Notes under the pieces: model-generated
What the model saw: only the letters and a program-made list of their open reading frames with translations
Databases searched by the model: none
What the model was told of the DNA's origin: nothing
Assembly: GCA_963736675.1 (NCBI GenBank)
Contig: CAVTPT010000001.1
Coordinates: forward strand, 101,671 to 165,670
Source of the DNA: an uncultured Bacteroidales bacterium
Lineage (GTDB): Bacteria > Bacteroidota > Bacteroidia > Bacteroidales > VadinHA17
Length of the DNA: 64,000 nucleotides
Direction: 5' to 3'
Part shown: in pieces, positions 1-64,000 of the stretch
How positions within the stretch are numbered: the stretch's first letter is position 1
Layout of the letters: each line of letters starts with the position of its first letter
Program-made: the position numbers and the translations under genes

Positions 1-27
1 ATAATAAACAGTACTGTTTAGCTGACG

Positions 28-609
28 ATGAAGGAAGAATATGAAGACAAAACAAGTGACACTTTGACTGAAACGGTAAGTGACCTGGTGCTGAGATCAG
101 TACCGGCAAAGAAAAGTGTATACAAGTGGTATGCGGTATATACAAGGCCAAGGGCTGAAAAACTGGTTCATATGAGGGTGCTCGAGTTGGGTATCGAATC
201 ATTTCTTCCTCTTTACAAGACGCTGAGGCAGTGGAGCGACAGGAAGAAACTGGTTGAAAAGCCGCTATTTTCTTCCTATGTGTTTGTGAAGGTCGGAAGG
301 AAGCACTATCCCGAAGTCTTCAAGGTTGACGGGGTTGTAAAGTATGTCTCCTTTGAGGGCAAGGCTGTGGCAATACCGGAGTGTCAGATCAATAATCTTA
401 AAATACTTGTAGCCAGCAATGTTGAGATCGAAATTTCAGGTGACAGACTTGAGAAGGGTGACAGTGTCGTGGTGACCAGCGGGGCGCTTACGGGTCTTAC
501 CGGCGAACTGATAAGGATCAAAAGGAAAAACAAGGTTGTGGTGCGGATCGACAGGATCGATCAGAACCTTATTCTTGACATACCGGCAGCGTTTCTCCGG
601 AAGCTTTAG
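28..609 (+). CDS. upxY: UpxY-family (NusG-like) transcription antiterminator
   Basis: NGN-type start WYAVYTRPRAEK, WSDRKKLVEKPLFSSYVFV, C-terminal KOW-like GDSVVVTSGALTGLTG; first gene before a polysaccharide operon. Confidence 0.92.
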   Translation: MKEEYEDKTSDTLTETVSDLVLRSVPAKKSVYKWYAVYTRPRAEKLVHMRVLELGIESFLPLYKTLRQWSDRKKLVEKPLFSSYVFVKVGRKHYPEVFKVDGVVKYVSFEGKAVAIPECQINNLKILVASNVEIEISGDRLEKGDSVVVTSGALTGLTGELIRIKRKNKVVVRIDRIDQNLILDIPAAFLRKL

Positions 610-738
610 AAACGCACTTAAAATACTTAATATCACCCGGTTAGGCATATTATACGTATGTGACTGACGGGGCGAAAGCTTGCCCGGAGGGAAGGCTTGA
701 GGGGTGAGGAGGGAGGCGTGAGCAAGGAAAAAGGCGTT

Positions 739-813
739 CCACCTACGCTGAAGCTTCGGTGGACGAAGGAAGACGTGTTGAGGAGCGAAGTGACTCAATC
801 CCGGGAACCCGGG
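739..813 (+). repeat. Dispersed palindromic (REP/MITE-like) element, copy 1
   Basis: ccacctacgctgaagcttcggtggacgaagg...ggagcgaagtgactcaatcccgggaacccggg aligns with the reverse complement of 36682-36752. Confidence 0.8.
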
Positions 814-829
814 TTGGCAGTTGGCAGTA

Positions 830-885
830 AAGTTTCTGAGTTCCAGAGTTTCAAAGTTTCAAAGTTCCAAAGTTTCAAAGTTGAA
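830..885. repeat. Octamer tandem repeat (aagtttca-type, 7 units)
   Basis: aagtttct gagttcca gagtttca aagtttca aagttcca aagtttca aagttgaa. Confidence 0.85.
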
Positions 886-906
886 GAACTACCTTTATAT
901 GGATAA

Positions 907-976
907 CCCCGTACCTCAAACCCCGTACCCCATACCCCGTACCCCGTACCCCGTACCTCGTACCTCGTACCCCAGA
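907..976. repeat. Heptamer tandem repeat (ccccgta-type, 10 units)
   Basis: ccccgta cctcaaa ccccgta ccccata ccccgta ccccgta ccccgta cctcgta cctcgta ccccaga. Confidence 0.9.
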
Positions 977-1013
977 TTATTAATCATACACTTAGAATAA
1001 AAATTATATTATA

Positions 1014-1799
1014 ATGAAAAGCTATTCTTTAATAATATTAGTGCTGCTTTTGCTTGTATCGTCATGTACGACCACTGAAAAGCTGACCTACCTTAACAAT
1101 CTGCCTGAGAGTACGGAACCGCAGTATTTCCCTTATGAAATGACCGACTACAGGGTGCAGTACAGGGATATTCTTTATGTTGATGTAAAAGGTCTGACTC
1201 CCGAAGGCCAGGTTGAGAACCTGCTTCAGGGAACCTCTTCATCGGGAAGCACATATATGCAGAGCGAGTCAAGCCAGTATCTGATTGGGTATAATATAGA
1301 TAAATATGGAAATATTCTTTTACCAGTGATAGGGATGATAAATGTCGGAGCCAGGACTCTTGCTGAAATAAGGGAAATTATACAGATGAAAGTGGATTCA
1401 GTGTTCAATCATGCGTTTGTTGATGTGAAGCTCCTGAGTTTCAAATTTACTGTTCTCGGGGAGGCACATTCTCCCGGTACATTCATAAACTACAATGACT
1501 ATCTTACAGTCCTTGAGGCAATAGGCCGTGCTGGCGGGGTGGGTGATTATGGCCGGCGCGACAGGATCCTGGTTGTACGGGCAACACCTGAAGGCTCAAA
1601 GACATACCGTATCAATCTGCATGACAAAGACCTGCTCTCTTCAGAGGCTTATTTCCTGATGCCAAATGATGTAGTGATAATAGAGCCTTTAAAAATAAAA
1701 ACATTTAGTCTTAACCTTCCGGCAATATCCCTGGCAGTAACGGGAGTCACAGGTATAATTACAACAACTCTGCTATTGATCAATTATTTCGGGAATTAA
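1014..1799 (+). CDS. wza: Polysaccharide export lipoprotein (Wza/Poly_export family)
   Basis: Lipobox-like LLVSSC; DYRVQYRDILYV, GNILLPVIG, FTVLGEAHSPG, LEAIGRAGG; directly before wzc. Confidence 0.88.
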   Translation: MKSYSLIILVLLLLVSSCTTTEKLTYLNNLPESTEPQYFPYEMTDYRVQYRDILYVDVKGLTPEGQVENLLQGTSSSGSTYMQSESSQYLIGYNIDKYGNILLPVIGMINVGARTLAEIREIIQMKVDSVFNHAFVDVKLLSFKFTVLGEAHSPGTFINYNDYLTVLEAIGRAGGVGDYGRRDRILVVRATPEGSKTYRINLHDKDLLSSEAYFLMPNDVVIIEPLKIKTFSLNLPAISLAVTGVTGIITTTLLLINYFGN

Positions 1800-1885
1800 T
1801 GTTTCTGAAGGTGCGAGTTTAATTGCTTTTGGTAAAAACACTTTCAGATTGTACTTATCACATAACCCTATTTAGTAAGTAAACA

Positions 1886-3859
1886 ATGCCAACAATGAAT
1901 ACACCCCAATCTACTCATTCACGGAAGGTTCACGACGATGACCTCGATCTCCGCCGTTTTTTCGGACTCTTCCTCAGCAACTGGTACTGGTTTGCTATTG
2001 CACTCTTCTGTGCCGGACTGTTGGCTTACGGGATCAATACATATTCTGAGCGGGTCTATACTGTCAGTGCCTCGCTCCTGATCAAGGATGATCAGAGTTC
2101 AGATATGGCAGGCCTGGACAGGATCATGCCGGGAGGTGATATCTTCAGAAGCCAGCAGAACCTTCAGAATGAAATTGGGATACTCAGGTCGTTCAGTCTC
2201 AACAACAGGGTAATGAAGGAGTTGCCTGAATTTAATGTAACAGTTATAGGAATCGGACGGCGCGGTATTGCCCAGGCCAGGCACTACAGGTCGGCTCCCT
2301 TCATTGTACTGTACGATTCGATAAATGGCCAACGGCCTGGTGTGCAGATCAATATGAAGATCACATCGGCCGATACCTATTCTGTCGGAATTAACGGATA
2401 TGATATAAGTAAAGAGCACTATTCTTTCGGTGAAAGGTTCAATGAGGCAGGATTTGATTTTATTCTGAAAAGGCGAAACCCTGAAGATTTCGAATATAAT
2501 CCTGATCAATCCAACCGGTATATTTTCTGGTTCAACAGGAGTGAATCTCTTGCCAACAGTTACCGCAACAAGCTTCGCATTGAACCCGTCAACGAGGAGT
2601 CAACTCTTGTAAGGCTTTCAGTATCAGGAGTGGTGAGGCTTCAGGAAGCAGATTATCTCAACAAGCTGATGGAGGTCTATATTAGGCAGGGACTTGAATA
2701 TAAGAATCAGACAGCCGAGAAGACAATTGAGTTTATTGATCAGCAGCTTTCGCTGATAGCCGATTCGCTCACACTGGCAGAGAACAGGCTTGAGAGTTTC
2801 AGGCTCTCAAATAAACTGATAGATCTCAGCTCCGAAGGAGCGGCAATAAAGAGCAGACTGGAGAATTACACACAGGAGAGGATAACCACCGATCTGCAAC
2901 GGCAATATTATGAATACCTGTCGGAATATCTTAATGCAAGGAATGAGTCGGGAGAGATTGTATCACCCGCGGTGATGGGAGTCACCGACCAGATACTTAT
3001 CGACCTTGTGAATGAGCTGGCAGATCTGCAGGGCCAGAAAAAGCAGCTTAAGTATAATTTTACAACCGGTCAGCCGGCAGTAAACCTTATAGATTCTAAA
3101 ATAGAGGATGCAAGGTTATCTCTTGGTGAGAATGTAAGAAACAATGTAATAAATGTCGGCCGGACACTAAATGATATTGATTCCAGGATAGCCTCGGTGG
3201 AACGGGAGCTTAACAAGCTGCCCGGTACGGAAAAGAGGCTAATCAACATACAGCGGAAATTTGACCTGAATAATACTGTTTACACATACATGCTCGAGAA
3301 AAGATCTGAAGCCGGTATTGCCATGGCATCCAATGTATCGGGGAACAGGATAATAGACCAGGCCGAACAGTTTAATGCCTCGATGATCAAACCAAGGGGA
3401 AGAAGGAATTATATGATAGCCCTGATGCTTGGGCTTATAATTCCCGGCCTATATATTTATCTGATCGATCAGTTTCATAATAAGATCCTTGATAAAAAGG
3501 ATATTGAGAGGGGAACCCAGGTTCCGGTAATAGGATTTGTCGGGCATAATACCTCAAAAAATGAGCTGCCTGTTCTGGAAAAGCCAGGCTCCTCACTTTC
3601 GGAGTCTTTCCGTTCGATAAGGACAAACCTGAAATATTACCTAAACGGAGAGAAGAAGGGGGTTATATCAGTCACTTCGACAATAAGCGGCGAAGGCAAA
3701 ACATTTGTTTCGCTGAACCTTGCAGCAGTACTGGCAATGCTGGGTAAGAAGACACTTCTTGTAGGGCTCGATCTGCGGAAACCAAGGTTGAACAAGCTGG
3801 TTGGATCGTTCGGCAGTAGAAGGGTTGAGCACCTTCCTGATAGGAGAAGCCGGGTTTGA
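1886..3859 (+). CDS. wzc: Wzc polysaccharide co-polymerase/tyrosine kinase, N-terminal part (frameshift near 3803)
   Basis: Two TM segments around a large periplasmic domain, ESFRSIRTNL, Walker A TSTISGEGKT, A' motif GLDLRKP; frame leaves homology after ~3802. Confidence 0.88.
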   Translation: MPTMNTPQSTHSRKVHDDDLDLRRFFGLFLSNWYWFAIALFCAGLLAYGINTYSERVYTVSASLLIKDDQSSDMAGLDRIMPGGDIFRSQQNLQNEIGILRSFSLNNRVMKELPEFNVTVIGIGRRGIAQARHYRSAPFIVLYDSINGQRPGVQINMKITSADTYSVGINGYDISKEHYSFGERFNEAGFDFILKRRNPEDFEYNPDQSNRYIFWFNRSESLANSYRNKLRIEPVNEESTLVRLSVSGVVRLQEADYLNKLMEVYIRQGLEYKNQTAEKTIEFIDQQLSLIADSLTLAENRLESFRLSNKLIDLSSEGAAIKSRLENYTQERITTDLQRQYYEYLSEYLNARNESGEIVSPAVMGVTDQILIDLVNELADLQGQKKQLKYNFTTGQPAVNLIDSKIEDARLSLGENVRNNVINVGRTLNDIDSRIASVERELNKLPGTEKRLINIQRKFDLNNTVYTYMLEKRSEAGIAMASNVSGNRIIDQAEQFNASMIKPRGRRNYMIALMLGLIIPGLYIYLIDQFHNKILDKKDIERGTQVPVIGFVGHNTSKNELPVLEKPGSSLSESFRSIRTNLKYYLNGEKKGVISVTSTISGEGKTFVSLNLAAVLAMLGKKTLLVGLDLRKPRLNKLVGSFGSRRVEHLPDRRSRV

Positions 3860-4310
3860 TGAGGTAGTAAATAAAACCGAAGTAAGTAACCTGTTCTTTG
3901 TATCGTCGGGAGCCATTCCCCCGAATCCTTCCGAACTTATTGAATCAGAGAGGATGAAACAGTTCATGAAAAAGGCCAGGGAGGAGTATGATTATATTGT
4001 GCTTGACACTCCGCCAGTGGGAGTTGTATCAGACGCTCTTCTTCTCGGTGGTTTTGCCGATGTCAATATTTTTGTGATAAGGCAGAAGTTCTCCTTCAAA
4101 AGCACACTGGAACTTATCCAGAGTATTTTTGAAAAGAAAGAGCTTAAAAACCTTACAATTGCTGTAAATGATATACATATTTCAGGTTACTATGGATATG
4201 GACTCCGTTACGGCTATGGATTTTACCAGGGGTACGGTTACAACTATGGTTACGGTCAGTACGGCACATATGGGCAGGGTGATTACAGGAAGTATTATTC
4301 TGAAGAATGA
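3801..4310 (+). CDS. wzc: Wzc C-terminal part (Walker B and tyrosine cluster)
   Basis: GLSTFLIG, SGAIPPNPSELI, YDYIVLDTPP, terminal Tyr/Gly cluster; joins the upstream ORF if one base at ~3803 is removed. Confidence 0.85.
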   Translation: MDRSAVEGLSTFLIGEAGFDEVVNKTEVSNLFFVSSGAIPPNPSELIESERMKQFMKKAREEYDYIVLDTPPVGVVSDALLLGGFADVNIFVIRQKFSFKSTLELIQSIFEKKELKNLTIAVNDIHISGYYGYGLRYGYGFYQGYGYNYGYGQYGTYGQGDYRKYYSEE

Positions 4311-4410
4311 AAATTAATGTTAATTAATGAGGGATCAAGATCAAAAAGTTATTAAGTCCAGGCATAAGGTTAGATGTAAATCAGAAAACAACAAGTTTTA
4401 GTTTTTGGAT

Positions 4411-5532
4411 ATGACGAAACTAGCCATAATTGGTGCAGGGTACCTTCAGTTACCAATATATCTGAAAACACGTGAACTGGGGATTGAGACCATCGGATTT
4501 GCCTGGGAAGAAGGAGCTGTTTCACAAAAGAGTTGTTCAAAATTCTATCCGATTTCTATCCTTGATAAGGAGAAAATACTTCAAACTTGTAAGGACGAAA
4601 AGGTGGAAGGCGTGGTTACTATTGCTTCAGATCTGGCCGTACCAACTGTAAGTTTTATTGCAGAGAAAATGGGATTAATAGGGAATCCTATGGAGTCTTC
4701 ACAGCTTTGTACAAATAAGTTCCTAATGAGGAATGCATTTGTCGCTCACGACTTAAAATGTCCGGTTTATTTTAAGGTTGATAATATTGGCCAGTTAAAA
4801 TTATTAAGCAGGCATTTAAAGTATCCCCTTATAGTTAAACCTGTTGACCGCTCGGGTAGTATGGGAGTAACCAAGGTAAATGGGATTGCAGAACTGCACA
4901 AAGCATTGATTAATGCCCTGGATGTTTCCATTCTAAAACAAGCTATTCTGGAAGAATTTATTGATGGTCAGGAAGTCAGTGTAGAGGGAATCTCTTTTCA
5001 GGGAATACATAATATACTGACGATTACAGACAAAGTAACATCAGGTCATCCTCACTATGTAGAATTGGAACATCATCAACCCTCTTTGTTACCAGGTAAA
5101 ATAAAGGATTGTCTGGTTATTGAGACCATAAAAGCTCTTAATGCATTAAAAATTGTATACGGAGCATCTCATACCGAATTTATAATCAGCAAACATGGAA
5201 TATTCATAACAGAATGCGGTGCCAGAATGGGTGGAGATTTTATAGGATCCGACCTGGTTTCCCTGTCAACCGGATACGATTTTCTCAGAGGTGTTATTGA
5301 AGTAGCTCTTAACAAATTTGAGGCACCGGAAAAGAAATGGGAAAGAAATTCGGGTGTATATTTTTATTCTGTTGATTCCCCTGAAATAGGAAGTATTATA
5401 AGGGAGAATCAGTTTAACGAATTTAAAGTCAGGTCTGAAATATTCAGCAATAGTTTAAAAGAACTTAGGCAAAGTTCAGATCGGGCAGGGTATTTTATTT
5501 ATCAATCTGATAAAAAATTAATCCTAAAGTAA
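4411..5532 (+). CDS. ATP-grasp domain ligase
   Basis: NKFLMRNAF, PLIVKPVDRSGSMGV, ILEEFIDGQEVSVE, SHTEF, ECGARMGG; ATG at 4411 preferred over TTG at 4405. Confidence 0.82.
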   Translation: MTKLAIIGAGYLQLPIYLKTRELGIETIGFAWEEGAVSQKSCSKFYPISILDKEKILQTCKDEKVEGVVTIASDLAVPTVSFIAEKMGLIGNPMESSQLCTNKFLMRNAFVAHDLKCPVYFKVDNIGQLKLLSRHLKYPLIVKPVDRSGSMGVTKVNGIAELHKALINALDVSILKQAILEEFIDGQEVSVEGISFQGIHNILTITDKVTSGHPHYVELEHHQPSLLPGKIKDCLVIETIKALNALKIVYGASHTEFIISKHGIFITECGARMGGDFIGSDLVSLSTGYDFLRGVIEVALNKFEAPEKKWERNSGVYFYSVDSPEIGSIIRENQFNEFKVRSEIFSNSLKELRQSSDRAGYFIYQSDKKLILK

Positions 5533-6452
5533 TGTTATTCTCAATAATTATCCCCGTTTATAACGGGGAAAAAACCATAATGCCACTGTTTAACCAGATA
5601 AAGGCTTTTTGTGAAAAAAATCAGTTTTTATTTGAGGTAATTTTTGTCTGGGATTGTGGTCCTGATAAATCATGGGATGTAATAGTATCTCTAAAAAGAC
5701 AATTCCCTGATTTAATTAAGGCCGTGAGATTATCCAGGAATTATGGCCAGCATAATGCTTTAATATGCGGTTTTGCACATGCTAATGGTGAGTTTTTTGT
5801 AACAATGGATGAAGATTTACAGCATATCCCGGATGACATTCTTAAACTTTTTCAAAAACAATTAGAAAAAGACTATGATGTTGTTTATGGTCATTATGAA
5901 ACAAGGAATCATCCCGTTTTCAGGAATTTTACATCTTCTATACTTAAGAGAATTATCAGGTTAAGTATTCCAGATCTTCACAAAGATTATTCAGCATTTA
6001 GAATAATAAAGTCGAATATTGCCAGATCAACTCTGAGAATGCGTAATTCATATACTTTTCTGGATGGGTATCTTTCATGGATAACCACTCATACAACTTC
6101 ATGTCTGGTTTCTCACCATAAAAGGATTGCCGGGACGAGTTCCTATACAGTAAAAAAACTTATTGCACATTCAATAAATATTTTTGTTACCTTCTCCGAT
6201 CTGCCAATTAAAATTGTCACATGGTCTTCATTTATTTTTTTCTTGTTCTCACTTGGCTACTCTGTCTGGATATTAATTCAGAAGTTGTTTTATAACAATC
6301 TTGTTCCCGGATTTGCGAGTATGATTATCCTTACCAGTCTGGGTGTTGGTTTCATACTAATGGCTATTGCGATCCTGGGACAATACCTGCACCGGATAAA
6401 TATGAAAACTACGAAAAGACCCAATTATGTGGAAAGTGAAATGCTAGTTTAG
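5532..6452 (+). CDS. Polyprenol-phosphate glycosyltransferase (GT2, ArnC/GtrB-like)
   Basis: SIIIPVYN, LSRNYGQHNAL, MDEDLQH, two C-terminal TM helices. Confidence 0.85.
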   Translation: MLFSIIIPVYNGEKTIMPLFNQIKAFCEKNQFLFEVIFVWDCGPDKSWDVIVSLKRQFPDLIKAVRLSRNYGQHNALICGFAHANGEFFVTMDEDLQHIPDDILKLFQKQLEKDYDVVYGHYETRNHPVFRNFTSSILKRIIRLSIPDLHKDYSAFRIIKSNIARSTLRMRNSYTFLDGYLSWITTHTTSCLVSHHKRIAGTSSYTVKKLIAHSINIFVTFSDLPIKIVTWSSFIFFLFSLGYSVWILIQKLFYNNLVPGFASMIILTSLGVGFILMAIAILGQYLHRINMKTTKRPNYVESEMLV

Positions 6453-6514
6453 AATAGGTAATTATTGCCAATTAATGATAAATTCAGTTTATAAACTAAA
6501 TAGGATCGGGTAAT

Positions 6515-7150
6515 ATGAGAGTAGGTATTATTGGTTATGGAGTTTTGGGGATGCAAATCAGGAATTTTCTCTCAGAACAGGAGGGCAGAGATTTAAATAT
6601 TATTTTATTTGATGATTTCTTTATTAATGATCAAAATACCCGGACTTATCCCTTTGAAAATATTTTCTCGGATGAATTTAGTGATTTGGAATTTTATCTT
6701 GGGATAGGGTATAAGCATCTGGAAGTAAGACATGATATAATAAAAAAATTAAAATCATCAGGGAGAAAAGTTAATTCACTGATCCACAACAAAAGTTATA
6801 TCAGTCCCTCTGCAAAAGTCGGAGATGGTTGTATTTTGTTCCCGGGTGTTAATATTGATCAGAATGTAAGAATAGATGATGGTTGTATTCTTCATAATGG
6901 AGTTATTATTTCGCACAATTCTTCAATTGGTGAGTGCTGTTATTTTTCACCTAATACTGTCTTAAGTGGTGACGTAAACGTTGGTAAATTCTGTTTTTTT
7001 GGAACTGGTTGCTTAGTTTCAAATTCAGTCACTATTGGAAGCAATGTAAAGGCAGGTATAGGTTCGGTAATTACCAATAATACTGAATCAGGCTTATCTG
7101 TAATTGGCAATCCTGCGAGAGTTCTTTCAGTTGAATTGAAAATAAAATAG
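6515..7150 (+). CDS. Hexapeptide-repeat sugar acyltransferase (PglD/NeuD-like)
   Basis: N-terminal IIGYG, left-handed beta-helix repeats, C-terminal GNPAR. Confidence 0.85.
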   Translation: MRVGIIGYGVLGMQIRNFLSEQEGRDLNIILFDDFFINDQNTRTYPFENIFSDEFSDLEFYLGIGYKHLEVRHDIIKKLKSSGRKVNSLIHNKSYISPSAKVGDGCILFPGVNIDQNVRIDDGCILHNGVIISHNSSIGECCYFSPNTVLSGDVNVGKFCFFGTGCLVSNSVTIGSNVKAGIGSVITNNTESGLSVIGNPARVLSVELKIK

Positions 7151-7258
7151 TTTGAGGGTAAGTTATTTTATTTTTTAACCTGATTAATTAAAAAAAACAG
7201 AATAGGGTTGCCGGGGATAAAATTATATAAGGTTGATCCAGATAGGTCTGAAAAAAGT

Positions 7259-8974
7259 ATGAAGGTTATTAAGACTTACGTATGGAGTACGTTTATTGTA
7301 CTTATTTCAGCTATAATACTATTTATAAATAAGGGATTTGATCTGACTGATGAGGGGTATTATTTACTGATGTTCAATCAGGTCGATTACAATATTCCTG
7401 TAATTACTGGTTTTAATCAGGTTTATAAAATGCTTTTTGGGTATATTGAACCTACAATATTAAATCTTAGAATTTTAAAATTCCTGCTTACAATTGCGTC
7501 CTCCTTTTTTTTAGCTTTTGGAATAAGAATGATATTAAAGGAAAGAGGGTTACTCAATAATAGTTATCAGTGGATTGTTTTTCCATTTGTGGTAATCGGT
7601 GGATTAATTTCATATGCATCAGGGCCTCAATCCCTGAGTTATAATTCCATGACTGGTATATTTATGACCATAGCTACCAGTTTTTTTTTAGTGTGGATTG
7701 TTTACAAGCAAAATGGCATAATAAATCTATTAGTTCCAATAGCGATAGGGTTTTTTGCTATGATAGTATTATTATCAAAAATAACTGCTGGTTTAGGGTT
7801 TGTTCTGGCGCTTGTTTTTTGTTTTATTATTATAAAAGATTCAATTAAGCGGAAAATAATACTAATTATCTCTTTCATTCTGGGAATCTTTATAGCGATG
7901 ATTCTGTTTTCCGTTTTAAATCAGAATATTTTTAAATACCTGGATAATTTTTTAGTAGCTAAAAGAATCATTCAGAATTTAAATCCAGATTATTCCAATT
8001 TGGGGATCCTGTCAAATGTTTTCAGGACCACAGTATGGTTATTAAAAGTTGTAATCGTTTCCGGATTTTTTATGGTTGTTACATTATTTTTAAAGGGGCA
8101 TATTGAAAATGTAACTAATAGCAATTGGGGCAAAATAGCTATTATTCTGCTAACCGGGTTAATTTATTGGCTTTGGACACCTGTTAGTAACCTGTTTCTG
8201 ATTCCACTGGTTTATCTATTTATGTTTAACCTGTATTTAATTAAGAAAAGCCATAAAAAATTAGAGAGTAGTCTTTTTCAAACTGACTTAATAATAGGAA
8301 TTTTATTATTTGCATTTCCTTTTATTGCCGGATTGGGTACAAATAACCATCTGGGACAACAAACTTTTTTTGGGATATCTTTTTGGTTTGCTTTATTGGT
8401 TTTAGGGATAAATTATTCGGTGAATGCTATGGTAAATAAAATAGTAATACTGATTGTTATTACTTTAGGATTTACCTGGTTTACTTATAATTACGTCTTA
8501 TTCCCTTACCGTGGAACAAGTCCTAACAGCAATAAATACTCGTTATTTTTTATAAAAGAAGATGAAAAGGTAAAAGTAGATAAGAATACTTTTGACTATC
8601 TAACCAATATTTCACAGACTTTGAGGAATTTTGGCTTTGAGAAGGGTGATACTATTTTAGGAGTTCAGAAACTAGCCGGGGTGATTTATATCCTGGAAGG
8701 TTATGCATTTAATGGTTTCTATTGGGAGGGACCTTCCTCAGCTGAGATTCTAAAAACAACACTGAATTCATCAATGACATATGAACAGAAACCCGAATGG
8801 ATACTAATAAACAATATGAAAAATATTGAGTCTGCTAACATATTAACTTTTCAAATTCTTTCAAACCTTGACCTTCATCTTGTTGATTATGATCATTTAA
8901 GAGATTTAAATTCGAATAATATTTTTTTTGGAGATATTTCTATTTATAGAAAAAAGCCCGTATTAATAAATTAA
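7259..8974 (+). CDS. Polytopic membrane protein, probable GT-C glycosyltransferase
   Basis: Many TM stretches; acidic DLTDEGYY motif after first TM; C-terminal soluble domain; ATG at 7259 preferred over TTG at 7208. Confidence 0.55.
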   Translation: MKVIKTYVWSTFIVLISAIILFINKGFDLTDEGYYLLMFNQVDYNIPVITGFNQVYKMLFGYIEPTILNLRILKFLLTIASSFFLAFGIRMILKERGLLNNSYQWIVFPFVVIGGLISYASGPQSLSYNSMTGIFMTIATSFFLVWIVYKQNGIINLLVPIAIGFFAMIVLLSKITAGLGFVLALVFCFIIIKDSIKRKIILIISFILGIFIAMILFSVLNQNIFKYLDNFLVAKRIIQNLNPDYSNLGILSNVFRTTVWLLKVVIVSGFFMVVTLFLKGHIENVTNSNWGKIAIILLTGLIYWLWTPVSNLFLIPLVYLFMFNLYLIKKSHKKLESSLFQTDLIIGILLFAFPFIAGLGTNNHLGQQTFFGISFWFALLVLGINYSVNAMVNKIVILIVITLGFTWFTYNYVLFPYRGTSPNSNKYSLFFIKEDEKVKVDKNTFDYLTNISQTLRNFGFEKGDTILGVQKLAGVIYILEGYAFNGFYWEGPSSAEILKTTLNSSMTYEQKPEWILINNMKNIESANILTFQILSNLDLHLVDYDHLRDLNSNNIFFGDISIYRKKPVLIN

Positions 8975-8977
8975 TCA

Positions 8978-9388
8978 ATGGATATGGAAATTCCTTTTAA
9001 TAAACCATATATTACTGGAAGAGAAGTGCACTATATCTATGATGCGGTTGCAACTGGAAAAATATCGGGGAACGGCAAATACACAAAGTTATGCCAGGAG
9101 TATTTTGAGAAGCGATGGGATTTTAAAAAAACACTTCTTACTACCAGTTGCACAGACGCTCTTGAGATGTGTGCGTTGCTCCTGAAAATAAAGCCAGGAG
9201 ACGAGGTAATTATTCCGTCATTTACATTTGTGAGTACGGCGCTTGCATTTTATCGTGAAGGTGCCAGAATAATCTTTGCTGACAGCAGGTCTGATCAACC
9301 CGGTATTGATGAGGATAAAATTGAAGAGACTTATAACCACCAGGACAAAGGCAATTATTGTTGTTCATTATGCAGGAGTAGCTTGTGA
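8978..9388 (+). CDS. wecE: WecE/RffA-type dTDP-4-amino-sugar transaminase, N-terminal part (frameshift ~9326-9329)
   Basis: IPFNKPY, SGNGKYT, LLTTSCTDALEM, PGDEVIIPSFTFVSTA. Confidence 0.8.
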   Translation: MDMEIPFNKPYITGREVHYIYDAVATGKISGNGKYTKLCQEYFEKRWDFKKTLLTTSCTDALEMCALLLKIKPGDEVIIPSFTFVSTALAFYREGARIIFADSRSDQPGIDEDKIEETYNHQDKGNYCCSLCRSSL

Positions 9389-10115
9389 TATGGATAAAAT
9401 AACGGAAATTGCAGAGCGCCACGGATTGTATGTAGTTGAGGATGCCGCGCAAGCCATTGACAGCTATTATACAGGTAAGGACGGTATCAGGAAACCCCTG
9501 GGGTCTATTGGGAATCTTGCAACATTCTCTTTTCATGAAACGAAAAACATACAGTGTGGAGAAGGTGGGTTAATAGCCATCAATGATGAAAGGCTTATTG
9601 GAAGATCTGAAATACTTTGGGAGAAAGGTACAAATCGTGCACAGTTTTTTCGGGGAGAGGTGGATAAATATGGCTGGGTAGATACGGGAAGTAGTTTTCT
9701 CCCTTCTGAAATATCGGCAGCTTTTTTGTGGGCTCAGATTGAGGAAATAAATAAGATCCAGGGGAAAAGGCTTAATACATGGACCTGGTATAATGAAAAT
9801 GTGGATAATCTGTTCAGTGATTATTCATTCAATAAACCATATACCCCGGGATATGCTACAAATAATGGTCACATGTACTACCTGAATTTTTTCAGTCCTG
9901 ATGAAAGGACAAGGTTTATCCAGGATCTTAAATCCAAACATGTATTTCCGGTCTTTCACTATCAAAGCCTGCATAAAAGTGAGTTTTACAAAAAGTTGCA
10001 TGATGGCAGGTCTCTGACAAATGCTGATAAATATTCTGATTGTCTTGTTAGATTGCCCCTCTATTATGAACTTGAACCAGGTCAGATTATTGAAGCATTA
10101 GGCAAAAACTGGTGA
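9276..10115 (+). CDS. wecE: WecE/RffA-type transaminase, C-terminal part
   Basis: TKAIIVVHYAGVACDM, VVEDAAQ, PLP-lysine motif FSFHETKN, EKGTNR, VDKYGWVDTGSS. Confidence 0.8.
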   Translation: MLTAGLINPVLMRIKLKRLITTRTKAIIVVHYAGVACDMDKITEIAERHGLYVVEDAAQAIDSYYTGKDGIRKPLGSIGNLATFSFHETKNIQCGEGGLIAINDERLIGRSEILWEKGTNRAQFFRGEVDKYGWVDTGSSFLPSEISAAFLWAQIEEINKIQGKRLNTWTWYNENVDNLFSDYSFNKPYTPGYATNNGHMYYLNFFSPDERTRFIQDLKSKHVFPVFHYQSLHKSEFYKKLHDGRSLTNADKYSDCLVRLPLYYELEPGQIIEALGKNW

Positions 10116-12022
10116 TGGTTAGAAAGTTAGAGAAATTTAGTTTAATGTTTTTTACCGGCTTTATTATTTTAAGTCTGTTGAATTTTCTATTACGTTCGTT
10201 GTTCAGTAGTTATAATCTTATAGTAGCAGGTTTGTTTTTACTTTTAGTGTTGCTATCTAAAGATCGGTTAATCAAAGCAGTAACTAAAATAGGAGAATTG
10301 AAAATCTGGTACATTTTCATAGCTGCTGGAATTGTAAGTTTTATTTCCATTATCTTGTTTAATCCTGTTCTTTACGACGATCCCCTTTCTTTGACAAATC
10401 AAGCAATTATTGATTTAAAAAGAGGTCTTATTAATTTGGGAGATCCTTATTCTAAAAGAAACCTTTTTTTCCTGATCCCTGTCCTCGGTTTATTTGGCCC
10501 AAACCCAGTTATCATTCAAATTCTCAATTTCATAATTTACCTGTTATCCGGTTTTCTCTTTTTCAAAATCCTTCGCTTTCATTTTCCTGATAATAAGATA
10601 GTCCAAAATACCGGCACTGTTCTTTTCTTTTCAATCCCGTATTTCTACCTTTCGCTTAACATTCCTCACTATGACCTCCCGGGCACTTTTTACTTAATGA
10701 TCTCTCTGTACCTATTATCCAGACTACTTTTAGGAATAAATGGGGGAAAATTATCCGGGATAATCATTTTGTCTATTGCTCTTGGGCTATCTTTCTTAGC
10801 ACTTTTTTACACCAGGGGATTGACAGCACCTATGATAATTTCTTTAACCTTGTTCAGTTTGTTATTGAGTTTTCAGCCATCAGCAAAGACCAGTAATAAA
10901 TTGAAAATTATATTATTTGCTGCTATATTACCTTTAATAATTTTTGCCGGGACAGATAAACTAATTAAAAATTCAAGGTATATTGATCAAATAGAGTCTG
11001 ACAGGTCTTTGATGCAAATGGTATTTTCATATAACGATACCCGTTTTGACGGGACTACTGAGCATCATGACAAAAAATGGGTTTATTTTCCTTTGTTATC
11101 ACAGGATATGAGAAGTGATTATGCACTGAAAAAACTTAACAGTGAAATTAATTTTAACTGGCAATGGTACTTGTTCAGGTTAAGTTCCAAAAGTTATGAG
11201 TTATTCAGTATCGGGGGTATTAATGATTGGGTTTTACATGACAGTCCTATCAGGAAGGGGTCTGGTTTTTTCATAAAAATCTGGGAATTGGGTTTTCAAT
11301 ATTTGATAGTCGTATTCGGGATAGTTGGGCTGTTTCGGTTATGGAATTCTGAATGGCATTTTAACTTATTTATTTTATTTTCAATTGCTTTTATTTTTAC
11401 CTGTAGTTTTTTTGTCCTCTTCAGTGAAGTTGGCAACCGTTATTCATTGATCTTTTTGTATGGGTTAATCATTTTGGCATCTTTAGGAATTGATCATACA
11501 TTGAAGAAACCATGCATTTCTTTTTCGGTTTTAAAAACTCAATCAGCCGGCCTGATATATACCGGGATTTTAATTATGATCGGATTTTTCGGGTACAGAG
11601 AACTTATAGCCAAGAATTACTCATTCGAGCAACTTCAGGAAAGAATTTGGAAGAAAGAGATCGGACAGGTTAACCTTTCAGCTTTTCAGAAACAACTGAA
11701 TGAAAAAGATAATACCTTGATAATTAATAATATTAAGCATTATCCTCAAATAACCTTTTTTCTAAGAAAGGGGAGAGTAAATTCCGGGAACATTGAATTC
11801 GTTGTGACAGATGGCCAGAAAAGTAAGCTTATTGTTATCTCAAAAGATAGATTTTCTGAATTAAGATCTGATCCTAAACAAGGATTATGTTTTTTAGAAT
11901 TGGATGTTTCTGATTTTTCCGGATCCGAAATTAAGCTCGATTTTAGTAATACAGCCCCACTTGATTTAATAATTGAATATGTTAATTTTTACAACGAAAA
12001 AAGTGGTGACGTTGGGATTTGA
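10112..12022 (+). CDS. Polytopic membrane protein, possible GT-C (ArnT/PMT-like) glycosyltransferase
   Basis: More than 10 TM segments, LYDDP acidic motif in first large loop, C-terminal soluble domain. Confidence 0.5.
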   Translation: MMVRKLEKFSLMFFTGFIILSLLNFLLRSLFSSYNLIVAGLFLLLVLLSKDRLIKAVTKIGELKIWYIFIAAGIVSFISIILFNPVLYDDPLSLTNQAIIDLKRGLINLGDPYSKRNLFFLIPVLGLFGPNPVIIQILNFIIYLLSGFLFFKILRFHFPDNKIVQNTGTVLFFSIPYFYLSLNIPHYDLPGTFYLMISLYLLSRLLLGINGGKLSGIIILSIALGLSFLALFYTRGLTAPMIISLTLFSLLLSFQPSAKTSNKLKIILFAAILPLIIFAGTDKLIKNSRYIDQIESDRSLMQMVFSYNDTRFDGTTEHHDKKWVYFPLLSQDMRSDYALKKLNSEINFNWQWYLFRLSSKSYELFSIGGINDWVLHDSPIRKGSGFFIKIWELGFQYLIVVFGIVGLFRLWNSEWHFNLFILFSIAFIFTCSFFVLFSEVGNRYSLIFLYGLIILASLGIDHTLKKPCISFSVLKTQSAGLIYTGILIMIGFFGYRELIAKNYSFEQLQERIWKKEIGQVNLSAFQKQLNEKDNTLIINNIKHYPQITFFLRKGRVNSGNIEFVVTDGQKSKLIVISKDRFSELRSDPKQGLCFLELDVSDFSGSEIKLDFSNTAPLDLIIEYVNFYNEKSGDVGI

Positions 12023-12120
12023 TAATTATTACATGGTTAAGGAAGTTTAAAGAAAATAAATCGACTTTTTAGACACAGAATCAGGGATTATTTCATAAAC
12101 ATGGGGATATTGTTTAAAAA

Positions 12121-13629
12121 ATGTTTTTAGGCAGATTCAGACTTAGTCCTGATGAAATATTTAATTCATCCGGTATTACAGATAATCTGGCTTCCAAATC
12201 AGTAAGGGGAGGGATAGTTACCGTTGGTTCAACTGGTATAATGTTTTTCATCAATATGATCAGGACCATCATTCTGGCACGTCTCCTTACTCCTGCTGAT
12301 TTTGGAATAATAGGAATGGTGGCAGTTTTCATAAATTTTGCGGAGATGTTTAAGGATGCAGGACTTTCATTGGCAACGGTTCAGAAGGAAGAGATAAGTA
12401 AGGATCAGATAAGCACTCTTTTCTGGATTAATTTAACTATTAGTACAAGCTTTGGAGTTATGATGATAGCAGGAGCTCCTTTTATTTCAGATTTTTACAA
12501 AAAGCCTGAATTAACTATGATCACAGTAGCCCTGGCAATTTCTTTTATTCTTGGAGGATTATTGGTCCAGCACCGTGCACTCTTGCGAAGGCATATGCGA
12601 TTTGATCTTCTTTCGGCAAAAACAATAATATCAACGATTACAGGAGTATCTGTATCAATAGTTTTAGCAATTACTGGGTGGAAGTATTGGGCATTGGTTT
12701 TCGGAACAATATCCGCCACTCTGGCTGAAGTTCTTTTATCCTTTTACTTTTGTCCGTGGTGGCCAGGTAAACCACGAAGGGGGACAGGAGTAAAAAGTAT
12801 GTTAAAATTCGGAATTCATCTTACAGCAAGTTCTTTTTTTAACTATTTCTCACGGAATGCGGATAATATTTTAATTGGCAAATTTGTCGGAGCTGAAGGT
12901 TTGGGAATATATCAGAAATCATATCAGCTGTTCAGATTACCGGTAACAAATATTATTAATCCGGTAAAGATGGTAGCCATACCGGCTCTCAGTTCTCTTC
13001 ATGGGCAACCGGAACGTTTCAGAAACTATTACCGGAAAATGATCCATATTATATCTGCGTTCACTTTTCCATTATCGGTTTACTTTTTTATCGAAGCAGA
13101 TTTTATTATCAATTTGGTACTTGGAGATCAATGGACAGGAGCAATACCGGTTTTCAGGCTGCTGGCTCTTGGAGGATTAATACAGCCAATAACTGCACAA
13201 AGTGGTATAGCAATGGTCAGTGTTGGTAATTCAAAGCGATACCTGAATTGGAATATTTTTTATGCAATTGTCCTGGTTATTTCTTTTGCTTCCGGAATCC
13301 CATACGGTGTGACCGGGCTGGCAACTGCATATGCGATAGCTGAATATACTGTCTTTATTCCGGGTTTGATTTATTGTTACCGTGATACACTGGTAAGTCC
13401 AAAAACAATTATTTATGAAATAGTACCAGCTTTTTTAATCAGCATACTGGCCGCTGGTATAATGATGTTAGCCAAATTTCTCACCAATAATGAGACTATT
13501 CTCTTCAGGATCATGTTTGCCAGTGTGTTTTTTAGTACTTACACCCTTGTATCATGGAGCAGAAAAGAGTTTCGTGAGACAGTTTATATATTCATGGACC
13601 AGTTTCGGACACGAAAAATTATTCAATAA
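12121..13629 (+). CDS. wzx: Wzx flippase (PST family)
   Basis: ILARLLTPADFGIIGMV, DAGLSLATVQ, DNILIGKFVGAEGLGIYQ; ~12 TM. Confidence 0.88.
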   Translation: MFLGRFRLSPDEIFNSSGITDNLASKSVRGGIVTVGSTGIMFFINMIRTIILARLLTPADFGIIGMVAVFINFAEMFKDAGLSLATVQKEEISKDQISTLFWINLTISTSFGVMMIAGAPFISDFYKKPELTMITVALAISFILGGLLVQHRALLRRHMRFDLLSAKTIISTITGVSVSIVLAITGWKYWALVFGTISATLAEVLLSFYFCPWWPGKPRRGTGVKSMLKFGIHLTASSFFNYFSRNADNILIGKFVGAEGLGIYQKSYQLFRLPVTNIINPVKMVAIPALSSLHGQPERFRNYYRKMIHIISAFTFPLSVYFFIEADFIINLVLGDQWTGAIPVFRLLALGGLIQPITAQSGIAMVSVGNSKRYLNWNIFYAIVLVISFASGIPYGVTGLATAYAIAEYTVFIPGLIYCYRDTLVSPKTIIYEIVPAFLISILAAGIMMLAKFLTNNETILFRIMFASVFFSTYTLVSWSRKEFRETVYIFMDQFRTRKIIQ

Positions 13630-13635
13630 ACAGGG

Positions 13636-14892
13636 ATGAACAGGGTATTGATTATATGCGATCGTTTTCCACCGGCTTTTGCGCCACGTATGGGATATCT
13701 TGTCAAGTATCTGAATGATTATGGTTGGACGGCAGATATAGTGACAGAAAACAATTCAGGAGAAAACAATTTTCACTCATTGGAGGTGAAAGAAAATTTA
13801 ATAAAAGTGACTCTGGATACCGAAGTTATTCCTTCTGATAATGTTGGTAAATTTAAAAATCTAGTAACAAATAAAGGCAGGTTTATAAGTAAAAAAATCC
13901 CTTTTATTGAAACCATATTAAATAAACTTAATCCTGAAGATTATTCTGTTATTCTGGTTTCCATGGCCTGGAAACTTTATGTTTTTTTTGCAGCAATAGA
14001 AATAGCATCAAAGTGGAGAAAGCCATTAATTGCCGACTTCAGGGATATATACGAACAACGCCCAAAGGAGCCACTGGTTAACAAAGGAATTAAAAGGTTT
14101 TTCATAGACTTCTTCCTGCAAAGCTTCGATAAAAGAATATTAGGTTTACGAAATAAATACCTTGCCAGAGTTTCTGCTGTCACAACAGTTTCCCCCTGGC
14201 ATGTCGGCCAACTTTTAAAGTATAATCCTAAAGTAAATTTAATTTACAATGGGTTTGATCCGGAAACCTATTTTCCTGATGTAAATCACTCTCAGGTTCA
14301 ATTCAAAATAGTATATACCGGATCGATAAATTCGGTCGCCTTAAGAGATCCCACACTTTTATTCAAATCTGTTCATAGACTACATGTTGAAAAAAGAATT
14401 GATCCCCTTGTTTTTCGTTTGCAATTTTATATACCTGAAAGGGATAGGACATTATTATATAATATGCCTGATTATAATTCAATAAGTCAATATGTTGACT
14501 TTTATAAATTTGTTGATCATTCCAGGGTACCCCTGATTTTAAACGATTCTTGCATAGTTTTGCTTTTGACAAATTTAACAAATGAAGATGGTCCCAAAGG
14601 AGTTATTTCTACAACAAGATTTTTTGAATATTTGGGAGTAGAGCGTCCGATATTATGTGTCAGAAGTGATGAAAGCCTGATGGAGGAAGGTATTATAGAA
14701 GCTAAAGCAGGAGTATCTGCAAGGTCCGTGGATGAAGCCTATAATTTTATACTGGATAAATGGGACGAATGGAGAGTAAGAGGTTATACAACTGTAGAAA
14801 TAAATCAGAAATACAAACAACAATTCTCAAGGAAACTTCAGGCAAAACAATTTGCAGATATTTTTGAAAAAGTCTACAAAGAATGGGAATGA
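13636..14892 (+). CDS. Glycosyltransferase (GT-B, GT4-like)
   Basis: VLIICDRFPP, LIADFRD, IYNGFD, IVYTGS, FFEYLGVERPIL. Confidence 0.78.
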   Translation: MNRVLIICDRFPPAFAPRMGYLVKYLNDYGWTADIVTENNSGENNFHSLEVKENLIKVTLDTEVIPSDNVGKFKNLVTNKGRFISKKIPFIETILNKLNPEDYSVILVSMAWKLYVFFAAIEIASKWRKPLIADFRDIYEQRPKEPLVNKGIKRFFIDFFLQSFDKRILGLRNKYLARVSAVTTVSPWHVGQLLKYNPKVNLIYNGFDPETYFPDVNHSQVQFKIVYTGSINSVALRDPTLLFKSVHRLHVEKRIDPLVFRLQFYIPERDRTLLYNMPDYNSISQYVDFYKFVDHSRVPLILNDSCIVLLLTNLTNEDGPKGVISTTRFFEYLGVERPILCVRSDESLMEEGIIEAKAGVSARSVDEAYNFILDKWDEWRVRGYTTVEINQKYKQQFSRKLQAKQFADIFEKVYKEWE

Positions 14893-15911
14893 AGCAGTTA
14901 AGTATCATTTTGCCTGTATACAAAGTTGAGGCCTATCTCGAAAGATGCCTGAAAAGTATTATTGAACAGGATATTCCATCAGATGATTATGAAGTAATTA
15001 TTGTTAATGATGGGTCCCCTGATAAAAGTCGTGATATTGTGTTAGCGTTTCAGCAAAACTATTTTAATATTATATTGATTGATCAGGAAAACAAGGGTGT
15101 TTCGGATGCACGCAACCATGGACTTGAAATTGCAGTGGGGAAATACATTTTATTTATTGATCCAGATGATTACATCGAAGCTAACTCATTGTCAGGAAGC
15201 ATTAAATTAGCCGAAAAAGATTGTTTGGATGTTCTTTATCTTGGATTCGAAGAATGGGATATCTACGGAAATTATTTAGGGAATAATGATTATAGTCACC
15301 TGGCGGGAGAAGTTTTCTCAGGGATTGAGACATACCGGAATACAAGAGGAAAAAAGATGAAGACCCCTGACAGGTCCGTAGGCATTTTACTAAAAAATTC
15401 ATTATTAACGTCCGGGAACCTGTTATATACACCCGATGTCCCATATTTACAGGATGGTCTTTTTGTTGGGAAAGTATTATGTTTCGCAAAACGATGCGGG
15501 TTTTCAAATAAGCAATTTTATAAATATATCAAGAGACCAGGGTCATCATCCACAACTCATCGCGGACTAACAGAAAAGGGGATAAGTGGTTTCGTAATCG
15601 GGGCGCTTGATTTGAAGGATTTCAGGAACTCACATCAGTTTGATCCTCAACAGATAGAACTACTAAACCACCTGACAGCAAAATATGTTCTTTCCCCAAT
15701 AATGTACTCTGTTTCGATAAGGAGTTTAAAAATGCTTAAAAATGTGAAGTTAAAATTTAAAAGAAACGGATTGGTAAAACTCAATAAATCTGGTTTGATC
15801 GGACTTAAAGTTTATGCAACGCTATATAATTTTTCATTCTGGCTCTTTGTTATTTATTTCATCATAAAAACTAGATGGGAAAAGGCATTATCCCTGGTAA
15901 AAGGATCTTAA
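14889..15911 (+). CDS. Glycosyltransferase family 2
   Basis: LSIILPVYKVEAYL, IIVNDGSPD, NKGVSDARNHG, FIDPDD. Confidence 0.9.
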   Translation: MKQLSIILPVYKVEAYLERCLKSIIEQDIPSDDYEVIIVNDGSPDKSRDIVLAFQQNYFNIILIDQENKGVSDARNHGLEIAVGKYILFIDPDDYIEANSLSGSIKLAEKDCLDVLYLGFEEWDIYGNYLGNNDYSHLAGEVFSGIETYRNTRGKKMKTPDRSVGILLKNSLLTSGNLLYTPDVPYLQDGLFVGKVLCFAKRCGFSNKQFYKYIKRPGSSSTTHRGLTEKGISGFVIGALDLKDFRNSHQFDPQQIELLNHLTAKYVLSPIMYSVSIRSLKMLKNVKLKFKRNGLVKLNKSGLIGLKVYATLYNFSFWLFVIYFIIKTRWEKALSLVKGS

Positions 15912-17008
15912 TTGTATCCAGGACTCTTTTCCCGAACAACTCTCCCCGTTCGTTCCGTACAACCGAACTGGTAATGGAGTTTTGCCGCCAGGGACACGAG
16001 GTTACACTTTATATAGTAAAGGATGATCCGGCCCAGGAACTGCTGTCGGCTAAATATGGGTTTTCACTAAAGGATCTTGGTCCGCTTGCATTTAAAGAAG
16101 TCCCGGGCGGGCAGAAGATAAAAGTTTTAAATATTCTATTTAGAGCAATTAGACGATTTTTGCTTTTACTCTTCGAATACCCTGACATAGAACTTATGTT
16201 CAGGGTTAAAAAAGCACTTCAGATCGAGAAGGACTATGATCTTCTCATTTCAATTGCGGTTCCGCATCCGATACACTGGGGTGTTGCCTGGGCAAGAACT
16301 TCAGAACACAGGATTGCCAGAAGGTGGATTGCCGATTGCGGGGATCCATTCATGGGTGACAGGCTTGACAGCTTCAGAAAATTATTTTATTTTAAATATT
16401 TTGAAAAATGGTTTGGGAGAAAGGCTGATTTTATTTCTGTCCCTAATGATGATCACATCGGATATTATTATCCCGAGGTAAGATCAAAGATCAGGATTAT
16501 TCCCCAGGGGTTTTCTGTTGATGATACAAAGCTGTTCACAGGGGAAGTCAAAAATGATGTACCGACATTTGCTTTTGCCGGGAGGTTTCTTCCGGGACTA
16601 AGAGATCCCCGTCCGTTTCTTGATTATCTTTCAACACTTGATCGTGATTTCAGATTCGTTGTTTTTTCACAGAATTCTGAATTTCTATTGCCATATAAGA
16701 ATAAATTAGGGAACAGGCTTGACCTAAGAGGATTTATCCCGAGAGAAGTGCTTTTGTTTGAACTGGGAAAGATGGATTTTCTAGTGCACCTTGAATTCCA
16801 TACTTCAGTGGGATCTGATTCGCCAAGCAAATTTGCCGATTATACATTTGTCAGGAGACCTGTTTTACCAATAAATTTTCAGGAACCGGATAAAACGCTC
16901 ATATATGAATTTATGGCCGGAAATTATGAAAACAAATTGAAATTACCTGAGCCGGGGCACTATCTAATCAGTAATGTAGCAAGGCGGTTTTTAGAGCTAA
17001 TCGGATAG
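15875..17008 (+). CDS. Glycosyltransferase (GT-B, GT4-like)
   Basis: WIADCGDPF, IIPQGF, FAFAGRF, PSKFADY. Confidence 0.75.
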   Translation: MGKGIIPGKRILIVSRTLFPNNSPRSFRTTELVMEFCRQGHEVTLYIVKDDPAQELLSAKYGFSLKDLGPLAFKEVPGGQKIKVLNILFRAIRRFLLLLFEYPDIELMFRVKKALQIEKDYDLLISIAVPHPIHWGVAWARTSEHRIARRWIADCGDPFMGDRLDSFRKLFYFKYFEKWFGRKADFISVPNDDHIGYYYPEVRSKIRIIPQGFSVDDTKLFTGEVKNDVPTFAFAGRFLPGLRDPRPFLDYLSTLDRDFRFVVFSQNSEFLLPYKNKLGNRLDLRGFIPREVLLFELGKMDFLVHLEFHTSVGSDSPSKFADYTFVRRPVLPINFQEPDKTLIYEFMAGNYENKLKLPEPGHYLISNVARRFLELIG

Positions 17009-17013
17009 TTTTT

Positions 17014-18288
17014 ATGTTCGAAAATACTAACATTGGTTTTTTTGAAAAGCGGGATGCATTAAAAGCCAGACTTGGCCTAAAAAGCGCTGTCTTACTTTTT
17101 ATTCTATGGCCAGCCGGCTCATTTATAAGGATCTTCAGTCAATACAGGGTTCCATGGGCTAAAGATATATTCTGGCTCTTCACAATTTTTGTCGGATTTA
17201 CATTTGTACTTGGTGGCGACTCTGTCAGAATGCAACAGGTTCTGATAATGATGCATAATTCCGATTACAGTTTGAGTGATTTGTACTCAGGTTACCTCAA
17301 TGTCAATACCGGTATGCTCGATATTGTATTTGACCTAATAACCTTTGTGGTTTCCCGGTTTACTGATGATTACCGTTTCCTCCTTTCTGCGCTGGCTGTT
17401 CTTTTTGGCTATTTTCTTTCGCGTATGATATGGTTTGTAATAGATCATTCGGAAGGACGTATTACTTTTTTTCACTTTCTATTATTGATGAGTTTTGCTC
17501 TTACCATAGGAATGTGGGACGTGCATGGAAGATGGAATATTGCAGCGGTAATCTTTACGTATGGAATTTTTAATTATTTTAAGGGTAAAAGGAATCAATT
17601 ATATTGGATTTTTCCATTATCAATTTTTACTCATTGGTCTTTTATCATTGCTGCTCTTATATTTTTTATATATAAGGTAATTGGGAACAGACCCGTCATA
17701 TATTTTATTATTTTCCTTTCTTCATTTGCTTTTGCTCAAATGGAGATTCCCATTGTACAGAATCTATTTGAAACATTTGCCCCTGATCCTCTTCTTGAGA
17801 GCAGGAGTGGTTATTTCAATGATTATTATATTGAGACAGTCGAAAGCCAAAGATTATCAACAAATTGGTATGTTCATGGTCATACTTTAGTCCTCAGTTG
17901 GTTTATTCTGGCATTTGTTATATATCTTTTTTATTATAAGAGAGAAACACTTAAAAGATCACCGTGGCTCTATTCTCTTTTTAATTTCAGTATGTTCTTC
18001 TTTGGTCTTATTAATTCTCTTACAAGTGCCCCGTCGATAGGCAGATTTATTGCAATTGGTACACTGTTGTTTTTAGGATTTCTTTTTTTATGGGGTATAA
18101 ACTTATCGGAGAAACTTCCAGTATTACTGGAGAAAGCAGGGATATTTATTCTAATCTTATTTATGGTGGTCCGGATTCGGATAGGGTTTGATTATATTGG
18201 ACTTTGGGCAGTTATTGGTAACCCGCTTACTGCCTGGTTCACATCAAATGATCTTTCCCTTATTAGTATCATCAAGAATATATTATGA
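17014..18288 (+). CDS. Candidate Wzy polymerase (EpsG-like polytopic membrane protein)
   Basis: ~10 TM segments, central SIFTHWSF motif, position among GTs in a Wzx operon. Confidence 0.62.
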   Translation: MFENTNIGFFEKRDALKARLGLKSAVLLFILWPAGSFIRIFSQYRVPWAKDIFWLFTIFVGFTFVLGGDSVRMQQVLIMMHNSDYSLSDLYSGYLNVNTGMLDIVFDLITFVVSRFTDDYRFLLSALAVLFGYFLSRMIWFVIDHSEGRITFFHFLLLMSFALTIGMWDVHGRWNIAAVIFTYGIFNYFKGKRNQLYWIFPLSIFTHWSFIIAALIFFIYKVIGNRPVIYFIIFLSSFAFAQMEIPIVQNLFETFAPDPLLESRSGYFNDYYIETVESQRLSTNWYVHGHTLVLSWFILAFVIYLFYYKRETLKRSPWLYSLFNFSMFFFGLINSLTSAPSIGRFIAIGTLLFLGFLFLWGINLSEKLPVLLEKAGIFILILFMVVRIRIGFDYIGLWAVIGNPLTAWFTSNDLSLISIIKNIL

Positions 18289-19436
18289 AAAAATCTTCCG
18301 GAATAATTATCAAAAAAATGAAAAGTCAGGTCTTTCGTAATCTTTCAAATATTCCCGGATGGAGGAGCAATAGAAAAGTAATTGTTATTGAGAGCGATGA
18401 CTGGGGGAGTATCCGCATGCCATCAATTGATGCTTTTAAAAAGCTTGAAAGCCTGGGACTGGATCTTCGTTCTTTTGATGCCGGAAGATATAACCTGAAC
18501 GATACACTTGCATCAGAATCTGACCTTGAAAACCTGTTTGAAGTTTTGAGCAGACATAAAGACTCTGCCGGTAAACAAGTTGTCTTTACTCCGGTCACTA
18601 TTGTAGCTAATCCTGATTTTGAAAGGATTTTAAAGGAGAATTTCAATACTTATTATCTGGAACCATTTACGGAGACTCTTAAAAAAATCCCCGGTTGTGA
18701 GGGGTCATTTAAACTCTGGATAGAGGGTATTGAGAAGAGGCTTTTTGTCCCCCAGATGCATGGGCGTGAACATTTGAATGTTACAGCCTGGATGAATGCC
18801 TTAAGAAGCGGAGAAGAGCATACCAGGCTTGCCTTTGGCGAGCATGTTACAGGTTTTGTTCCATTAAAATATCCGGAAGTTGATTACCAGGCGGCTTTTT
18901 TACTTTGGGATCCGGAGGAGCTTGAATATCATAAAAAGGTCATTATTGAAGGCCTTGGTATATTTGAGGATCTTTTCGGGTACAGGGCTGAATATTTTGT
19001 CCCCCCCAATGGACCCTTTAACAACAAGCTTAATCAGATCCTTGTTGAAAATGGAATAAGATACAGGTCTACCTCCAAAATCCAAAACGAACCGGCCGGT
19101 TACGGAAAAACAAGGAGAGTTCCACACTGGATTGGACAGAAAGACAGGAGTGGGCTTATTTATATGACCAGAAACTGTTTTTTTGAGCCGAATCAGCCGG
19201 GTAAAGACTGGGTCAACAGTTGTCTTAATGATATAAGGACAGCATTCCGTTGGCATAAGCCGGCAATTATCAGTTCCCACAGGGTAAATTATATTGGTTC
19301 ATTGAATCCGGCTAACAGGGATTCCGGATTACGGCAACTGGATGCTCTTCTGAAGGAAATTATTAAATGCTGGCCTGATATGAGCTTTCTGACAACACCT
19401 GAGCTGGGCAAATTAATGGCTGAGAATAACTTATGA
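18285..19436 (+). CDS. Polysaccharide (de)acetylase-like protein (NodB-type metal motifs)
   Basis: VIESDDWG, PQMHGREH, FVPPN, SSHRVNY. Confidence 0.7.
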   Translation: MKKSSGIIIKKMKSQVFRNLSNIPGWRSNRKVIVIESDDWGSIRMPSIDAFKKLESLGLDLRSFDAGRYNLNDTLASESDLENLFEVLSRHKDSAGKQVVFTPVTIVANPDFERILKENFNTYYLEPFTETLKKIPGCEGSFKLWIEGIEKRLFVPQMHGREHLNVTAWMNALRSGEEHTRLAFGEHVTGFVPLKYPEVDYQAAFLLWDPEELEYHKKVIIEGLGIFEDLFGYRAEYFVPPNGPFNNKLNQILVENGIRYRSTSKIQNEPAGYGKTRRVPHWIGQKDRSGLIYMTRNCFFEPNQPGKDWVNSCLNDIRTAFRWHKPAIISSHRVNYIGSLNPANRDSGLRQLDALLKEIIKCWPDMSFLTTPELGKLMAENNL

Positions 19437-20749
19437 CAGGGAAATTCCTTGACATTATTAAGATATCGTCAGAAGAAAACAGCTGTTCACCTGATGAATT
19501 AAGGAATTACTATTATTCGGATGATCTGATAAAAGATCTGCATTCGCTCATTAGTAATAGAATTTCTCTTTCGCAGGTACAGGGGAAGAAGATCCTTATG
19601 AAGCCAAACTGGGTAAGGCATTCGGTAATACCGGATGATGAATATTGCCTGAGGACACATGATAATTTTGTAATTGCCGTATTGAAGGTGATTCTTGAAA
19701 TGAGTCCCGGGGAGGTTTTAATTGCAGATGCACCTATACAGGGTTGTGACTGGGATAGAATGATTTCGGGTTCATTTTCTTCAGAAATAAATAAACTTGA
19801 ACAACAGTTCAAAATACCAATCAGGATAAAGGATCTCAGGCGCAGGACCTTTAAGATTAAGAGTAACTCTCCGGAAACCAATTTGAGACCACTCTCCGAC
19901 TATATTATTTTTGATTTAGGGAAGGAGAGCATTCTTGAACCTGTTACAATGTCGGGAAAAACAAAATTCAGAGTAACAAACTACGACCCTGACCGGATGT
20001 CATCAGCCCATTCCCCCGGCATTCATAAGTATTGCATCGCCAGGGAATTATTTGACTCGGATCTGGTGATCTCGCTCCCCAAAATTAAAACTCACCAGAA
20101 GGCAGGTATTACGGGTGCTCTGAAGAATATTGTAGGCATTAACGGGGATAAGGATTTTCTCCCTCATCACAGGATCGGAGGAACAGTAAGGGGAGGTGAT
20201 TGTTATCCGGGTGGATCTTACCTGCGTTACTGGTCGGAGTTAATGCTCGATTGTGCTAACCGCAGCCAGGGGAAGAAAATTTTCCGGATATACCAGAAAT
20301 TATCTTCACTATTATGGACCCTGTCGATGCCAGGCCCGGAACACAATATTGCAGCAGGCTGGCATGGGAACGATACAACCTGGCGGATGGTGGCTGATCT
20401 TAACAGGATTGCCGTGTTCGGTATGGCCGATGGGCAGGTTTCAGACATTCAACAACGACAGATTTTCAGTATATGTGATGGTGTAATAGCCGGCCAGGGT
20501 GATGGTCCGTTAAATCCTGAACCACTTCCACTTGGAATAATTTCCCTGACAAATAATGCCTTTGTTAATGATCGGGCAATGGCGATTCTTATGGAATTAC
20601 CTGTAGAAAAGATTCCATTGCTAAATTATTATTTTTCAAAGAATGACAATAATTGTAATGTGACATTCAATAATTCAACTACAAGGTTGGAAGATCTTAA
20701 AAAATACACTGTTACAGCAAAATTACCAGGTGGATGGATAAGCTGCTAA
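19433..20749 (+). CDS. DUF362 domain protein
   Basis: ILMKPNWV, IADAP, SLPKIKTHQKAGITGALKNIVG, DGVIAGQGDGP. Confidence 0.75.
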   Translation: MTGKFLDIIKISSEENSCSPDELRNYYYSDDLIKDLHSLISNRISLSQVQGKKILMKPNWVRHSVIPDDEYCLRTHDNFVIAVLKVILEMSPGEVLIADAPIQGCDWDRMISGSFSSEINKLEQQFKIPIRIKDLRRRTFKIKSNSPETNLRPLSDYIIFDLGKESILEPVTMSGKTKFRVTNYDPDRMSSAHSPGIHKYCIARELFDSDLVISLPKIKTHQKAGITGALKNIVGINGDKDFLPHHRIGGTVRGGDCYPGGSYLRYWSELMLDCANRSQGKKIFRIYQKLSSLLWTLSMPGPEHNIAAGWHGNDTTWRMVADLNRIAVFGMADGQVSDIQQRQIFSICDGVIAGQGDGPLNPEPLPLGIISLTNNAFVNDRAMAILMELPVEKIPLLNYYFSKNDNNCNVTFNNSTTRLEDLKKYTVTAKLPGGWISC

Positions 20750-20860
20750 AATTTTTGATTTTTACTGTGTTTATTAATTTAAATGGGGTTTTTAAAAACA
20801 TAAATTATTGATTGGAAAGTAATTCCGGTAATTCAAAAAAATACAATTTAACGTAACAGA

Positions 20861-21451
20861 ATGATTAAGTCAAGAAGTGATTATTTGTTTTTTAAAAAGT
20901 CGGATATTGTTGCTCTTGGGATTAGATGCCCTTCGATCAGGAGCAGAATAAGGACAATTTTTTTTCCAAATCGAATTCTTAGATTTCAGATATTGATGCG
21001 TCGCTGCGAGTATTACACAAATGTTAAAAAGGGGATTATCAATAAACTGATCCTGGGGTTTTTAAGAATTCGCTACAGTCGTCTGTCATTAAGATTAGGA
21101 TTTTCAATACCATTAAATGTTTTCGGACCCGGATTGTCAATCGCACATTATGGTACAATTGTGGTAAGTGCATATGCAAAAGTGGGAGCAAATTGCAGGC
21201 TGCATCCTTCATCCTGTATCGGGGCTTCCGGTGGGACAAATGCCCCGATTATTGGTGATAACGTTTATATTGGTCCCGGTGTAAAGATTTATGGGAAAAT
21301 AAAATTAGGTAACAATATTGCTGTTGGAGCCAATGCTGCTGTAGGAGACTCTTTTGAGGAGGACAACATCCTTATCGGAGGGGTACCTGCGAAAAAAATT
21401 GGTACAGTTGATATTACCAGTCTGATAAGACACCTGAAAAAAGTAAAATAA
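20861..21451 (+). CDS. Serine-acetyltransferase-like (LbH) polysaccharide O-acyltransferase
   Basis: LGFSIPLNVFGPGLSIAHYGTIVV, IIGDNVYIGPG, GGVPAK. Confidence 0.82.
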   Translation: MIKSRSDYLFFKKSDIVALGIRCPSIRSRIRTIFFPNRILRFQILMRRCEYYTNVKKGIINKLILGFLRIRYSRLSLRLGFSIPLNVFGPGLSIAHYGTIVVSAYAKVGANCRLHPSSCIGASGGTNAPIIGDNVYIGPGVKIYGKIKLGNNIAVGANAAVGDSFEEDNILIGGVPAKKIGTVDITSLIRHLKKVK

Positions 21452-22473
21452 TGCTGGCTATACATAACACATCCGGTTCCTTTAGTGAAAGATGGATTGA
21501 TTATTGTAAATCCTCTCAAATACCTTTTAAGATAGTTGATTGTTATGATTCAGATATTATAAAACAGGTAGAAGATTGTGACGCATTGATGTGGCATTTT
21601 TATCATGCAAGTCCGAAAGCATCCCTTTTTGCAAAGCATTTACTCTATTCATTGGAACAATCGGGGAAGAAAGTATTCCCAAATTTCAGGACTGTATGGC
21701 ATTTTGATGACAAAGTTGGTCAGAAATACCTGCTTGAATCACTGAAAATTCCCTTCGTTGATTCCTGGATATTCTATGAAAGAGATTTAGCGCTGAAGTG
21801 GTCTGAGACCACTGTGTATCCTCTGGTATTCAAGCTACGGGGAGGCGCCGGGTCAGTGAATGTAAAGAAGGTGAATTCATCATTGCAGGCCCGGAAACTT
21901 ATTCATCAAGCTTTTGGAAAGGGATTTAAACATGATAGTCTGATCCCTGCAGGAGAATTATTAAAACGATACAAAAATGGTAAAATTACTATTCTGAGTT
22001 TATTTAAGGGACTTGTGAGAAGACTTAGGCCAACTCCCTATGCAAAAGTACATGGAAGAGAAAAAGGGTACATTCTTTTTCAGAAATTCATTCCGGATAA
22101 TGATCACGATATCAGGGTAATTGTAATTGGGGATAAAGCATTTGCAATAAAGAGGAAGGTCAGGGAAAATGATTTCCGCGCATCCGGAAGCGGAAACATA
22201 GAATATGATAGAAGCTTATTTGATGATGAAATCATTAAACTCTCCTTTATATTATCTGAAAAGCTTCAGGCTCAATGTGTGGCATTTGATTATGTGCATG
22301 AAAAAGGGAATCCTTTGGTAGTCGAAATAAGTTATGGTTTTTCCCCGGCAGGATATGATCCCTGTCCCGGGTACTGGGACAAAAATTTAACATGGCATGA
22401 AGGTAAATTCAATCCTTACGGGTGGATGGTTGAAGATTTAATTGAGCAAATAAAGAGTGATCAAAAGACATAG
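21451..22473 (+). CDS. RimK-like ATP-grasp ligase
   Basis: FDDKVGQKYLLE, VFKLRGGAGS, FQKFIP..DIRVIVIG, DFRASGSG, VEISYGF. Confidence 0.78.
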   Translation: MLAIHNTSGSFSERWIDYCKSSQIPFKIVDCYDSDIIKQVEDCDALMWHFYHASPKASLFAKHLLYSLEQSGKKVFPNFRTVWHFDDKVGQKYLLESLKIPFVDSWIFYERDLALKWSETTVYPLVFKLRGGAGSVNVKKVNSSLQARKLIHQAFGKGFKHDSLIPAGELLKRYKNGKITILSLFKGLVRRLRPTPYAKVHGREKGYILFQKFIPDNDHDIRVIVIGDKAFAIKRKVRENDFRASGSGNIEYDRSLFDDEIIKLSFILSEKLQAQCVAFDYVHEKGNPLVVEISYGFSPAGYDPCPGYWDKNLTWHEGKFNPYGWMVEDLIEQIKSDQKT

Positions 22474-22526
22474 GTTCCTGGAAACGGATGAGACGAGACC
22501 GGAATTAAAAGAAAAGGATTAAGGTA

Positions 22527-23606
22527 ATGGATAAGAAGAGATTATGCCTCGTAATTCCGTCACTTAAGGCGGGAGGAATGGAGAGGGTGATGTCGGAACT
22601 TGCTGCCTGGTTTTGCAGGCAGGATGGGATTGAAGTACACCTTATTCTTTATGGCAGGAATCCAAAATTATTCTTCGCTGTACCAGATAATGTATTAGTC
22701 TATAAACCAGCAACTATATTCAGAGACAAACTACGTTTTATCTACACAATCGGAAGAATTATATTTCTACGGCGAACAGTTGGAAAGATAAAACCACAAT
22801 CAATATTGAGCTTTGGAGAATACTGGAATAGTCTTGTCATGCTTTCTTTATATGGATTAAAATATCCAGTTTATTTATCAGATCGGTGCAGTCCGGAGAA
22901 AATTTACGGGTTTTTTCATACTTTCTTAAGAAATTGGCTTTATCCACAAGCATCCGGAATTATTGCACAAACAGAGTTAGCAAGAGAGCAATATCTGCAA
23001 CTGAAACTTAACCCAAATATTAAGGTCATAGGAAATCCTGTCAATTCACAATCCATAATAATAAATGACAGAGAAAACATAATACTTACAGTTGGGAGAT
23101 TAATTTCTACAAAACATCATGACCGGTTAATAAAGATCTTTTCAAGAATTGATTCGAATGGATGGAAAATGGTAATAGTTGGTGGAGATGCTCTCAAACA
23201 GAAAAATTTTGATCGGTTGAAAAAACTTATTGACGATCTTAAACTCGGGAATGACGTATCAATTACTGGTGAATTATTAAATGTAAATGCATATTATCAG
23301 AAGAGCAAGTTATTTGTATTTACCTCAAGTTCTGAAGGTTTCCCTAATGTCGTGGCAGAAGCCTTAGCCGCTGGCTTACCAGTAGTATCGTATGATTGCA
23401 TTGCAGGTCCTTCTGAAATGATAAAGCATGGGGAAAATGGTTTTCTAGTACCTGTTTTTAATGATAAAATGTTTCAAAAGAATCTACAACTTTTAATTGA
23501 TAATGAAGAACTAAGGAACAAAATGTCGAGAAATGCACGTCAAAGCATTAAAAAATTCTCAATAGGATCAATAGGGATAGAGTATTTAACGTTTATCTTA
23601 AAATGA
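22527..23606 (+). CDS. Glycosyltransferase family 4
   Basis: AGGMERV, LTVGRL, SEGFPNVVAEALAAGLPVV. Confidence 0.9.
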   Translation: MDKKRLCLVIPSLKAGGMERVMSELAAWFCRQDGIEVHLILYGRNPKLFFAVPDNVLVYKPATIFRDKLRFIYTIGRIIFLRRTVGKIKPQSILSFGEYWNSLVMLSLYGLKYPVYLSDRCSPEKIYGFFHTFLRNWLYPQASGIIAQTELAREQYLQLKLNPNIKVIGNPVNSQSIIINDRENIILTVGRLISTKHHDRLIKIFSRIDSNGWKMVIVGGDALKQKNFDRLKKLIDDLKLGNDVSITGELLNVNAYYQKSKLFVFTSSSEGFPNVVAEALAAGLPVVSYDCIAGPSEMIKHGENGFLVPVFNDKMFQKNLQLLIDNEELRNKMSRNARQSIKKFSIGSIGIEYLTFILK

Positions 23607-24826
23607 AAGTTCTTCAGATAAACACAGCTGTAAATTCAGGCAGTACCGGAAGAATGGCTGAAGGAATAGGACAGGTACTGATTGAAAGGGGACATCAGAG
23701 TCTGATTGCATTTGGACGTGGTAATCGACCAAGCAACTCAGGACTGATCAGGATAGGGACCCGTTCGGATCTTTATTCCCACGTACTTATCTCCCGTTTA
23801 TTTGACCTCCATGGCTTTGGATCAGCCGGTGCCACACGTAAATTCATTGAGGAGGTAAAAAAAGCGGATCCGGATATTTTCCATCTGCATAATATTCATG
23901 GATATTATCTGAACATCGAAATATTATTTAATTATCTGAGAGAATCAGGTAAACCCGTAATATGGACACTTCATGATTGCTGGTCATTTACAGGTCACTG
24001 CAGCTATTTTGACAGAGTTAATTGTTATAAATGGCATACGGGTTGTCACAAATGTCCTAATCTAAAGGGTTATCCAGAGAGTTGGTTCATAGACAACTCA
24101 AAAAAAAATTATCTTAGAAAAAAATCGATTTTTTCCGAAATAAAAAATCTTACTATCATAACACCCTCATCCTGGCTTGCTGAACATGTAAAGCGATCAT
24201 ATTTAAAAAAGTATCCACTTTCAATAATAAATAATGGTGTAGACTTATCGATATTTAAACCTGAAATTAAAAGCATTGACAAAGAAGAATTTAAAACAGG
24301 AAAAAACAAATATATTTTGGGTGTGGCAAACTCATGGGACAAACGCAAGGGGTTAATAGATTTCATTGAAATTAGAAAACTACTACCGGCGGAAATTCTT
24401 ATTCTCTTGGTAGGATTAAACCGTAAACAAATTCTTGAATTGCCTTCCGGTATTATCGGAATACCCAAAATTGAAAGCGCTTTAGAACTCGCAAGTCTCT
24501 ATTCGGGAGCTAACGCTTTCCTAAATCCCACATATGTTGACAATTTTCCAACAACAAATTTAGAAGCACTGGCATGTGGTACCCCCGTAATTACATATAA
24601 TACTGGTGGAAGCGCTGAAATAGTAAATAAAGAATCAGGTTACGTTCTTAATAAAGGTGATTTTATGGGTTTATCCAATTCAATAAAGGAAGTTCTGTCT
24701 AATGGTAAAAAATTCTATATGAATGTTTGTCGGGAAAGAGCTGAAAAACTGTTTGACAGCAAGTCGAAATATTGTGATTATATAAAACTTTATAAGGACG
24801 TTAGTGGTAAACCAAATAGTCATTAA
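23603..24826 (+). CDS. Glycosyltransferase family 4 (WcaC-like)
   Basis: HLHNIHGYY, WTLHDCWSFTGHC, DNFPTTNLEALACGTPVI. Confidence 0.88.
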   Translation: MKVLQINTAVNSGSTGRMAEGIGQVLIERGHQSLIAFGRGNRPSNSGLIRIGTRSDLYSHVLISRLFDLHGFGSAGATRKFIEEVKKADPDIFHLHNIHGYYLNIEILFNYLRESGKPVIWTLHDCWSFTGHCSYFDRVNCYKWHTGCHKCPNLKGYPESWFIDNSKKNYLRKKSIFSEIKNLTIITPSSWLAEHVKRSYLKKYPLSIINNGVDLSIFKPEIKSIDKEEFKTGKNKYILGVANSWDKRKGLIDFIEIRKLLPAEILILLVGLNRKQILELPSGIIGIPKIESALELASLYSGANAFLNPTYVDNFPTTNLEALACGTPVITYNTGGSAEIVNKESGYVLNKGDFMGLSNSIKEVLSNGKKFYMNVCRERAEKLFDSKSKYCDYIKLYKDVSGKPNSH

Positions 24827-24829
24827 GCG

Positions 24830-25972
24830 TTGAAAGAAATTGTATTCATTAATCAGGATTCAGGTTATTTAATGATAGACATTATTAATGCTCATGTTAA
24901 TGCAGGGTACCATTGTGTGCTTATTACAGGCAGACTTGTTGAACGAAATATTGTCCTGGATAACTCAGTAGAACTAAAAAGAATCGCGCGATATAACAGG
25001 ACAAATGCTATCACAAGACTATACTCCTGGGTAACCGGATTTCTTCAAATATTATTTTTATTATGGTTTAGATTTCGCAAATCTCATCTTTTTATTGTTT
25101 CAAATCCACCTTTTGCTCCCTTGATTCCACTCTTTTGTAGGAATTCATGCTCAATCCTTATTTTTGATGTTTATATCGAAAAACCAGGTGAATTTCGATT
25201 TATCGGGAAACTTAAACCCCTGATAAATATTTGGATCAAAGCACATGTAAAATCATTATTAAGGGCTCATTATATTTTTACACTGACTGAAGGAATGAGA
25301 AATAGTTTAAAGAATTATTCCAAAGGGAAATCAATCGATGTGATACCAGTGTGGTCGGATAATAAATTTCTTAAACCTGTTTGCCCCGATCTTAATCCTT
25401 TCATTATGCAACATAATCTTAAAAATAAGTTTGTTGTATTGTATTCTGGGAATATAGGTTCATCAAGAGGATTAGAAGCATTGCTTGATGTTGCAAATAT
25501 TGTAAACAGGGAAGATATTTTATTCCTGATCATTGGAGATGGCTTCAGAAAAAAAGAGCTATTAAAAAAGGCTAAAAGATTAATGTTAAATAACTGCCAA
25601 TTTTTGCCATGGCAGGATTCAAGAATGTTACCTTATTCTTTATCCTCAGCAAGTCTTGCTGTTATTACGCTATCAGAAACCTCATCATTCAGATCAATTC
25701 CAAGTAAACTGTATAGTTATATGTCAGTCGGCACCCCAGTTTTGTGCATTGCAAACCGTCAATCGGACCTTGTATATACAGTCAATAAATATAAAATTGG
25801 GAAATGTTTCGATTCACAAATGATAGCAGATATTGCTGATTTTATAACGGATCTTGCTGATAGTCCTGATAAACGCTATACACTAAGCAAAAATTCAGTT
25901 ATTGCCTCCGAAATGTTCACACCTAAAAATGCTCTAAGATTTGTTAGGGAATACCAATCTGATAAATTATAA
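24830..25972 (+). CDS. Glycosyltransferase family 4
   Basis: SNPPF, LYSGNIG, IPSKLYSYMSVGTPVL. Confidence 0.85.
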   Translation: MKEIVFINQDSGYLMIDIINAHVNAGYHCVLITGRLVERNIVLDNSVELKRIARYNRTNAITRLYSWVTGFLQILFLLWFRFRKSHLFIVSNPPFAPLIPLFCRNSCSILIFDVYIEKPGEFRFIGKLKPLINIWIKAHVKSLLRAHYIFTLTEGMRNSLKNYSKGKSIDVIPVWSDNKFLKPVCPDLNPFIMQHNLKNKFVVLYSGNIGSSRGLEALLDVANIVNREDILFLIIGDGFRKKELLKKAKRLMLNNCQFLPWQDSRMLPYSLSSASLAVITLSETSSFRSIPSKLYSYMSVGTPVLCIANRQSDLVYTVNKYKIGKCFDSQMIADIADFITDLADSPDKRYTLSKNSVIASEMFTPKNALRFVREYQSDKL

Positions 25973-25990
25973 TTTGTTAATAAGGCAGTT

Positions 25991-26602
25991 GTGTATAAGT
26001 ACTTTAAAAGAGTTACGGACATAGTTCTTTCTAGCATGCTGATATTGATCTTTACTCCATTATGGGGAGTAGTTTCAATGAGTAGTATTCTCTTTATAGG
26101 GTATCCAGTGTTCTTCATTCAGAAAAGAGTCGGGCTTAACAATAGAGTTTATAAAATTTACAAATTCAGAACTATGCTTAGGAAAATAACAGATAATCAA
26201 CCAGATAACAAGAGAATTACATGTTATGGTCGTCTCTTACGTATAACGCGTATAGACGAACTTCCACAACTTTTCAATATTCTTAAAGGAGATATGAGTT
26301 TTATTGGTCCACGTCCTCTATTACCTGACTACCTCCCATTCTATACTCAAAAAGAGCTACGAAGACATGAAGTGAGGCCAGGTCTTAGTGGATTGAGTCT
26401 CTTGGCTGGTAGTTATCCCACATGGGAGGATCAATTTGCTCTTGATGTTCAATATGTCGACAACTTATCTTTTGCGATGGATATTAAACTTTTTTATAAG
26501 ACAATTATAAAAGTGTTCAATCCATCCACAAAACTCTTGAATTGTGATTCAGAGAGAGAGAGATTTGACTTATACAGATCGTCTCAGATTAGGAAAGTTT
26601 AA
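25991..26602 (+). CDS. Priming phosphoglycosyltransferase (PglC-like bacterial sugar transferase)
   Basis: KRVTDI, FFIQKRVG, YKFRTM, RIDELPQLFNILKGDMSFIGPRP. Confidence 0.92.
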   Translation: MYKYFKRVTDIVLSSMLILIFTPLWGVVSMSSILFIGYPVFFIQKRVGLNNRVYKIYKFRTMLRKITDNQPDNKRITCYGRLLRITRIDELPQLFNILKGDMSFIGPRPLLPDYLPFYTQKELRRHEVRPGLSGLSLLAGSYPTWEDQFALDVQYVDNLSFAMDIKLFYKTIIKVFNPSTKLLNCDSERERFDLYRSSQIRKV

Positions 26603-26682
26603 AAATAAGTAAAATGAATATAATGTAAAAAACCATGTTTTTGTTCCTTGATATATTGTAAATTAAAACATTAATAAATTAA

Positions 26683-27249
26683 ATGAACAGCTTAATATTT
26701 GACACATTAATAGAAACGAAAAGATTGTTATTACGAAAGATAAATTTGTCCGATGCATACGATATGTATGAATATACAAGTAATCCCTTAGTAACAACTT
26801 ATTTACAATGGGAACCACATACGCAAATCGCTGACACACAAGGGTATATTGCTGGTGTTATAAAAAAATATGAATCATTAGATACTGAATTTACATTTGG
26901 GATAGAATTAAAATCTGAAAAGAAGCTTATTGGGGTTTTGAAAGTATTAAATATAAGTTACTATAATAAACGGGGAGAATTTACTTCAATACTTAATCCA
27001 TTATACCAAAAGAATGGGTATATGGGAGAAGCATGGATTGGACTGCTGGATTTTTGTTTTAATAATGCAGGCCTAAACAGAATCCAATCCTATGTTACTG
27101 AAGATAATATTGCCTCAATAAATAAGAATCTTAAAGCTGGTCTGGTGTTTGAAGGAAGACTAAAGGAATATTTATATGTAAAAGGTGAGTTTAAAGATAC
27201 TTTAGTTTATGCGATTACAGCAGAAAAATTTAATAATAGGGCTCAATAA
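26683..27249 (+). CDS. GNAT N-acyltransferase (RimJ/RimL-like)
   Basis: IETKRLLLRK, YQKNGYMGEA, LNRIQ, N.AS....K.GL..EG. Confidence 0.85.
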   Translation: MNSLIFDTLIETKRLLLRKINLSDAYDMYEYTSNPLVTTYLQWEPHTQIADTQGYIAGVIKKYESLDTEFTFGIELKSEKKLIGVLKVLNISYYNKRGEFTSILNPLYQKNGYMGEAWIGLLDFCFNNAGLNRIQSYVTEDNIASINKNLKAGLVFEGRLKEYLYVKGEFKDTLVYAITAEKFNNRAQ

Positions 27250-27282
27250 ATTAAATATTTATTCAATAAATCATTTTTCTGA

Positions 27283-27987
27283 ATGTGCAAAATCATTGCA
27301 ATGCATCAACCAAATTATATCCCATGGCTAGGATATTTTTATAAGATCTCACAATCCAATATTTTTGTTTTTGTTGACGATTGTCAGTTTTCTTCTTCGG
27401 GGATGCATAGTTATCACTATATCAAGTCTCCACAAGGATTATTCAGACTTAGAATACCAGTTGATTATAAACATGTATCTAAGTCATCAATAAATGAAGT
27501 GAGAACAAAAGATGAACTAAACTGGAAAAAATATCATTTAAAAATTTTAATGCATAATTACAAAAAATCCAGGCACTTTGAGGAAGTATTCCAGGACTTT
27601 TCTAATTTACTGCTTAAGAACTATCAGAACCTCGCAGATATGGATCAGGCTATAATAATGTTTTTTTGTAATAAACTAGGGATTAATACTAAGTTTAAAA
27701 TATCTTCATCAATCCCAATAAATTCGACTAAAGAGGAAAGAATAATTGAAATATGCAAATATCTCAATGGTAATGTTTATTATTCTGGAACAGGTGCGAG
27801 AGCTTATCAAAGAGAAGAGTATTTTATTCAAAACAATATTAATCTTGTCTACTCCGATTTCAAACCATTTCAATATTATCAGCCTTGGGGAAAATTCGAA
27901 TCAAACGTTAGTATTTTGGATTACCTCTTGGAATATGGATATGATTGGAGTCGTGTACTTGAAAACCAAAGAAAAGTCTCATCATAA
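27283..27987 (+). CDS. WbqC-family protein
   Basis: IAMHQPNYIPWLGYFYKI, FVFVDDCQF, YYSGTGARAY, SILDYL. Confidence 0.88.
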   Translation: MCKIIAMHQPNYIPWLGYFYKISQSNIFVFVDDCQFSSSGMHSYHYIKSPQGLFRLRIPVDYKHVSKSSINEVRTKDELNWKKYHLKILMHNYKKSRHFEEVFQDFSNLLLKNYQNLADMDQAIIMFFCNKLGINTKFKISSSIPINSTKEERIIEICKYLNGNVYYSGTGARAYQREEYFIQNNINLVYSDFKPFQYYQPWGKFESNVSILDYLLEYGYDWSRVLENQRKVSS

Positions 27988-28003
27988 ACTAAAGACTTCA
28001 ATA

Positions 28004-28675
28004 ATGGGAAAGAAAATTTTAGTAGTTGCCCCTCATCCCGATGATGAGATCCTTGGTTGTGGAGGAACAATCAAAAAATATCTGTCGGCTGGCAACAGAG
28101 TTTTTATCCTGATAATGAGCCGTGGGAAAAAAGAGCTCTATTCAGACGAAAAGATACTGAATGTACGGAGAGAAGCCGAAGCGGCTCACAGCATCCTGGG
28201 AGTGACCGGAACGCGATTTTTAGATTTCCCTGCCCCTGACCTCGATACAATACCGATATCGGAGATCTCCGAAGCGATCCGCAAAGTGATCGTTGAACTG
28301 AATATAAATACTCTTTACCTCCCGCATTACGGGGATATTCACCACGATCATAAGATAGTCTTCAATGCAGGCCTGGTAGCCGCCCGTCCGGTCAATGGGA
28401 ATCCGGTAAGAAGTATTTATACTTATGAAACTCTCTCCGAGACTGAATGGGGCACCCCTGAAGCCTCAAGTGCTTTTACCCCTACTTGTTATGAGAATAT
28501 CTCCGGTTTTTTTGACTCGAAAGTTGAAGCTATGAAATGCTACAAAAGCCAGTTGAAAGAGTTTCCCAATCCCCGCTCCCTGAAAAATATCGAATCGCTG
28601 GCAACATATCGTGGGGCGTCAGTTGGTTTTACCTTTGCTGAAGCATTTATGGTTATCAGGATCATTAATGAATAA
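28004..28675 (+). CDS. PIG-L/LmbE family deacetylase
   Basis: VVAPHPDDEILGCGG, DIHHDH, YETLSETEW; real start likely MGKK at 28004. Confidence 0.88.
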   Translation: MGKKILVVAPHPDDEILGCGGTIKKYLSAGNRVFILIMSRGKKELYSDEKILNVRREAEAAHSILGVTGTRFLDFPAPDLDTIPISEISEAIRKVIVELNINTLYLPHYGDIHHDHKIVFNAGLVAARPVNGNPVRSIYTYETLSETEWGTPEASSAFTPTCYENISGFFDSKVEAMKCYKSQLKEFPNPRSLKNIESLATYRGASVGFTFAEAFMVIRIINE

Positions 28676-28858
28676 TGATCCTGAGGGATCCATATTTATT
28701 TTAAACATATTACATCCTGTTTCTATAGAAAAAATCTGAATAAATCGACCTGAAATATAAATTTTTATGAAACCCACATGTAAGCAAATACAAACACGTA
28801 TGTATATAAATTTCAGACATATGGGTTACATCATACCATTAAAATCAAAAATTATATT

Positions 28859-29083
28859 ATGATGAAAGACATATTGATCAAAGCTCTGGCAGAAGCACTT
28901 GAAATGGACCCCTCTGTTATCAAACAGGAAGACTCTTTCAGGAATTATGAGAATTACAGCTCTTTAACAGAACTCTCAATCCTGGCAATGCTCGATACCG
29001 AATTTGGTATCGAAATGGAGATGAAGGAGTTCAACGAGCTTAAGAGTGTTGATGATCTTATTAACCTTGTTTCGTCAAAATAG
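28859..29083 (+). CDS. Acyl carrier protein
   Basis: 74 aa, acidic, YSSLTELSIL (Ser at the phosphopantetheine position), next to a KAS III. Confidence 0.82.
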   Translation: MMKDILIKALAEALEMDPSVIKQEDSFRNYENYSSLTELSILAMLDTEFGIEMEMKEFNELKSVDDLINLVSSK

Positions 29084-29088
29084 CAGCA

Positions 29089-30147
29089 ATGGGATTGCTT
29101 TCGTTAAATGACGTCGGTATTTCAGGTATGGCAGCAGCTGTACCGGGGCATGTGATCAATAATTACGAGCACGACCTCTATTTCAGGAAAGAGGATATTA
29201 AAGATATAGTTGATAAGATCGGAGTAAAGGAGCGCCGTTTTGCCGATGAAAAGACCTGCTCTTCGGATCTCTGTTATGCCGCTGCTAAAGAACTTATTGA
29301 GGGGATGGGACTTAAAAGAGAAGAGATTGGTCTGCTGTTGTTCATATCGCAGACACCCGATTACCGGATGCCTGCAACCTCGGTACTGCTTCAGGAGAGG
29401 CTTAAGTTACCCACATCAACAATTACGATCGATATTAACCTCGGATGCTCTGCCTTCCTGTATGGCCTGACTGTGGCATATTCAATGATAATATCAGGAG
29501 CTGTCGATAAAGCTCTTGTGCTCGACGGTGAAACAAGGTCGAAAGTCTATTCGCTGAAAGACAGGAAAACAGGATTTCTCTTTGGCGACGCAGGTGTTGC
29601 CGCCCTTATTGAGAGAGGCGGGAAATTTGGCAGGAGCTGGTTCTCACTCAACTCCGACGGTTCACGTGAATCGCTTATAAAAGTTCCCGCAGGTGGTTAC
29701 CGTAATATGAGCTCATGCGAGACCCTCAGGGAAAAAGTTGTTGATGAACATGGTAACATACGGTCTGATGAACAGGGATACATGAACGGGGCGGATGTTT
29801 TTAATTTTGTCATACGTGAAGTACCAAAAGACTTTAACCGCTTACTAGCATACTCGGGAGCTGATATATCCTCAATTGATTATTTCGTGTTCCACCAGGC
29901 AAACAGCTACATTAACGGATTCCTGGCAAAGAAGCTGAAACTGCCGGAAGATAAGCTCCCGTCAACAATCCACAAGTACGGGAACACATCGTCAGTCTCG
30001 ATCCCGCTTACGGTGGTCTCAGAATTGAAGGAGAATCTCAAGGGGCATAAACGGTTACTGATGAGCGGCTTCGGGGTTGGCCTGACATGGGGAACAGCAA
30101 TTATTGACATGGGGGATTGCTATATCGGAGAGATCGTTGAGATATAA
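29089..30147 (+). CDS. 3-oxoacyl-ACP synthase III (FabH-like)
   Basis: Catalytic triad motifs INLGCSAF, FHQAN, YGNTSS. Confidence 0.92.
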   Translation: MGLLSLNDVGISGMAAAVPGHVINNYEHDLYFRKEDIKDIVDKIGVKERRFADEKTCSSDLCYAAAKELIEGMGLKREEIGLLLFISQTPDYRMPATSVLLQERLKLPTSTITIDINLGCSAFLYGLTVAYSMIISGAVDKALVLDGETRSKVYSLKDRKTGFLFGDAGVAALIERGGKFGRSWFSLNSDGSRESLIKVPAGGYRNMSSCETLREKVVDEHGNIRSDEQGYMNGADVFNFVIREVPKDFNRLLAYSGADISSIDYFVFHQANSYINGFLAKKLKLPEDKLPSTIHKYGNTSSVSIPLTVVSELKENLKGHKRLLMSGFGVGLTWGTAIIDMGDCYIGEIVEI

Positions 30148-30245
30148 TTGCTGATTTTATGAAAGCCCCGGGGAATTTTACCAGGGATAATAGCTGACCA
30201 GTATTAAAGGATTTTACAAATCATAAATAGCTCATATTAAAAGTT

Positions 30246-31013
30246 GTGAATAAAGATCCGTTCAGTCTTCAGGACAAGACAATTATTGTTACCGGAGCAT
30301 CTTCCGGAATAGGAAGGGAGTGCTCAGTCAGCTGCAGCAGGCAGGGAGCAAGGGTTGTACTTATGGGCAGGGATCATAACCGGCTTAATGAGACTATGGC
30401 CTTGATGCAGGAGAGGAATGATCATACGATCTGTGCCGTTGATCTTACAAACTATGAAGAGGTCGAAAAGATGATAAGTGGGTTGACACCGGGTTTCGGA
30501 AAGATTGATGGCCTGGTAAATTGTGCCGGGATCTCCACCACCTTACCGCTCAATATGGTGAAGCCGGATAAGCTGGGTGAGTTCTTCAGTGCAAATGTTC
30601 AGGCTGCAGTGAATTTAACCAGGGTTGTAACAAGGCTGTCAAATTTTTCTGAAGCCGGAGGCAGTGTTATTTTTATAGGTTCCGTGATGGGCGAAGCCGG
30701 TGAAGCAGGGAAGTTAATCTATAGTATTACCAAGGGCGCCCTGATAGCCGGAGCCAGGTCGCTGGCCATTGAGCTTGCTCCGCGGAAAATAAGGGTTAAC
30801 TCAATCTCTCCGGGTGTTGTTGAGACACCAATGTCGAAAAATGCTGTCTACAGCAGAAACGAGGAATCACTTAACAGGGTAATAAATCAGCATCCGCTGG
30901 GATTAGGCCTGCCCGAAGATGTTGCCAATGCGTGTATTTATCTTTTGTCCGATGCTGCAAGATGGATCACCGGAACAAATCTCATTGTTGACGGCGGGTA
31001 CCTTGCAAGGTAA
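30246..31013 (+). CDS. SDR oxidoreductase (FabG-like)
   Basis: VTGASSGIG, NCAG, YSITK, RVNSISPG, ITGTNLIVDGG. Confidence 0.9.
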   Translation: MNKDPFSLQDKTIIVTGASSGIGRECSVSCSRQGARVVLMGRDHNRLNETMALMQERNDHTICAVDLTNYEEVEKMISGLTPGFGKIDGLVNCAGISTTLPLNMVKPDKLGEFFSANVQAAVNLTRVVTRLSNFSEAGGSVIFIGSVMGEAGEAGKLIYSITKGALIAGARSLAIELAPRKIRVNSISPGVVETPMSKNAVYSRNEESLNRVINQHPLGLGLPEDVANACIYLLSDAARWITGTNLIVDGGYLAR

Positions 31014-31079
31014 TGAACTGTTGAGGAGTACCGGATTGGAGGCCTCCTTTTCAGCTGAAATCCAACAATAATTTAAATT

Positions 31080-31733
31080 ATGAGAGATATTATCATTATC
31101 GGGGCTAGTGGTCACGGTGCCGAAATAGATGAATATATAAGGTATTCAAATAAAGTTAATGGGAAAACGGATCTGAAAGTGACCGGTTTTCTTGATGATA
31201 ACCCTGATAACTATCCAAGATATAAACTATCGGCTCCTTTGATCGGGCCGGTTGCGGATCATGATGTCATAAAAGATGTTTTTTATATTATCGGGATAGC
31301 TAATCTTAAATACAGAAAATCCATTGTTGAAAAGTTAAGATTGGCAGGAGCACGTTTTGTGTCTTTTGTTCACCCCACTGCCTATATTTCGGAATCTGCT
31401 GAACTGGGTGAGGGGAGCATTGTCGGCCCCAATGCAAATCTGGGACCCAATGTCAGGGTCGGGAATTTTACTCTGATAAATTCAAGATGCAGCCTAGGTC
31501 ACGATACCATTGTGGGGAATTTTAATTTTATCAGTCCCAATGTATGCTTTTCGGGGTTCACTGAAGTGGGCGGTGAAAATCTCTTTGGCATAAACAGCTC
31601 CACTATCCCGGGGATAAAGGTTGGCAGCCGTAACAGGATTGCAGCCGGAATGGTTCTCGATCAGAATATCGGAGACGATTCCGTGGTGTTTTACAGGTTT
31701 AAGGAGAGGGTTATTGCAGTACCGAGGGGGTGA
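31080..31733 (+). CDS. Hexapeptide-repeat amino-sugar N-acyltransferase (PglD/NeuD-like)
   Basis: IIIIGASGHG, GFLDD, FVHPTAYIS, LbH repeats. Confidence 0.85.
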   Translation: MRDIIIIGASGHGAEIDEYIRYSNKVNGKTDLKVTGFLDDNPDNYPRYKLSAPLIGPVADHDVIKDVFYIIGIANLKYRKSIVEKLRLAGARFVSFVHPTAYISESAELGEGSIVGPNANLGPNVRVGNFTLINSRCSLGHDTIVGNFNFISPNVCFSGFTEVGGENLFGINSSTIPGIKVGSRNRIAAGMVLDQNIGDDSVVFYRFKERVIAVPRG

Positions 31734-31750
31734 ACTTATCAGACTAAGGA

Positions 31751-32968
31751 ATGAACTCAATAAATAAACGTATATACCTGAGCAGCCCGCATATGTCAGG
31801 ACGGGAGATGCACTACATCAGGGAAGCTTTCGATCAGAACTGGGTAGCTCCGCTGGGTCCCAATGTAGACAATTTTGAAAAGGATATTCAGGCATATCTG
31901 GGTGTTAACCATGCAGCCGCCCTGAGTTCCGGTACCGCAGCCATTCACCTTGCCCTTATTCTGCTCGGTGTTGGTCCGGGCGATTATGTGATAGTCCAGA
32001 GTTTTACATTTTCTGCTACCGTAAACCCCATAATCTATTGCGGGGCCACACCGGTATTTGTCGACAGCGAACCCGGAACATGGAATATGGATCCGGATCT
32101 GCTTGAAGCAGCAATCAATAAATGTATCAATGGCGATTTAGTTCCTTCCGCCCTCCGCCCTCAGCCATCTTCCCTCTTCCCTCCGCCCTCCGCCCTCCGC
32201 CCTCTGCCTTCCCTCAGGCCTAAGGCCATCATCCCCGTTCACCTGTACGGAATGCCGGCAAATATGGACAGGATATTGGACATTGCAGATAGATATGATA
32301 TTCCTGTTATAGAGGATGCAGCTGAAGCTCTTGGAAGCAGATACAGAAATAACCCGGCCGGCAGCCTGGGAGAGATGGGAATTCTCTCGTTTAACGGGAA
32401 CAAGATCATAACCACCTCCGGCGGCGGGGCCCTTGTATCAGATAGTGAAGAGTACATAAAGAAAGCACGTTTTTTTGCCACCCAGGCAAGGGATAAGGCC
32501 CCTCATTATCAGCATAGCCAGATCGGATATAATTACAGGATAAGTAACATTTCAGCCGGCATTGGCAGGGGACAGATTGAGATACTTGAAGAGAGGGTGG
32601 AACAACGTCGGAAAAATTTTGAATTTTACAAAGGCAACCTTTCCGGTATAAAAGGTGTCATCTTTCATGAAGAACCGGGACCTGAATATTTTTCAAACCG
32701 CTGGCTTACGGCGATAACAATAGATGCGGAGCTGACCGGTATAAGCAGGGAGGATGTAAGGCGGGCTCTTGAATCGCAGAATATCGAAAGCAGGCCGCTT
32801 TGGAAACCAATGCATCTTCAGCCTGTGTTCAGGGATTATCCGGCCCTTGTAAATGGGGTGTCGGAAGAATTATTTAATAAGGGATTGTGTCTGCCTTCGG
32901 GGAGCAATCTGACTGATGACGACAGGGAGAAAATACTGGATTGCCTGTTCAGGATCTTCGGGAAATGA
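31751..32968 (+). CDS. DegT/DnrJ/EryC1/StrS aminotransferase (PglE-like) with in-frame low-complexity insert
   Basis: IYLSSPHM, NWVAPLG, SSGTAAIHLAL, IEDAAEALG, SFNGNKIITTSGGG, GYNYR, RPLWKPMH. Confidence 0.92.
   Translation: MNSINKRIYLSSPHMSGREMHYIREAFDQNWVAPLGPNVDNFEKDIQAYLGVNHAAALSSGTAAIHLALILLGVGPGDYVIVQSFTFSATVNPIIYCGATPVFVDSEPGTWNMDPDLLEAAINKCINGDLVPSALRPQPSSLFPPPSALRPLPSLRPKAIIPVHLYGMPANMDRILDIADRYDIPVIEDAAEALGSRYRNNPAGSLGEMGILSFNGNKIITTSGGGALVSDSEEYIKKARFFATQARDKAPHYQHSQIGYNYRISNISAGIGRGQIEILEERVEQRRKNFEFYKGNLSGIKGVIFHEEPGPEYFSNRWLTAITIDAELTGISREDVRRALESQNIESRPLWKPMHLQPVFRDYPALVNGVSEELFNKGLCLPSGSNLTDDDREKILDCLFRIFGK
32144..32213 (+). repeat. Heptamer tandem repeat (ccctccg-type, 10 units) inside the aminotransferase
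   Basis: ccttccg ccctccg ccctcag ccatctt ccctctt ccctccg ccctccg ccctccg ccctctg ccttccc; translated PSALRPQPSSLFPPPSALRPLPS. Confidence 0.9.
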
Positions 32969-33050
32969 ACTTCAATAAGGTTGCCGGGTTCCGGTGACCT
33001 TATCAGGTAATGATCCATTTTTATTAACTTTGTTCCAGATTATATTATAA

Positions 33051-34952
33051 ATGCTGAATAATTTCAGGAGCACGATAATACAGATCTTCAGAAAACACTC
33101 ACTTCCAAGGTGGCTTGTTTTCGTGATAGATATATTTACTGTATTTATCTCATTTTTAATGGCATATGTTCTGCGATTCAATTTTGTGCTTGACGATTTC
33201 CGAAAAGAACTGGCTATCCCCCAGGCACTTGTTGTGCTGGGAGTTTATGCCCTCTTTATGGTGATCTTCAAATCGTATGCAGGACTTATCCGGCAGACGA
33301 CGATCAAGGATGCCTTTAAGATCTTTATTACCAATACAGTTGCTCTTGTGGTTGTTATTTTACTTAAAAAAATCAGCTGGTATTATGGATGGGATCCGGT
33401 GTACAACGTCCCTCTTTCAATATTGCTTATACATTATGGTGTTCTTACGGTGATCCTCATCTTTTTCAGGATATTCATCAAGATGTTCTATGAGTTTGCT
33501 TCCGGCTCGGTTCAGTACCGGAAAAATGCCCTGATCTATGGTTCCGGTGAGATGGGTATAATCGTAAAAAGGGTTATCTCAGGCGATCCGAAGAGCGGGT
33601 ACCGGTTGAAAGGATTTATTGATGACAACAGGAGACTGCAGGGTAAAAAAGTTGATGGTTATCCTGTTCTGTCAAGGGATATACTGCAAAACGGGTATAT
33701 CGACAAGGAGGGGATCAGCGTATTCATATTCGCTATTAACAACCTAGATCCGGAAAAGAAAAAAGAGGTTCTCGGATCGGTTATCAATCTCGGTCTGGAG
33801 GTTCTTGAGACACCTGCTTTTGATACCTGGCTCAACGGGAAACTTCAGGTAAGGCAGCTTAAAAAAGTAAATATTGAAGATCTGCTGGGCAGGAAACCCA
33901 TTAAATTAAACCTCGATAAAATTGAAGAGGGCCTTCACGACAAAACCATACTGGTGACAGGTGCGGCCGGATCGATCGGTTCGGAGATTGTGCGTCAGCT
34001 CACGAGGTTTAATGTGAAGAAGCTCATACTTGTCGATCAGGCGGAGACCCCGACATATTTGCTTGAGAATGAACTTATAAAGAAACATTCCGGATGTCCG
34101 TGTAAAATATTGATTGGTGATGTAACACGGCAGGAGAAGATGGAGTTCATTTTCAGTAAGTACAGACCGCAGGTAGTGTTTCATGCTGCTGCCTACAAGC
34201 ATGTCCCGGTTATGGAGGCACAACCCCATGAGGCATTCAGGGTTAATGTCGGGGGGACCAGCATTATGACGGAGCTGGCAATTAAATATGAAGTTGAGAA
34301 ATTTGTTTTTGTGTCGTCCGACAAGGCGGTAAATCCCACAAATGTTATGGGGGCCACAAAGAAAATATGCGAAATGGTGGTCCAGGCCCAGGCTCACCGT
34401 GCAAATGTTAAAACCCAGTTTGTCACAACCCGGTTCGGGAACGTACTCGGGTCAAATGGTTCAGTGATCCCTCTGTTCAAAAAGCAGATTGAAGAGGGAG
34501 GACCTGTCACAGTCACCGATCCTGCAATAACGCGTTATTTTATGACGATACCCGAAGCCTGTCAGCTGGTGCTTGAAGCAGGTTTCATGGGAAAAGGAGG
34601 CGAGATATATGTATTTGATATGGGAAACCCGGTCAGAATACTTGATGTTGCAAATCAGCTGATCAGATTGTCAGGTCTTGAGCCGGGGACCGACATAAAG
34701 ATAGAATTCACGGGACTTCGGCCGGGAGAGAAGCTCTATGAGGAGCTTTTTTCAGCCAATGAGCCAAAGCTCCCGACATATCACCCTAAGATAAGCATTG
34801 CACAGGTTGAACCGGTTGATTATGCAACTATTCTTTTAAAAGTGGAGGAGATGCTTTCGGGGGTATATAACATGACCGGCCGTGAGATAATTGAAGCCAT
34901 GCAGGAGATGATCCCGGAGTATGTAAGCAGGTATGAGCTGAACGGAGGGTAA
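33051..34952 (+). CDS. UDP-HexNAc 4,6-dehydratase (PglF/CapD family)
   Basis: Four N-terminal TM helices, VTGAAGSIGSEI, FHAAAYKHVP, SSDKAVNPTNVMGATK, RFGNVLGSNGSVIP. Confidence 0.93.
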   Translation: MLNNFRSTIIQIFRKHSLPRWLVFVIDIFTVFISFLMAYVLRFNFVLDDFRKELAIPQALVVLGVYALFMVIFKSYAGLIRQTTIKDAFKIFITNTVALVVVILLKKISWYYGWDPVYNVPLSILLIHYGVLTVILIFFRIFIKMFYEFASGSVQYRKNALIYGSGEMGIIVKRVISGDPKSGYRLKGFIDDNRRLQGKKVDGYPVLSRDILQNGYIDKEGISVFIFAINNLDPEKKKEVLGSVINLGLEVLETPAFDTWLNGKLQVRQLKKVNIEDLLGRKPIKLNLDKIEEGLHDKTILVTGAAGSIGSEIVRQLTRFNVKKLILVDQAETPTYLLENELIKKHSGCPCKILIGDVTRQEKMEFIFSKYRPQVVFHAAAYKHVPVMEAQPHEAFRVNVGGTSIMTELAIKYEVEKFVFVSSDKAVNPTNVMGATKKICEMVVQAQAHRANVKTQFVTTRFGNVLGSNGSVIPLFKKQIEEGGPVTVTDPAITRYFMTIPEACQLVLEAGFMGKGGEIYVFDMGNPVRILDVANQLIRLSGLEPGTDIKIEFTGLRPGEKLYEELFSANEPKLPTYHPKISIAQVEPVDYATILLKVEEMLSGVYNMTGREIIEAMQEMIPEYVSRYELNGG

Positions 34953-34969
34953 AAGAGCCATTACACTTC

Positions 34970-36583
34970 TTATAAAAAATCGTAGTAAAGATTCCTTAAA
35001 CTCGTTCTGAATCCGAAGCTGACAATACTATAGGAATTTTTTATCTTATAGTTCTCCTCCCTGCGCAGGGTAGCAGCCACGAAGAGATTCATATTTGTCA
35101 CTGGATTTACCAGGTAACTTAACGAAACATCAAACTGATCGAGGGTTGTATATAACCCCTGTCCAGTTTTGTTGCCGTACTCATAAGGGCGCTCGGAATA
35201 TAACCTGAAAATATTTTTGCCGAAATGAATTCTTGAACTGTCGAGGCCCGACCCTGACCAGACATATTTCAAATCAAAACAGAGCCGTTTATAGTTGTAT
35301 CTGGCAATTATAACGGCTTCTTTTGTGTTTGCCCCATTGGGATGGGCAAGAGGTTCCCTGGCGTGTGAATAATTCTGAACAGTTGTAACATGAGTATACA
35401 TGTATGGCCTGACAAGGTTGAATTCAGCCTGCAGGAACAGGTTTTCAATACCGAACGGGTCAAAGGACTTTATCCCGGCCTGCCAGGCAAATTTATTGCC
35501 TGCCCAGCCGTCGCCGGATGTGAGTTCCCTTATCCTCATTTCGTCAAAGACAAACTGACCATAAAGTGTCAGCGATCCGGTGACGGTATACCGGAGATTA
35601 AGTCCCATTGTAATATTATCGCCCGAACCAAGGTTAAATTCCACCGGTCTGTAAAATATCACCGGATTGAGGTAGTTCATGTCGAATCCGCGGTGAAATG
35701 CCGAATCGGACATCTGCCATATTATTGATTCGAAGAGCGAGATATTAAATCTCTTCCCGGGGGCAAAGCTCAGATAATGCATTGTACTGAACTTTTTTTT
35801 ATAAACCGGATCACCGGCAGTTTCCCACTCTTCGTCAGGATGCGAGAACTGGGAGAACAGGTTAACATATTTGATCTTCCAGAAATTAGTTGTAACCATG
35901 AAGTACGGGTGGTAAAGACTGAAATCAGATAAAATGACGGACCGGTATCCGTCTCCCCAGAACTGTTTCCCGTGTCCGAGCTGGAAGTTGAAAAAAGTGG
36001 AGGGCGACCATGAGATGTATCCCGATGCATTAGCATAATCGAGAGCATCCTTACCGAAAGTTTTTATCCTGCCCTGTCCGGGCATTGTGTTTCTAGGTAG
36101 TGCATAATTATAAATCCACAGGGGTACTTTTGCCTGTGTCTCGTAAAAGCTTGTCGAAAATGCGAAATTGTCTCCAAGGTAACCCTGCAAAATTAAGCCA
36201 CGTGTATTGGTCCACTGTGACCTTTTATTCGCGAAATCGTATCCTGAAGCAAAATCAAAAAGCGGATCGATGGTGAAGCCATAGTTTTTCTTCTTCATTA
36301 CCAGCAGGTTCCTGTTGAAGATTATATTCAGGGCTTTCCTGTCGGTGAACCTGGCTATCGTATATGAATTGAGTACCGAATCATAATCAAATGCCTTTTT
36401 CATTTCGTTCACCATATATGGCCTGATGGAAGAATGAAATCCGGAATCAGTAGAATAGATATGTTTCGAAAAGGAGACAAGGGTGTTATTTTCATAAATG
36501 GAGATCAATGGTTGCGAAAAGACAGGCTGAAGGCAGAAGGCTGAAGGCAGAAGGTAAAATATGTACAGGAGGATTTTCTTCAT
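34970..36583 (-). CDS. Outer-membrane beta-barrel protein, Wzi/RemB-like
   Basis: Signal peptide, alternating beta-strand pattern, GHGKQFWGDGYRSVILSD, C-terminal FRTSLRNLYYDFL. Confidence 0.6.
   Translation of the reverse strand: MKKILLYIFYLLPSAFCLQPVFSQPLISIYENNTLVSFSKHIYSTDSGFHSSIRPYMVNEMKKAFDYDSVLNSYTIARFTDRKALNIIFNRNLLVMKKKNYGFTIDPLFDFASGYDFANKRSQWTNTRGLILQGYLGDNFAFSTSFYETQAKVPLWIYNYALPRNTMPGQGRIKTFGKDALDYANASGYISWSPSTFFNFQLGHGKQFWGDGYRSVILSDFSLYHPYFMVTTNFWKIKYVNLFSQFSHPDEEWETAGDPVYKKKFSTMHYLSFAPGKRFNISLFESIIWQMSDSAFHRGFDMNYLNPVIFYRPVEFNLGSGDNITMGLNLRYTVTGSLTLYGQFVFDEMRIRELTSGDGWAGNKFAWQAGIKSFDPFGIENLFLQAEFNLVRPYMYTHVTTVQNYSHAREPLAHPNGANTKEAVIIARYNYKRLCFDLKYVWSGSGLDSSRIHFGKNIFRLYSERPYEYGNKTGQGLYTTLDQFDVSLSYLVNPVTNMNLFVAATLRREENYKIKNSYSIVSFGFRTSLRNLYYDFL
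36524..36558 (-). repeat. Heptamer repeat (aggctga/aggcaga) encoding part of a signal peptide
   Basis: aggctga aggcaga aggctga aggcaga aggtaaa; - strand reads FYLLPSAFCLQP. Confidence 0.75.
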
Positions 36584-36596
36584 GCCGGATTTTTTT

Positions 36597-36604
36597 CAAA
36601 TATA
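36597..36604 (-). promoter_or_regulatory. Bacteroidetes sigma-A -7 box (TAnnTTTG)
   Basis: - strand tatatttg, 13 bp upstream of the ATG at 36583; no clear -33 box. Confidence 0.45.
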
Positions 36605-36681
36605 TCATTTTTAGTTGTTAAAAGTATCCTGCTTTCCTGCTTCTTAATCCTTCTGTCTTTTTCTTTCTTGTCTCACGCCTT

Positions 36682-36752
36682 CCCGAGTTCTCGGGATTGA
36701 GTCGCTTCGCTCCCAGCACTCCCTTCGCCCACCGAAGCTTCAGCGAAGGTGG
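36682..36752 (-). repeat. Dispersed palindromic (REP/MITE-like) element, copy 2, inverted relative to 739-813
   Basis: - strand ccaccttcgctgaagcttcggtgggcgaagggagtgctgggagcgaagcgactcaatcccgagaactcggg; flanked by tcacgcc-type heptamers. Confidence 0.8.
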
Positions 36753-36963
36753 GTCACTCCTCACGCCTTCTTCCGCCTCACGCCTCACGCCTTTTTTTCC
36801 CCGTTAATAACTTTCCTCTCATATTGATAACTTCCGTTGCCTCCTGCAACCATTTCCCATATCTTTTAGTCCTGTTCCTGATAGCAATGCTGATTTGTGT
36901 TTTTTAACCCGAAAACCCGAAATGTCTGAGCCTCATATTTCCCGATCCAAAAATCTTTTCATC

Positions 36964-39900
36964 ATGAAAGCAAGAAGAGTATTATCAGTGTTCCTGGTCT
37001 CTATATTGTTTATTGCCAGTTCATTTGCCCAGCCCGACTGGTATCCGGCATCAGGTCCCACAACAGGAACAACAGGCCCGACTACAATTCCTGTAAATTA
37101 TGGGATTAACATTCCGGGAACTGTATATATTGTGGTTTATAATATATATTCTACGACAAATTTTTCTTCTTCGTATATCAGGTATTTAACATCACAACCA
37201 TTGTCAGGAGCAATAGTAGCAACAAGAGCCCTTACTGTACCAGCAGGTAGTACCGGGATTAACCTGCAGGAAGTAATTGATGTAGTAAATGCCAGCAGGC
37301 AACATACAATCTGGATTGTTGCGGCAGATGCAAGCGGCACACTTCAGGCAGCTCCCGTGAGACTCTATGCAACAACAACAGCCTGTCCTTCGATCAAGCT
37401 TTTTACTTATTTCGGCAGCCTCGGAGAATGTGTAAATACCGGGGCAACAGGCATGTACCAGGTTGGCCCCCTGGCGGGCCCGACGGGTCCTCTGCCCACA
37501 GGTGTTCTGAAGGGCACAACATTTACAGTAAACTGGGGCGACGGATCAAGCTGGTCATATACCGCTACGGCTGACGGTGACCTGCCGCCGGCACAGATTC
37601 ATACCTTTACTTCGATCGACAGCTGCGCATACCAGGGTTCGTGGGTTGTAAAAAGCCCGTGCGGCGAGTTTCTGGCCAACACGGGGATATTTGTTGTGCA
37701 TGGCCGCGATATTGAATCGGACGGCGACGGTGACATTATTATGGAGGAGATCGTTACACATACCAGGAACCGTATTTATGTATGTGAGGGGATGGAGCAC
37801 AAGATCACCCTTGCGGATATCAGTGAATGGAACTGCCAGTCACCGCCTGTACCTTTCCCCCTGAATCCGGCAGATTATGATAATGACAAGCCGCGCACAA
37901 TTCAGTTTGTCTATGGAGAGACTCCCCAGGGAGCTGTAGCCAACTCAATTACCGGCGACGTTTATATCGGCGGAACCAATGTTGCCACCGGTGCAAATGG
38001 TTATGTAGGCTCGGTTCTGGGCCCTTTCAATCCGGCAAATCCGAACACACAGTCAGAAGAAATTATAATACCTGCCACATGCGAGGACGGAGACCGGTTC
38101 TATGTCTACCTGAAAAACTGGAACAAGTGTAATCCGTTTGTCAATGAGAATTCGGATTATGTGTATGACGATTTTATTATTGAGGTGATCGATGCCCCGC
38201 CGGCTCCATCGCCAACTGTCCCTCCCGACTATTGCGAGGGGAGTGTTCCGACAAGATTAACGGTGACCCGAAGTAGCCCCCAGGGCATTATTAACTGGTA
38301 TGCCGATGAGGAGCTGACTGACTGGCTTTATACGGGGACTTCCTACAGACATTATAAGACTGCTCCCGGATCATACGATTTCTGGGTAAATGAAACAAGC
38401 GGCAACAATGGTTGCACAGGTCCTGCTGCAAGGATCACTCTGATCATCCGTCCTGAAATTGAAAACAATACGGTTGGTACGGCACAGTCAATATGTTATA
38501 ATACTGCACCGGCAGGTCTGACAGGAAGCATTGCTACGGGTGGTATCGGTTCATATGCCTATTTGTGGCAGAGCAGTACAACATCCGCAACAGGTGGATT
38601 TTCGACCGCTTTGGGAAATCCCGTATTACAGAATTATAATGTACCCGGTACTCTTATCCAGACTACCTGGTACAGAAGAATGGTGACATCGGGGCCCTGC
38701 ACTGATATAAGTCCTGCAATACGTATTGAAGTATATCCTGACTTCCTGGCCGGGACCATACAATCAGCTCAGACTATATGCTATAATACAGCTCCAGCAA
38801 CACTTACTACCGGTACAGCCCCATCAGGAGGTACCGGCAGTTATACATATGAATGGCAGGATTCCCCGGATGGATCATCCTGGAGTTCAATCACTGGTGC
38901 CACATCATCCTCATTTTCACCTCCTGCACTTACAGCCAACAGGTATTACAGAAGGATTGTCACAAGCGGTTCCTGCGGATCAAAACATACTCCGGCGATA
39001 CTTATAACTGTAATGCCGGCGGTAACTCCCGGATCAATAGGCTCAGCCCAGGCAATCTGTTACAATACCGCACCTGCACAGCTTACGCAGACATCAGCGC
39101 CCTCAGGAGGATCAGGAACATATTCATACCTCTGGCAGCGGTCGACCGACAATTCAACCTGGTCCGATATTTCTTCTGCAACCGGTTCAGCGTATACTCC
39201 CCCTGTACTTATTACGGATACTTATTTCCGGCGCAGGGTAATAAGTGCGGGCTGTACTGCCGTCTATTCAAATTCCGTGCTTATAACCATAAATCCTTTA
39301 CCAGCACCTGTCATCTCGGGGGATATAAGTCCCTGTTTCGGTAATACCAGGTTATACACCACAGCCTCAGTCACCGGTCATACATATAGCTGGAGTGTCT
39401 CCAACGGGACAATCATTGGTTCTTCAACAAGTAATACTGTAAATGTGGCATGGAATGTTGCTCCCGGTACCGGGTGGTTAAGGTTAACAGAGAGGATCAC
39501 ATCCACAGGATGTCAGGCAACGACTGATTACTATTACATCACTGTCAATCCTGAGGCTCCCGGAGCAGCAGGACCTGTATCAGGTCCGGTAAATGTCTGT
39601 TATGCTCAGACTAATGTAAGTTACTCGATAGCGGCAGTCACTAATGCAACAACTTATGTATGGACGCTTCCTGCCGGGGTAACGCTTGTATCAGGAGCCG
39701 GGACAAGAAGCATCGTAGTTGACTTTGGAACAACAACAGTATCGCCGGCGACTATTTCGGTATATGCAAGGAATGGTTGCGGTCAGGGAGCCCCTTCCAG
39801 CATTAGCGTAAATATTTACGGGCAACTTAGCGGTGGTACGATAGGCAGCACGCAGACCATATGCTACGGATCAAATGTCCCCGGATTTACCAGCACAACT

Positions 39901-40383
39901 CCGGCCAGCGGAGGAGCCGGCAGCTTCACCTATACATGGCAGTACACTACAAGCCTTACAGCCACACCGGGGGGACCAGGATGGTCAAATGTACCGGGTG
40001 GCAGCGGACTTACATTAGATTACGGAACCTTAACAACAACAACACGTTTCGTGAGGAGAGCTGTTGAGGGTACCTGTTCAACTCCGGTCTACAGTAATGT
40101 CATAACTGTAACAGTCCTGCCCCAATTGGCAGGAGGGAGCATCAGTGCCGGACAGACCATCTGTAATGGTACGGATGTTGCCGCCTTTACAAGTGGCGGA
40201 GCAGCTGACAGGCGGCTCAGACTCTTTTACTTATACATGGTTATATACAACCAGTACAACAGCGCCTTTGGGAGATGCAGCATGGATCGAAATTCCTTCC
40301 ACCAACAGCACTGCCTACAATCATGGAACCCTTACTGCAACGACACGGTTTGTACGCAGGGCAGTGGATGCAACCTGCACTAA
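36964..40383 (+). CDS. Giant T9SS adhesin, N-terminal part (frameshift at ~40207)
   Basis: Signal peptide MKARRVLSVFLVSILFIASSFA, PKD-like VNWGDG, Ig-like and ~100-aa Cys/Thr-rich repeats continuing into the next ORF. Confidence 0.8.
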   Translation: MKARRVLSVFLVSILFIASSFAQPDWYPASGPTTGTTGPTTIPVNYGINIPGTVYIVVYNIYSTTNFSSSYIRYLTSQPLSGAIVATRALTVPAGSTGINLQEVIDVVNASRQHTIWIVAADASGTLQAAPVRLYATTTACPSIKLFTYFGSLGECVNTGATGMYQVGPLAGPTGPLPTGVLKGTTFTVNWGDGSSWSYTATADGDLPPAQIHTFTSIDSCAYQGSWVVKSPCGEFLANTGIFVVHGRDIESDGDGDIIMEEIVTHTRNRIYVCEGMEHKITLADISEWNCQSPPVPFPLNPADYDNDKPRTIQFVYGETPQGAVANSITGDVYIGGTNVATGANGYVGSVLGPFNPANPNTQSEEIIIPATCEDGDRFYVYLKNWNKCNPFVNENSDYVYDDFIIEVIDAPPAPSPTVPPDYCEGSVPTRLTVTRSSPQGIINWYADEELTDWLYTGTSYRHYKTAPGSYDFWVNETSGNNGCTGPAARITLIIRPEIENNTVGTAQSICYNTAPAGLTGSIATGGIGSYAYLWQSSTTSATGGFSTALGNPVLQNYNVPGTLIQTTWYRRMVTSGPCTDISPAIRIEVYPDFLAGTIQSAQTICYNTAPATLTTGTAPSGGTGSYTYEWQDSPDGSSWSSITGATSSSFSPPALTANRYYRRIVTSGSCGSKHTPAILITVMPAVTPGSIGSAQAICYNTAPAQLTQTSAPSGGSGTYSYLWQRSTDNSTWSDISSATGSAYTPPVLITDTYFRRRVISAGCTAVYSNSVLITINPLPAPVISGDISPCFGNTRLYTTASVTGHTYSWSVSNGTIIGSSTSNTVNVAWNVAPGTGWLRLTERITSTGCQATTDYYYITVNPEAPGAAGPVSGPVNVCYAQTNVSYSIAAVTNATTYVWTLPAGVTLVSGAGTRSIVVDFGTTTVSPATISVYARNGCGQGAPSSISVNIYGQLSGGTIGSTQTICYGSNVPGFTSTTPASGGAGSFTYTWQYTTSLTATPGGPGWSNVPGGSGLTLDYGTLTTTTRFVRRAVEGTCSTPVYSNVITVTVLPQLAGGSISAGQTICNGTDVAAFTSGGAADRRLRLFYLYMVIYNQYNSAFGRCSMDRNSFHQQHCLQSWNPYCNDTVCTQGSGCNLH

Positions 40384-43300
40384 CCCTGTTTACAGCAATA
40401 TTCTGACAATAACTGTACGACCTGCCTTATCGGGAGGCGTAATTGAGGAGGACCAGACAATTTGTTACGGAGGCGATCCGGCAAGGTTCGATAATGTAAC
40501 TGCTGCCAGCGGTGGCGGCGGATCTTTCACATACTTATGGTTTTATACTACCAACATGCTTACAGTGCCCGGAGATGCTGACTGGACAAGTATTCCGTCA
40601 GCCACTGGTACAGGTTACAACCATGGAACCCTTAACACAACAACAAAATTTGTCAGGAGGGCCATTGATGCCACATGTTCAACTCCTGTTTACAGCAACC
40701 AGGTTACCGTAACGGTTCATCCTCAGCTGAACGGCGGAACAATAGCCAGCAGTCAGACGATATGCTATAATGATAATGTTCCGGCCTTTGAAAGTACTGA
40801 AGATGCAACCGGAGGAGCAGGATTATTTACATATACATGGTTTTATACAACAAGTACAACAGCTGTTCCGGGGGGCCCCGGCTGGACTACTGTTCCATCA
40901 AGCAACAGCACAGTTTATGATCACGGAACCCTTACCGCAACCACAAGGTTTGTAAGAAGGGCCGTTGATGCCTCATGTACAACCCCGGTTTACAGCAATG
41001 TGATAACTGTTACAGTTCGTCCCGAACTTACAGGAGGAGGCATAACAGCAAGTCAGACAATTTGTTACGGCGATGATGTTACCGCATTTTCCAGTACGAC
41101 AGCGGCCGGAGGTGGTGCAGGAGCCTTTACATACAGCTGGCTCTCCACAACAAATATGACAGCTTCTCCGGGAGATCCTGCCTGGAATGAGATCCCTTCA
41201 ACCAATGCCCTGATATATGATCATGGTACTCTGACAGCCACAACACGGTTTGTCCGTAAAGCGGTCGAGAGTACATGTACAACACCCGTTTACAGCAATA
41301 TCCTCACAGTCACTGTCAGACCGGAGTTATCCGGTGGAGTGATAGCAGACGATCAGACAATTTGTTACGGAGCTGACGTTGCAGTATTTTCAAGTACCGA
41401 CGATGCCACCGGAGGAGCCGGTAACTTCACTTATACGTGGCAATATACAACCAACCTGGCAGCCATAACAGGGGATGGAACATGGACAGATATTCCATCA
41501 AGCGATAATGAGACTTATAATCATGGCACCCTTACTGCCACAACGAAATTTGTGCGGATGGCAGTTGATGCCTCCTGTTCTACGCCTGTCTACAGTAATG
41601 AGGTTACTGTGACAGTCAGACCGGAACCTGATGGAGGTACCATTGCGGCAGCCCAGGTAATTTGCTCAGGAGGTGATCCGGAAGCTTTCACAAGTATTGA
41701 TGGAGCGACCGGCAGCTCGGGCTCATTTACATACACATGGTTGTACAACACCAATCCGTCAGCTGTTCCGGGTGGTCCCGGCTGGATCGAAGTTCCCTCA
41801 AGTAACAGTACCGTATATGACCACGGAACCCTTACCACAACAACATTGTTTGTCAGACGGGCTGTTGATGCTGTTTGTTTAACTCCGGTTTACAGTAATG
41901 TAATCGAGGTAACAGTAATGCCTGCTCTTTACGGGGGCGTAATAAGCGCCAGTCAGTCGGTATGTTACGGAGATGATCCGGAAGCATTTACAAGTCTAAA
42001 TGATGCAAGCGGAGGTACCGGAGCATTCACATACACATGGCAATATACCACAAACATGGCAGCAACTGCCGGAGATGCCAACTGGACAGATATTAATGAT
42101 TCAGACGACCCCGGATATGACCATGGGGTGCTGCTCGTCCCGACCAGGTTTGTCCGAAAAGCAACAGATCTCGCCTGTAGTAATCCTGTTTATTCAAATA
42201 TACTTACCGTTGCCATAGATCCTCTGCCTGTTACATCTGAGATAACAGGAGAATCAATACTGTGTGAGGATTCTGATGACCAGATCTATCGTGTGGTCAA
42301 CACATCGGGTTCTGCCTATTTCTGGACTGTTCCGGCTTCATTTACGATAATATCCCCACAGGGATATAATGTCATAATTGTACAGGTAAACGGAACAACA
42401 AATCCGGGAGATGTGATCACCGTTACAGAAACCAACACAGCGACTGACTGTGTCGGTGATCCTGTTGAGTTTCCTGTAACAGTACTGCCGGTAATGCCAT
42501 TAGCCGATGTTACTGGTCCGTCTGTAGTATGTCAGGGTGATGCCGGAGTTATATATTCAGTTCCTGATAATCCCGGATCGACTTATGCCTGGTTCGTACC
42601 GGCCGGAGCATCAATTACTTCCGATCCTTCACTGCACCAGATAGAAGTCACATTCAGTATGGCAATATCAGGCCAGATTGCATGTATTGAAACCTCAAAT
42701 CTGATTTGTACCACAGTACACAATCCGGCTGTTGTAACGGTCAATACTTTGCCAGGTATCTACACTGTTTCTGCTACACCATATTATTGCTACGGCACTG
42801 ATGGAGTTACAGTTACACTAAGCAATTCACAGGCAGGAGTTAATTACCAGTTGCTTAAAGATGGTGTTGCTGAGGGATCAGCCATACCTGGTACGGGTTC
42901 CTCAATTACCTGGCCGGATATGAAAGCAGGAATCTATATGGTCCGGGCCGCTTCAGCTACATCACCCGTCTGTGAGGTACTGATGAACGGCAATCCAGCT
43001 GTTGAAGAGAATCCCGAAATAGTGATCAGCAGTATTACAATCACAGAACCAAAATGTTACGGTTCCACCGACGGTTCAATAGTGATAAATGCAAGCGGAG
43101 GATTCCCTCCTTTATCCACCCTTACATATTCAATTAACGGTGGAACGACATTTTTTGCTTCAAATACATTTACAAATGTCGGCCAGGGAACATACAATAT
43201 TGTTGTAAAAGACCTGAGGAACTGTACTGTAGCTTCTGCACCGGTAACAGTAAATCAACCATCTGAACTTACAATCACTTCATTAACTGTTACAACTCCG

Positions 43301-46300
43301 GTTAACTGCAATGGATCATCGACCGGATCGGTCAGAGTATTCATTGCAGGAGGAACACCACTCTATTCTTACCAATGGTATTATGACCAGTTCTTTGCCA
43401 GTCCCATACCGGGACAGATTTCTGCAGATGCAACTGGTCTGCCTGCCGGTACATATTATGTAAAGGTAACCGATATTAACGGCTGCTGGAAATCGGGCAG
43501 TATAACCCTGACTCAGCCACCGGCTATTACAGGTTCAGGGATAGTATCAACGGCAGTATCATGTTATGGGATAAATGACGCTATTATAACTGTCACTGCG
43601 ACAGGCGGTTCGGGCTCTCTTGAGTACGATCTTAACGGACTCAACATATGGAACAACACAGGAGTATTCAGCGGACTCGGAGCTGGAACTTATAGTATCA
43701 GGGTAAGGGATGCCCTGGCAGTATCCTGCATAGTAAATCTTCAGGATGTTGTAATAACTCAGCCTTCAGAGCTGTTGGTTTCTGTAACCAGTCAGGCAAA
43801 TGTTCTTTGCTTCGACGGAACTACCGGGGCAATTGGTGTTACCGTTTCGGGCGGTACTCTCCCAGCCGGTGGTTATTTGTTTAGCTGGACAGGATCTGAT
43901 TATCTTGGAAATGCTTTCACCAGTACTTCCGAGGACCTTAATGGTCTGAAGGCCGGAAGTTACGGTCTGACAGTAACTGATGCAAACGGATGTACGGCAA
44001 TTCTGCCACCCGTTACCATAACGCAACCTCCTGTACTGGCAGTCGCACTTGATTCTCAAACCAATGTACTTTGTTACGGCGAAACCAATGGTTCCATAAC
44101 CGTTACTGCCACCGGAGGTGCCGGACCTTATACCTATGCGTGGACCGGGACCAATTACCTCGGCGGAGCATATTTCAGTCCGGCAGAAGATATTTCCGGA
44201 CTCAGGGCAGGTACCTACAACCTGAGAGTAACTGATGCAAACGGTTGTCAGAGGGTACTTCCTGCCGTAATTGTTACACAGCCTGTAGCCCTTGTACTGG
44301 TTGTAGATGATAAAACAAATGTTCTGTGTTATGACGATGCTACAGGAGCTATAAATGTTACGGTTACCGGGGGTGTAATGCCTGCGGGAGGGTACCTGTA
44401 TGAATGGACAGGTACCGATTACCTGGGCAATCTCTTCAACAGCACCCTGGAAGACCTAGCAAGTCTTAAAGCAGGGAACTACGCTCTTACGGTTACCGAT
44501 GCCAATAACTGTGAAATTACATTGCCGGCTGTAAGTATTACTCAGCCACCTGATCTGACAGTTACCCTGAATGCAACCGTTGATGTACTTTGTCATGATG
44601 TCGCAACAGGAGCCGCATATATTACGGTTAGCGGAGGTGTTCAGCCAATCGGCGGGTATAGCTTTTCATGGAGCGGAACCGATTATCTGGGAAATCTTTA
44701 CAGCAGCACGGTTGAAGATCCTTCAGGACTGAAGGCAGGGACATATGACCTTGTTGTTACAGATCAGAACGGATGTACCGCAACCCTTTCAGATGTGGTG
44801 ATCAATCAGCCGCCCGACCTTACCGTGATAACCGAAGACCAGATAAATGTACTCTGTTATAACGGAACGAACGGGGAAATTGATGTTACAGTTTCGGGAG
44901 GTGTAATGCCTGCCGGAGGATATATCTATTCCTGGACCGGAGCTGATTACCTGGGTACATATTTTGCCAGTAGTTCGGAAGATCTGACAGGACTTAAAGC
45001 CGGCACATATAATCTGGCAGTAAGGGATGCCAATAGCTGCAGCGTTATTCTTCCGGCTGTTATAATCACCCAACCGGCTGCTTTCACAGTCAGCCTTGAC
45101 GGGAAAACTGATATTCTTTGCTATGACGAGTCAACAGGATCAATAAACGTGACTGTGGCGGGAGGTGTTGAACCTGCGGGAGGTTACCTGTTCACATGGA
45201 CCGGAACCGATTATACAGGTACTGCCTTCACAAGTACAGATGAGGATCTTACCGGACTTAAAGCAGGAACATACCTCTTGTCAGTTGGTGATGCAAATAA
45301 CTGTACGGTAAATCTTCCGGCAGTGACAATTACACAGCCGGCCGATCTGACAGTTTCTGTCAACAGTCAGGCAAATGTTCTGTGCTTCGACGGAACTACA
45401 GGGGCAATTAGTGTTACCATTTCGGGCGGTACTCTCCCAGCCGGTGGTTATTTGTTTAGCTGGACAGGATCTGATTATCTTGGAAATGCTTTCACCAGTA
45501 CCTCCGAGGACCTTAATGGTCTGAAGGCCGGAAGTTACGGTCTGACAGTAACTGATGCAAACGGATGTACGGCAATTCTGCCACCTGTTACCATATCGCA
45601 ACCTCCTGTACTGGCAGTCGCACTTGATTCTCAAACCAATGTACTTTGTTACGGCGAAACCAATGGTTCCATAACCGTTACTGCCACCGGAGGTGCCGGA
45701 CCTTATACCTATGCCTGGACCGGGACCAATTACCTCGGCGGAGCATATTTCAGTTCGGCAGAAGATATATCCGGACTCAGGGCAGGCACCTACAACCTGA
45801 GAGTAACTGATGCTAACGGTTGTCAGAGGTTGCTTCCTGCCGTAATTGTTACGCAGCCTGTAGCCCTTGTACTGGTTGTAGATGATAAAACAAATGTTCT
45901 GTGTCATGATGATGCTACAGGAGCTATAAATGTTACGGTTACCGGGGGTGTAATGCCTGCCGGAGGTTACATATATGAATGGACAGGTACCGATTACCTG
46001 GGTAATCTCTTCAACAGCACTCTGGAAGACCTCGCAGATCTTAAAGCAGGGAACTACGCTCTGACGGTTACCGATGCCAATAACTGTGAAATTACAATGC
46101 CAGCTGTAAGTATTACTCAACCACCTGATCTGACAGTTACCCTGAATGCAACCGTTGATGTGCTTTGTCATGATGCCGCAACAGGAGCCGCATATATTAC
46201 GGTTAGCGGAGGTGTTCAGCCAATCGGCGGGTATAGCTTTTCATGGAGCGGAACCGATTATCTGGGAAATCTTTACAGCAGCACGGTTGAAGATCCTTCA

Positions 46301-49300
46301 GGACTGAAGGCAGGGACATATGACCTTGTTGTTACAGATCAGAACGGATGTACCGCAACTCTTTCAGATGTGGTGATCAATCAGCCGCCCGACCTTACCG
46401 TGATAACCGAAGACCAGATAAATGTACTCTGTTATAACGGAACGAACGGGGAAATTGATGTTACAGTTTCGGGAGGTGTAATGCCTGCCGGAGGATATAT
46501 CTATTCCTGGACCGGAGCCGATTACCTGGGTACATATTTTGCCAGTAGTTCGGAAGATCTGACAGGACTCAAAGCCGGCACATATAATCTGACAGTAAGG
46601 GATAACAACAACTGTATAGTGACCCTCTCTACGGTCACAATTACCCAGCCACCGCAATTCACAGTGATCAGGGATGACCAGGTTAATATTTTGTGTCACG
46701 ACGGGGCAACAGGTGAAATAAACGTCACAGTATCGGGAGGTGTAATTCCTGCGGGAGGTTACATATACGAATGGACAGGGACTGATTACCTTGGAAATTC
46801 TTTCAGCAGCGCCGATGAAGATCTGGCTGGCCTTAAAGCAGGTATTTACAGTCTGACAGTTACCGATGCCAACGGTTGTGAGGCAGTGTTGCCATTGGTT
46901 TCACTGACCCAGCCGCCCGATCTGACAGTCACACTCCTGTCGGTGACAAATGTGATGTGTCACGATGCGGCAACAGGCGCGATCAATGTTAATGTCAGCG
47001 GTGGTGTAATGCCCGCAGGCGGTTATACATATACCTGGACCGGAACCGATTATCTTAATAATGCTTATTCAGGCAGTACAGAGGATCCTTCGGGACTTAA
47101 AGCTGGTACTTACGATCTCACAGTTACAGATAACAATATGTGTACGGTCGCTCTTTCCACAGTTACCGTATCGCAGCCTGACGACCTGACGGTGGTTCTG
47201 GAGGACCAGACCAATGTGCTGTGTTATGATGCGGCAACAGGTGCCATCGATATAACGGCGGCAGGAGGTGTAATGCCTTCAGGCGGCTATTATTATACAT
47301 GGACCGGCACAACCTACCAGGGCGGAGCCTTCAACAGCAATATGGAAGATCTTACCGGCATCAAAGCCGGCACCTATAACCTTACCGTTAGGGATGCCAA
47401 TGGCTGCAGTGTTATTCTTCCGGCTGTGATAATCACTCAACCGGCTGCTTTCACAGTCAGCCTTGATGGAAAAACTGATATCCTCTGCTATGACGAGTCA
47501 ACAGGATCAATAAACGTGACTGTGGCAGGAGGTGTTGTACCTGCGGGAGGTTACCTGTTCACCTGGACCGGAACCGATTATACGGGTACTGCCTTCACAA
47601 GCACAGATGAGGATCTTACCGGACTTAAAGCCGGAACTTACCTTTTGTCTGTTGGTGATGCAAATAACTGTACGGTAAATCTTCCGGCAGTGACAATTAC
47701 ACAGCCGGCCGATCTGGCAGTTTCTGTCAACAGTCAGGCAAATGTTCTGTGCTTCGGTGAAGCCACCGGAGCTATTTATGTGACAGTATCCGGAGGCACA
47801 ATACCAGCAGGAGGCTATTTGTTCAACTGGACCGGTACGGATTACATGGGCAATAGTTACACATCAAATGATGAAGATCTGGCAGGGCTCTATGCAGGTA
47901 CGTACAATCTGACCGTGACCGATCAGAACGGATGCAACGTTTCAATACTTCCTGTCACCATAACAGCACCTCTTCCACTGGTAATCGATGTGAATGTGAC
48001 AAGTAATTATAACGGAAGAGATATTAGTTGTACGGGAGCGTTTGATGGAAGAGCAACGGCAACAGTAACCGGCGGTACAGGTATATATTTCTATACCTGG
48101 TACAGCGATCCCGGATTCTCAGTTCCGATTGGACAGATGGCACCCTCTGCAATTAACCTTGCAGCCGGCGAATACTATGTCAGGGTTATGGATATGAATG
48201 GCTGTTCCATAACGGGCAGCGTAACACTCACCGACCCACCGTTGCTTGATGCATCAGTAGTCACCCTGACCAATGTTGACTGTTTCAACAATGCTACAGG
48301 GGCTGTTACTGTCGAGGCTGTTACTGGATCGGGTACAGGCCCGTATTCATATTCCAAAGACGGAGGATTTACCTGGCAACCTGCGGGTGAGTTCACAGGC
48401 CTGTCGGCAATGACATATACCATCCTTGTAAGAGATGCCAATAATTGTATTAAAGCGGTTCCTGTAATCATTACACAGCCTTCGCAGCTGATAGCCACAA
48501 TATCAGACTTTGACAATGTCTCATGTTCAGGAGGGAACGATGGAAGTGTGACCATCACGGTTCCGGCAGGCTCAGGTACTGCTCCGTACACTTACACCAT
48601 AAATGGAACTGACTGGCAACCGGGAGGAGCCTTCACGGGCTTGACAGCTGGCTCCTATAATATTGAGGTGAGAGATGATAATAATTGTTCGGTAATTCTA
48701 CCGGTCATTATTTCAGAGCCACCTTTGCTTGAACTGAATCCTACTGCTGACATTGTTCTCGATTGTTATGACGATCATGATGGAACAGGTACATTCTATG
48801 CCGTAGGAGGTACTCCCGGGTACACATTTACCCAGATATTAAACGGAGCAGATGCAACATTTGCTGCGCAGGGTTATAATTCACAGATAATATTTAATGC
48901 AGGAGCCGGTGTTGTTACGGTGATGGTTACCGATTCGAAAGGATGCAACACCGAGGCTTCAATTACATTTACCGAACCGGATATTCTTGAACCGGGGAGC
49001 ATCGGGAATGACCAGGTCCTGTGCTATGGAGAATCTCCGGCAGCACTTGTGCAGATTGATCCTCCGGATGGGGGACCGCTTCCGTTTGACTTTAAATTCC
49101 AGTGGCAGTATTCAGCCACAGGTTCGGAACCGTTCCTTAATATTTCAGGGGCTGTCCAGGAAGGGTTTACACCTGATTCTCCGGCAACAGGAACTCTCTA
49201 TTACAGGAGAATGGTGACATCCGGATTCTGTCAGCCGGTTTACAGCAATATTGTTGAAGTGCTTGTGAATCCGCGACCCATTGCAGTGTTGAGAGGAGGA

Positions 49301-52237
49301 GAGACGATCTGCCCCGGAGAGACCTCTGTCTTAACAATTGATATAATGTCGGGTACCGGTCCGTTTGAGATAGATATTGATCCTATCGGGACTATTTCAT
49401 ATGAGATCGGAGATGAGATAACAGTGACCCCGGTTATTACAACAACATACAGTCTCTTAAGGGTCAGGGATGCCAATAACTGTGAGGTTGTCAGTCCGTC
49501 TCCAAACCTTGGCGACGATGTGACCGTATTTGTCAGCGACCTGCCTGATATCACATCATTTAATCCTTCACTGCCTGTATGCGAATTCTCGTTCGCCACA
49601 TTCAATGTGGAAGCAACCGGAACCAACCTGACTTATCAGTGGTGGGTGGATGAAGGAGAAGGAGCCGGATTTGTTGAGGTTGAGGATGGTGCCACATATT
49701 TCGGTGCACAGACAAATACACTCCTTATATTCACTGCCATGAGGGAAATGGATGGCTATGTTTATCGTGTGGTCGTTTCGGGATGCGGTGTTGAAGAACA
49801 GTCTGTTGATGCCGTTTTCAGGGTAAATACAGCACCTGAGCTGACACTCCATCCAAGGGACACTGTCATCTGCCTCGGGCAGGATGCCGTAATGGAAGCT
49901 GAAGCTGACGGAGACGGAATAGAATGGCAATGGTTTGTAAACAGGGGAACAGGATTTGAACCGGTTGCAGATGATGGAGTGCTCTTCAGCGGAGCCGAAA
50001 CGCAAACGCTTACCATAACCAGTCCTCCGTATTCAGCAAGCCCCTGGATCTTCAGGGCAATAGCCAATGGCAGTTGCGGAGTGCCGGTCTATACAAATTT
50101 TGCGGTGATGAGGGTACTTAATCCTCCTTTAGTAACCCGACAGCCCGAATCTGATCCTGTTTGTGAAAACAGTAATATAATGATGACAGGAAACGGTACA
50201 GGTTTCACAAGCCTGCAATGGCAGGTTAACATCAGCGGGACATGGACCGATATAACTGACGATCTGACTTACCTTGGTGCCAGATCGCAGCAGCTGAATA
50301 TAATGGGAGCACCTCTCTCATTTAATGGTAACCAGTACAGGCTCGCTTTGATAACAAGCTGTGCTACAGTCTATACAGATGTTGTTACACTCACTGTCAA
50401 TGCAAATCCAACTGTAAACTTCCTTGAAGATCCTGTCTTCGCCTGCGGAGGTGTTGATGAAATAATAGATGGAAATCCGGCTGGCGGATCAGGAATCTAT
50501 ACAAGACATCGCTGGACAGGTGATGTAGGTCCCCTGAACAATTATACGGTACAGGCCCCGGTGTTTAATTCTTTAATACCAGGAGACTATAATCTGACTT
50601 ACCGGGTTGAAGACAGCAACGGGTGTGTCGCCAGCGATGACATTGTTGTCACAGTCGACTCTCCTTCTGCCTTGTTTACACAGGATAAGGATTATGGATG
50701 TACCCCTCTTGCAGTGACCTTTACATCAGACATGACAGATATCGTTAAATGGTGGTGGGATTTTGACGACGGCTCTCCCCTTGATTCTATAAATGATACT
50801 CCTGTTCACACCTTTGTCAACAACGATCCGACATCAATCCAGTACCGTAAAGTAACATTAAAGGTACTCTCTGCGGGTGGATGCTATGCAACCTTTGAAT
50901 CAATGGTGATAGTTTACCCAGGCATTGATGCAACATTTACTCCCGACACCGATATTATCTGCAGTGGCAATTCTATTAATTTTGCAGCCGCACCGGGAGC
51001 AAGCAGATACTTCTGGGACTTTGGTGACCTCTCTTCGGGATATGCGACCGGTAATACGAGCCACCTTTACATAAATCATGGAACCGGACCTGTTGTTTAT
51101 ACCGTACGGCTTATAACTACTTCGTTCTATAATTGTATTGATGAAGCTACATATAATATAACGGTAATGCCGGTTCCGATACCACAGTTCACTGCTGAAC
51201 CTGCAATCCAGGTCTTTAATCCGGCTGGAAGTGACGTCACATTCACCAACGAAACCAACGATGGATCGTGGACCTGGTTATGGAAGTTCGGAGACGGGGA
51301 AACATCAACAGAAGAAAACCCGGTACATAATTACATGGATGTCGGTGAGTTTGTTGTAACCCTTATTGCCGGTAATGCTTCCTGTTCCGACAGTGTCAGT
51401 CACACAGTAACAGTGCTTCCGATTCCTCCGGTGGCTGACTTTGATTCAATTCCGTCGGGATGTGCACCTCTTTATGTACAGATAAATAACACTTCGTTAA
51501 ATACCGAGGCTCCGGGAACAACTTTCAGATGGTCCTTCGGGGATGGCAGCTATTCGACAGCCAAAAATCCGACCTATACTTACTTCACGCCGGGAACATA
51601 CAGGATCGAACTGACTGTAACAGGTCCCGGAGGAACTTCAATAGTGTCGCAGGTTGTCAATGCCTATCCTTCACCCAAGGCCTATTTTGAGGTTACACCA
51701 ATACTTGTCTATGTTAATGATGAGAGAGTAAGGTGCTTCAACCTGAGCCAGGGAGCCAACTCCTTCCTGTGGGAGTTTGGTGATGGTGATACTTCAAAGA
51801 TGAGGGAACCATACCACAAATATATGGAAGAGGGTGTCTACGACATTACCCTCTGGGCATACTCCGATAACGGATGCACCGATAAGTATGTACTCTCTCC
51901 CGGAGTAACTGTTGAACCTCCCGGAGAATTAAGGTTTGCCACAGTCTTTACCCCAAACAAGGAGGGACCTATAGAACGTACCGATCTGCCTACCGGTGGT
52001 ACTGAGATCGACCAGTTCTTCTTCCCGCCTATCAGACAAAAAGTGCTGGATTATAAACTACAGATATTTAACAGATGGGGTGTGCTGATATTTGAGAGCC
52101 ATGATATTAATGTTCCATGGAACGGTTATTACAATGGCACATTATGCCAGCAGGGAGTGTATGTGTGGTATGTCGAAGGCAAATTTTCCGATGGTAAACC
52201 GTACAGACAGGTTGGAGACGTGACTCTGTTGCATTGA
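40145..52237 (+). CDS. Giant T9SS adhesin, main part: ~100-aa Ig-like repeats, ~23 SprB-like repeats, Ig and PKD domains, type-B (gliding-motility) C-terminal domain
   Basis: Repeats C..G.TG.I.VTV.GG...Y...W.....EDL.GLKAGTY.LTVTD.NGC; PKD WWDFDDG, WKFGDG, WSFGDG, WEFGDG; C-terminal FTPN...IFNRWG..IFES...WNG...GVY.W. Confidence 0.88.
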   Translation: MPDRPSVMVRMLPPLQVAEQLTGGSDSFTYTWLYTTSTTAPLGDAAWIEIPSTNSTAYNHGTLTATTRFVRRAVDATCTNPVYSNILTITVRPALSGGVIEEDQTICYGGDPARFDNVTAASGGGGSFTYLWFYTTNMLTVPGDADWTSIPSATGTGYNHGTLNTTTKFVRRAIDATCSTPVYSNQVTVTVHPQLNGGTIASSQTICYNDNVPAFESTEDATGGAGLFTYTWFYTTSTTAVPGGPGWTTVPSSNSTVYDHGTLTATTRFVRRAVDASCTTPVYSNVITVTVRPELTGGGITASQTICYGDDVTAFSSTTAAGGGAGAFTYSWLSTTNMTASPGDPAWNEIPSTNALIYDHGTLTATTRFVRKAVESTCTTPVYSNILTVTVRPELSGGVIADDQTICYGADVAVFSSTDDATGGAGNFTYTWQYTTNLAAITGDGTWTDIPSSDNETYNHGTLTATTKFVRMAVDASCSTPVYSNEVTVTVRPEPDGGTIAAAQVICSGGDPEAFTSIDGATGSSGSFTYTWLYNTNPSAVPGGPGWIEVPSSNSTVYDHGTLTTTTLFVRRAVDAVCLTPVYSNVIEVTVMPALYGGVISASQSVCYGDDPEAFTSLNDASGGTGAFTYTWQYTTNMAATAGDANWTDINDSDDPGYDHGVLLVPTRFVRKATDLACSNPVYSNILTVAIDPLPVTSEITGESILCEDSDDQIYRVVNTSGSAYFWTVPASFTIISPQGYNVIIVQVNGTTNPGDVITVTETNTATDCVGDPVEFPVTVLPVMPLADVTGPSVVCQGDAGVIYSVPDNPGSTYAWFVPAGASITSDPSLHQIEVTFSMAISGQIACIETSNLICTTVHNPAVVTVNTLPGIYTVSATPYYCYGTDGVTVTLSNSQAGVNYQLLKDGVAEGSAIPGTGSSITWPDMKAGIYMVRAASATSPVCEVLMNGNPAVEENPEIVISSITITEPKCYGSTDGSIVINASGGFPPLSTLTYSINGGTTFFASNTFTNVGQGTYNIVVKDLRNCTVASAPVTVNQPSELTITSLTVTTPVNCNGSSTGSVRVFIAGGTPLYSYQWYYDQFFASPIPGQISADATGLPAGTYYVKVTDINGCWKSGSITLTQPPAITGSGIVSTAVSCYGINDAIITVTATGGSGSLEYDLNGLNIWNNTGVFSGLGAGTYSIRVRDALAVSCIVNLQDVVITQPSELLVSVTSQANVLCFDGTTGAIGVTVSGGTLPAGGYLFSWTGSDYLGNAFTSTSEDLNGLKAGSYGLTVTDANGCTAILPPVTITQPPVLAVALDSQTNVLCYGETNGSITVTATGGAGPYTYAWTGTNYLGGAYFSPAEDISGLRAGTYNLRVTDANGCQRVLPAVIVTQPVALVLVVDDKTNVLCYDDATGAINVTVTGGVMPAGGYLYEWTGTDYLGNLFNSTLEDLASLKAGNYALTVTDANNCEITLPAVSITQPPDLTVTLNATVDVLCHDVATGAAYITVSGGVQPIGGYSFSWSGTDYLGNLYSSTVEDPSGLKAGTYDLVVTDQNGCTATLSDVVINQPPDLTVITEDQINVLCYNGTNGEIDVTVSGGVMPAGGYIYSWTGADYLGTYFASSSEDLTGLKAGTYNLAVRDANSCSVILPAVIITQPAAFTVSLDGKTDILCYDESTGSINVTVAGGVEPAGGYLFTWTGTDYTGTAFTSTDEDLTGLKAGTYLLSVGDANNCTVNLPAVTITQPADLTVSVNSQANVLCFDGTTGAISVTISGGTLPAGGYLFSWTGSDYLGNAFTSTSEDLNGLKAGSYGLTVTDANGCTAILPPVTISQPPVLAVALDSQTNVLCYGETNGSITVTATGGAGPYTYAWTGTNYLGGAYFSSAEDISGLRAGTYNLRVTDANGCQRLLPAVIVTQPVALVLVVDDKTNVLCHDDATGAINVTVTGGVMPAGGYIYEWTGTDYLGNLFNSTLEDLADLKAGNYALTVTDANNCEITMPAVSITQPPDLTVTLNATVDVLCHDAATGAAYITVSGGVQPIGGYSFSWSGTDYLGNLYSSTVEDPSGLKAGTYDLVVTDQNGCTATLSDVVINQPPDLTVITEDQINVLCYNGTNGEIDVTVSGGVMPAGGYIYSWTGADYLGTYFASSSEDLTGLKAGTYNLTVRDNNNCIVTLSTVTITQPPQFTVIRDDQVNILCHDGATGEINVTVSGGVIPAGGYIYEWTGTDYLGNSFSSADEDLAGLKAGIYSLTVTDANGCEAVLPLVSLTQPPDLTVTLLSVTNVMCHDAATGAINVNVSGGVMPAGGYTYTWTGTDYLNNAYSGSTEDPSGLKAGTYDLTVTDNNMCTVALSTVTVSQPDDLTVVLEDQTNVLCYDAATGAIDITAAGGVMPSGGYYYTWTGTTYQGGAFNSNMEDLTGIKAGTYNLTVRDANGCSVILPAVIITQPAAFTVSLDGKTDILCYDESTGSINVTVAGGVVPAGGYLFTWTGTDYTGTAFTSTDEDLTGLKAGTYLLSVGDANNCTVNLPAVTITQPADLAVSVNSQANVLCFGEATGAIYVTVSGGTIPAGGYLFNWTGTDYMGNSYTSNDEDLAGLYAGTYNLTVTDQNGCNVSILPVTITAPLPLVIDVNVTSNYNGRDISCTGAFDGRATATVTGGTGIYFYTWYSDPGFSVPIGQMAPSAINLAAGEYYVRVMDMNGCSITGSVTLTDPPLLDASVVTLTNVDCFNNATGAVTVEAVTGSGTGPYSYSKDGGFTWQPAGEFTGLSAMTYTILVRDANNCIKAVPVIITQPSQLIATISDFDNVSCSGGNDGSVTITVPAGSGTAPYTYTINGTDWQPGGAFTGLTAGSYNIEVRDDNNCSVILPVIISEPPLLELNPTADIVLDCYDDHDGTGTFYAVGGTPGYTFTQILNGADATFAAQGYNSQIIFNAGAGVVTVMVTDSKGCNTEASITFTEPDILEPGSIGNDQVLCYGESPAALVQIDPPDGGPLPFDFKFQWQYSATGSEPFLNISGAVQEGFTPDSPATGTLYYRRMVTSGFCQPVYSNIVEVLVNPRPIAVLRGGETICPGETSVLTIDIMSGTGPFEIDIDPIGTISYEIGDEITVTPVITTTYSLLRVRDANNCEVVSPSPNLGDDVTVFVSDLPDITSFNPSLPVCEFSFATFNVEATGTNLTYQWWVDEGEGAGFVEVEDGATYFGAQTNTLLIFTAMREMDGYVYRVVVSGCGVEEQSVDAVFRVNTAPELTLHPRDTVICLGQDAVMEAEADGDGIEWQWFVNRGTGFEPVADDGVLFSGAETQTLTITSPPYSASPWIFRAIANGSCGVPVYTNFAVMRVLNPPLVTRQPESDPVCENSNIMMTGNGTGFTSLQWQVNISGTWTDITDDLTYLGARSQQLNIMGAPLSFNGNQYRLALITSCATVYTDVVTLTVNANPTVNFLEDPVFACGGVDEIIDGNPAGGSGIYTRHRWTGDVGPLNNYTVQAPVFNSLIPGDYNLTYRVEDSNGCVASDDIVVTVDSPSALFTQDKDYGCTPLAVTFTSDMTDIVKWWWDFDDGSPLDSINDTPVHTFVNNDPTSIQYRKVTLKVLSAGGCYATFESMVIVYPGIDATFTPDTDIICSGNSINFAAAPGASRYFWDFGDLSSGYATGNTSHLYINHGTGPVVYTVRLITTSFYNCIDEATYNITVMPVPIPQFTAEPAIQVFNPAGSDVTFTNETNDGSWTWLWKFGDGETSTEENPVHNYMDVGEFVVTLIAGNASCSDSVSHTVTVLPIPPVADFDSIPSGCAPLYVQINNTSLNTEAPGTTFRWSFGDGSYSTAKNPTYTYFTPGTYRIELTVTGPGGTSIVSQVVNAYPSPKAYFEVTPILVYVNDERVRCFNLSQGANSFLWEFGDGDTSKMREPYHKYMEEGVYDITLWAYSDNGCTDKYVLSPGVTVEPPGELRFATVFTPNKEGPIERTDLPTGGTEIDQFFFPPIRQKVLDYKLQIFNRWGVLIFESHDINVPWNGYYNGTLCQQGVYVWYVEGKFSDGKPYRQVGDVTLLH
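43790..46600 (+). repeat. Near-identical intragenic duplication with 1575-bp offset (five SprB-type repeats copied)
   Basis: gtcaggcaaatgttct at 43791 and 45366; long matching blocks; a sixth repeat at ~45044 recurs at ~47411. Confidence 0.88.
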
Positions 52238-52276
52238 CCATCGTTCCCCGAAGGCAGGGGAAGATTCCACGACAGG

Positions 52277-52326
52277 GGGCTGTCACAGGAGCTAAAAAAG
52301 GCTTTTGTGACAGCCCTTTCTGTTTT
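52277..52326 (+). terminator. Intrinsic terminator after the giant gene
   Basis: gggctgtcacaggagc / gcttttgtgacagccc 16-bp stem (two G-T pairs) followed by tttctgtttt. Confidence 0.7.
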
Positions 52327-52447
52327 CCGGTTCAGTGGCTCTCCCACTATAGCCCCGGTTAACCCTGTTTCAACTCTTTTCAACGTTTTTTTCATTTTTC
52401 TGATAAAAAAGTCCCTGAAATACACCATTCGTTTAGAATTATTTTTC

Positions 52448-52455
52448 TAAATTTG
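52448..52455 (+). promoter_or_regulatory. Possible -7 box (TAAATTTG) upstream of the hlyD-PCAT operon
   Basis: Exact TAnnTTTG match ~180 bp upstream of the HlyD start; no clear -33 box. Confidence 0.3.
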
Positions 52456-52637
52456 GTTAGCTGCATTTCTAAATCGCAAAGTCATGTCTCTTTTTGATCA
52501 AAAAAAAGGATGCATTTTTTGTCTGCTTTGCACCTCTGTTTTTCCCCTGATACCTGAAATCAGTCGGTCTCTGAACTGTTTTCAATCAGGGAATCCATTT
52601 AACCTTATCAAATTCAGTCACCCAATCTGCACAGCCG

Positions 52638-53810
52638 ATGGACCTGATACCTTTTAATCTGAGCAATTACACTCTTGAGAACTATCTTCTGAAGATCACC
52701 ACACGCACCAGGATCATTTACTGGGTCATTATCGGGTATGCAATAGCCGCTATTGCTGCCCTGCCATTAATTTCGGTTGATGTCCCGGTACAGGCAAGAG
52801 GATTTTTTCAATCGGAGATAGAAAAACAGACAATCCTCGCTCCGTTTCAGGGAAGAGTCATATATGCATCCCTGAAGAACGGACAGTATATCAGAAAAGG
52901 AGATACCCTTTTAATAATTGACTCTGAAGCGTCAAGGGCGCAGAAGAGGTCGATCCTCGATAAGTTAATGAAGAATGATTCAGCCATATCAGATCTTGAA
53001 AAGCTGACCGTTCTCAGTAAGCCCGACGACAGGCTGAAAGCCTCTGATTTCAATACTGAGCGGTATTTTTCTGAATTCTCAGCCATGATTAAAACCTGGA
53101 ACATCCAGTATCAGAAATATCTGAAGGCAAGGGCTACTCACCAACGAAATGAAATTCTCCACGAAAAGGAGATAATCCCCGATAATGAATATGAGAATAC
53201 CCTTTATGTTTACAGATCGGAGGCGGAGAATCTTAATCAGGTCCTGATTCAGCATAAAAGTATGTGGCAGACCGACCTTTTACAGAGGAAGATTGATGCC
53301 GGCACATTTCAGGCTGAGCTGGGGAGGTATTCGGAGGAGCTTAATAACAGGATTGTGGTGTCGCCGGTCAGCGGAGATATCATACAGAGTGCTGACATCC
53401 AGGAAGGGACAATAGTATCAATTAATCAGCTGGTGGCTGAAATTTCGCCTGAGGGGAACCTGCTTGCTACCTGTTTTGTGAGACCATCCGACATTGGACT
53501 GATAAGAGCTGATCAAAAAGTGCGTATACAGGTTGATGCATTTAACTATAATGAATGGGGACTCTTAACGGCCAGTATACTTGATATCTCAAACGATATT
53601 ATAGTTCAAAACGGAAACGAGGCGTATTTCAGAATAAGATGCAAGCCTGAATCTGCCTCATTGTATATGAAGAACGGTCTTAAGGCTGATATCAGGAAAG
53701 GGATGAGCTTTAATGCCAGGATAATTGTCACAAGGCGGTCACTTTTTAACCTTTTATTTGATAAGGCCGACGACTGGTTTAATCCTTATTCAAACCAGGA
53801 GGAGGGATAG
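52638..53810 (+). CDS. HlyD-family membrane fusion protein
   Basis: Single N-terminal TM, QARGFF, LAPFQGRV, VRKGDTL-like IRKGDTLL, SPVSG, DIGLIRADQKVRIQVDAF..WG. Confidence 0.9.
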   Translation: MDLIPFNLSNYTLENYLLKITTRTRIIYWVIIGYAIAAIAALPLISVDVPVQARGFFQSEIEKQTILAPFQGRVIYASLKNGQYIRKGDTLLIIDSEASRAQKRSILDKLMKNDSAISDLEKLTVLSKPDDRLKASDFNTERYFSEFSAMIKTWNIQYQKYLKARATHQRNEILHEKEIIPDNEYENTLYVYRSEAENLNQVLIQHKSMWQTDLLQRKIDAGTFQAELGRYSEELNNRIVVSPVSGDIIQSADIQEGTIVSINQLVAEISPEGNLLATCFVRPSDIGLIRADQKVRIQVDAFNYNEWGLLTASILDISNDIIVQNGNEAYFRIRCKPESASLYMKNGLKADIRKGMSFNARIIVTRRSLFNLLFDKADDWFNPYSNQEEG

Positions 53811-53814
53811 AAAA

Positions 53815-55977
53815 ATGAATATCGGGATCAGACAGAGGGATATCTCCGATTGCGGGGCAGCCTGCCTTGCTTCAGTGGCAGCATGGTACAGGGTAAAGGT
53901 TCCGGTTTCAAGGATCAGGCAATATGCCGGGACCGATAAAAAAGGTACAAACGTACTTGGTCTGGTCGAGGCAGCAACAAAAATAGGATTTCTGGCAAAA
54001 GGTGTAAAAGGAGAGTGGGAGAGCCTGTTCAAGATTCCCCGGCCGGCAATAGCTCATGTTATTGTAAAAGGAGTACTGACACACTACGTGGTAATTGTAA
54101 ATATATCGGAATTAATTGTTGAAGTGATGGACCCCGCTGACGGGAAGCTTCACAAAATTTCTCACGAGGAGTTTAAGAAGCAGTGGACCGGGGTTCTCGT
54201 ACTGATCGTTCCGGGGGAGAAATTTACAATGAGGAATGAGGAAGTCGCAGTTACTGCACGGCTGTGGAGACTGATTAAGCCAAACCGCGGCGTACTTCTG
54301 CAGGCTCTTGCAGGGGCACTTTTATTTTCGGTATTGGGACTCTCAATGTCGCTCTATGTCGGCAGACTGGTTGACCATGTCATACCGGGAGGCAATCTGA
54401 ATCTTCTGAACCTGCTTGGCATCGTAATGATTGTCATAATTCTGTTCAGGATATTACTCAGCTTTTTCCAGTCTCTTTTTGTGCTCAGGACGGGTCAAAG
54501 GATAGATGCCTCGTTAATACTTGGATATTATCAGCACCTGCTGAGACTTCCGCAATCATTTTTCGACAATATGCGAACCGGGGAGATCATTTCCAGGATA
54601 GGCGATGCCGTAAAAATAAGGGTATTCATCAACGATGTAACTATTAATCTGATATTGAATATTTTCATCCTGTCGGTTTCCTTTATCCTTATGTTCACAT
54701 TTTTCTGGAAGCTTGCTCTTGTTATGCTCGTTGTTGTACCATTATATTTCTTAATCTATTATATATCCAACAGACTTAACAGGAGGGTGCAGCGAAAGGT
54801 AATGGAGCGTTCTGCAGATCTTGAAGCACAATTTGTGGAATCGCTTAATTCAGCGGGAACAATTAAGAGGTTTGGACTTGAGGAGTATTCAAATTTTAAA
54901 ACTGAGATCAGGTTTACGTCGTTGCTTGAGACTCTTTACAGTTCGGGATTGAATAATATCTTCTCTTCTCTCTCCAGCGGGCTGGTGACACAGCTTATAA
55001 CACTGCTTGTCCTCTGGACCGGAGCAGGATTTGTCCTTTCTGCCCTGATCACTCCCGGCGAATTGCTTTCCTTTTATGCTGTTACCGGGTACTTCACCGG
55101 GCCTGTCACGGGGATAATAGGTTTTAACCGGACCCTGCAGGATGCCAGAATAGCAGCTGACCGTTTATTTGAAATATTTGATCTTGATACGGATGATGAA
55201 TCAGGCAGGATCGAACTTAAGAAAGAGATGGTTGATGATATAAGTTTTGAAGATGTCAGGTTCAGGTACGGAACAAGAGTTGAGGTCTTCAGATCGCTGA
55301 ACCTCAAAATCAGGAAAGGAGAGATAACAGCAATAGCCGGGGAGAGCGGATCAGGCAAGAGTACTCTTGTATCGTTGCTGCAGAACCTTTACCCACTGCA
55401 GGAAGGACATATCAGTATCGGAAGGTATAACCTTCTTCATCTGACAAACAGCTCCATCAGGAAAATTATTTCTGTGGTGCCTCAGAAGATTGATCTTTTT
55501 GCAGGTAATATCTTCGACAATATAGCACCTGGTGAAATCACGCCCGATACTGAAAAGGTAATGGCTGTATGCGAAAAGCTTGGGATGACTCAATTTGTTG
55601 AGAGCCTGCCAAATGGTTTCAGCACCTATATCGGGGAAAACGGAGTGGCCCTTTCAGGGGGACAGAGACAGAGGATCGCAATTGCCAGAGCTCTCTACGG
55701 CGATCCTGAAATAGTGATCCTCGATGAGGCTACCTCTTCTCTTGATGCCCTGGCGGAGATGTTTGTACGTAATGCGCTGAAGATACTTCGTGATGAGGGT
55801 AAAACGGTAATTCTGATAGCTCACAGACTCTCTACCATTAATCTGGCCGACAGTATCATTGTACTTGACAGGGGCGAAGTTGTCCAGAATGGCACATATC
55901 GCGAGTTGTCAGCTGCTGAGGGGCATTTCCGTAAGATGTATTTTCAACAGGGGATTTTAGAAACAGTAACAACCTAA
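53815..55977 (+). CDS. Peptidase-containing ABC transporter (C39 + ABC; double-glycine peptide exporter)
   Basis: QRDISDCGAACL (catalytic Cys), THYVVI, MDPADG; Walker A GESGSGKST, LSGGQRQ, VILDE; start MNIG at 53815. Confidence 0.95.
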   Translation: MNIGIRQRDISDCGAACLASVAAWYRVKVPVSRIRQYAGTDKKGTNVLGLVEAATKIGFLAKGVKGEWESLFKIPRPAIAHVIVKGVLTHYVVIVNISELIVEVMDPADGKLHKISHEEFKKQWTGVLVLIVPGEKFTMRNEEVAVTARLWRLIKPNRGVLLQALAGALLFSVLGLSMSLYVGRLVDHVIPGGNLNLLNLLGIVMIVIILFRILLSFFQSLFVLRTGQRIDASLILGYYQHLLRLPQSFFDNMRTGEIISRIGDAVKIRVFINDVTINLILNIFILSVSFILMFTFFWKLALVMLVVVPLYFLIYYISNRLNRRVQRKVMERSADLEAQFVESLNSAGTIKRFGLEEYSNFKTEIRFTSLLETLYSSGLNNIFSSLSSGLVTQLITLLVLWTGAGFVLSALITPGELLSFYAVTGYFTGPVTGIIGFNRTLQDARIAADRLFEIFDLDTDDESGRIELKKEMVDDISFEDVRFRYGTRVEVFRSLNLKIRKGEITAIAGESGSGKSTLVSLLQNLYPLQEGHISIGRYNLLHLTNSSIRKIISVVPQKIDLFAGNIFDNIAPGEITPDTEKVMAVCEKLGMTQFVESLPNGFSTYIGENGVALSGGQRQRIAIARALYGDPEIVILDEATSSLDALAEMFVRNALKILRDEGKTVILIAHRLSTINLADSIIVLDRGEVVQNGTYRELSAAEGHFRKMYFQQGILETVTT

Positions 55978-55989
55978 ACACTATATGTC

Positions 55990-56331
55990 ATGAAAATATT
56001 TGAATATCTCGATCGCATCGGCAGAATGCACAAGCTGGTTCAAAGGCGGAGAACCGGGACCCCGGAGGAATTTGCGCGGCAGCTGGGCGTAAGCCGTACA
56101 AGTCTGTATGAGTTAATTGATGAATTAAGATCGCGGGGTGCTCCTATTTCTTATTCAAAGGCAGCAAAGACTTATTACTACAGCGAGCCTTTTGATATAT
56201 CAGTAACATGTTCTCTCCGGCCCATGACATACCTTGAGGAAAAACAGGTGTCGGGGGGGAATATTTTCGATAGAATCCTTTTTTTCCGGATCTTAAGTAC
56301 TGAAATTAGTGGTACTGTATTTCAGTGCTAA
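55990..56331 (+). CDS. Small winged-HTH DNA-binding protein with a C-terminal double-glycine-leader-like extension
   Basis: TGTPEEFARQLGVSRTSLYELIDELRSRGAPISY; tail SLRPMTYLEEKQVSGG-NIFDRILFF. Confidence 0.78.
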   Translation: MKIFEYLDRIGRMHKLVQRRRTGTPEEFARQLGVSRTSLYELIDELRSRGAPISYSKAAKTYYYSEPFDISVTCSLRPMTYLEEKQVSGGNIFDRILFFRILSTEISGTVFQC

Positions 56332-56383
56332 AACCCCTGGCCTATAAATGGGGGATCAAAAAAATTAATTAAATTTAATTGTC

Positions 56384-56566
56384 ATGAAAATTGAAAATTT
56401 TTCCGTAAGAGAACTGACCTCCGAGGAGCAGATCCAGATCAACGGAGGAGGCTTTTTTGCTGATGTGTGGGGTGCGATATGCACAGCCGCAAAATGGATT
56501 TGGGAAAATGTAACCTTTTCAGTGGAGTACCAAACCGGTGATTATACATGGAAGGCTTCAACATGA
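56384..56566 (+). CDS. Double-glycine leader peptide precursor (class II bacteriocin-like, Trp-rich core)
   Basis: Leader MKIENFSVRELTSEEQIQINGG fits L-S/T-x-x-E-x-x-x-I-x-G-G; downstream of a C39 PCAT; AT-rich ribosome-binding region. Confidence 0.88.
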   Translation: MKIENFSVRELTSEEQIQINGGGFFADVWGAICTAAKWIWENVTFSVEYQTGDYTWKAST

Positions 56567-56583
56567 AAACTTTTGAATGGTGT

Positions 56584-56613
56584 AAGAGATCAGGAATTCA
56601 TTCCTGATCTCTT
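56584..56613 (+). terminator. Perfect 14-bp hairpin after the peptide gene (terminator or mRNA stabiliser)
   Basis: aagagatcaggaat-tc-attcctgatctctt; no strong U-tract. Confidence 0.6.
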
Positions 56614-56630
56614 GATAATAATATTATTGA

Positions 56631-57824
56631 GTGAAAACTATACTGATTTTGATAAATAAAAACTTCATTGTGAAATACTATTTTATATTATTCTTTCTGG
56701 TTCAATTTTTTAACATTAATTCATTATTTTCTCAAATTAAAGTGAGAATTCAACTTGTTGAAAAAGAATCAAAGTTGACTATTCCTTTTGCATACATAAA
56801 GGTTCCGAGTAAAAATATTGTTTTGAATTCAGATCAGGATGGTTTCTTTTCTACCGAATTATCTAAGAATGACACAATTGAAATAACTCATGTTGCATAT
56901 AAGAGTCTAAGAATTGCATATTCGGATATAGGAAAAAATGCCACAATAGAATTAGATGAATTACCAGTACTACTTAATCCTATAATTATTAGTTCAAAAA
57001 ATGCGGAAATAACTGTTAAAAGAGCGATTGGGGCCACTTACGAATCAATGCAAACTCCAATGAATTTTTCCTGTTTTCGCAAAGATCAAATTACAATAAA
57101 CGATACTTTAGTGACTGAGGCGGATGCAGAAATAATTTATAAACTGAAGAAATTGAATTCTGCTAGTCACGGGGGAAATTTAAAGAGTTATTTAATAAAT
57201 GTTCATGTTTATAAGAATTCTTTGTTTAATAAATTAATGATCCCTAATTATTTTCTTGGGGCGATTTTTGCTCCAATAAACACATTTATTGCCGGGTTTT
57301 CAAAAAATGATGATCAATTATTAAATTTCAGTTATCAAGAAGGAAACGATTCTTTGATTATCGTAGGGGCGAAACCAAAAAAAAATATAAGACCAAAAAA
57401 TGGGGAATTAATAAAACAAGGCAATTTTGTAATAAATAAAAACACTGGAAAATTAATTCAAATTGTAACAAGTTTAAGTCCTGAGATGATGGAATGGGGA
57501 CGGAACAATTCTTCCAGAGAAAAAAATCCTAATCTTTTTTATTATCATTATACATTCTCTCAATATTTTGATCAGGAAGGATTTCCGTCAAGGGTGTCTT
57601 GCAGTATAAAGTTTTCCATTAAAGAAGATAATCCCAATAAAATATGGAGTAATAATTCAGAGCTAATTTTTACAAAATTGTCCCAGGACGATTTAATATT
57701 GGATAAATCCCATGAATTGAATAATGATTCTACCCTTGTCCAGATGAAATCCAGATTTGATCCTGATTTTGAAAAGAGGTTCACCAGATATATTCCTTCT
57801 ACCGGAACCGATAATAATCAATAA
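56631..57824 (+). CDS. Secreted protein with N-terminal CarboxypepD_reg-like domain
   Basis: Signal-like N-terminus, IPFAYIKV...NSDQDGFF...DTIEITHVAYK; very AT-rich; start uncertain (56631 or 56658). Confidence 0.7.
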   Translation: MKTILILINKNFIVKYYFILFFLVQFFNINSLFSQIKVRIQLVEKESKLTIPFAYIKVPSKNIVLNSDQDGFFSTELSKNDTIEITHVAYKSLRIAYSDIGKNATIELDELPVLLNPIIISSKNAEITVKRAIGATYESMQTPMNFSCFRKDQITINDTLVTEADAEIIYKLKKLNSASHGGNLKSYLINVHVYKNSLFNKLMIPNYFLGAIFAPINTFIAGFSKNDDQLLNFSYQEGNDSLIIVGAKPKKNIRPKNGELIKQGNFVINKNTGKLIQIVTSLSPEMMEWGRNNSSREKNPNLFYYHYTFSQYFDQEGFPSRVSCSIKFSIKEDNPNKIWSNNSELIFTKLSQDDLILDKSHELNNDSTLVQMKSRFDPDFEKRFTRYIPSTGTDNNQ

Positions 57825-58042
57825 TTTTAAAGACGGGGTAATCCCGGGGATATATATCCCGATGAAAGACCGGAACTTATTCCTGTAAATATTCCGTGCC
57901 AGCCAGTTACTGGCAGCCCCATCAAAAAAACTATTTCGCCCGCTACGGGGCTTGAATATCATTTGTATATAATATAGGACGGGCTTCGCCCATCCCTGTG
58001 GTATTTCAGGCCTACGGCCTTTAAATCAGAGTGAGAGTGAGT

Positions 58043-59160
58043 GTGAGGAAATCCATTGCACAGAAATAGTACAGCTCTATAAATTGGGTCTGTTTGTATG
58101 AATGCCTGAGCATCTGAATCTGAACGCTGTCAGTGCGGACTACTTTAAACAATCTGGTCACAATTGGATTTGAGCTCCGTAGGAGCGGCCTGTTTGTAGT
58201 AACGCCTGCCCCCTAACGGTTTTAAGCACCGTCAGCGCGGCCTGTAGTTAATTGAAGACAGGTAAATTCCTTTAAGGGTTTTGGATCAACAAGGGTTTCA
58301 TGTCTCCCAAAACAACAGAATCAAAAAACCAGTCCGCCCTGACGGGGCTCGATATTCTTTTCATGATTGATTTCTACAAACAGTCCGCCCCCACGGGGCT
58401 GAAGAAGGAGCGAGAGTGAGGAAATCCATTGCACAGAAATAGTACAGCTCTATAAATTGGATTTGTTTATAGAAATACCTGAGACCTCAGGATCTGAGCA
58501 CCGTCGGCGCGGCCTTCCTGTAACAATCTGGTCACCATTGGTTTTGAGCTCCGTAGGAGCGGCCTGTTTGTAGTAATGCCTGCCCCCTAACGGTTTTAAG
58601 CACCCTCAGCGCGGCCTGTAGTTAATTGAAGACAGGTAAATTCCTTTAAGGGTTTTGGATCAACAAGGGTTTCATGTCTCCCAAAACAACAGAATCAAAA
58701 AACCAGTCCGCCCTGACGGGGCTCGATATTCTTTTCATGATTGATTTCTACAAACAGTCCGCCCCCACGGGGCTGAAGAAGGAGCGAGAGTGAGTAAATC
58801 CATTGCACAGAAATAGTACAGCTCTATAAATTGGATTTGTTTGTAGAAATACCTGAGACCTCAGGATCTGAGCGCCGTAGGTGCGGCCTTCCTGTAACAA
58901 TCTGGTCACCATTGGTTTTGAGCTCCGTAGGAGCGGCCTGTTTGTAGTAACGCCTGCCTCCAACGGTTTTGAGCGCCGTCAGCGCGGCCTGTAGTTAATT
59001 GAAGACAGGTAATTTCCTTTAAGGGTTTTGGATCACCAAGGGTCTCATGTCTCCCGAAACAACAGAATCAATAACCAGTCCGCCCTGACGGGGCTCGATT
59101 TTCTTTTCATGATTGATTTCTACAAACAGTCCGCCCCCACGGGGCTGAAGAAAGAGTGAG
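58043..59160. repeat. Three tandem ~374-bp units built from REP-like hairpins in both orientations (BIME-like)
   Basis: aaatccattgcacag at 58049, 58422, 58796; agctccgtaggagcggcctgtttgtag (58173) inverted against ctacaaacagtccgcccccacggggct (58374). Confidence 0.9.
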
Positions 59161-59173
59161 AGTGAGAGCAGGT

Positions 59174-59220
59174 AAAAAGAGAGTCCCCGGATGTGGATTA
59201 CCAGCGAAAATCCGGGGACT
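59174..59220 (-). terminator. Intrinsic terminator, - strand, unit 1
   Basis: agtccccggat/atccggggact stem followed on the - strand by ctcttttt. Confidence 0.7.
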
Positions 59221-59543
59221 CGAACCGTTCATATGATGCCTGAACGGTCATCAAGCACAGTGAAACGCAGCGAAAGTGCCTGAAAAATCAGGAGAAGGCA
59301 TTATCAATCGGAACTAATTTTCTGCTCTGCTTTATAAATGGGAAATCATATTAAGCATTTTTTTCAGAATCATATTCATTAACCTGTTCACATTGTACTA
59401 CAATTTTAAAAAGACCCGGGGACACAAAAATGAGCAAAGCATATGTTCTACAGCATATTATTGATAATTTATATCTGTTACATAGGATTTTCAGATCGTG
59501 CTATATATTTAATCTTGTAGAAAAAGTGAGTGTGAGGACAGGT

Positions 59544-59589
59544 AAAAAAAGAGTCCCCGGATATTGATCAGCAACAATAATCCGGGGAC
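59544..59589 (-). terminator. Intrinsic terminator, - strand, unit 2
   Basis: gtccccggat/atccggggac stem followed on the - strand by tcttttttt. Confidence 0.72.
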
Positions 59590-59780
59590 ATGGTTTTGAA
59601 AACCAACCGTTCATATGATGCCTGAACGGTCATCAAGCACGGTGAAATGCAGCGAAAGTGCCTGAAAGTCAGGAGGAGGCATTGTCAATAGGAGCTAATC
59701 TTCTGCTCTGCTGTATAAGTGGAGGTTCATATTAAACATTTTTTTCAGAATCATATTCATTAACCTGTTCACATTGTACT
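59544..59780 (-). ncRNA. Candidate ~230-nt structured small RNA (second copy ~59174-59400)
   Basis: No conserved ORF above 21 aa, conserved hairpins, own terminator, duplicated. Confidence 0.3.
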
Positions 59781-59838
59781 ACAATTTTAAAAAGACCCGG
59801 GGACACAAAAATGGACAAAGCGTATGATCTACAACATA

Positions 59839-60048
59839 TTATTGATAATTTTCGTCTGTTACATAGCTTTTTCTGATCGGACAGTATCTTATCTCATTGC
59901 CCGATTTCCGGAGTTCAGAAATAATCCGTTTGACACTTCTTTCACTAATTTCAAGTCTTGTCGCAAGCTCTGCAGGAGTCCCGGTGCACTTTAGGGAAAC
60001 AAGCCTGCTTATCCTGACTTTCAGATTATGACTATTGTTCCTGGCCAT
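59839..60048 (-). CDS. Small winged-HTH protein, paralog of 55990-56331
   Basis: TGTPAELATRLEISERSVKRIISELRKSGNEIRY..RKSY. Confidence 0.8.
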   Translation of the reverse strand: MARNNSHNLKVRISRLVSLKCTGTPAELATRLEISERSVKRIISELRKSGNEIRYCPIRKSYVTDENYQ

Positions 60049-60228
60049 AATATTCAGATTTAATTACCATTAAATCGAGGCAGACAGTATAAAATTAAAC
60101 CTTATCTGAATAAAAGTCAAGAAATTTTAGGGATTTTTAGTAAATACTTTAGAGACAGATTCCTTAACAGGATTTCTGATCAACTTTTTTCCGGTTCAGG
60201 TAAGATATAAAAAGAAGTAACAAACATA

Positions 60229-62016
60229 TCACCTTTCAAACCTGCTGTTTTGCTTTGTATACATTGCGAAATAGAGCCCGCCTTTTTTCATCAGTTCCCC
60301 GTGGGTGCCCGATTCAATAATTTCACCCCTGTCAAGTACAATGATCTTATCGGCCAGCGAGACATTTGTAAAACGGTGACTAATCAGGATGGCTGTCCTG
60401 TCGCTGACTGTTTCCCTGAACCTGCTGAAGATCTCAAATTCGGTGTCTGCATCCAGAGCGCTCGACGGCTCATCGAGAATAAGTACAGGGGCATCCCTGA
60501 ATATGGCCCTCGCCAGGGCAATTTTCTGCCATTCCCCCCAGCTAAGCTCCCTGCTGTCGTCAAGAAGGGTCCCGATATTTGTATCGTAACCTTCAGGAAG
60601 TGAGCTGATCAGTTCATGAACCCCCGACTCCAGGGCTGCTTTCTTTATCTTAATTTCAGGATCAGCTGAATCAAGATCACCAATCCGGATATTTTCTCCT
60701 GCCCTGAGGTTGTACAGCATAAAGTCCTGGAAAACCACTGAAAAGAGTCTTCTGTACTTTTCAGGATCAATGTTCCTTATGTTATTACCATCGATTCTGA
60801 CCGACCCGGTAGCCGGATCATATAACCTTGTCAGAAGTCGTACAAGGGTACTTTTACCCCCGCCGTTAGGTCCTACAACAGCCAGTATCTCCCCTTTTTT
60901 GATCTCAAAGGATACATTGTTTATTGCCGGGGATTTATTACCCGGATATGTAAATGACAGATTCTCAACCTCTATATTTTTCATAAGGGTTGAAACTGAT
61001 ACAACAGGAGGTGCAGCTGTTATTTTTTCTTCAAGGCTGAGGAATTCAAATGTATCGCCAATGAAAAGACTATCCTCATAAAGCCCTGCCAGCGAGCCAA
61101 AAAGCTCTTTAATAAATATCATACCCTGACGGAATGCGAGAAGGAACATTGCCATCTCACCGAGAGTCAGACTGTTATTTATTGTTTTGTTTACGGTGAA
61201 CAGGATAAGGAAAAGCATTGCGGCAGCTTTCACAATATCCGAGACTATCTCAATAAGCATTCTCTTCCGGGCAATGTTGATTTCCTCTTCCTTAACACTA
61301 AGAAATGATTTCCGGAAGAGGCTGATGAAATACTCCCCAAGTCCGAATAATCTCAATTCCCGTGACGGTCTCTCCCCGGTTATCAGCCAGTTGAAATATG
61401 CCGACCTCCTTGATTCGGGGGTCTGTTCTCTCTGAAAAGTATAAAGAACATCGGCGTAATGTAGTCTGAGCCAGATCCCCGGGATATTCACAACAAACAG
61501 AAGCAGTGCCATGGTCCAGTGAAGAGAAACAAGAAGAAATGCCATCATGATCAGAGAAAGTAATGCCCGCATCATCAGAATAAGGTTATTCAGAATGCTG
61601 TTGGGCCGCCATGGAGCTTCCCTTGCAGCCCGGGTCAGCAAGTCGAAATATCCGGGATATTCGAAATTGATAAGGTCGAGTTTTACAGCCTTTGAATGAA
61701 GCAGATTGTACATGTGGATCTCCAGCTTCATCGATTGTTTCTTCTTGACATAATTGCCGAAATCGGAGACAGCTTCATCGATAAAATATAATATTACAAC
61801 AGCAGCAATGATCCCTATAATATCATTAATGGATTTATCTCCTGTGTCAGAAACCGTGAGTGTTATCTGATCGACAAGAATTTTTATAAGCAGGAGCAGA
61901 GCAAGGGGTGTGAAGCTGCGGATAACAGAGACCAGTGTGTTAACAAGCGCCCATCCGGGTGCACTCTGCCAGACAAGGACCAGTGATTCCCGGAACAACT
62001 TATACTTTTCTCTCAT
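60229..62016 (-). CDS. ABC exporter, fused permease/ATPase (RiPP-cassette type)
   Basis: Six TM segments, GPNGGGKST, LSWGEWQKIALAR, ILDEPSSALD, LISHR. Confidence 0.92.
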   Translation of the reverse strand: MREKYKLFRESLVLVWQSAPGWALVNTLVSVIRSFTPLALLLLIKILVDQITLTVSDTGDKSINDIIGIIAAVVILYFIDEAVSDFGNYVKKKQSMKLEIHMYNLLHSKAVKLDLINFEYPGYFDLLTRAAREAPWRPNSILNNLILMMRALLSLIMMAFLLVSLHWTMALLLFVVNIPGIWLRLHYADVLYTFQREQTPESRRSAYFNWLITGERPSRELRLFGLGEYFISLFRKSFLSVKEEEINIARKRMLIEIVSDIVKAAAMLFLILFTVNKTINNSLTLGEMAMFLLAFRQGMIFIKELFGSLAGLYEDSLFIGDTFEFLSLEEKITAAPPVVSVSTLMKNIEVENLSFTYPGNKSPAINNVSFEIKKGEILAVVGPNGGGKSTLVRLLTRLYDPATGSVRIDGNNIRNIDPEKYRRLFSVVFQDFMLYNLRAGENIRIGDLDSADPEIKIKKAALESGVHELISSLPEGYDTNIGTLLDDSRELSWGEWQKIALARAIFRDAPVLILDEPSSALDADTEFEIFSRFRETVSDRTAILISHRFTNVSLADKIIVLDRGEIIESGTHGELMKKGGLYFAMYTKQNSRFER

Positions 62017-62491
62017 CCGTATATAAGTTATTTTTAAAGATCATTTTTATCCTGTTAAATCTCAATACAAACCATACCAGCACCCTGTTTACCGGATACA
62101 GGGGATTATGGTCCGAAGTCAGGCTACGGGTCAGCAGAATTCCCCGGTTGTTTTGAATCTTTATGACTTTCCCGGCTATCTGATCTTCCGGAACCGGCTG
62201 GTCTTCATGCATGCAGCTGTCTCCTCTTGTTATGTAAAGTGTCCGTTCCCCCTCGTTAAGCTTCCGGACTATCCTGTGAACTACAAAGCCTGAATCCCTT
62301 TTCCATGCAATTATTTCACCGGCAACCGGCACATTTTCCTGGCTGAAAGGTTCAATATAGATAGTTGATCCCGGTTCTATGGCAGGGAACATACTGTAAC
62401 CACAGGCTTTTATCTTCAGGATTGTGCCTTCGGAAAGAAGGGTAAAACCGATATCTTTCAATGTAGTATGGATCGGCTTCTCCTTATTCAT
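62000..62491 (-). CDS. S24/S26 (signal-peptidase-like) peptidase
   Basis: GYSMFP (catalytic Ser), GEIIAW, VVHRIV, ITRGD; start likely MNKEK at 62491, overlapping the upstream stop. Confidence 0.8.
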   Translation of the reverse strand: MNKEKPIHTTLKDIGFTLLSEGTILKIKACGYSMFPAIEPGSTIYIEPFSQENVPVAGEIIAWKRDSGFVVHRIVRKLNEGERTLYITRGDSCMHEDQPVPEDQIAGKVIKIQNNRGILLTRSLTSDHNPLYPVNRVLVWFVLRFNRIKMIFKNNLYTDERKV

Positions 62492-63371
62492 TTTCGAGTA
62501 TGTAATCAATTACCCTGCGGGTGGGTGTGAACGAAAGCGAAGCGACCGGTATTACAGAACACATTATGGAGACTGAACCAAGGAAACGGGCAATCATTTC
62601 CGGATCCCAGTTATGTTGTATGCAGTTGGCAATCACATGACTGATGGCTGAGGCTCCTTTAACAGGGGTAATCCTGTTACATGTACCATGTTCCAGCAGA
62701 AAGATCCTGTCGAGCGGCGATTGTAAAGGTTCATCGTCCCTGTAGACAGGGGTGTTGAACATCCTGTAAGTCCCTCCGATGCTTCTTATAATAAGCCTGT
62801 CGTCATGAATAACCTTAGCTCCGGATTCATCCCAAAGTTTGGCCATTGTCGTTTTACCTTTCCCGGAAACACCGCTGAAAAGATAACCATGGCCCGAAAT
62901 ATTTATTCCTGAAGCATGGATCATAATATCACCGAGTATGGCTGTAAGATAATAAAGTATCAGACCATCCATCGGATATTCAAGAGGATCGACCGGGGCT
63001 TCATGGCTTTCAATCCAGAGGTCCCATTCACGGAGAAGCAATGAAAATTTAAGAGAAGCAGTTTTTTTCAGGGAGGTGTCAGGGAAGGAACAGGTGATAA
63101 ACATATCGGAACCACGCCTGTAAACACTCCAGAAATTTTCTCTTTTCTGGACCTTGATTCCCTTAAGTTCTACGATATAAGGAGCCACAAAAACTCTTTC
63201 CGCTTCTTCAGGAATACGGTATTCTCCGGTATGGACCCTGATCAGAACGTCGTAATCGCTCTGTCGAACAATATTCCTGAGAAACCTTTCGGCTGGTAAA
63301 AGATCGGGACCGCCGGCGGTTGCCTCCAGCCTGATATTATACCCGGCGATATTCAGATTATAATCCCTCAT
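62484..63371 (-). CDS. HPr-kinase-related P-loop protein (ScmC/lasso-kinase-like)
   Basis: MIHASGI..G.GYLFSGVSGKGKTT, VIHDDRLII, FNTP. Confidence 0.78.
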   Translation of the reverse strand: MRDYNLNIAGYNIRLEATAGGPDLLPAERFLRNIVRQSDYDVLIRVHTGEYRIPEEAERVFVAPYIVELKGIKVQKRENFWSVYRRGSDMFITCSFPDTSLKKTASLKFSLLLREWDLWIESHEAPVDPLEYPMDGLILYYLTAILGDIMIHASGINISGHGYLFSGVSGKGKTTMAKLWDESGAKVIHDDRLIIRSIGGTYRMFNTPVYRDDEPLQSPLDRIFLLEHGTCNRITPVKGASAISHVIANCIQHNWDPEMIARFLGSVSIMCSVIPVASLSFTPTRRVIDYILENE

Positions 63372-63460
63372 CCGGTTAGGTACATTTTCCGTTTTTCAAT
63401 ATCTGTCCGACAAAACCGAAGGAAATGAAATTCCTGCTGATCTGCCGGCTCTTTATACTG

Positions 63461-63748
63461 TTAGTATTTGATAACCAGATACTCATTCAGGTTGTTGACA
63501 AATGAGAAGACATCTTCCGATGCAGTTGGAATATCAACATTGTATTCTTCAGTAAGATATCTGATAATTTCCTCTAAATTCCGTTTACCATCAATATGCT
63601 CCCATATAAAAGCGCCTGTCTCGTTCAGTGTATACACACTATCCATATCGGCGATATTATCCCGTACCGGTACAAGGATGAACTCATTTCCGGTTTTTCT
63701 CGTCACTATTGAAGGAGACCGGGCAATAACTGATTTCAGATTAATCAT
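63461..63748 (-). CDS. PqqD-family peptide-binding chaperone (RiPP recognition element)
   Basis: 95 aa; VYTLNETGAFIWEHIDGKRNLEEII..L.EEYNV. Confidence 0.9.
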   Translation of the reverse strand: MINLKSVIARSPSIVTRKTGNEFILVPVRDNIADMDSVYTLNETGAFIWEHIDGKRNLEEIIRYLTEEYNVDIPTASEDVFSFVNNLNEYLVIKY

Positions 63749-64000
63749 TATTTGAAATCAATGTCCTTAAAGTTATGTTGTATCATATTTAATATTAACA
63801 CAATAAAGAAATATTATTTATTGCCGCAACTGATTCTGAAACAGGAGCTGCTTAAGATGCAATATACAATATTAGTGACAGAATCTCATTGACCTGGAAA
63901 GACAAAAATATGCGGATTTTATATGAGGGGAACCCGGGTTCTGACATTTCAGTTAAAATTTCAGGAATGGAGCGGGAATTTTGATTTTGCACTAATTGTA

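Follow-up and report, generated by a model that had tools for sequence, protein, structure and literature searches.

Within the window, by which we mean the whole stretch of 64,000 nucleotides analysed, five genes form what is, judged from its sequence, a genuine operon for the cleavage and export of a peptide, carried by an environmental Bacteroidales bacterium. The locus is read as a type I (PCAT/HlyD/TolC-type) exporter of an unmodified double-glycine (GG) peptide, which would resemble class II microcins or bacteriocins and be accompanied by a new type of partner or immunity protein (probability roughly 0.6). Its general type is familiar, most likely that of a small antibacterial-peptide system; what sets it apart is its peptide family and the adjoining periplasmic partner, neither of which has been described before. 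An unmodified GG-peptide system of Bacteroidota had already been proposed in the initial annotation, and this proposal is supported by the lack of a modifying enzyme in the operon, the conservation of the precursor ORF and a cargo type that follows the PCAT tree.

Organization of the locus and its exporter

A sequence check confirmed the order given in the initial annotation (hlyD, C39-PCAT, HTH, GG precursor, hairpin and CarboxypepD-like protein, after a terminator), with all five genes and both hairpins in place on the + strand (Table 1). The gaps between the genes are 1–52 nt long, so that the arrangement is as expected of an operon. The first hairpin, terminator-like, ends the upstream giant adhesin gene, whose ORF stops at 52237, and marks the 5' boundary of the locus. 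The putative promoter is a candidate only, the sole argument for it being its position; across the window, its motif is not enriched (48 found by pattern search vs 61 expected).

Table 1. Features of the peptide export locus (positions within the window).
Feature	Position	Strand	Description
Intrinsic-terminator-like hairpin	52274..52319	+	20-bp stem, 9 GC pairs, then T-rich tail/T-run
TAAATTTG	52448..52455	+	Candidate promoter; matches Bacteroidota -7 motif TAnnTTTG, intergenic, 183 nt upstream of hlyD
hlyD	52638..53810	+	Periplasmic adaptor (membrane fusion protein, MFP) of type I exporter; HlyD_3 1.4e-18, TIGR01843 5.6e-34
PCAT	53812..55977	+	ABC exporter with C39 peptidase domain; Peptidase_C39 2.1e-31, ABC_membrane 6.3e-44, ABC_tran 4.6e-29
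HTH1	55990..56331	+	113-aa winged-helix regulator, conserved third operon gene; HTH_11 25.7 bits (cut-off 25)
HTH1 internal Gly-Gly and 23-aa hydrophobic tail, NIFDRILFFRILSTEISGTVFQC	56254..56328	+	GG = residues 89-90, 56254-56259
pepA	56384..56566	+	60-aa precursor; 22-aa double-glycine leader and 38-aa core
pepA leader, MKIENFSVRELTSEEQIQINGG	56384-56449	+	22 aa, double-glycine type
pepA core, GFFADVWGAICTAAKWIWENVTFSVEYQTGDYTWKAST	56450-56563	+	38 aa, region after GG
Stem-loop directly after pepA stop	56584..56613	+	Perfect 13-bp stem
CarbD	56631..57824	+	397-aa Sec-exported partner; signal peptide, NTE/CarboxypepD_reg beta-sandwich, LolA-like helix and curved-sheet domain

All three domain matches of the PCAT exceed the Pfam cut-offs. 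The protein, whose start codon is ATG (alternative start: TTG at 53725), aligns end to end with the solved PCAT1 (4ry2; residues 4–712, E 3.5e-150), and its catalytic triad is intact relative to this structure, comprising Cys (DCGAACL), His (HYVV) and Asp (DP). Against TIGR01193 it scores 509.3 bits, slightly below the curated cut-off of 523.85, an observation that counts against the main reading. Orthologues of hlyD (44–60% identity) lie directly 5' of the PCAT gene in 52/61 related loci. The outer-membrane channel had been expected to be encoded elsewhere; accordingly placed candidates were recovered by a genome scan, which found about 14 TolC-type genes, all away from the locus, and none of the 61 related loci has a TolC-type gene within 7 kb of its regulator gene.

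The class II microcin paradigm combines a PCAT, an MFP and TolC with an adjacent immunity gene (PMC12219008). As in microcin V/colicin V (CvaA-CvaB-TolC, CvaC, Cvi), an HlyD-family MFP and a PCAT are encoded together, TolC lies elsewhere, an unmodified GG-leader precursor is adjacent and a dedicated partner gene stands beside the peptide. Differences from microcin V are the anionic, Trp-rich core, the environmental Bacteroidales host, the constant presence in the operon of a small HTH regulator that bears a GG site of its own, and the partner, which is not a small inner-membrane immunity protein but a Sec-exported protein of 397 aa with two domains. With the bacteroidetocins of gut Bacteroidales, the locus shares a PCAT-dependent GG-leader peptide of Bacteroidota, but it differs from them (Coyne et al. 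2019; Matano et al. 2021) in having an HlyD adaptor, a single Cys, a dedicated partner and no oxidoreductase. Bacteroidetocin loci consist of four genes (TM protein, peptide, thiol oxidoreductase, PCAT) without an immunity gene, and their peptides carry disulfides (PMC6671954). In the sister genomes G007 and G017, loci with a gene set like that of the bacteroidetocins were found, but these are a separate locus type, which comprises a TM protein, a thioredoxin-like protein (by eye) and a PCAT of only 28% identity.

The precursor peptide and the adjoining stem-loop

The pepA leader carries L-12, E-8, I-4 and GG, with 8 positions invariant among 12 family members. The core (charge -2, pI 4.3, monoisotopic mass 4348.03) contains 4 Trp, a single Cys and several Ser, Thr and Tyr residues, ends in Ser-Thr, and reads, by its sequence pattern, as a predicted (amphipathic) helix followed by a beta-hairpin. 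Core charges within the family range from 0 to -6, and this anionic character speaks against the main reading, most pore-forming class II bacteriocins being cationic. PCAT-dependent processing and export of the peptide are very probable, and for an antagonistic function the odds appear somewhat better than even.

Homologues of pepA occupy the same position in L073, L075, L043, L071, L093, L026, L027 and L025, and a profile search yielded at least 50 clusters of relatives, all annotated as 'hypothetical'; by these matches, pepA is not an orphan peptide. The gene is under purifying selection (pairwise dN/dS 0.20–0.25). The initial annotation had named a lack of conservation beside the PCAT as an argument against the system; the ORF proved to be kept there in other genomes.

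The stem-loop that follows pepA has a predicted energy of -19 to -22 kcal/mol (z = -4.25 vs shuffles). A strong hairpin is found within the first ~10–45 nt past the pepA stop in 8/8 pepA loci, with unrelated stem sequences, and the hairpins of L043 and L093 have classic T-tails. The probable function of the structure is to set the peptide:partner ratio, as a leaky terminator or 3' stabiliser.

The partner protein CarbD and its proposed role

Searched alone, CarbD matches CarbopepD_reg_2 weakly (22.4 bits, cut-off 32.2); the match is present in 20/23 members of its family. The CarbopepD_reg-type fold of the N-domain was confirmed in an AF2 model (mean pLDDT 84.5), in which Foldseek related it to the SusC NTE (9hfj; TM 0.77) and also to 9n2d_E, a subunit of the F. 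johnsoniae BAM complex. In the C-domain, a helix is joined by an antiparallel sheet that is long and curved; its matches are to the LolA superfamily, DUF1329, RseB and LolA3 (3buu, 4z48, 2p4b, 9tp6), with probabilities of 0.8–1.0 and TM-scores of at most 0.36. That the putative LolA-like assignment depends on Foldseek probabilities accompanied by such low TM-scores counts against the main reading. CarbD thus shares with LolA/LolB/RseB/DUF1329 and the SusC NTE a predicted fold, an N-terminal transthyretin-like sandwich followed by a sheet, but no sequence similarity. The earlier description as a 'CarboxypepD-like secreted protein' is refined to that of a Sec-exported protein in which an NTE-like sandwich is combined with a LolA-like domain. 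We know of no description of this domain combination or of its fixed association with GG peptides. With 25 representatives among 1.84e9 (E<1e-10), the family is small; Gln35, just past the signal peptide, is conserved to at least 90%, and a lipobox Cys is lacking.

The HlyD-PCAT-HTH arrangement recurs in 52/61 related loci, and the pepA-hairpin-CarbD module lies 3' of HlyD-PCAT-HTH1 in at least 9 other genomes or contigs (JGI contig, L026, L027-L030, L043, L071, L073, L075, L093). Because both units recur, the gene arrangement is, on comparative grounds, more than chance. In L097, a CarbD relative of 25% identity again has before it a GG peptide, with a W..W helix and an end that resembles a strand, and further distant relatives lie inside PCAT or GG-peptide islands in L033 and L098. 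GG-leader ORFs are located 3' of HTH1 in 45/58 sister loci. After the peptides follows an Rce1-like/CPBP (CPBP/Abi-type membrane) protein in 19 sister loci and CarbD in 5 loci and the window; the two share the same slot and are mutually exclusive (together in 0 loci). Both partner types are strikingly AT-rich relative to their transporters, the GC content being 29% for the CarbD gene and 45% for the PCAT gene. On the PCAT tree, loci with the same cargo type group together; the CarbD label requires 3 changes there vs 5.8 expected (0/500 shuffles as low).

Gram-positive class IIb two-peptide bacteriocin loci, such as those of plantaricins, contain Abi/CPBP immunity proteins. They are resembled by the sister loci with this backbone, which hold 2–3 different GG peptides and then the Rce1-like/CPBP protein, and by the 'long' pepA loci, most of which, where the available sequence suffices, hold two paralogous peptides. 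The cassette type of the window departs from them in having a LolA-like periplasmic protein in the CPBP place and one peptide only.

The CarbD gene sits in what appears to be the immunity-gene position, and a role of its product as an immunity or binding protein is proposed tentatively, at slightly less than even odds. Two points stand against the main reading here: the immunity proteins validated for microcins are small and sit in the inner membrane, unlike a 400-aa periplasmic protein (PMC12219008), and bacteroidetocins, the only characterised Bacteroidales GG toxins, come without any immunity protein (PMC6671954).

In the proposed mechanism, transcription of hlyD-PCAT-HTH1-pepA would start upstream of hlyD, and the post-pepA stem-loop would pass only a share of the transcripts into the CarbD gene. 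The C39 domain would recognise the 60-aa precursor via its 22-aa leader and cleave it behind Gly22; the core of 38 aa, anionic and rich in Trp, would be pumped out via the HlyD adaptor, leaving through one of the TolC-type channels. CarbD would be exported to the periplasm by Sec and bind its cognate peptide with the LolA-like open sheet, most likely protecting the producer, and would thereby take the slot held by the CPBP/Abi-type membrane protein in sister loci.

Alternatively, CarbD might help in export or delivery, as a LolA-like carrier or chaperone of the amphipathic peptide, or serve as a target-like decoy or paralogue of the attacked protein. LolA-fold proteins carry hydrophobic cargo through the periplasm and match CarbD in fold, and its place between two paralogous peptides in most long-peptide relatives with enough sequence would be odd for an immunity gene. 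The N-domain also resembles a BAM-complex subunit, and bacteroidetocins are reported to target BamA (PMC8546649); this likeness of the N-domain is, however, that of a generic beta-sandwich. In general, PCAT/HlyD/TolC systems move their substrate in one step, with no periplasmic intermediate, and the mutual exclusion of CarbD and CPBP-type proteins at one position fits a shared protective role better, which renders the helper or decoy function rather unlikely.

The regulator, signalling and the neighbouring cassette

Relatives of HTH1 occur in 61 loci of the species-level genome collection (46–76% identity, one outlier 35%). Residues 1–70 are modelled with pLDDT above 90 (AF2), and the conserved tail has no confidently predicted fold (pLDDT below 50). 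The internal GG is nearly invariant (at least 90% conserved in 55 aligned sequences), the 'ILFFRT' after it is also conserved, and direct comparison of the translations showed that the segment before it matches the pepA leader in register at -16, -14, -11, -8, -5, -2 and -1. Long leaders of the NHLP/Nif11 type are reportedly cut by PCATs (Haft et al. 2010). HTH1 is like them in that a folded domain of ~90 residues precedes a GG site, with a short peptide at the C-terminus, in a gene beside a PCAT, but it starts with a DNA-binding winged helix, and its post-GG tail is strongly conserved instead of hypervariable. Cleavage of HTH1 at its GG is entirely hypothetical.

A fixed regulator gene in the operon would suit a peptide that acts as a pheromone: after its export by the PCAT, the population would sense it, and HTH1 or the periplasmic partner would serve as receptor or relay. 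The GG peptides ComC and BlpC are streptococcal pheromones, pepA has a single, weak NCBIfam match, which is to BlpC (E 0.0068), and an anionic core is unusual in a membrane-active toxin. Yet ORF list and domain search revealed no histidine kinase, response regulator or peptide importer at the locus. Pheromone-receptor pairs usually co-diversify, whereas HTH1 stays similar among loci whose cargo differs completely, and several peptides followed by an Rce1-like/CPBP protein, as in the sister loci, are a classic bacteriocin-immunity layout. A signalling role is therefore considered unlikely, and a bacteriocin is favoured on purely contextual grounds.

As initially annotated, the operon lacks a modifying enzyme: Pfam/NCBIfam-type domain searches of its genes found no rSAM, LanM or YcaO domain. 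A convergent cassette encoding PqqD, an HprK-like kinase, an S26 peptidase and an ABC transporter lies 2–7 kb downstream and is, by its gene content, a separate LPP-type system. That both operons form one biosynthetic unit in which the cassette modifies the pepA peptide is very improbable. The cassette does follow the HTH1 locus in 17/61 related loci, and the core has several Ser, Thr and Tyr residues, including its Ser-Thr end; the upstream adhesin gene, however, shows the same pattern of conservation over 17 loci, which explains the adjacency by inherited synteny. The cassette moreover has its own exporter and leader peptidase and occurs without a PCAT within the 20-kb stretch examined in G011/L024. 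LPP precursors require a YxxPxVLxHQxIxFETxxS leader for the RRE (PMC13381572), whereas pepA has a GG leader, and YxxPxVLxHQ is absent from pepA and from every frame of the window.

It is hardly credible that the cassette is a decaying remnant whose pepA and partner no longer function after loss of a second peptide: a paralogous pepB follows the partner in 4/5 long-peptide relatives with sequence past it and is found nowhere in the window's genome, and REP-like tandem repeats begin 210 nt past the partner gene, but pepB is also missing from L073, the nearest checkable relative, where HTH2 follows directly, the single-peptide 'short' form (GG|GF[FL]A.VW..IC) is common to the window, L073 and L075, their PCATs form a supported clade (99/97), and the reading frames are all intact and under purifying selection.

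Locus architecture, export machinery and modification

In predicted function, the locus resembles the class II microcin systems and the class II bacteriocin loci. It shares with them an HlyD protein together with a C39 ABC exporter (PCAT), the availability of TolC-type channels and an adjacent unmodified precursor with a Gly-Gly (GG) leader; all architectural features correspond except the type of immunity protein, and an antibacterial function is predicted. The gene set was compact, was located on the + strand between 52.2 and 57.9 kb and followed a strong terminator-like hairpin. Domain searches confirmed the gene families, and all genes and hairpins lay as described in the initial annotation. 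An Rfam search of positions 52000-60300 gave no match. A scan for sigma-70 promoters returned 22 sites (20.3 expected), which corresponds to chance level, and the Bacteroidota -7 motif was not enriched across the window.

Positions of the locus, its flanking regions and the convergent operon in the window
Feature	Position	Strand	Description
Adhesin ORF	40145-52237		4030 aa, repeat-rich
Terminator-like hairpin	52274-52319		20-bp stem and T-run; closes the adhesin ORF
hlyD	52638-53810	+	HlyD_3 and TIGR01843 matches
PCAT	53812-55977	+	Peptidase_C39, ABC_membrane and ABC_tran
HTH1	55990-56331	+	113 aa, HTH_11
HTH1 GG and tail	56254-56328		residues 89-113; tail hydrophobic and conserved
pepA	56384-56566	+	60-aa ORF
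Stem-loop	56584-56613	+	13-bp perfect stem, z = -4.25 against shuffles
CarbD	56631-57824	+	397-aa ORF
First repeat array	58035-59166		three tandem 374-bp units, 93% matches
Second repeat array	59160-59890		two ~366-bp units, 85% identity, directly after the 374-bp array
69-aa HTH	59839-60048	-	HTH1 paralogue; convergent operon
ABC exporter	60229-62016	-	convergent operon
S26/SipW-like peptidase	62000-62509	-	convergent operon
HprK-like kinase	62484-63371	-	convergent operon
PqqD (RRE)	63461-63748	-	convergent operon

The upstream end of the adhesin ORF may extend further 5', and its C-terminal part was kept upstream of hlyD in 17 related loci. Together, the two repeat arrays take up the space that separates the convergent operons. 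Pieces of the 374-bp unit were present at ~14 other sites in the genome. In relatives, the corresponding space contained other repeat arrays as well as RAYT-like genes for IS200-like Y1 transposases (8 loci, >50% identity).

Nothing about the export machinery is unusual. The C39 domain of PCAT scored 108.9 bits with PF03412 (cut-off 22), its catalytic Cys (DCGAACL), His (HYVV) and Asp (DP) were in register with those of PCAT1 (4ry2), and the two proteins could be aligned end to end (residues 4-712, E 3.5e-150). Membrane and nucleotide-binding domains were combined in a single chain (ABC_membrane, 151 bits; ABC_tran, 102 bits). PCAT passed every domain-level and structure-level test, although its score with the NCBIfam model TIGR01193 (bacteriocin_ABC; 509.3 bits) was narrowly under the curated cut-off of 523.85. 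The stop codon of hlyD precedes the start of PCAT by 1 nt, and the pair was kept in 52 of 61 related loci, which were obtained by scanning species-level genomes with an alignment of the regulator HTH1.

The outer-membrane channel had been expected to be encoded elsewhere, in agreement with the results obtained. The genome contained 28 OEP-repeat matches, equivalent to about 14 TolC-type genes, all of them far from the locus, and five TolC queries gave no match within 7 kb of HTH1 in any of the 61 loci. The exporter must borrow its channel, as is also the case for the microcin V system, which makes use of TolC (PMC12219008).

Two further C39 sites were identified in the genome, each with its own GG peptide nearby, neither of which resembled pepA. 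After a first genome-wide regular expression for GG leaders had proven too loose, a stricter version was used, which retrieved from the whole genome only pepA and the two peptides beside the other C39 sites. Both sites lie outside the window. On contig C4 (662188-669850), a second PCAT (730 aa) and its HlyD protein adjoined an ECF-type sigma factor, a 1027-aa TPR protein and a GG-leader ORF (MKNFTNEKISENFKNFTLTNDEMFCVRGG/EGEGTPTVLPNPPKPVI). On contig C2 (99240-103234), a C39 peptidase fragment, itself an 84-aa ORF, was found together with a 38-aa GG-leader ORF (MKKPRKMNVNPEKVMKNKELKILRGG/EEEWVYLRRCGF) among three paralogous proteins of 357-395 aa.

The claim that the operon encodes no modifying enzyme was borne out, as neither Pfam nor NCBIfam showed a radical SAM, LanB/C/M, YcaO or other tailoring enzyme among the five products. 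The convergent operon, which is followed by an RNase R gene, contained no cyclase, rSAM or visible precursor, and its gene set corresponds to that of the linear polyphosphorylated peptide (LPP) pathway (PMC13381572). Precursors of this pathway, described in 2026, need a YxxPxVLxHQxIxFETxxS leader for RRE binding (PMC13381572). This motif occurred neither in pepA nor in any of the six reading frames around the locus, and in the genome G011 an LPP-type cassette was present with no PCAT in the 20 kb retrieved. The cassette was thus rejected as a modifier of pepA. Of the 61 loci, 17 had it downstream of HTH1, and 17 likewise had the adhesin gene upstream, so that inherited synteny explains the adjacency. 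The LPP-type cassette is a system separate from the pepA locus.

The peptide family and its conservation

The 22-aa leader of pepA (MKIENFSVRELTSEEQIQINGG) carries L-12, E-8, I-4 and the terminal GG. Eleven columns were invariant in 12 family members (M1, V8, E10, L11, E15, N20, G21, G22, W29, I32 and W38), with W29, I32 and W38 falling in the core. A word-indexed single-sequence search with pepA retrieved its own cluster only, a misleading result that made the peptide appear to be an orphan; the family was recovered with a profile search and with tblastn guided by gene context. The profile search yielded at least 50 clusters, none of which contained a Pfam domain and whose named members were all annotated as "hypothetical protein". 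Pairwise dN/dS values of pepA were 0.20-0.25 at a dS of ~0.7-1.3. The peptide is presumed to be expressed, processed and active.

The cores of the family comprise 38-50 residues, including 3-4 Trp, and have a net charge of 0 to -6. The window core contains one Cys and has a pI of 4.3 and a monoisotopic mass of 4348.03. Judged by sequence pattern, its N-terminal half (FFADVWGAICTAAKWIWENV) looks like an amphipathic helix, and the alternation in its C-terminal half (TFSVEYQ-TGD-YTWKAS) resembles that of a beta-hairpin. Two forms were distinguished: a long form with cores starting GG/GKLxEF... (related loci L043, L071, L093, L026, L027 and L025) and a short form starting GG/GF[FL]A.VW..IC, which is 4 residues shorter and has a conserved Cys (window, L073 and L075).

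The few full-length relatives of the partner protein CarbD were all found in the order HlyD, PCAT, 113-aa HTH protein, 66-70-aa ORF and CarbD, usually followed by a further 65-72-aa ORF. The small ORFs beside them proved to be pepA homologues, and pepA and CarbD were present together in five further HTH1 loci (L043, L071, L073, L075 and L093). In the PCAT tree, CarbD-type loci formed two supported clades, window+L072+L073 (99/97) and L043+L093+L071+L026 (95/90), and the CarbD label was clustered far above chance (0/500 shuffles as low). The concern raised in the initial annotation that the ORF might not be conserved beside PCAT was thus dispelled: its homologues occupy the same place, and the label is clustered on the tree.

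In the long form, a second, pepA-paralogous gene (pepB) followed CarbD as a full ORF in L043, L071, L026 and L027 and as the beginning of a pepB-like leader before the contig end in L025; it was not detected in L093. Neither an intact pepB nor a remnant was found 3' of CarbD or anywhere else in the window's genome. It was also lacking in the short-form locus L073, where the next gene is HTH2, a shorter HTH1 paralogue; the contig of L075 ends too early to show its presence or absence. The single-peptide state is therefore a feature of the lineage rather than obvious decay. Every pepA gene was followed, within the first ~10-45 nt past its stop codon, by a strong hairpin whose stem sequence varied by locus, two of these hairpins having classic T-tails. 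This pattern is consistent with a conserved element that sits between peptide and partner as an attenuator or 3' stabiliser.

The partner protein and the regulator

CarbD has few relatives: its family counts 25 representatives (E<1e-10) among 1.84 billion. In the family alignment, a hydrophobic N-terminus precedes a Gln with at least 90% conservation, and a lipobox Cys is absent. The N-terminus and the Gln look like a type I signal-peptidase site of a kind common in Bacteroidota. No type IX C-terminal domain was recognised. The AF2 model of CarbD (mean pLDDT 84.5) contained, apart from the cleavable signal, no further TM helix and was composed of a beta-sandwich (37-108), a helix (122-139) and a long antiparallel sheet up to residue 350. 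The N-domain was assigned as CarboxypepD_reg-like (PF13715), based on family matches and the modelled sandwich fold: CarbopepD_reg_2 was matched by 20 of 23 aligned members (best 6.3e-13), the window protein alone scoring 22.4 bits, under the gathering cut-off of 32.2, and Foldseek aligned the sandwich with the SusC NTE domain 9hfj (TM 0.77, rmsd 2.0). The rest of CarbD matched the LolA superfamily, including 3buu, 4z48 (DUF1329), 2p4b (RseB) and 9tp6 (P. gingivalis LolA3), with a probability of 0.8-1.0 but TM-scores of at most 0.36. Its predicted secondary-structure layout agrees with a LolA-type curved antiparallel sheet with helical plug. Given the low TM-scores, a LolA-like C-domain is considered likely but not established.

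Behind the peptides, 19 of the 61 HTH1 loci carried a gene for a membrane protein with homology to the Rce1-like/CPBP proteins, and five loci and the window carried CarbD instead; the two partner types never occurred together at one locus. The CPBP/Rce1-like family includes classic bacteriocin immunity proteins. The partner genes were AT-rich, with a GC content of 24-35% (CarbD 29-35%, CPBP 24-29%) versus 39-46% for their own transporters. The gene in the immunity position was always far richer in AT than the transporter genes, whichever partner type was present (window CarbD; relatives L037, L044 and L063). Distant CarbD relatives (25-28% identity range) were found directly behind a GG peptide at L097 and, at L033 and L098, within islands of GG peptides, CPBP genes and PCAT.

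Based on this context, which outranks the fold match as an argument, CarbD is most likely a cognate peptide-binding partner with a protective role. A role as carrier, chaperone or decoy is a serious alternative. No small inner-membrane immunity protein adjoins pepA, its neighbour being a 397-aa protein with a signal, whereas validated microcin immunity proteins have at most 216 aa and are membrane-embedded (PMC12219008). CarbD was dismissed as the missing outer-membrane component, since the model showed a soluble LolA-type fold with no closed barrel and no evident amphipathic membrane belt. Read in this way, CarbD, with its LolA-like fold, may represent a new kind of cognate partner or immunity protein.

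The regulator HTH1 accompanied the transporter closely. A PCAT match with >55% identity was present in 55 of the 61 loci, and HTH1 followed PCAT nearly wherever the contig allowed. Among 55 aligned HTH1 sequences, at least 90% had Gly-Gly at residues 89-90, with a conserved xxF..ILFFRT motif behind it. In the window translations, the segment preceding this GG was identical in register to the pepA leader at positions -16, -14, -11, -8, -5, -2 and -1 and similar at -15, -12 and -4. AF2 modelled residues 1-70 as a confident winged helix, the leader-like segment as a short helix and the tail with a pLDDT <50. The tail is missing in shorter HTH1 paralogues, namely HTH2 and the 79-89-aa forms of the genomes G007, G017 and G011. 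A comparison of the HTH1 profile with PDB sequences gave just marginal winged-helix matches, such as the BirA N-domain.

A tail that is conserved and without a confident fold, encoded next to a GG-specific protease, hints at the C39 domain cutting or capturing it, and the GG is possibly a PCAT cleavage or docking site. In a further reading, HTH1 would itself be a PCAT substrate or sensor, its GG and the leader-like segment before it being recognised by the C39 domain, and a LolA-fold CarbD would at the same time form a new structural class among bacteriocin immunity or binding proteins; we give this tentative joint reading a chance of roughly one in five. If it is true, cutting or capture would free the 23-aa hydrophobic tail from the DNA-binding domain, and transcription would respond directly, via HTH1, to transporter activity or to substrate load. 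Alternatively, the HTH1 tail would itself be secreted, as a second and conserved peptide.

Comparison with known systems

Unmodified toxins with a GG leader were for a long time regarded as rare in Gram-negative bacteria. Class II microcins are now known to be widespread, with almost all tested examples coming from Enterobacteria. To our knowledge, bacteroidetocins are the only characterised representatives of such toxins in Bacteroidales, and the locus described here differs from theirs. The bacteroidetocin definition comprises a four-gene locus with a TM protein, a thiol oxidoreductase and a peptide with at least 2 Cys and a 15-aa leader (PMC6671954). The window locus encodes neither an oxidoreductase nor a TM protein, its core has one Cys and its leader 22 aa, which rules out a bacteroidetocin locus.

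No description of the pepA family, the LolA-like/NTE partner or the GG-bearing regulator was found in the literature and databases searched. The locus type was present in at least 61 species-level genomes, nearly all of them uncultured Bacteroidales/Bacteroidota MAGs from fens, peat, lakes and soils. With it comes a new family of peptides, anionic and rich in Trp, in which a helix and then a beta-hairpin are suggested by the sequence pattern, and the conserved GG of HTH1 hints that the export protease is directly coupled to gene control.

A different PCAT locus, whose transporter has 28% identity to the window's PCAT, was present in two sister genomes (L020 of G007, 7007-11122; L021 of G017, 8149-12631). 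Among its products were a TM protein (220 aa) and a protein that was thioredoxin-like by eye (173 aa), and Gly-rich GG peptides were additionally found in G007. By its predicted products, this gene set is bacteroidetocin-like, and it again adjoins an LPP-type cassette.

Follow-up and report, generated by a model that had tools for sequence, protein, structure and literature searches.

PCATs cut and export peptides and small proteins. The systems closest to the one described here are the PCAT/AMS exporters of double-glycine (GG) leader peptides, among them ComC-ComA, CtA-PCAT1 and LahA-LahT, together with the class II bacteriocins and the bacteroidetocins. The protein that we call HTH-GG shares with these peptides the pattern L(-12)-S/T(-11)-x2-E(-8)-x3-I/V(-4)-x-G-G, counted back from the cut site, and a predicted helix, and its locus resembles theirs in having an adjoining C39-ABC transporter with HlyD and ordinary GG peptides. 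It differs from them in that its leader is internal, coming after a DNA-binding domain that is itself folded and conserved, and does not stand at the start of the polypeptide, and in that GG is followed by a stub that lacks conservation instead of a conserved or hypervariable bioactive core.

Regulators coupled to secretion are known from other machines: FlgM/sigma-28 in the flagellar T3SS and ExsE in the Pseudomonas T3SS. The logic that we propose for HTH-GG would be analogous, with a regulator as client of a secretion machine and gene expression reading the state of that machine; it would differ in that the machine is a type I/PCAT exporter and that clipping is predicted, not export of the whole protein. 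In Gram-positive three-component bacteriocin regulation, a GG pheromone (BlpC/ComC) works with a histidine kinase and a response regulator. There too a PCAT-processed GG element controls bacteriocin genes, as proposed here for HTH-GG, whereas the HTH-GG locus has neither kinase nor response regulator, and GG element and DNA-binding protein form one polypeptide. To our knowledge, essentially nothing is known of the regulation of bacteriocin and peptide-signalling loci in Bacteroidota.

The only known substrates with a layout similar to this internal leader are the NHLP and Nif11 long-leader families. As far as these families are described in the secondary source used here (Haft et al. 2010, cited in PMC6363468), the likeness lies in a domain-sized N-terminus, a GG site, a short C-terminus and the association with a PCAT. 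HTH-GG departs from that description in that its N-terminal domain is a winged HTH whose recognition-helix motif is intact and which has paralogs that stand alone, its loci are without modifying enzymes, and each locus has a single such gene in the position of a regulator, in place of families with hypervariable cores. A Bacteroidales RiPP-mining study lists an HTH gene merely as a possible regulator (PMC10352776). The first-pass annotation of this DNA knew of no description of a GG-leader regulator, and our full-text literature searches likewise found neither an HTH regulator with a GG leader nor a transcription factor cleaved or processed by a PCAT. Sequence comparison suggests that double-glycine/PCAT clients with a DNA-binding domain as their N-terminal part are an undescribed and large Bacteroidota family.

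The window, by which we mean the whole stretch of DNA analysed, covers 64,000 nt (GCA_963736675.1, contig CAVTPT010000001.1, positions 101,671 to 165,670 of the forward strand, VadinHA17). On its forward strand the genes run in the order HlyD, PCAT, HTH-GG, GG precursor and a 397-aa protein, and the open reading frames and coordinates first reported held on re-checking. The HlyD-family membrane fusion protein of the exporter (52638..53810, forward strand) matches Pfam HlyD_3 (1.4e-18) and TIGR01843 (5.6e-34), and hlyD is kept in synteny in about 55 of 71 related loci. The PCAT itself (53812..55977, forward strand), which likely starts at the ATG at 53812, combines a C39 peptidase, an ABC transmembrane domain and an ATPase (Peptidase_C39, 2.1e-31; ABC_membrane, 6.3e-44; ABC_tran, 4.6e-29; TIGR01193, 1.9e-152). 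Its C39 domain aligns with that of PCAT1 (4RY2/7N87) at E ~1e-34 and keeps the aligned motifs DISDCGAAC (Cys), LTHYVVI (His) and VMDP (Asp); since these motifs are kept, the domain should be active as a protease. The Cys, His and Asp of the three motifs are what we take to be the catalytic residues.

HTH-GG, a protein of 113 aa (55990..56331, forward strand; an open reading frame with an HTH_11 match), starts after a gap of 12 nt behind the PCAT stop, and a further gap of 52 nt separates its own stop from the double-glycine precursor peptide. The latter (56384..56566, forward strand) is an open reading frame of 60 aa with the leader MKIENFSVRELTSEEQIQINGG, assigned from its orthologs and its GG-leader context; in five further entries of our locus set (L007, L025-L027 and L043) the HTH gene has an ortholog of this peptide gene downstream of it. 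The 397-aa protein (56631..57824, forward strand) is a lineage-specific neighbour confined to the window's subclade (L007, L026, L027 and L043), with a weak CarboxypepD_reg-like match that stays below the cutoff (Pfam CarbopepD_reg_2, E 1.3e-4).

Residues 1-70 of HTH-GG (55990..56199, forward strand) form a winged helix-turn-helix DNA-binding domain. Pfam and NCBIfam name the protein only by the generic HTH_11 domain (PF08279), which it matches barely above threshold (25.7 bits, cutoff 25). An AF2 model built with a 52-sequence alignment gives these residues a winged HTH of topology H-H-H-E-E with pLDDT >90, and the top Foldseek matches are the winged HTH domains of BirA, NiaR, IclR and MexR, with probabilities of 0.99-1.0 and E-values of only ~0.03, the domain being small. 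Every winged-helix match among the top 50 Foldseek PDB matches is a DNA-binding domain, and no PqqD or RRE is found among those 50, so an RRE/PqqD-like leader-binding role was rejected. Homology of the N-terminal domain to nitrile hydratase alpha or Nif11 was absent from the Pfam and NCBIfam scans, where the domain is HTH_11. Pooled Nei-Gojobori estimates over 21 main-clade genes put pN at 0.08 against a saturated pS of 0.72 in this domain (dN/dS 0.035).

Relatives that carry no GG tail serve as a point of comparison. The window holds one, a paralog of the HTH domain of 69 aa (59839..60048, reverse strand; HTH_11, 3.1e-5), which we used as a negative control and whose match to the family profile (E 1.4e-12) is confined to residues 12-70. 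It had been reported to lack the C-terminal extension and to have no PCAT beside it, and both statements were borne out: the adjoining ABC transporter (60229-62016) is without a C39 domain. Such separation from PCATs is not general among GG-less copies, as relatives without GG stand upstream of hlyD in the same operons in four loci (L003, L013, L016 and L035) and upstream of a distant PCAT type in four others (L063 and L066-L068). Association with PCAT loci is therefore a property of the HTH family as a whole, and the copy that lies between exporter and peptides is distinguished by its GG tail. The C-termini of the GG-less relatives are short and unrelated. Short GG-less paralogs also occur as free-standing proteins, and an HTH of ~70-90 aa is therefore a viable regulator.

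Behind the folded domain of ~70-75 aa, and thus internal and not N-terminal, lies the double-glycine leader SLRPMTYLEEKQVSGG (residues 75-90; 56212..56259, forward strand), with a predicted C39 cut after G90; it is defined by its register with the precursor leader, the family profile, dN/dS and the AF2 model. The first-pass annotation had aligned it without gaps and in register to the leader of the neighbouring precursor, and this stands. Anchored on GG, SLRPMTYLEEKQVSGG and SVRELTSEEQIQINGG are identical at -16, -14, -11, -8, -5, -2 and -1 and match conservatively at -15, -12, -7, -4 and -3. Over the 14 residues that precede GG the alignment scores 24 with BLOSUM62, a value reached by 0.02% of shuffled peptide leaders in 100,000 trials, and when the precursor leader is slid along the entire HTH protein the true register scores 36 and all others at most 4. 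Across loci, HTH leaders compared in register with the peptide leaders of their own locus have a mean score of 11.9 vs -4.3 for scrambled leaders (0/2000); the same 11.9 within loci compares with 9.2 +/- 0.8 between loci (1/2000), a small excess that is confounded by phylogeny. AF2 places a short helix at residues 81-87 of the leader (pLDDT ~70). Bacteriocin-signal models such as TIGR01847 gave no match at E<=1 to the whole HTH protein in the Pfam and NCBIfam scans.

Conservation of the GG site in homologs was a check proposed at the outset, and the site is conserved at every depth of sampling used here. Among 52 diverse homologs G89 is invariant and G90 is conserved in at least 90%, and 26 of the best homologs share without exception GG, E83, P78, C74, LFFR and the terminal Cys. 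The best 148 representatives at 50% identity clustering read [GAS]-G in 128 cases; the remaining 20 comprise 18 short or truncated forms and two with GR or GN, of which the GR reflects an AG that was misaligned. We built a leader profile from the 128 representatives that span the site. Position -1 is Gly in 100% and position -2 is mostly G (108 representatives), with A in 19 and S in one; hydrophobic residues (LIVMF) occupy -4 in 89% (Ile in 96), -7 in 48%, -12 in 91% (Leu in 75) and -15 in 87%, while -8 is Glu or Asp in 79% and -11 is Ser or Thr in 52%. Canonical examples are PSLTQNELYQINGG and DLTEKEMKNINGG. LahT150 recognises and needs hydrophobic residues at -4, -7 and -12, and is strongly impaired when Leu-7 is changed to Asp or Lys (PMC6363468). 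Judged by its residues, the pre-GG profile of the family is the canonical C39 recognition pattern. Over leader codons 77-90, pN is 0.17 with a saturated pS of 0.73 (dN/dS ~0.07), and the leader is therefore under purifying selection at the protein level.

The window's own leader fits the C39 pattern at V-4, M-12, L-15 and E-8 and departs from it in a Glu at -7, a position at which the window's own precursor is polar as well (Gln). In the sister main clade, -4 is Asn or Ser, and hydrophobic residues have been lost at both -4 and -7. Measured against LahT150 substrates, the Glu at -7 in the window's clade and the polar -4 in the sister main clade make efficient cleavage doubtful in both.

The family is large. 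A word-indexed search gathered 429 homologs, the best 120 of which are almost all of 113-114 aa with 67-96% full-length identity, and a profile search over 1.84 billion cluster representatives returned 2927 representatives at E<=1e-3 and 1776 (50%-cluster) at E<=1e-10. With the same architecture in more than 400 full-length homologs, a sequencing frameshift or a one-off fusion was rejected. Alignments of distant members (33-46% identity) typically end at residue 90, the GG, and diverge beyond it. A genome scan found 71 loci in Bacteroidales, Rikenellaceae, Prolixibacteraceae, Marinilabiliales relatives, Saprospiraceae (Neolewinella), Balneolales and Cytophagales. Some carriers are available in culture (Thermophagus xiamenensis DSM 19012, Neolewinella aquimaris DSM 105137 and Geofilum sp.), which makes the idea of a regulator as exporter client directly testable.

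Whether the GG tail occurs together with an adjacent C39 PCAT was the other check proposed with the original observation, and it does: 54 of the 59 assessable GG-tailed copies lie directly beside an orthologous HlyD-PCAT pair (one further copy was not assessable). In 52 of them the gene starts less than 400 nt after the stop of the orthologous PCAT (PCAT identity 52-76%), and in two, from Thermophagus and Geofilum, it lies just upstream of hlyD-PCAT. The remaining five are orphans, with no PCAT in the fetched locus. Four of these come from well-assembled genomes that carry the orthologous PCAT elsewhere (54-56% identity), the fifth from a fragmented draft; in three of the four (G001, G002, where ~80 nt downstream are covered, and G004) no HTH gene follows that PCAT. 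Linkage is therefore not obligatory, and the module of HTH gene plus peptides can detach. As to peptide genes, under a strict pattern 38 of 49 loci have a small GG-leader ORF that begins at most 700 nt after the HTH stop (median distance 92 nt), the same pattern occurs in 10 of 2595 control ORFs, and orphan copies are likewise followed by GG peptides. In three loci (L005, L037 and L046), the 3' part of the HTH gene is partially duplicated together with peptide cassettes.

With this architecture, conservation, synteny and selection pattern observed and the C39 motifs intact, we give about an even chance to the reading that HTH-GG regulates transcription locally, at an export locus for class II bacteriocin-like or GG peptides, and is at the same time a client of that locus's PCAT. 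This is the most economical reading because the leader is kept at the positions that C39 reads and the gene is tied to the PCAT and its ordinary substrates. Weighing against it are the internal position of the leader, the departures at -7 in the window's clade and at -4 in the sister main clade, the lack of a bacteriocin-signal match, the marginal HTH_11 score and the PCATs of orphan genomes that no HTH gene follows. The reading takes up the earlier proposal that the protein could be a substrate, decoy or sensor of the exporter, which as a hypothesis finds good support in the GG conservation, the synteny and the C39 pattern; the alternative offered with it, an HTH-fused precursor, has lost ground for reasons given below.

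It is unlikely, in our view, that the segment is a relic, that is, a leader-like helix with its GG that came from an ancient fusion of the regulator with the first precursor gene and has no interaction with the exporter, kept now as a dimerisation helix, as a hinge before a disordered tail or as a binding site for some partner. Such an origin would suit a segment that adjoins leader genes, at loci where the partial duplications make recombination of leaders plausible; it would also suit the loss of hydrophobic -4 and -7 from the main clade and a tail that is clearly incidental. Across ~130 divergent representatives, however, the conserved positions are those relevant to C39 (-15, -12, -8, -4, -2 and -1), and a relic or a generic helix would not be expected to keep this pattern and an invariant -1 Gly where synonymous sites are saturated and dN/dS is ~0.07. 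The co-occurrence with an orthologous PCAT, moreover, holds at the level of whole genomes.

The evidence of conservation and synteny is shared by a reading in which the leader is a pseudo-substrate: it would dock the regulator on the C39 domain and sequester it at the membrane without productive cleavage, precursors would displace it, giving feedback from the peptide load, and GG would be kept for its fit in the active-site cleft and not for scission. The weakened knobs at -7 and -4 in the window's clade would suit such a poor or slow substrate. Against this, an active protease placed on a GG site is expected to cut, and here the Cys, His and Asp motifs are intact and -1 is Gly throughout; most family members, besides, have fully canonical leaders with Ile at -4. 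We regard a tether of this kind as rather improbable.

What follows the GG is an F-rich tail of 23 aa, NIFDRILFFRILSTEISGTVFQC, which with the stop codon occupies 56260..56331 of the forward strand. AF2 leaves residues 97-113 disordered (pLDDT <50) and not packed on the domain. Family-wide the piece has a median of 21 aa, with 13% Phe. In codons 91-114 the pooled estimates give pS 0.22, against 0.72-0.74 in the rest of the gene, pN 0.175 and dN/dS ~0.78. An invariant core with a T-run, CTTTTTTTCCGGA (56278-56290), is read in three frames: 28 loci read it in frame 0 as CTT TTT TTC CGG (L F F R), L035 and L037 read it in frame 2 as TTT TTT TCC GGA (F F S G), L030 shares frame 2, and L036 uses frame 1. 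Nor is the end of the reading frame fixed, as in L025-L027 the usual stop is missing and the frame continues across the following hairpin, and in one representative (P0140) the protein stops exactly at GG. The tail is conserved as DNA and not as a peptide, and the translation of the cis element that it overlaps is incidental; because the core is read in three frames and conserved as nucleotides, the FF motif of the tail and the conservation of ILFFRT...LPC are by-products of that element. On the strength of dN/dS, the frame changes and the disordered AF2 tail, we discarded, as far as the main clade is concerned, the idea that the tail is a membrane anchor or a bioactive peptide under conservation.

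These data weaken the proposal that HTH and leader together are an oversized leader, by analogy with NHLP/Nif11, that would release a second peptide as a functional pheromone or bacteriocin, which we consider very unlikely: although a GG leader, PCAT adjacency, a short hydrophobic C-terminal piece, the copies and fragments duplicated among peptide cassettes (L037, L046 and L005) and the precedent of long protein-derived leaders ending in GG, as far as reported through Haft 2010 (cited in PMC6363468), all fit it, the would-be product is conserved as nucleotides, shifts frame and varies in its end down to nothing, and the HTH, under strong purifying selection and with free-standing paralogs, is not a degenerate leader scaffold. 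Genome-mining pipelines built on the GG motif would mis-file such proteins as precursors.

The nucleotide-conserved cis element comprises the tail codons, the stop and ~25 nt beyond it (56275..56354, forward strand), as delimited by DNA alignments of 32 loci and by RNA folds. In the alignment, conservation extends over ~100 nt, from about codon 97 through the stop into ~35 nt of downstream DNA, and beyond it the loci diverge completely into different peptide cassettes. Prolixibacteraceae loci have a T7-8 run and conserved downstream sequence of their own. Single-sequence folds and inspection by eye point to three hairpins, with z-scores of -1.9 to -3.5. The first lies around the T-run, which in L054 is the loop of a 12-bp stem. 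The second (56296-56329, forward strand) contains the stop codon and is in the main clade a 28-bp near-palindrome, CTTAGTATGGTAAC/GTTACCATGCTAAA, with the symmetric variants AT/AT, AG/CT and ATTGTAAG/CTTACAAT. The third (56334-56354, forward strand) comes right after the stop, is of the type CCCCUGG..CCAGGGG and shows the compensatory variants CCUCC/GGAGG, CCUC/GAGG and UCCA/UGGA. RNAalifold on the MAFFT alignment A3 returned only a weak consensus of five pairs, because the 3' arms are out of register in that alignment.

As to its nature, the element matches no Rfam family at the gathering threshold and none credibly at E<=10, and a genome-wide regulatory site was rejected, since the core motif recurs just once more in the 4.06-Mb genome, at an unrelated position. 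Inspection by eye found no convincing Bacteroidetes-type promoter box (TTTG / TAnnTTTG) within it, and the sequence was absent from the RNA runs in which transcript evidence was sought. The element could serve the HTH protein as operator; it could be an RNA structure in control of how the peptide mRNA is read through, stabilised or processed; or it could anchor recombination where conserved DNA gives way to variable DNA.

If HTH-GG is a client of its exporter, as we favour, its parts would work together as follows. Residues 1-70 would act as a winged HTH of the BirA/NiaR type, and residues 75-90 as a leader helix that the C39 domain binds through the hydrophobic knobs at -4, -12 and -15. The exporter would dock the regulator by this leader and most probably clip the stub after G90; the stub would then be threaded or discarded, its peptide sequence being immaterial, and the remaining product would be an HTH-plus-leader protein of ~90 aa, similar to the free-standing short paralogs. 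Precursor peptides would compete with the regulator for one C39 site, so that the activity of the regulator would signal whether an exporter is present and how far it is occupied. In this way export capacity would set the transcription of the adjoining peptide genes, with activation and inactivation both possible. The binding and the cut, as well as the DNA target and the direction in which regulation runs, are steps that we infer. A ribosome translating the tail would also cross the three-hairpin element with its stop codon, and translation of the regulator may in this way reshape the RNA ahead of the peptide genes.

A further step, which we advance tentatively as possible, is that the PCAT, as a protease, processes the transcription factor encoded in its own operon and gates the transcription of peptide genes by the presence or free capacity of the exporter. 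Should cleavage-dependent regulation be demonstrated, HTH-GG could turn out to be more than a variant of the double-glycine/PCAT clients. A cut signal on a DNA-binding regulator would add a new logic, with the exporter as both sensor and activating protease, and this would amount to a secretion checkpoint new for ABC exporters and widespread in Bacteroidota.

Upstream of the exporter genes, the window holds an ORF of 4030 aa (40145-52237, + strand) that ends just 5' of hlyD and is composed of many repeat modules of ~95-100 aa each; its predicted product is likely to be a giant protein, either secreted or of the adhesin type. 3' of this ORF lies a perfect inverted repeat, GGGCTGTCACA...TGTGACAGCCC, which looks like its terminator. 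The stretch 5' of hlyD (window 52420-52640) is conserved in the related loci L025 and L026, with the sequences …TTTCTAAATTTG… and CATGTCTCTTTTTGATCAAAAAAAAGGATGCATT-like, and it includes a TAAATTTG box that agrees with the Bacteroidetes -7 promoter motif TAnnTTTG; we consider this stretch a candidate promoter or operator of the operon. In some related operons, a second, GG-less HTH paralog is found 5' of hlyD (L003:4630, L013:1481, L016:6096 and L035:3716), in addition to the GG-tailed HTH 3' of the gene for the C39 peptidase-ABC transporter (PCAT), and these loci therefore carry two regulators each.

On the other side of the GG-peptide locus, a tandem repeat (window 58035-59166; 3.0 copies of a 374-bp unit, 93% matches) separates it from the short HTH paralog. 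The repeat had no match in Rfam, and its only ORFs are short and themselves repeated. Within window 59839-62509 (- strand), this GG-less 69-aa paralog has two neighbours: a 595-aa ABC transporter that lacks C39, and a 169-aa ORF for which Pfam gave no match. The HTH-plus-ABC pair is found again in the Rikenellaceae locus L026 (11386-13516), and seems to form another conserved module, distinct from that of the GG-peptide locus.

In P0004, a 139-aa homolog of the GG-tailed HTH protein, the leader segment is duplicated in tandem (MRPLTYLEEKESTGGK + MRPLTYLEEKESTGG), and the protein therefore has two GG sites. In two very long predicted proteins, P0244 (1312 aa) and P0258 (1628 aa), the HTH-GG profile matches 10-13 times; this may reflect gene-calling run-throughs of arrays like that of locus L037, or the two may be real multi-HTH proteins. 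Such arrays or extra copies involve the 3' half of the HTH-GG gene, that is leader, tail and the conserved, hairpin-rich cis element, and occur at L037:4079-11534, L005:11946-12110 and L046:11992-12135. Each copy is followed by different GG-peptide genes. This pattern is reminiscent of orphan cassettes, and gives a hint that duplication or exchange of cassettes is mediated by the conserved cis element.

Follow-up and report, generated by a model that had tools for sequence, protein, structure and literature searches.

We identified a tandem RNA element in an uncultured wetland Bacteroidales bacterium, situated just 3′ of a small gene for a DNA-binding regulator, which ends a peptide-modification operon. 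Comparison with its homologs indicates that the element very probably belongs to a genuine conserved structured RNA family linked to this HTH gene. The family is previously undescribed and is confined to one large uncultured Bacteroidales genus. In our best reading of the sequence comparisons, it would represent a new regulator-linked small RNA (sRNA) that is either transcribed from a promoter of its own or formed by the 3′ end of the regulator mRNA. Positions given below are those of the window, the whole 64,000-nucleotide stretch of DNA that was analyzed.

Genomic context and distribution

The element comes directly after the stop codon of the following gene.

59839 to 60048, minus strand: HTH_11 regulator gene, 69 aa (Pfam HTH_11, E = 3e-5)

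This small HTH_11 gene closes a peptide-phosphorylation (LPP-like) gene cluster, in which it is preceded by genes for a PqqD-like recognition protein, an HprK-like kinase, a SipW-type peptidase and an ABC exporter. In relatives, the exporter and HTH genes are separated by a nucleotidyltransferase-like gene. A family of precursor candidates carrying a YxxP motif is encoded at C1:95608-95790, about 66 kb from the cluster and separate from the RNA locus. A paralogous HTH gene at 55990-56331 is followed by a double-glycine peptide gene. On the 3′ side of the RNA element, the window contains a repeat array and a convergent gene. The element adjoins a 3 x 374-bp array of dispersed REP-like hairpins, and GAGTGAGAGTGAG is found at every unit junction (repeat families D7 and D8).

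BLAST-level DNA homology was almost absent in relatives, and homology was established with nhmmer on the regions downstream of HTH orthologs. A covariance model of the family finds a match in 135 of 201 species of the same uncultured genus, about 100 of them at E < 1e-10, and in 0 of 300 other genomes of the order (208 genera). About 100 species have one copy of the element at a syntenic position. Orthologs of the HTH_11 protein in these relatives are 45-66% identical to it, and in 81 of 83 loci (43 of 43 plus 38 of 40) their genes directly precede the RNA core on the same strand. Two forms of the locus can be distinguished, with the core lying about 175 nt 3′ of the HTH stop codon in the long form and about 25 nt in the short form, always on the same strand; the short form accounts for 26 of 85 loci and lacks the promoter-like box described below. 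Metagenome-assembled genomes of the relatives come from fen, peat, lake and soil, and a contig pattern scan was swamped by chance matches in GC-rich genomes.

Searches against the 4227 models of Rfam 15 returned no gathering-score match in the whole window and no match at E ≤ 10 on either strand within 59146-59915; over 55500-60500, both strands, there were two noise matches, both outside the element. A match in this cmscan-type check would have counted against the original prediction. Nor is the element the end of a mobile element, which would have done likewise: its genome contains only the two tandem copies, most species have one syntenic copy, and no plasmid or phage match to the element was found. 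REP, MITE and other mobile-element ends were rejected on these grounds and for want of dispersed copies. The prediction had further left open whether this was an HTH-controlled sRNA or a cis-regulatory RNA. A positional link to the HTH gene and the structure are both supported, control by the HTH protein being a conjecture. The element is not a leader upstream of a gene that it controls: a riboswitch or cis-regulatory leader was rejected since nothing is conserved downstream, the downstream sequence being different in every relative.

Architecture of the core

The core is about 130 nt long and comprises a helix P1, a variable hairpin P2a, a GGUC/GACC hairpin P2b and an intrinsic terminator. 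In the window, its parts are found in a proximal copy B and a distal copy A as follows.

59633 to 59665, minus strand: helix P1 of copy B (TCAGGCAC/GTGCTTGA), with the invariant loop TCGCTGC at 59655-59649; model match 90 bits
59251 to 59283, minus strand: helix P1 of copy A, with TCGCTGC at 59273-59267; model match 64 bits
59606 to 59630, minus strand: helix P2a of copy B (ACCGTTCA-GGCATCATA-TGAACGGT), at the variable hairpin position of the family
59224 to 59248, minus strand: helix P2a of copy A, identical to copy B
59591 to 59605, minus strand: helix P2b of copy B (TGGTTTT-C-AAAACCA), counterpart of the family GGUC-GYCCU-GACC hairpin
59544 to 59589, minus strand: intrinsic terminator of copy B (GTCCCCGG...CCGGGGAC plus T7), with the family motif GCTGAT in its loop
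59174 to 59221, minus strand: terminator of copy A, with an altered loop (GCTGGTAAT)

Two loops are invariant or conserved in the family, UCGCUGC in P1 and UGCUGAUU in the terminator loop, and both contain GCUG. The consensus of the terminator loop, tgcTgATt, is 60-90% conserved, and the GC content of the family ranges from 0.41 to 0.58.

Much of the anatomy proposed in the original prediction is indeed present. Both copies end in a GC-rich minus-strand terminator (59221-59174 and 59589-59544) with a stem of 10-12 bp followed by a T run, the GTCCCCGG/CCGGGGAC stems being alike and the loops different. The 8-bp hairpin ACCGTTCA/TGAACGGT lies at 59248-59224 and 59630-59606, the gcac/gtgc stem turned out to be part of the family helix P1 (TCAGGCAC/GTGCTTGA), and the cctga/tcagg stem is found at 59292-59279 and 59673-59661. 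Because this last stem and P1 use the same TCAGG, the two are mutually exclusive. The parts that had been stressed are not, however, the conserved ones; what is invariant is UCGCUGC, the UGCUGAUU loop and the GGUC/GACC hairpin, which copy A has lost. A proposed pseudoknot fared similarly. AATGCCT (59302-59296 and 59683-59677) can pair with AGGCAT of the 8-bp hairpin loop in both copies, which are identical there, but this pairing is not conserved in the family, the hairpin being variable in relatives.

Other tertiary or catalytic features were sought with little return. Scanning column pairs for pseudoknots by brute force was uninformative. The terminator loop might pair with a conserved 5′ AUCAGCA segment, but this was rejected, since no compensatory change is seen and neither short-form loci nor the window has the pairing. 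The window also contains a hammerhead-like CUUGAUGA, which was likewise dismissed, being neither conserved in relatives nor matched by any ribozyme model.

Covariation and strand

The case for a conserved structure is carried by 85 distinct sequences and 23 modeled pairs. In the alignment of these sequences, which was fitted to the model and so favors structure, 87.2% of cells are paired, compared with 77.4% in shuffles. Compensatory changes affecting both sides occur in 20 of the 23 pairs, with 188 compensatory cells against 62 in shuffles, and controls in which the partner was slid by 1-3 columns were only 26-57% paired. All 8 pairs of P1 have changed on both sides across the 85 sequences; this helix is paired in only 71.5% of cells, seemingly because one clade (L028 type) builds it differently. 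Helix 2 (P2b) is 93.5% paired, with all 5 pairs changed on both sides, and helix 3, the terminator, is 96.5% paired in the 85 sequences. At the P2a position, 73 of 85 sequences have a hairpin of at least 4 bp, formed from unrelated sequences.

The alignment also identifies the transcribed strand. G-U cells number 208 and A-C cells 15, and pairing drops from 87% to 77% if the alignment is read on the opposite strand; the excess of G-U over A-C fixes the RNA strand as minus. Single-sequence folding gave z = -3.6 and -2.6 for the minus strand and -2.8 for the plus strand, and these modest energies make a single-sequence fold weak evidence by itself, leaving the comparative data to carry the case. 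The prediction of a conserved, structured, non-coding element on the minus strand is thus borne out by covariation in the homologs.

These observations also bear on whether the inverted repeats might instead act at the DNA level, as protein-binding, recombination or REP-like sites related to the neighboring array. Such a role would fit the location of the element beside the 3 x 374-bp REP-like hairpin array, with GAGTGAGAGTGAG at each unit junction. However, a G-U count of 208 against 15 for A-C is specific to one strand and meaningless for duplex DNA, the T run at the unit end is found on the sense strand only, and about 100 species have a single, syntenic copy of the element, which is not dispersed in its own genome either. 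We regard a DNA-level element as highly improbable.

Promoter-like box and palindromes

Upstream of each core lie a promoter-like box and a palindrome.

59773 to 59812, minus strand: promoter-like box B, TTTG-N16-TAAAATTG, with the -7-like box at 59789-59782; includes a 13-bp palindrome
59392 to 59431, minus strand: promoter-like box A, with the -7-like box at 59408-59401; inside a 77-nt run 100% identical to copy B
59822 to 59841, no strand assigned: family palindrome of copy B (consensus ATATGTT-GTAT-AACATAT), overlapping the HTH stop codon and degenerate here
59441 to 59460, no strand assigned: family palindrome of copy A (ATATGCTGTAGAACATAT, one arm mismatch)

The consensus of the -7 element in Bacteroidetes is TAnnTTTG (PMC7366714). 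The box TGTCCCCGGnGTTTTTTAAAmTTG, conserved in 59 of 85 loci, matches this consensus at 7 of 8 positions, with position 5 always being A or C. Its spacing of 16 nt between TTTG and the -7 box is shorter than usual. From the position of the box, we infer a transcription start for copy B near 59776.

The original prediction had placed a 13-bp palindrome over a -7-like sequence. The palindrome ATTGTAGTACAAT and the TAAAATTG box are both present, within 59431-59392 and 59812-59773, and the box is conserved in relatives, but this palindrome is specific to the studied genome. The conserved palindrome is ATATGTTGTATAACATAT, which overlaps the HTH stop codon and is kept in the long-form loci of relatives, just upstream of the box; it is a likely candidate for the operator of the HTH protein. 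The one further near-perfect site from a genome-wide palindrome search, C2:512298 upstream of an ABC ATPase gene, was discarded as indistinguishable from chance.

Tandem duplication

The two copies belong to larger repeat units.

59516 to 59915, minus strand: repeat unit B (proximal), from the last ~22 HTH codons to just past terminator B
59146 to 59530, minus strand: repeat unit A (distal), a decayed HTH 3′ end with in-frame stops, then the same element

Two units of about 380 bp had been predicted, and both direct repeats and whole-unit alignment confirm them: 59146-59915 is made up of two tandem units of ~381 bp that are 87-90% identical. The direct repeats pair 59284-59509 with 59665-59890 (87%), 59223-59285 with 59605-59667 (97%) and 59146-59219 with 59516-59589 (82%), and the whole units align at 90% identity across 403 columns. 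Beyond these two, no further copies of the unit were found in a genome-wide search of its own genome. Two stretches are 100% identical between the copies, a 77-nt run covering the promoter box and 5′ end and a 36-nt run from the P1 3′ arm to P2a; the remainder is ~85% identical. Copy A lacks P2b through a 12-nt deletion just upstream of the terminator, its terminator loop is altered, and its covariance-model score is 64 bits, against 90 bits for copy B.

The duplication is a recent local event that copied ~381 bp, beginning within the 3′ end of the HTH gene and ending a little beyond the terminator. It is specific to the studied genome, with the distal copy A partly degenerate and copy B intact. 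The notion of an element retained in two copies is correct as to their number, but what was copied is a local tandem segment that includes the last ~22 HTH codons, and the distal one has the lower score. The genus normally has one copy; among genomes with a match, a second strong copy otherwise occurs only in G235, which has two entire HTH+RNA modules, and in G161.

The window units might then be a neutral tandem duplication without a function of its own, with only the family being of importance and copy A decaying. Several features are consistent with this, namely the dead HTH fragment, absent P2b, altered terminator loop and lower score of copy A, as well as the restriction of other second strong copies to G235 and G161. 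The perfect 77- and 36-nt runs argue against it, since the copies otherwise differ by ~15%, and suggest constraint or gene conversion acting on the promoter box and P1/P2a. We consider neutral duplication distinctly unlikely.

Coding potential

The longest ATG reading frames in the element are short.

59695 to 59760, minus strand: 21-aa ORF of copy B (MNMILKKMFNMNLHLYSRAED), not a conserved coding sequence
59379-59332, minus strand: 15-aa copy A version of this ORF, with an earlier stop

Their lengths are as originally described, with the ORF of 21 aa (59760-59695) ending prematurely in the other copy (59379-59332). Among relatives, the frame in which the invariant TCGCTGC is read differs between clades and covers all three possibilities (ATG-to-motif distance mod 3 = 15/9/5), 6 of 29 loci have lost the ATG, early stops occur in several loci, and the spacing between conserved blocks changes by lengths other than multiples of 3. 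Judged by these patterns, there is no conserved reading frame in the element, and a small ORF was rejected as the main explanation.

One subclade has a 41-aa ORF of constant length that begins MGFNLxNISIG and runs into P1, in about 10 genomes. It raises the idea of a small-protein gene or dual-function RNA, whose peptide would be secreted or serve as a substrate of the neighboring kinase, peptidase or exporter; the apparent structure would then lie in the coding region and 3′ UTR of a peptide gene. The subclade ORF opens 32-34 nt beyond the -7-like box and keeps a length of exactly 41 aa throughout, short-form loci can be read as ...SGTxRCxxxCA-stop, and the paralogous HTH gene (55990-56331) precedes a peptide gene of the double-glycine type. 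Beyond the replaced start codons, early stops and split frame, this idea must contend with window ORFs of 21 and 15 aa that are unrelated in sequence to MGFNL, with two loci (L064 and L070) that read through the terminator in the "conserved" frame, and with a separate candidate precursor family at C1:95608-95790. The ORFs also lack the kind of YxxP leader motif that LPP recognition domains need (PMC13381572). We give a small protein a slim chance. A RiPP precursor of the LPP-like system was rejected: no ORF is conserved, a WxxP-like motif occurs in only 3 subclade ORFs, and the YxxP family is located elsewhere.

Possible functions

Taken as a whole, an RNA family with a regulatory sRNA role is the best explanation, and we put its chances slightly above even. 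The specific proposal that the RNA acts as a regulatory sRNA through its loops is more tentative, falling a little short of an even chance on the sequence evidence. In long-form loci, an RNA of ~220-230 nt would start at the -7-like box TAAAATTG, just downstream of the conserved palindrome, the probable operator site for the HTH protein. In short-form loci, the core would constitute the 3′ end of the HTH mRNA, whether it acts in place or is released. Recognition would fall to the two invariant single-stranded loops of this regulatory RNA, with either a target mRNA, through base pairing, or a protein as their partner; the helices may covary because only their shape must be held. The core lies inside the 3′ region of the upstream mRNA and shares its terminator, as in 3′ UTR-derived sRNAs.

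Targets were sought in several ways. A genome-wide search of this genome found no complements of the loops at start codons, and when the operon mRNA and the candidate precursor mRNA were scanned for duplexes, the only matches were copy-specific or at chance level and were not conserved. At C1:233488, a 12-mer is identical to the copy B terminator loop, but it has the same sense as a surface-protein mRNA and was therefore rejected as a target. Resemblance to TCGCT/GCTGATG in the precursor start region was rejected as well, since it is not conserved in 29 orthologs.

Alternatively, the core may be a purely cis-acting 3′ UTR element that stabilizes, terminates or directs the processing of the HTH (and operon) mRNA; it would have no target of its own, and the loop motifs would be sites for a ribonuclease or a 3′-end-protecting factor. 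The lack of a trans target in our searches is compatible with this, as is the HTH linkage in 81 of 83 loci, and in the 26 of 85 loci where the core follows the HTH stop by ~25 nt without a promoter-like box, it must belong to the HTH mRNA. However, mere stabilization does not require ~130 nt and two loops of invariant sequence, a highly conserved promoter-like box separates gene and core in long-form loci, and copy A has no intact upstream gene, yet its box is 100% identical. We therefore think a purely cis-acting role rather unlikely and favor the regulatory sRNA.

A more elaborate version would unite the HTH protein, a winged-helix protein of 69 aa, and the RNA in a dedicated protein-RNA module. 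The UCGCUGC and UGCUGAUU loops would bind the HTH protein or a peptide-phosphorylation component, and the RNA would couple the enzyme/export cluster to the precursor gene ~66 kb away. The probability of such a module appears low; if true, an RNA link inside a split RiPP pathway would be something not described before.

Comparison with known systems

Rfam contains orphan RNA motifs of Bacteroidetes, such as Bacteroidales-1 and Bacteroides-1, that were discovered comparatively and have a covarying structure, a fixed genomic neighbor and no assigned function. The element studied here is like these in kind but matches none of the 4227 Rfam 15 models. Transcription factor genes beside sRNA genes, with a palindromic site by the RNA promoter, are known from OxyR-OxyS and GcvA-GcvB, and multi-copy sRNAs are known from Qrr1-5 and PrrF1/2, with tandem copies in PrrF1/2. 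Unlike OxyR-OxyS and GcvA-GcvB, the studied pair is co-directional and tail-to-head rather than divergent, and its candidate palindrome overlaps the regulator stop codon. In a third of species, moreover, the RNA has no promoter box and is the regulator's 3′ UTR.

The intergenic and 3′ UTR-derived sRNAs of Bacteroides thetaiotaomicron, including GibS and BTnc028, come from the same phylum, are of similar size (~130-230 nt) and end in an intrinsic terminator (PMC7366714). They have their own TAnnTTTG-type promoter or a terminator in common with an upstream mRNA, and conserved single-stranded stretches have been proposed as their seeds (PMC7366714). The studied family has no sequence or structure match to them, and its motifs are located in hairpin loops, one of which is the terminator loop, rather than in an open 5′ seed. 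It also has a higher GC content (0.41-0.58), is found only in an uncultured genus and is known here from sequence.

The gene context matches that of the LPP clusters of Bacillota, lppA-K-B-S-D-N, in its PqqD-like protein, HprK-like kinase, SipW-type peptidase and ABC exporter (PMC13381572). The accessible part of their description mentions no HTH gene or RNA at the cluster end (PMC13381572). The Bacteroidales precursor candidate further differs in lying ~66 kb away, and the RNA is outside the pathway as set out there (PMC13381572).

Knowledge of sRNA biology in Bacteroidota comes almost exclusively from a few gut species, and the present work adds a new, well-supported RNA family of uncultured Bacteroidales from wetland and soil. 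Covariation in the family is unusually clear, its partner gene is fixed, and two hairpin loops, one being the terminator loop, carry invariant sequence. The 85-sequence alignment and the model are ready for curation as a new RNA family. Peptide-phosphorylation clusters of this type were first described in 2026, and the RNA offers a testable handle on their control.

Tandem Units Downstream of a Small HTH Gene

Two units of about 381 bp each, arranged head to tail on the minus strand, make up positions 59146-59915 of the window: a distal copy A (59146-59530) and a copy B next to an HTH gene (59516-59915). The relevant features follow, with genes in their order of reading:

63748-63461, minus strand: PqqD-like protein
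63371-62484, minus strand: HprK-like kinase
62509-62000, minus strand: SipW-type signal peptidase
62016-60229, minus strand: ABC exporter
60048-59839, minus strand: 69-aa HTH_11 protein
59789-59782, minus strand: -7-like box, unit B
59589-59544, minus strand: GC-rich terminator, unit B
59408-59401, minus strand: -7-like box, unit A
59221-59174, minus strand: second terminator, unit A

A repeat finder paired 59284-59509 with 59665-59890 (87%), 59223-59285 with 59605-59667 (97%), and 59146-59219 with 59516-59589 (82%), and whole-unit alignment on the minus strand gave 90% identity over 403 columns, bearing out the original prediction of two duplicated, separately terminated units. The whole 4.06-Mb genome contains only these two copies. 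Unit B starts within the final ~22 HTH codons and ends just beyond its terminator. Unit A has the same layout, although its HTH 3' end is a defunct version interrupted by in-frame stops, and closes with the second terminator; the duplicated segment is thus the HTH tail, the downstream element, and the terminator. Two runs are 100% identical between the copies, one of 77 nt at the promoter-like box and one of 36 nt at the 3' arm of helix P1 and hairpin P2a, versus ~15% difference outside them, a pattern that suggests constraint or gene conversion and not uniform decay. In copy A, hairpin P2b is gone through a 12-nt deletion and the terminator loop is altered; its covariance-model score is 64 bits, against 90 bits for copy B.

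Other repeats adjoin the element. Positions 58011-59166 hold three tandem 374-bp units of hairpin motifs (GAGCnCCGTnnGnGCGGmCTG) in both orientations; since parts of these units recur at about a dozen other genome sites (contigs C2 and C4), the array looks REP/BIME-like. The short repeat GAGTGAGAGTGAG is present at every unit junction, including the RNA-unit junctions 59146 and 59516, and may have driven the formation of both tandem arrays. Just after the terminator the window reads CTCACTCTCAC, and in many relatives (loci L027, L042, L046, L030, L033, and L032) long purine-rich or short-unit tandem repeats immediately follow the RNA terminator, such as GAGGGAGAGAGG..., GGGGCGGGGAGC..., and ATGTATTATGTTAT repeated n times.

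A Conserved RNA Family in the Genus

Single-sequence folding gave only a mild advantage over shuffles (z of -3.6 and -2.6), one roughly shared by the plus strand (-2.8), so the window alone settles nothing. Rfam returned no match at the gathering score or at E = 10, in keeping with the original proposal of a new RNA, and BLAST against 60 relatives returned only scraps. Many genomes of the same genus encode HTH orthologs (45-66% identity), and by nhmmer the sequence following these genes shares homology with the window unit along its full length. In these regions, conserved blocks alternate with spacers that vary in length:

Block 1 (P1): CAGGCAC..cTCGCTGC..N5-13..GTGCTTG
Block 2: one variable hairpin
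Block 3 (P2b): GGTC-GYCCT-GACC
Block 4 (terminator): GTCCCCGG..tGCTGATT..CCGGGGAC, then a T run

A covariance model built from 28 sequences (P1 8 bp, P2b 5 bp, terminator 10 bp) found this core in 135 of the genus's 201 species, with E < 1e-10 in ~100 of them and typically a single occurrence per genome, and in none of 300 other genomes of the order, spanning 208 genera. The contigs that carry it are Bacteroidales MAGs from metagenomes of fen, peat, lake, and Danish soil. Second copies, tandem or nearby, are rare. One relative's genome (G235, C1:381619-385470, loci L241 and L242) has two complete modules of HTH, palindrome, box, and RNA 3 kb apart; in the second, the HTH has diverged (45% identity) and the core scores lower (43 bits). 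Here the whole module was duplicated independently.

Covariation, Strand, and Loops

Covariation among homologs, which the original prediction had called for, is present in 85 distinct sequences, in an alignment that was itself fitted to the model: both sides change in 20 of 23 pairs. Standard pairs fill 87.2% of cells versus 77.4% in column shuffles, none of 500 of which reaches the observed value, and 188 cells are compensatory where 62 would be expected. When the 3' partner is shifted by 1-3 columns, which preserves relatedness, only 26-57% of cells pair and the covariation score falls from 0.32 to 0.04-0.08; smaller sequence sets behave the same way. Covarying versions of P1 include CAGGCAC/GTGCTTG, CAGGTGCG/CGTACCTG, CCAGAC/GTCTGG, and GGCAAT/ATTGCT. 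Only 71.5% of the P1 cells are paired, since one clade, on our reading, appears to close this helix with a more distant AGCAC. Between P1 and P2b, 73/85 sequences form a hairpin of at least 4 bp (P2a) from unrelated sequences, with a mean energy of -5.0 kcal/mol versus -1.6 kcal/mol for shuffles.

G-U occupies 208 cells and A-C, which would be G-U on the other strand, 15; pairing on the plus strand would drop to 77%. This excess, together with the T run after the last helix, assigns the RNA to the strand that is sense for the HTH gene.

All features singled out originally are present: a hairpin (ACCGTTCA/TGAACGGT), two stems (gcac/gtgc and cctga/tcagg), a 13-bp palindrome, the TAAAATTG box, and an ORF of 21 aa in one copy that is cut short by an earlier stop in its counterpart. 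While the kind of element was rightly recognized, the features that matter were wrongly chosen, as the most invariant letters lie not in helices but in two loops, that of P1 with cUCGCUGC (at least 90%) and that of the terminator with uGCUGAUU (60-90%). The hairpin CCUGA-YUU(U)-UCAGG (minus strand, 59661-59673 and 59279-59292) shares UCAGG with the P1 5' arm, making the two helices mutually exclusive, and may be an alternative fold; relatives L025 and L078 have the same type of arrangement (CCTGACCATCAGG, CTGACGATCAGG).

Coding Potential

A conserved small ORF was considered and rejected as the main explanation. In one subclade an ORF begins 32-34 nt past the box with MGFNLxNISIG, and in ~10 genomes it is exactly 41 aa, ending just past P1; in short-form loci a reading of ...SGTxRCxxxCA* is possible. 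In the wider set, 6/29 loci have another codon in place of the ATG, early stops occur in several, and the distance from ATG to the invariant TCGCTGC is 0, 1, or 2 mod 3 in 15, 9, and 5 loci, so that each of the three frames reads through the motif in some loci. Neither window ORF (21 and 15 aa) is related to MGFNL, and the two copies do not encode the same one. Together these points argue that constraint is primarily at the nucleotide level, with a clade-specific dual function as RNA and peptide possible. On the plus strand, ORFs at 59430-59567 (MSKAYVLQHIIDNLYLLH..., 45 aa) and 59812-59877 (MDKAYDLQHIIDNFRLLHSFF, 21 aa) begin at the box's conserved CCAT and extend antisense across the palindrome and into the 3' end of the HTH gene. 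Relatives have a similar peptide (MDNRYVIQHIIDNLR...), a similarity attributable to the palindrome and HTH coding constraint; lengths vary (16, 21, and 45 aa).

HTH Linkage and Two Locus Forms

An HTH ortholog lies immediately upstream on the same strand in 43/43 loci and in 38/40 further loci, and is itself usually preceded by an ABC exporter. By our reading, some genomes have a large nucleotidyltransferase-like ORF between the two; in several relatives, L059 (1-867) among them, it encodes a ~290-aa protein that looks LppN-like. The order in these relatives matches the K-B-S-D-N order of linear polyphosphorylated peptide (LPP) clusters of Bacillota (PMC13381572). The window cluster has no such gene.

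In the short form (26/85 loci) the core begins ~25 nt past the HTH stop. In the long form (59/85, including the window) a palindrome and a conserved box are inserted between HTH gene and core. The palindrome, ATATGTT-GTAT-AACATAT, overlaps the HTH stop codon and is a natural candidate for an HTH operator. The strongly conserved box, CCATTTTTCTGTCCCCGGnGTTTTTTAAAmTTG, matches at its end 7/8 positions of the Bacteroidetes -7 consensus TAnnTTTG (PMC7366714). The window boxes predict RNAs of ~230 and ~220 nt, in agreement with the size first proposed. Elsewhere in the window's own genome, an ABC-type ATPase gene has an extra near-perfect palindrome copy ~110 nt upstream (C2:512298-512315, ATATGCTGTACAACATAT), which may be either a further HTH site or a chance occurrence.

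Possible Roles of the RNA

A leader or riboswitch is ruled out, since nothing is conserved downstream of the terminator. A mobile-element end, which the original prediction had weighed, is likewise excluded by the single copy per genome, synteny, and lack of plasmid or phage matches. We infer instead a regulator-linked small RNA, which would come from its own promoter in long-form loci and constitute the 3' end of the HTH transcript in short-form loci; the two invariant loops would serve as recognition surfaces. Its chief competitor is a 3' UTR element that acts purely in cis. No loop complements occur at start codons in the window's own genome, and duplex scans of the operon mRNA gave only copy-specific or weak matches; with no target found, the small-RNA mechanism to which we commit is an inference.

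A plausible candidate substrate of the PqqD/HprK/SipW/ABC genes is a 60-aa YxxP peptide encoded ~6 kb before the window start (C1:95608-95790, minus strand; MSVRKQYIRPEIIRVGLDNTISLVMMT...SPFGDKPFS, with a YxxPxI leader-like motif) and flanked by two genes for ~950-aa secreted proteins. Its family (consensus ..KK.Y.KPE..R..LDNSISLVMMT..PPNPPPRG...SPFGDKPF) occurs in 68/151 genomes of the genus, often 60-80 kb from the HTH and RNA locus on the same contig. The start regions of this gene and 29 orthologs have no conserved complementarity or resemblance to the RNA loops. Many orthologs (L254, L255, L269, L272, L274) lack an ATG at the expected start and share a conserved upstream GCATTTGAAGACTATAGATC that contains an in-frame TTG, a possible true start codon.

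The tandem element is confirmed as belonging to a new structured RNA family of known kind, tied to an HTH gene, and the family is solid enough for curation and bench testing.

Follow-up and report, generated by a model that had tools for sequence, protein, structure and literature searches.

The LPP pathway is a peptide-modifying system encoded by lppA-K-B-S-D-N in Paenibacillus alginolyticus DSM5050 (Popov et al., Nat Commun 2026, PMC13381572). In this pathway, a linear core peptide is polyphosphorylated by an HprK-like kinase, LppK, and the product carries several phosphates on one core Ser and has lost its leader. Thr is not accepted by LppK in place of Ser3. The precursor gene is adjacent to the enzyme genes and encodes a leader of the form YxxPxVLxHQxIxFETxxS, whose Tyr and Pro are held by residues N33, Y60, D70, and F74 of LppB. 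LppS is a SpI-like serine peptidase that replaces the lasso B2 protease; it has an S29/H68/D93 triad, and its cleavage is RRE-dependent. Leaving out K abolished phosphorylation and made cleavage poor, whereas leaving out S gave a full-length peptide bearing phosphate. LPP was declared restricted to Bacillota (PMC13381572). Supplementary Data 1 of the same study also lists, in SSN cluster 8, an RRE-associated SpI-ABC fusion from Paludibacter propionicigenes and from a Porphyromonadaceae MAG; these entries stand in the supplementary table only, and precursor and kinase are not recorded for them (PMC13381572).

The window, a 64,000-nucleotide stretch of DNA from an uncultured Bacteroidales bacterium, is read here with reasonable though not full confidence as the enzyme-coding part of an LPP-type system that matures and exports a peptide and whose genes are split between two loci; no biochemical or expression data exist for any Bacteroidales member. 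The system is not described in a 2023 paper on RiPP mining in Bacteroidales (PMC10352776). Four intact ORFs on the - strand encode a PqqD-type protein, an HPrK-like protein, a peptidase, and an ABC exporter. The overlapping stops and starts reported in an earlier note on this DNA are real: the peptidase and ABC ORFs share 17 nt, with the ABC start lying over the peptidase stop, and the kinase and peptidase ORFs share 26 nt. The PqqD and kinase genes are spaced 89 nt apart.

The first product, B, is a discrete, LppB-like RRE of the PqqD type with 95 residues (63461..63748, - strand; PF05402, 63.7 bits). It is 28% identical to LppB over 47 aa, and its residues N42, Y69, D79, and F83 are observed to align with the leader-holding residues of LppB (alignment to 9x8z_B). 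B matches LppB with an E value of 0.12 versus 3e-4 for lasso B1 proteins; since the RRE is not nearer to LppB than to lasso B1, descent from LPP cannot be distinguished from convergent assembly. K is an LppK-like, HPr-kinase-like P-loop protein of 295 aa (62484..63371, - strand) with a precomputed assignment to PF27840 ‘ScmC’ and weak matches to HprK C-terminal families. Its motifs H152-A-S-G, G167-x-S-G-x-G-K-T, and H189-D-D-R are invariant, and the P-loop and HDD motifs are in register with the HprK/P active site. The top PDB folds found with its AF2 model (pLDDT 73.7) are all HprK/P, with probabilities of 0.97-0.99 and an E value of 1e-3.

S is a soluble, LppS-like signal peptidase I of the archaeal type (S26B) with 169 residues (62000..62509, - strand). 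It scores 56 bits against TIGR02228, where the cut-off is 51.85, and matches PF00717 weakly. BLASTP aligns it with LppS at 28% identity over 103 aa (E 1e-12), and S39/H78/D97/D103 fall on LppS S29/H68/D87/D93 with identical spacing. D is an LppD-like, MsbA-like ABC exporter of 595 aa (60229..62016, - strand; PF00664 and PF00005) in which permease and ATPase are fused and a C39 peptidase domain is lacking. Among NCBIfam models, MsbA scores best (280 bits, under the cut-off of that model).

The cassette is conserved, and its synteny was observed directly in 84 related loci fetched from 80 species-representative genomes and 4 other assemblies. The kinase gene is present in 84/84 loci, with homologues of the RRE in 83, the peptidase in 81, the ABC exporter in 77, and RNase R in 79. 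No conserved small ORF was found in the RRE-kinase, peptidase-ABC, or ABC-HTH gaps of 80 loci; where these gaps are larger, they are occupied by a 129-aa inserted gene of the GxxExxY type, by repeats, or by the N gene discussed below. A frequent fifth cassette gene encodes a small HTH_11 protein of 69 aa (59839..60048, - strand), which matches PF08279 with an E value of 3e-5 and 24.2 bits, slightly below the 25-bit cut-off. A homologue of this gene is present in 56/84 loci and lies downstream of the ABC gene in 50 aligned loci; a paralogue, 38% identical, is encoded at 55990-56331. Across the HTH stop codon runs a conserved element of about 100 nt (59768..59886), consisting of an imperfect palindrome and a CCATTTTTCTGTCCCCGG box. 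A second copy lies at 59387-59505, and over 20 loci from other species carry the element in the same place at 75-85% nucleotide identity. The palindrome was rejected as a shared operator, being neither enriched in the genome nor present near the N-X-A locus or the cassette promoter.

Upstream of the PqqD gene, the 250-300 bp without a clear gene are a divergent intergenic spacer shared with RNase R (63749..63995), a likely promoter region with no precursor inside; in most relatives the spacer is about 71 bp. A single TAnnTTTG motif, of the Bacteroidetes -7 promoter type, lies here at 63903-63910 on the - strand, upstream of PqqD; it was set aside, as the motif shows no enrichment across the window. 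A 52-aa ORF at 63852-64010, the sole sizeable one here, was likewise discarded as a precursor: it has no homologue in the 84 loci, where the spacer usually measures 71 bp. Rfam and tRNA scans of 54000-64000 gave no matches. The earlier statement that cyclase, radical SAM, and visible precursor are all missing also stands. Beyond base 64000, the inspected flank carries RNase R, IspG, CysS, MetH, MetF, and MetK, and downstream of the cassette are the HTH gene, repeats, and a separate PCAT system. No radical SAM gene occurs in the 20 kb past the window or downstream of the cassette, and neither a macrolactam cyclase nor a B2 protease lies in the cassette flanks; the B2 family (PF13471/Transglut_core3) is absent from the entire 100%-complete genome. 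An HMM of the precursor family described next matches nothing in the whole window, nor anything within 8 kb of the cassette in the 84 loci.

The candidate precursor A is a 60-aa peptide encoded on the - strand at C1:95611-95790, with the sequence MSVRKQYIRPEIIRVGLDNTISLVMMTDFVPNPPPRGRGLDKKGLDEPAFESPFGDKPFS. Its gene, single-copy in the genome, belongs to a satellite locus with the order N, X, A, at a distance of 68 kb from the cassette. N, which the window’s cassette lacks, is a PF14907 nucleotidyltransferase (152 bits; C1:99133-100272) and the sole copy in the genome, while X is a 972-aa T9SS type-A cargo protein. The locus adjoins a capsule locus (UpxY/Wza/Wzc). The AF2 model of X contains a confident N-terminal beta-helix and C-terminal sandwich domains; its middle part (530-745) is the most conserved, yet has a pLDDT of only 30-50.

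The peptide family, about 60 aa long, has an ungapped leader Y-x-x-P ... D ... I-S ... [S/T] and matches no family in Pfam or NCBIfam. Across 45 distinct peptides, Y0, P3, D11, and [S/T]20 are invariant, with I14 in 40 and S15 in 41; S15, at Tyr+15, has the same offset as LppA T-1. Position 20 is Thr in 15/45, including the peptide of this genome. That this invariant position is often Thr, a residue LppK did not accept in place of Ser3, is a point against the LPP-type reading. In distant Bacteroidales relatives, the peptide gene lies between the RRE and kinase genes in the order X-B-A-K-S-D, and in one locus (L104) the order is X-A-B-K-S-D. Precursor genes nearly always directly follow a gene for an X-family T9SS protein, and some genomes have 5 or 6 X-A pairs alongside one B-K-S-D cassette. 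The YxxP peptide 68 kb away is most likely the substrate of the cassette, which supports the suggestion in the earlier note of a substrate encoded in trans.

Linkage in cis in these relatives is an observed fact, and so is the co-occurrence of peptide and cassette. In one sample of 301 Bacteroidales genomes, 26 have kinase and peptide, 6 the peptide only, 10 the kinase only, and 259 neither (Fisher p = 8e-24), so that the kinase is found in 26/32 peptide-bearing genomes. Several peptide-only genomes are incomplete (G203, G280, and G281; 78-87% complete), and 5 of the 10 kinase-only genomes rest on weak kinase matches. The 10 kinase-positive genomes without a detectable peptide and the 6 peptide-positive ones without the kinase count against the LPP-type reading, as does the same-genus genome G245, which has the kinase but no peptide.

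Within the clade, 14/16 genomes have exactly one peptide gene; conservation is strong in the leader of these peptides and extends to the core, which ends in PF(E/Q)SPFGDKPF(G/S). N is single-copy in 13/16 clade genomes, missing in two, and doubled in one. It directly follows the ABC gene in 8 genomes and lies within 10 kb of A in 6 others and in this one. N thus alternates between cassette and peptide locus, a pattern difficult to account for unless the two share a function. L127 and L128 share the capsule and N-X-A arrangement in synteny; in L129, X-A stands without N, which the cassette of the same MAG carries.

In the proposed mechanism, the RRE protein B would bind the YxxP leader of the ribosomal precursor A, and K would phosphorylate a Ser/Thr shortly after the leader. 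The soluble Ser/His/Asp enzyme S would then cut the leader off the RRE-presented peptide, and MsbA-like D would carry the product over the inner membrane to the periplasm. Placing A in register with LppA, whose Tyr is at -16 and which is cut after -1, predicts cleavage after S22 and T27 as the phosphate acceptor. LppA has F at -3, but the residue at -3 of the cut predicted for A is not hydrophobic. The product would be linear, given the serine SpI-like peptidase and the lack of a nearby cyclase and, genome-wide, of a B2 protease. The proposal of a phosphorylated linear peptide, with an S26 enzyme in place of B2, is supported by the enzyme set, which matches LPP, and by the alignment with LppS; phosphorylation itself is inferred from homology. 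The cut site, periplasmic export, and any role of N or X are also inferences. The two alternatives offered earlier, a minimal linear pathway and action in trans, are supported as a single reading in which both hold.

A more specific extension is that the Bacteroidales LPP-type machinery is functionally tied to the T9SS cargo X, and that the peptide meets X in the periplasm instead of being a free, antibiotic-like product. This remains a tentative idea that is more doubtful than not. Under it, the peptide might be a partner or modifier of X, or else its escort or surface anchor, and the phosphopeptide could perhaps be further modified by N and by enzymes of the adjacent capsule locus.

The rival that survives best is a vertically inherited housekeeping device that has no RiPP-like product now, may act on a cellular protein or lipid-linked substrate, and has only a historical link to YxxP peptides. 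In its support, the clade cassette sits in core genes with RNase R beside it in 79/84 loci, no locus has a precursor inside 8 kb (0/84), G245 of the same genus has the kinase with no peptide detected, and the transporter is MsbA-like, the lipid-flippase type. It nevertheless remains improbable, as clade genomes so regularly keep exactly one peptide gene with conserved leader and core, the RRE retains its leader-binding residues, and N switches between the cassette and the peptide locus.

A service to local small peptides, above all the double-glycine-leader peptide at 56384-56566, instead of the YxxP peptide, is very unlikely. Some 4-8 kb downstream, convergently oriented, are this 60-aa peptide, a paralogous HTH gene, and an export system, and the neighbourhood recurs in L008, L059, L062, L070, and L071. 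These are only 5 of the 84 loci, and the peptide comes with a C39-peptidase ABC transporter and HlyD partner of its own and lacks a YxxP motif; distant relatives, by contrast, have the YxxP peptide gene within the cassette. No more credible is a decaying, functionless remnant, which could invoke the missing precursor and N in cis and, in some relatives, the repeats and GxxExxY-type gene inserted between the RRE and kinase genes. The four ORFs are intact with conserved catalytic motifs, the overlapping stop and start codons are preserved, and the kinase keeps 59-73% identity over the 80 species-representative loci; an alignment of 19 kinase sequences has 75 invariant positions. That the cassette is the tail of a standard lasso or radical-SAM (SynChlorMet/GeoRSP-type) cluster with core enzymes outside the window could cite the known PqqD and HprK-like pairs of paeninodin-type lasso and SynChlorMet cassettes, the Pfam name ScmC, and weak matches to TIGR04249 ScmC (24.5 bits) and TIGR04355 (27 bits), but is already refuted for this genome by the housekeeping genes past 64000 with their regular RNase R, the downstream content, the genome-wide lack of a B2 protease, and ScmC and HprK-related-B scores far under the cut-offs of 125 and 200 bits. 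The condition that the earlier note named as refuting its own proposal, such a standard cluster in the adjacent sequence, is therefore not fulfilled.

Under the LPP-type reading, what is new is a candidate precursor family for Bacteroidales LPP-type cassettes. An enzyme logic declared Bacillota-only in 2026 is met in another phylum, where about one in eight of the 301 sampled Bacteroidales genomes carries the system. In this clade the system has a fixed place among core genes, while the peptides worked on are encoded elsewhere. The precursor family offers experimental handles that Bacillota clusters did not: a defined peptide whose Tyr, Pro, Asp, and Ser/Thr are invariant and whose cut site can be predicted, X as a possible protein partner with a traceable fate, and a link to a capsule locus. 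For genome mining, it cautions that a RiPP cassette without a precursor in cis may have a well-conserved one 68 kb away.

Compared with SynChlorMet (ScmA-F; TIGR04248, TIGR04249), the cassette has a PqqD-like protein and a kinase of family PF27840 ‘ScmC’ but no radical SAM/SPASM enzymes (ScmE/ScmF) nearby. Equivalog scores reach 24.5 of the 125 bits set for ScmC and 30.3 of 100 for ScmD; the relation suggested earlier holds for the domain family and nothing beyond it. Paeninodin-type systems (padeA-C-B1-B2-D-K) likewise pair a discrete PqqD RRE for a [Y/W]xxP leader with an HprK-like kinase that works on the precursor, and they too have an ABC exporter and, in many cases, a nucleotidyltransferase; they differ in having the cyclase and B2 cysteine protease that this genome’s cassette and genome, respectively, lack. 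The Paludibacter and Porphyromonadaceae fusions probably belong to the same system family as the window cassette, as they too place a Bacteroidales SpI-like peptidase beside a PqqD RRE and couple it to an ABC exporter, although in one protein of about 745 aa versus two overlapping genes here.

LPP itself differs in phylum (Bacillota versus Bacteroidota), in gene order (A-K-B-S-D-N versus B-(A)-K-S-D), and in being patchy and mobile, whereas the Bacteroidales enzyme genes sit among core genes in conserved synteny. The LPP precursor gene is adjacent; none was met in the window, and the candidate is encoded in trans, with A, together with N and X, tens of kb from the enzyme genes in this clade and a T9SS cargo gene ahead of it. 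S and B are no more than about 28% identical to LppS and LppB, and the leaders have only YxxPx[VI] in common, with D11, I14-S15, and [S/T]20 in place of the HQxIxFET part. As a diderm cell is involved, the ABC exporter on its own would take the product no farther than the periplasm. Against these differences, a candidate YxxP-leader precursor, kinase, RRE, SpI-like peptidase, MsbA-like exporter, and, outside the cassette, a PF14907-type nucleotidyltransferase are all encoded in the genome, the catalytic and leader-binding residues are in register, 15 residues run from the Tyr to the predicted cut, and a capsular polysaccharide locus lies nearby in both systems.

The minus-strand cassette at the end of the window encodes an ABC exporter (D, 60229-62016), a signal-peptidase-like protein (S, 62000-62509), an HPr-kinase-like protein (K, 62484-63371), and a PqqD-type RRE protein (B, 63461-63748). 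Stop-to-start overlaps join the exporter and peptidase genes (17 nt) and the peptidase and kinase genes (26 nt), and 89 nt separate the kinase and PqqD genes. The exporter has ABC_membrane and ABC_tran matches, with MsbA as its best NCBIfam match, and no C39 domain was found in it by profile search. The peptidase passes the curated threshold of TIGR02228 (archaeal-type signal peptidase I), and the RRE protein matches PF05402 at 63.7 bits. The kinase gave only weak HprK matches in the profile search of the window, but related proteins are assigned to the newer Pfam family PF27840 (‘ScmC’). Its family profile contains H-A-S-G, G-x-S-G-x-G-K-T, and H-D-D-R motifs that align with the HprK/P active site, and the top PDB matches of its AF2 model (pLDDT 73.7) are all HprK/P. 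The four-gene set described in the earlier note is confirmed by its ORFs and by profile searches.

There are more than 1000 related kinase-like proteins; the best 120 are 61-72% identical to the window kinase, and all source names, where given, are Bacteroidales, Bacteroidia, or Bacteroidota. Nearly all of the 84 related loci fetched (80 from species-representative genomes) contain RNase R and a divergent RRE-kinase-peptidase-ABC set, the arrangement seen here, and 56 contain a homologue of the 69-aa HTH gene. In about 15 loci, the ABC gene is directly followed by a gene of 390 aa, homologous to the genome’s PF14907 (NTP_transf_5) nucleotidyltransferase gene (N) and missing from the window’s cassette. 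Several relatives, namely L026 (7552-7941), L043 (5981-6370), L062, L071, and L086, have an additional 129-aa gene (MYKEVSQEEDRIGREIVNAAF...LINFNVPLIKNGIKRMVI), possibly of the GxxExxY type, between their RRE and kinase genes. Degraded copies are found in L054, L066, and L082, and the pattern is that of a mobile insert within the operon.

Past base 64000 lie divergent RNase R, IspG, CysS, MetH, MetF, and MetK; none of these genes encodes a cyclase, a B2 protease, or a radical SAM enzyme, and no PF13471 protease is present anywhere in the complete genome. The cassette is thus not the tail of an adjoining lasso cyclase/B2 or radical SAM set, which would have refuted the earlier reading. No conserved small ORF occurs in the RNase R-RRE, RRE-kinase, peptidase-ABC, or ABC-HTH gaps of related loci.

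A candidate precursor came from the hunt for the missing N gene, which identified a single PF14907 homologue at C1:99133-100272, slightly outside the window (C1:101671-165670). Downstream on the same strand are a 972-aa protein gene (X) and a 60-aa ORF (A, MSVRKQYIRPEIIRVGLDNTISLVMMTDFVPNPPPRGRGLDKKGLDEPAFESPFGDKPFS), which together with N form a satellite locus 68 kb from the cassette. X is a T9SS cargo protein, combining a signal peptide and a T9SS type-A sorting domain with a beta-helix and a choice-of-anchor Q domain. Peptide A matches no Pfam or NCBIfam family and has relatives in other Bacteroidales. In an ungapped alignment of 45 distinct members, numbered from Tyr (Y0), Y0, P3, D11, and [S/T]20 never vary, I14 is kept in 40 and S15 in 41, and a Pro/Gly/Asp-rich stretch comes next. 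The peptide is almost absent outside Bacteroidales: in a phylum-level sample of 401 genomes, a single genome from outside the order had a weak match.

Neither the window nor any of the 84 cassette loci gives a match to the peptide HMM, so the substrate is always encoded in trans in the window’s clade. The cassette itself contains the peptide gene in distant relatives, whose kinases are 25-40% identical, in the order X-B-A-K-S-D (L100, L105), B-A-K-S-D (L103, L106, L091), or X-A-B-K-S-D (L104). In one sample of 301 Bacteroidales genomes, the peptide profile was found in 32, the kinase profile in 36, and both in 26 (Fisher p = 8e-24), a co-occurrence that covers about 20 families. Peptide and kinase genes are adjacent in 15 of these 26 genomes; in the rest, peptides are dispersed, with up to six per genome. 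The earlier interpretation, a pathway for a phosphorylated linear peptide or one acting on a substrate encoded elsewhere, is supported, with YxxP-type peptide A of the satellite locus as the candidate substrate.

Thirteen of 16 clade genomes have one copy of N, two have none, and one has two copies. N is found either immediately 3′ of the ABC gene, as in 8 genomes, or no more than 10 kb from the peptide gene, as in 6 genomes and the window’s own. The arrangement of capsule genes and N-X-A also occurs on the chromosome of cassette locus L083 and in the MAG of L008, and the MAG that has N in its cassette has an X-A pair without N. An X-family gene is directly 5′ of 26 of 43 peptide genes on the same strand, sometimes with an RRE gene intervening. 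In L094 (G087:C1:143953-147042), an extra RRE gene lies between the X and peptide genes and the kinase cassette is on a different contig; a copy of the RRE gene can thus move together with an X-A pair. New here are the complementarity of N, the X-A pairing, and the precursor family with its cis-to-trans history.

X orthologues across the clade are 50-73% identical. The AF2 model of X is confident for the beta-helix and C-terminal sandwich domains and not for the most conserved middle region, so the activity of X is unknown. A second X protein of the same genome, a paralogue encoded at C5:315588-317117, is 26% identical, and no peptide gene of the A family was detected beside it. Because the cell is diderm and the MsbA-like exporter lacks an outer-membrane partner, cargo would be released into the periplasm. 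T9SS cargo transits the periplasm, and we infer that the exported peptide and X would meet there. Any role of N and X in the pathway remains a prediction.

On its 3′ side, the exporter gene is followed by the 69-aa HTH gene, a pair of non-coding tandem-repeat blocks, and a low-GC ORF. A 381-nt unit (59146-59890, two copies) duplicates the 3′ end of the HTH gene and sequence beyond. In over 20 other species, about 100 nt of it are kept directly 3′ of the HTH gene at 75-85% nucleotide identity, with a palindrome (ATATGTTGTATAACATAT) followed by a CCATTTTTCTGTCCCCGG box; the window’s own palindrome copies (GTATGATCTACAACATAT and ATATGTTCTACAGCATAT) are degenerate. The function of this element is unknown, with a terminator, an operator, or an antisense promoter as options. 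The other block (58035-59166) holds three tandem copies of a 374-nt unit, 93-95% identical, without an ORF or Rfam match; fragments are dispersed on contigs C2 and C4 (18 blastn hits, 15 outside the array). The 397-aa ORF (56631-57824) lies in an island of 28-30% GC (surroundings ~44%), has a weak CarboxypepD_reg-like match, and has a 35% identical homologue at the equivalent position in L008. A foreign origin is possible, as is a role as accessory or immunity-type gene of the neighboring double-glycine peptide system. That separate bacteriocin-type export system (52638-56566), convergent with the cassette and adjoining it in only 5 of the 84 loci, comprises an HlyD-family protein (52638-53810), a C39-peptidase ABC transporter (53725-55977), a 113-aa HTH protein 38% identical to its cassette paralogue (55990-56331), and a 60-aa double-glycine-leader peptide (MKIENFSVRELTSEEQIQINGGG..., 56384-56566). 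Directly 5′ of its HlyD and PCAT genes is a single plus-strand ORF of 4030 aa (40145-52237).

The closest comparison is the linear polyphosphorylated peptide (LPP) pathway of Paenibacillus, described in 2026, which has the gene order lppA-K-B-S-D-N and the leader YxxPxVLxHQxIxFETxxS, and is stated to be restricted to Bacillota (PMC13381572). LppK puts several phosphates on core Ser3, and the SpI-like LppS (S29/H68/D93) cuts off the leader only upon presentation by LppB (PMC13381572). Its Supplementary Data 1, the source of the LppS and LppB sequences aligned here, also includes two SpI-ABC fusion proteins from Bacteroidales that have an RRE neighbor and belong to an unanalysed network cluster (PMC13381572). 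The window peptidase is 28% identical to LppS (E 1e-12), and its S39, H78, D97, and D103 align with S29, H68, D87, and D93 at identical spacing. The window RRE aligns with LppB and its crystal-structure chain 9x8z_B and is no nearer in sequence to LppB than to lasso B1 proteins. Its N42, Y69, D79, and F83 align with LppB N33, Y60, D70, and F74, the residues that grip the leader Tyr and Pro (PMC13381572). S15 of the peptide family lies at Tyr+15, exactly the spacing in LppA between Y-16 and the cut site behind T-1. For peptide A, cleavage after S22, phosphorylation itself, and T27 as the phosphate acceptor are predictions. Although the cassette shares the enzyme-level features of LPP, it lacks an adjacent precursor bearing the LPP leader, and for this reason the locus is not classed as an LPP member. 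The evidence instead supports its assignment as the enzyme-encoding half of an LPP-type system, outside the phylum to which LPP was said to be confined.
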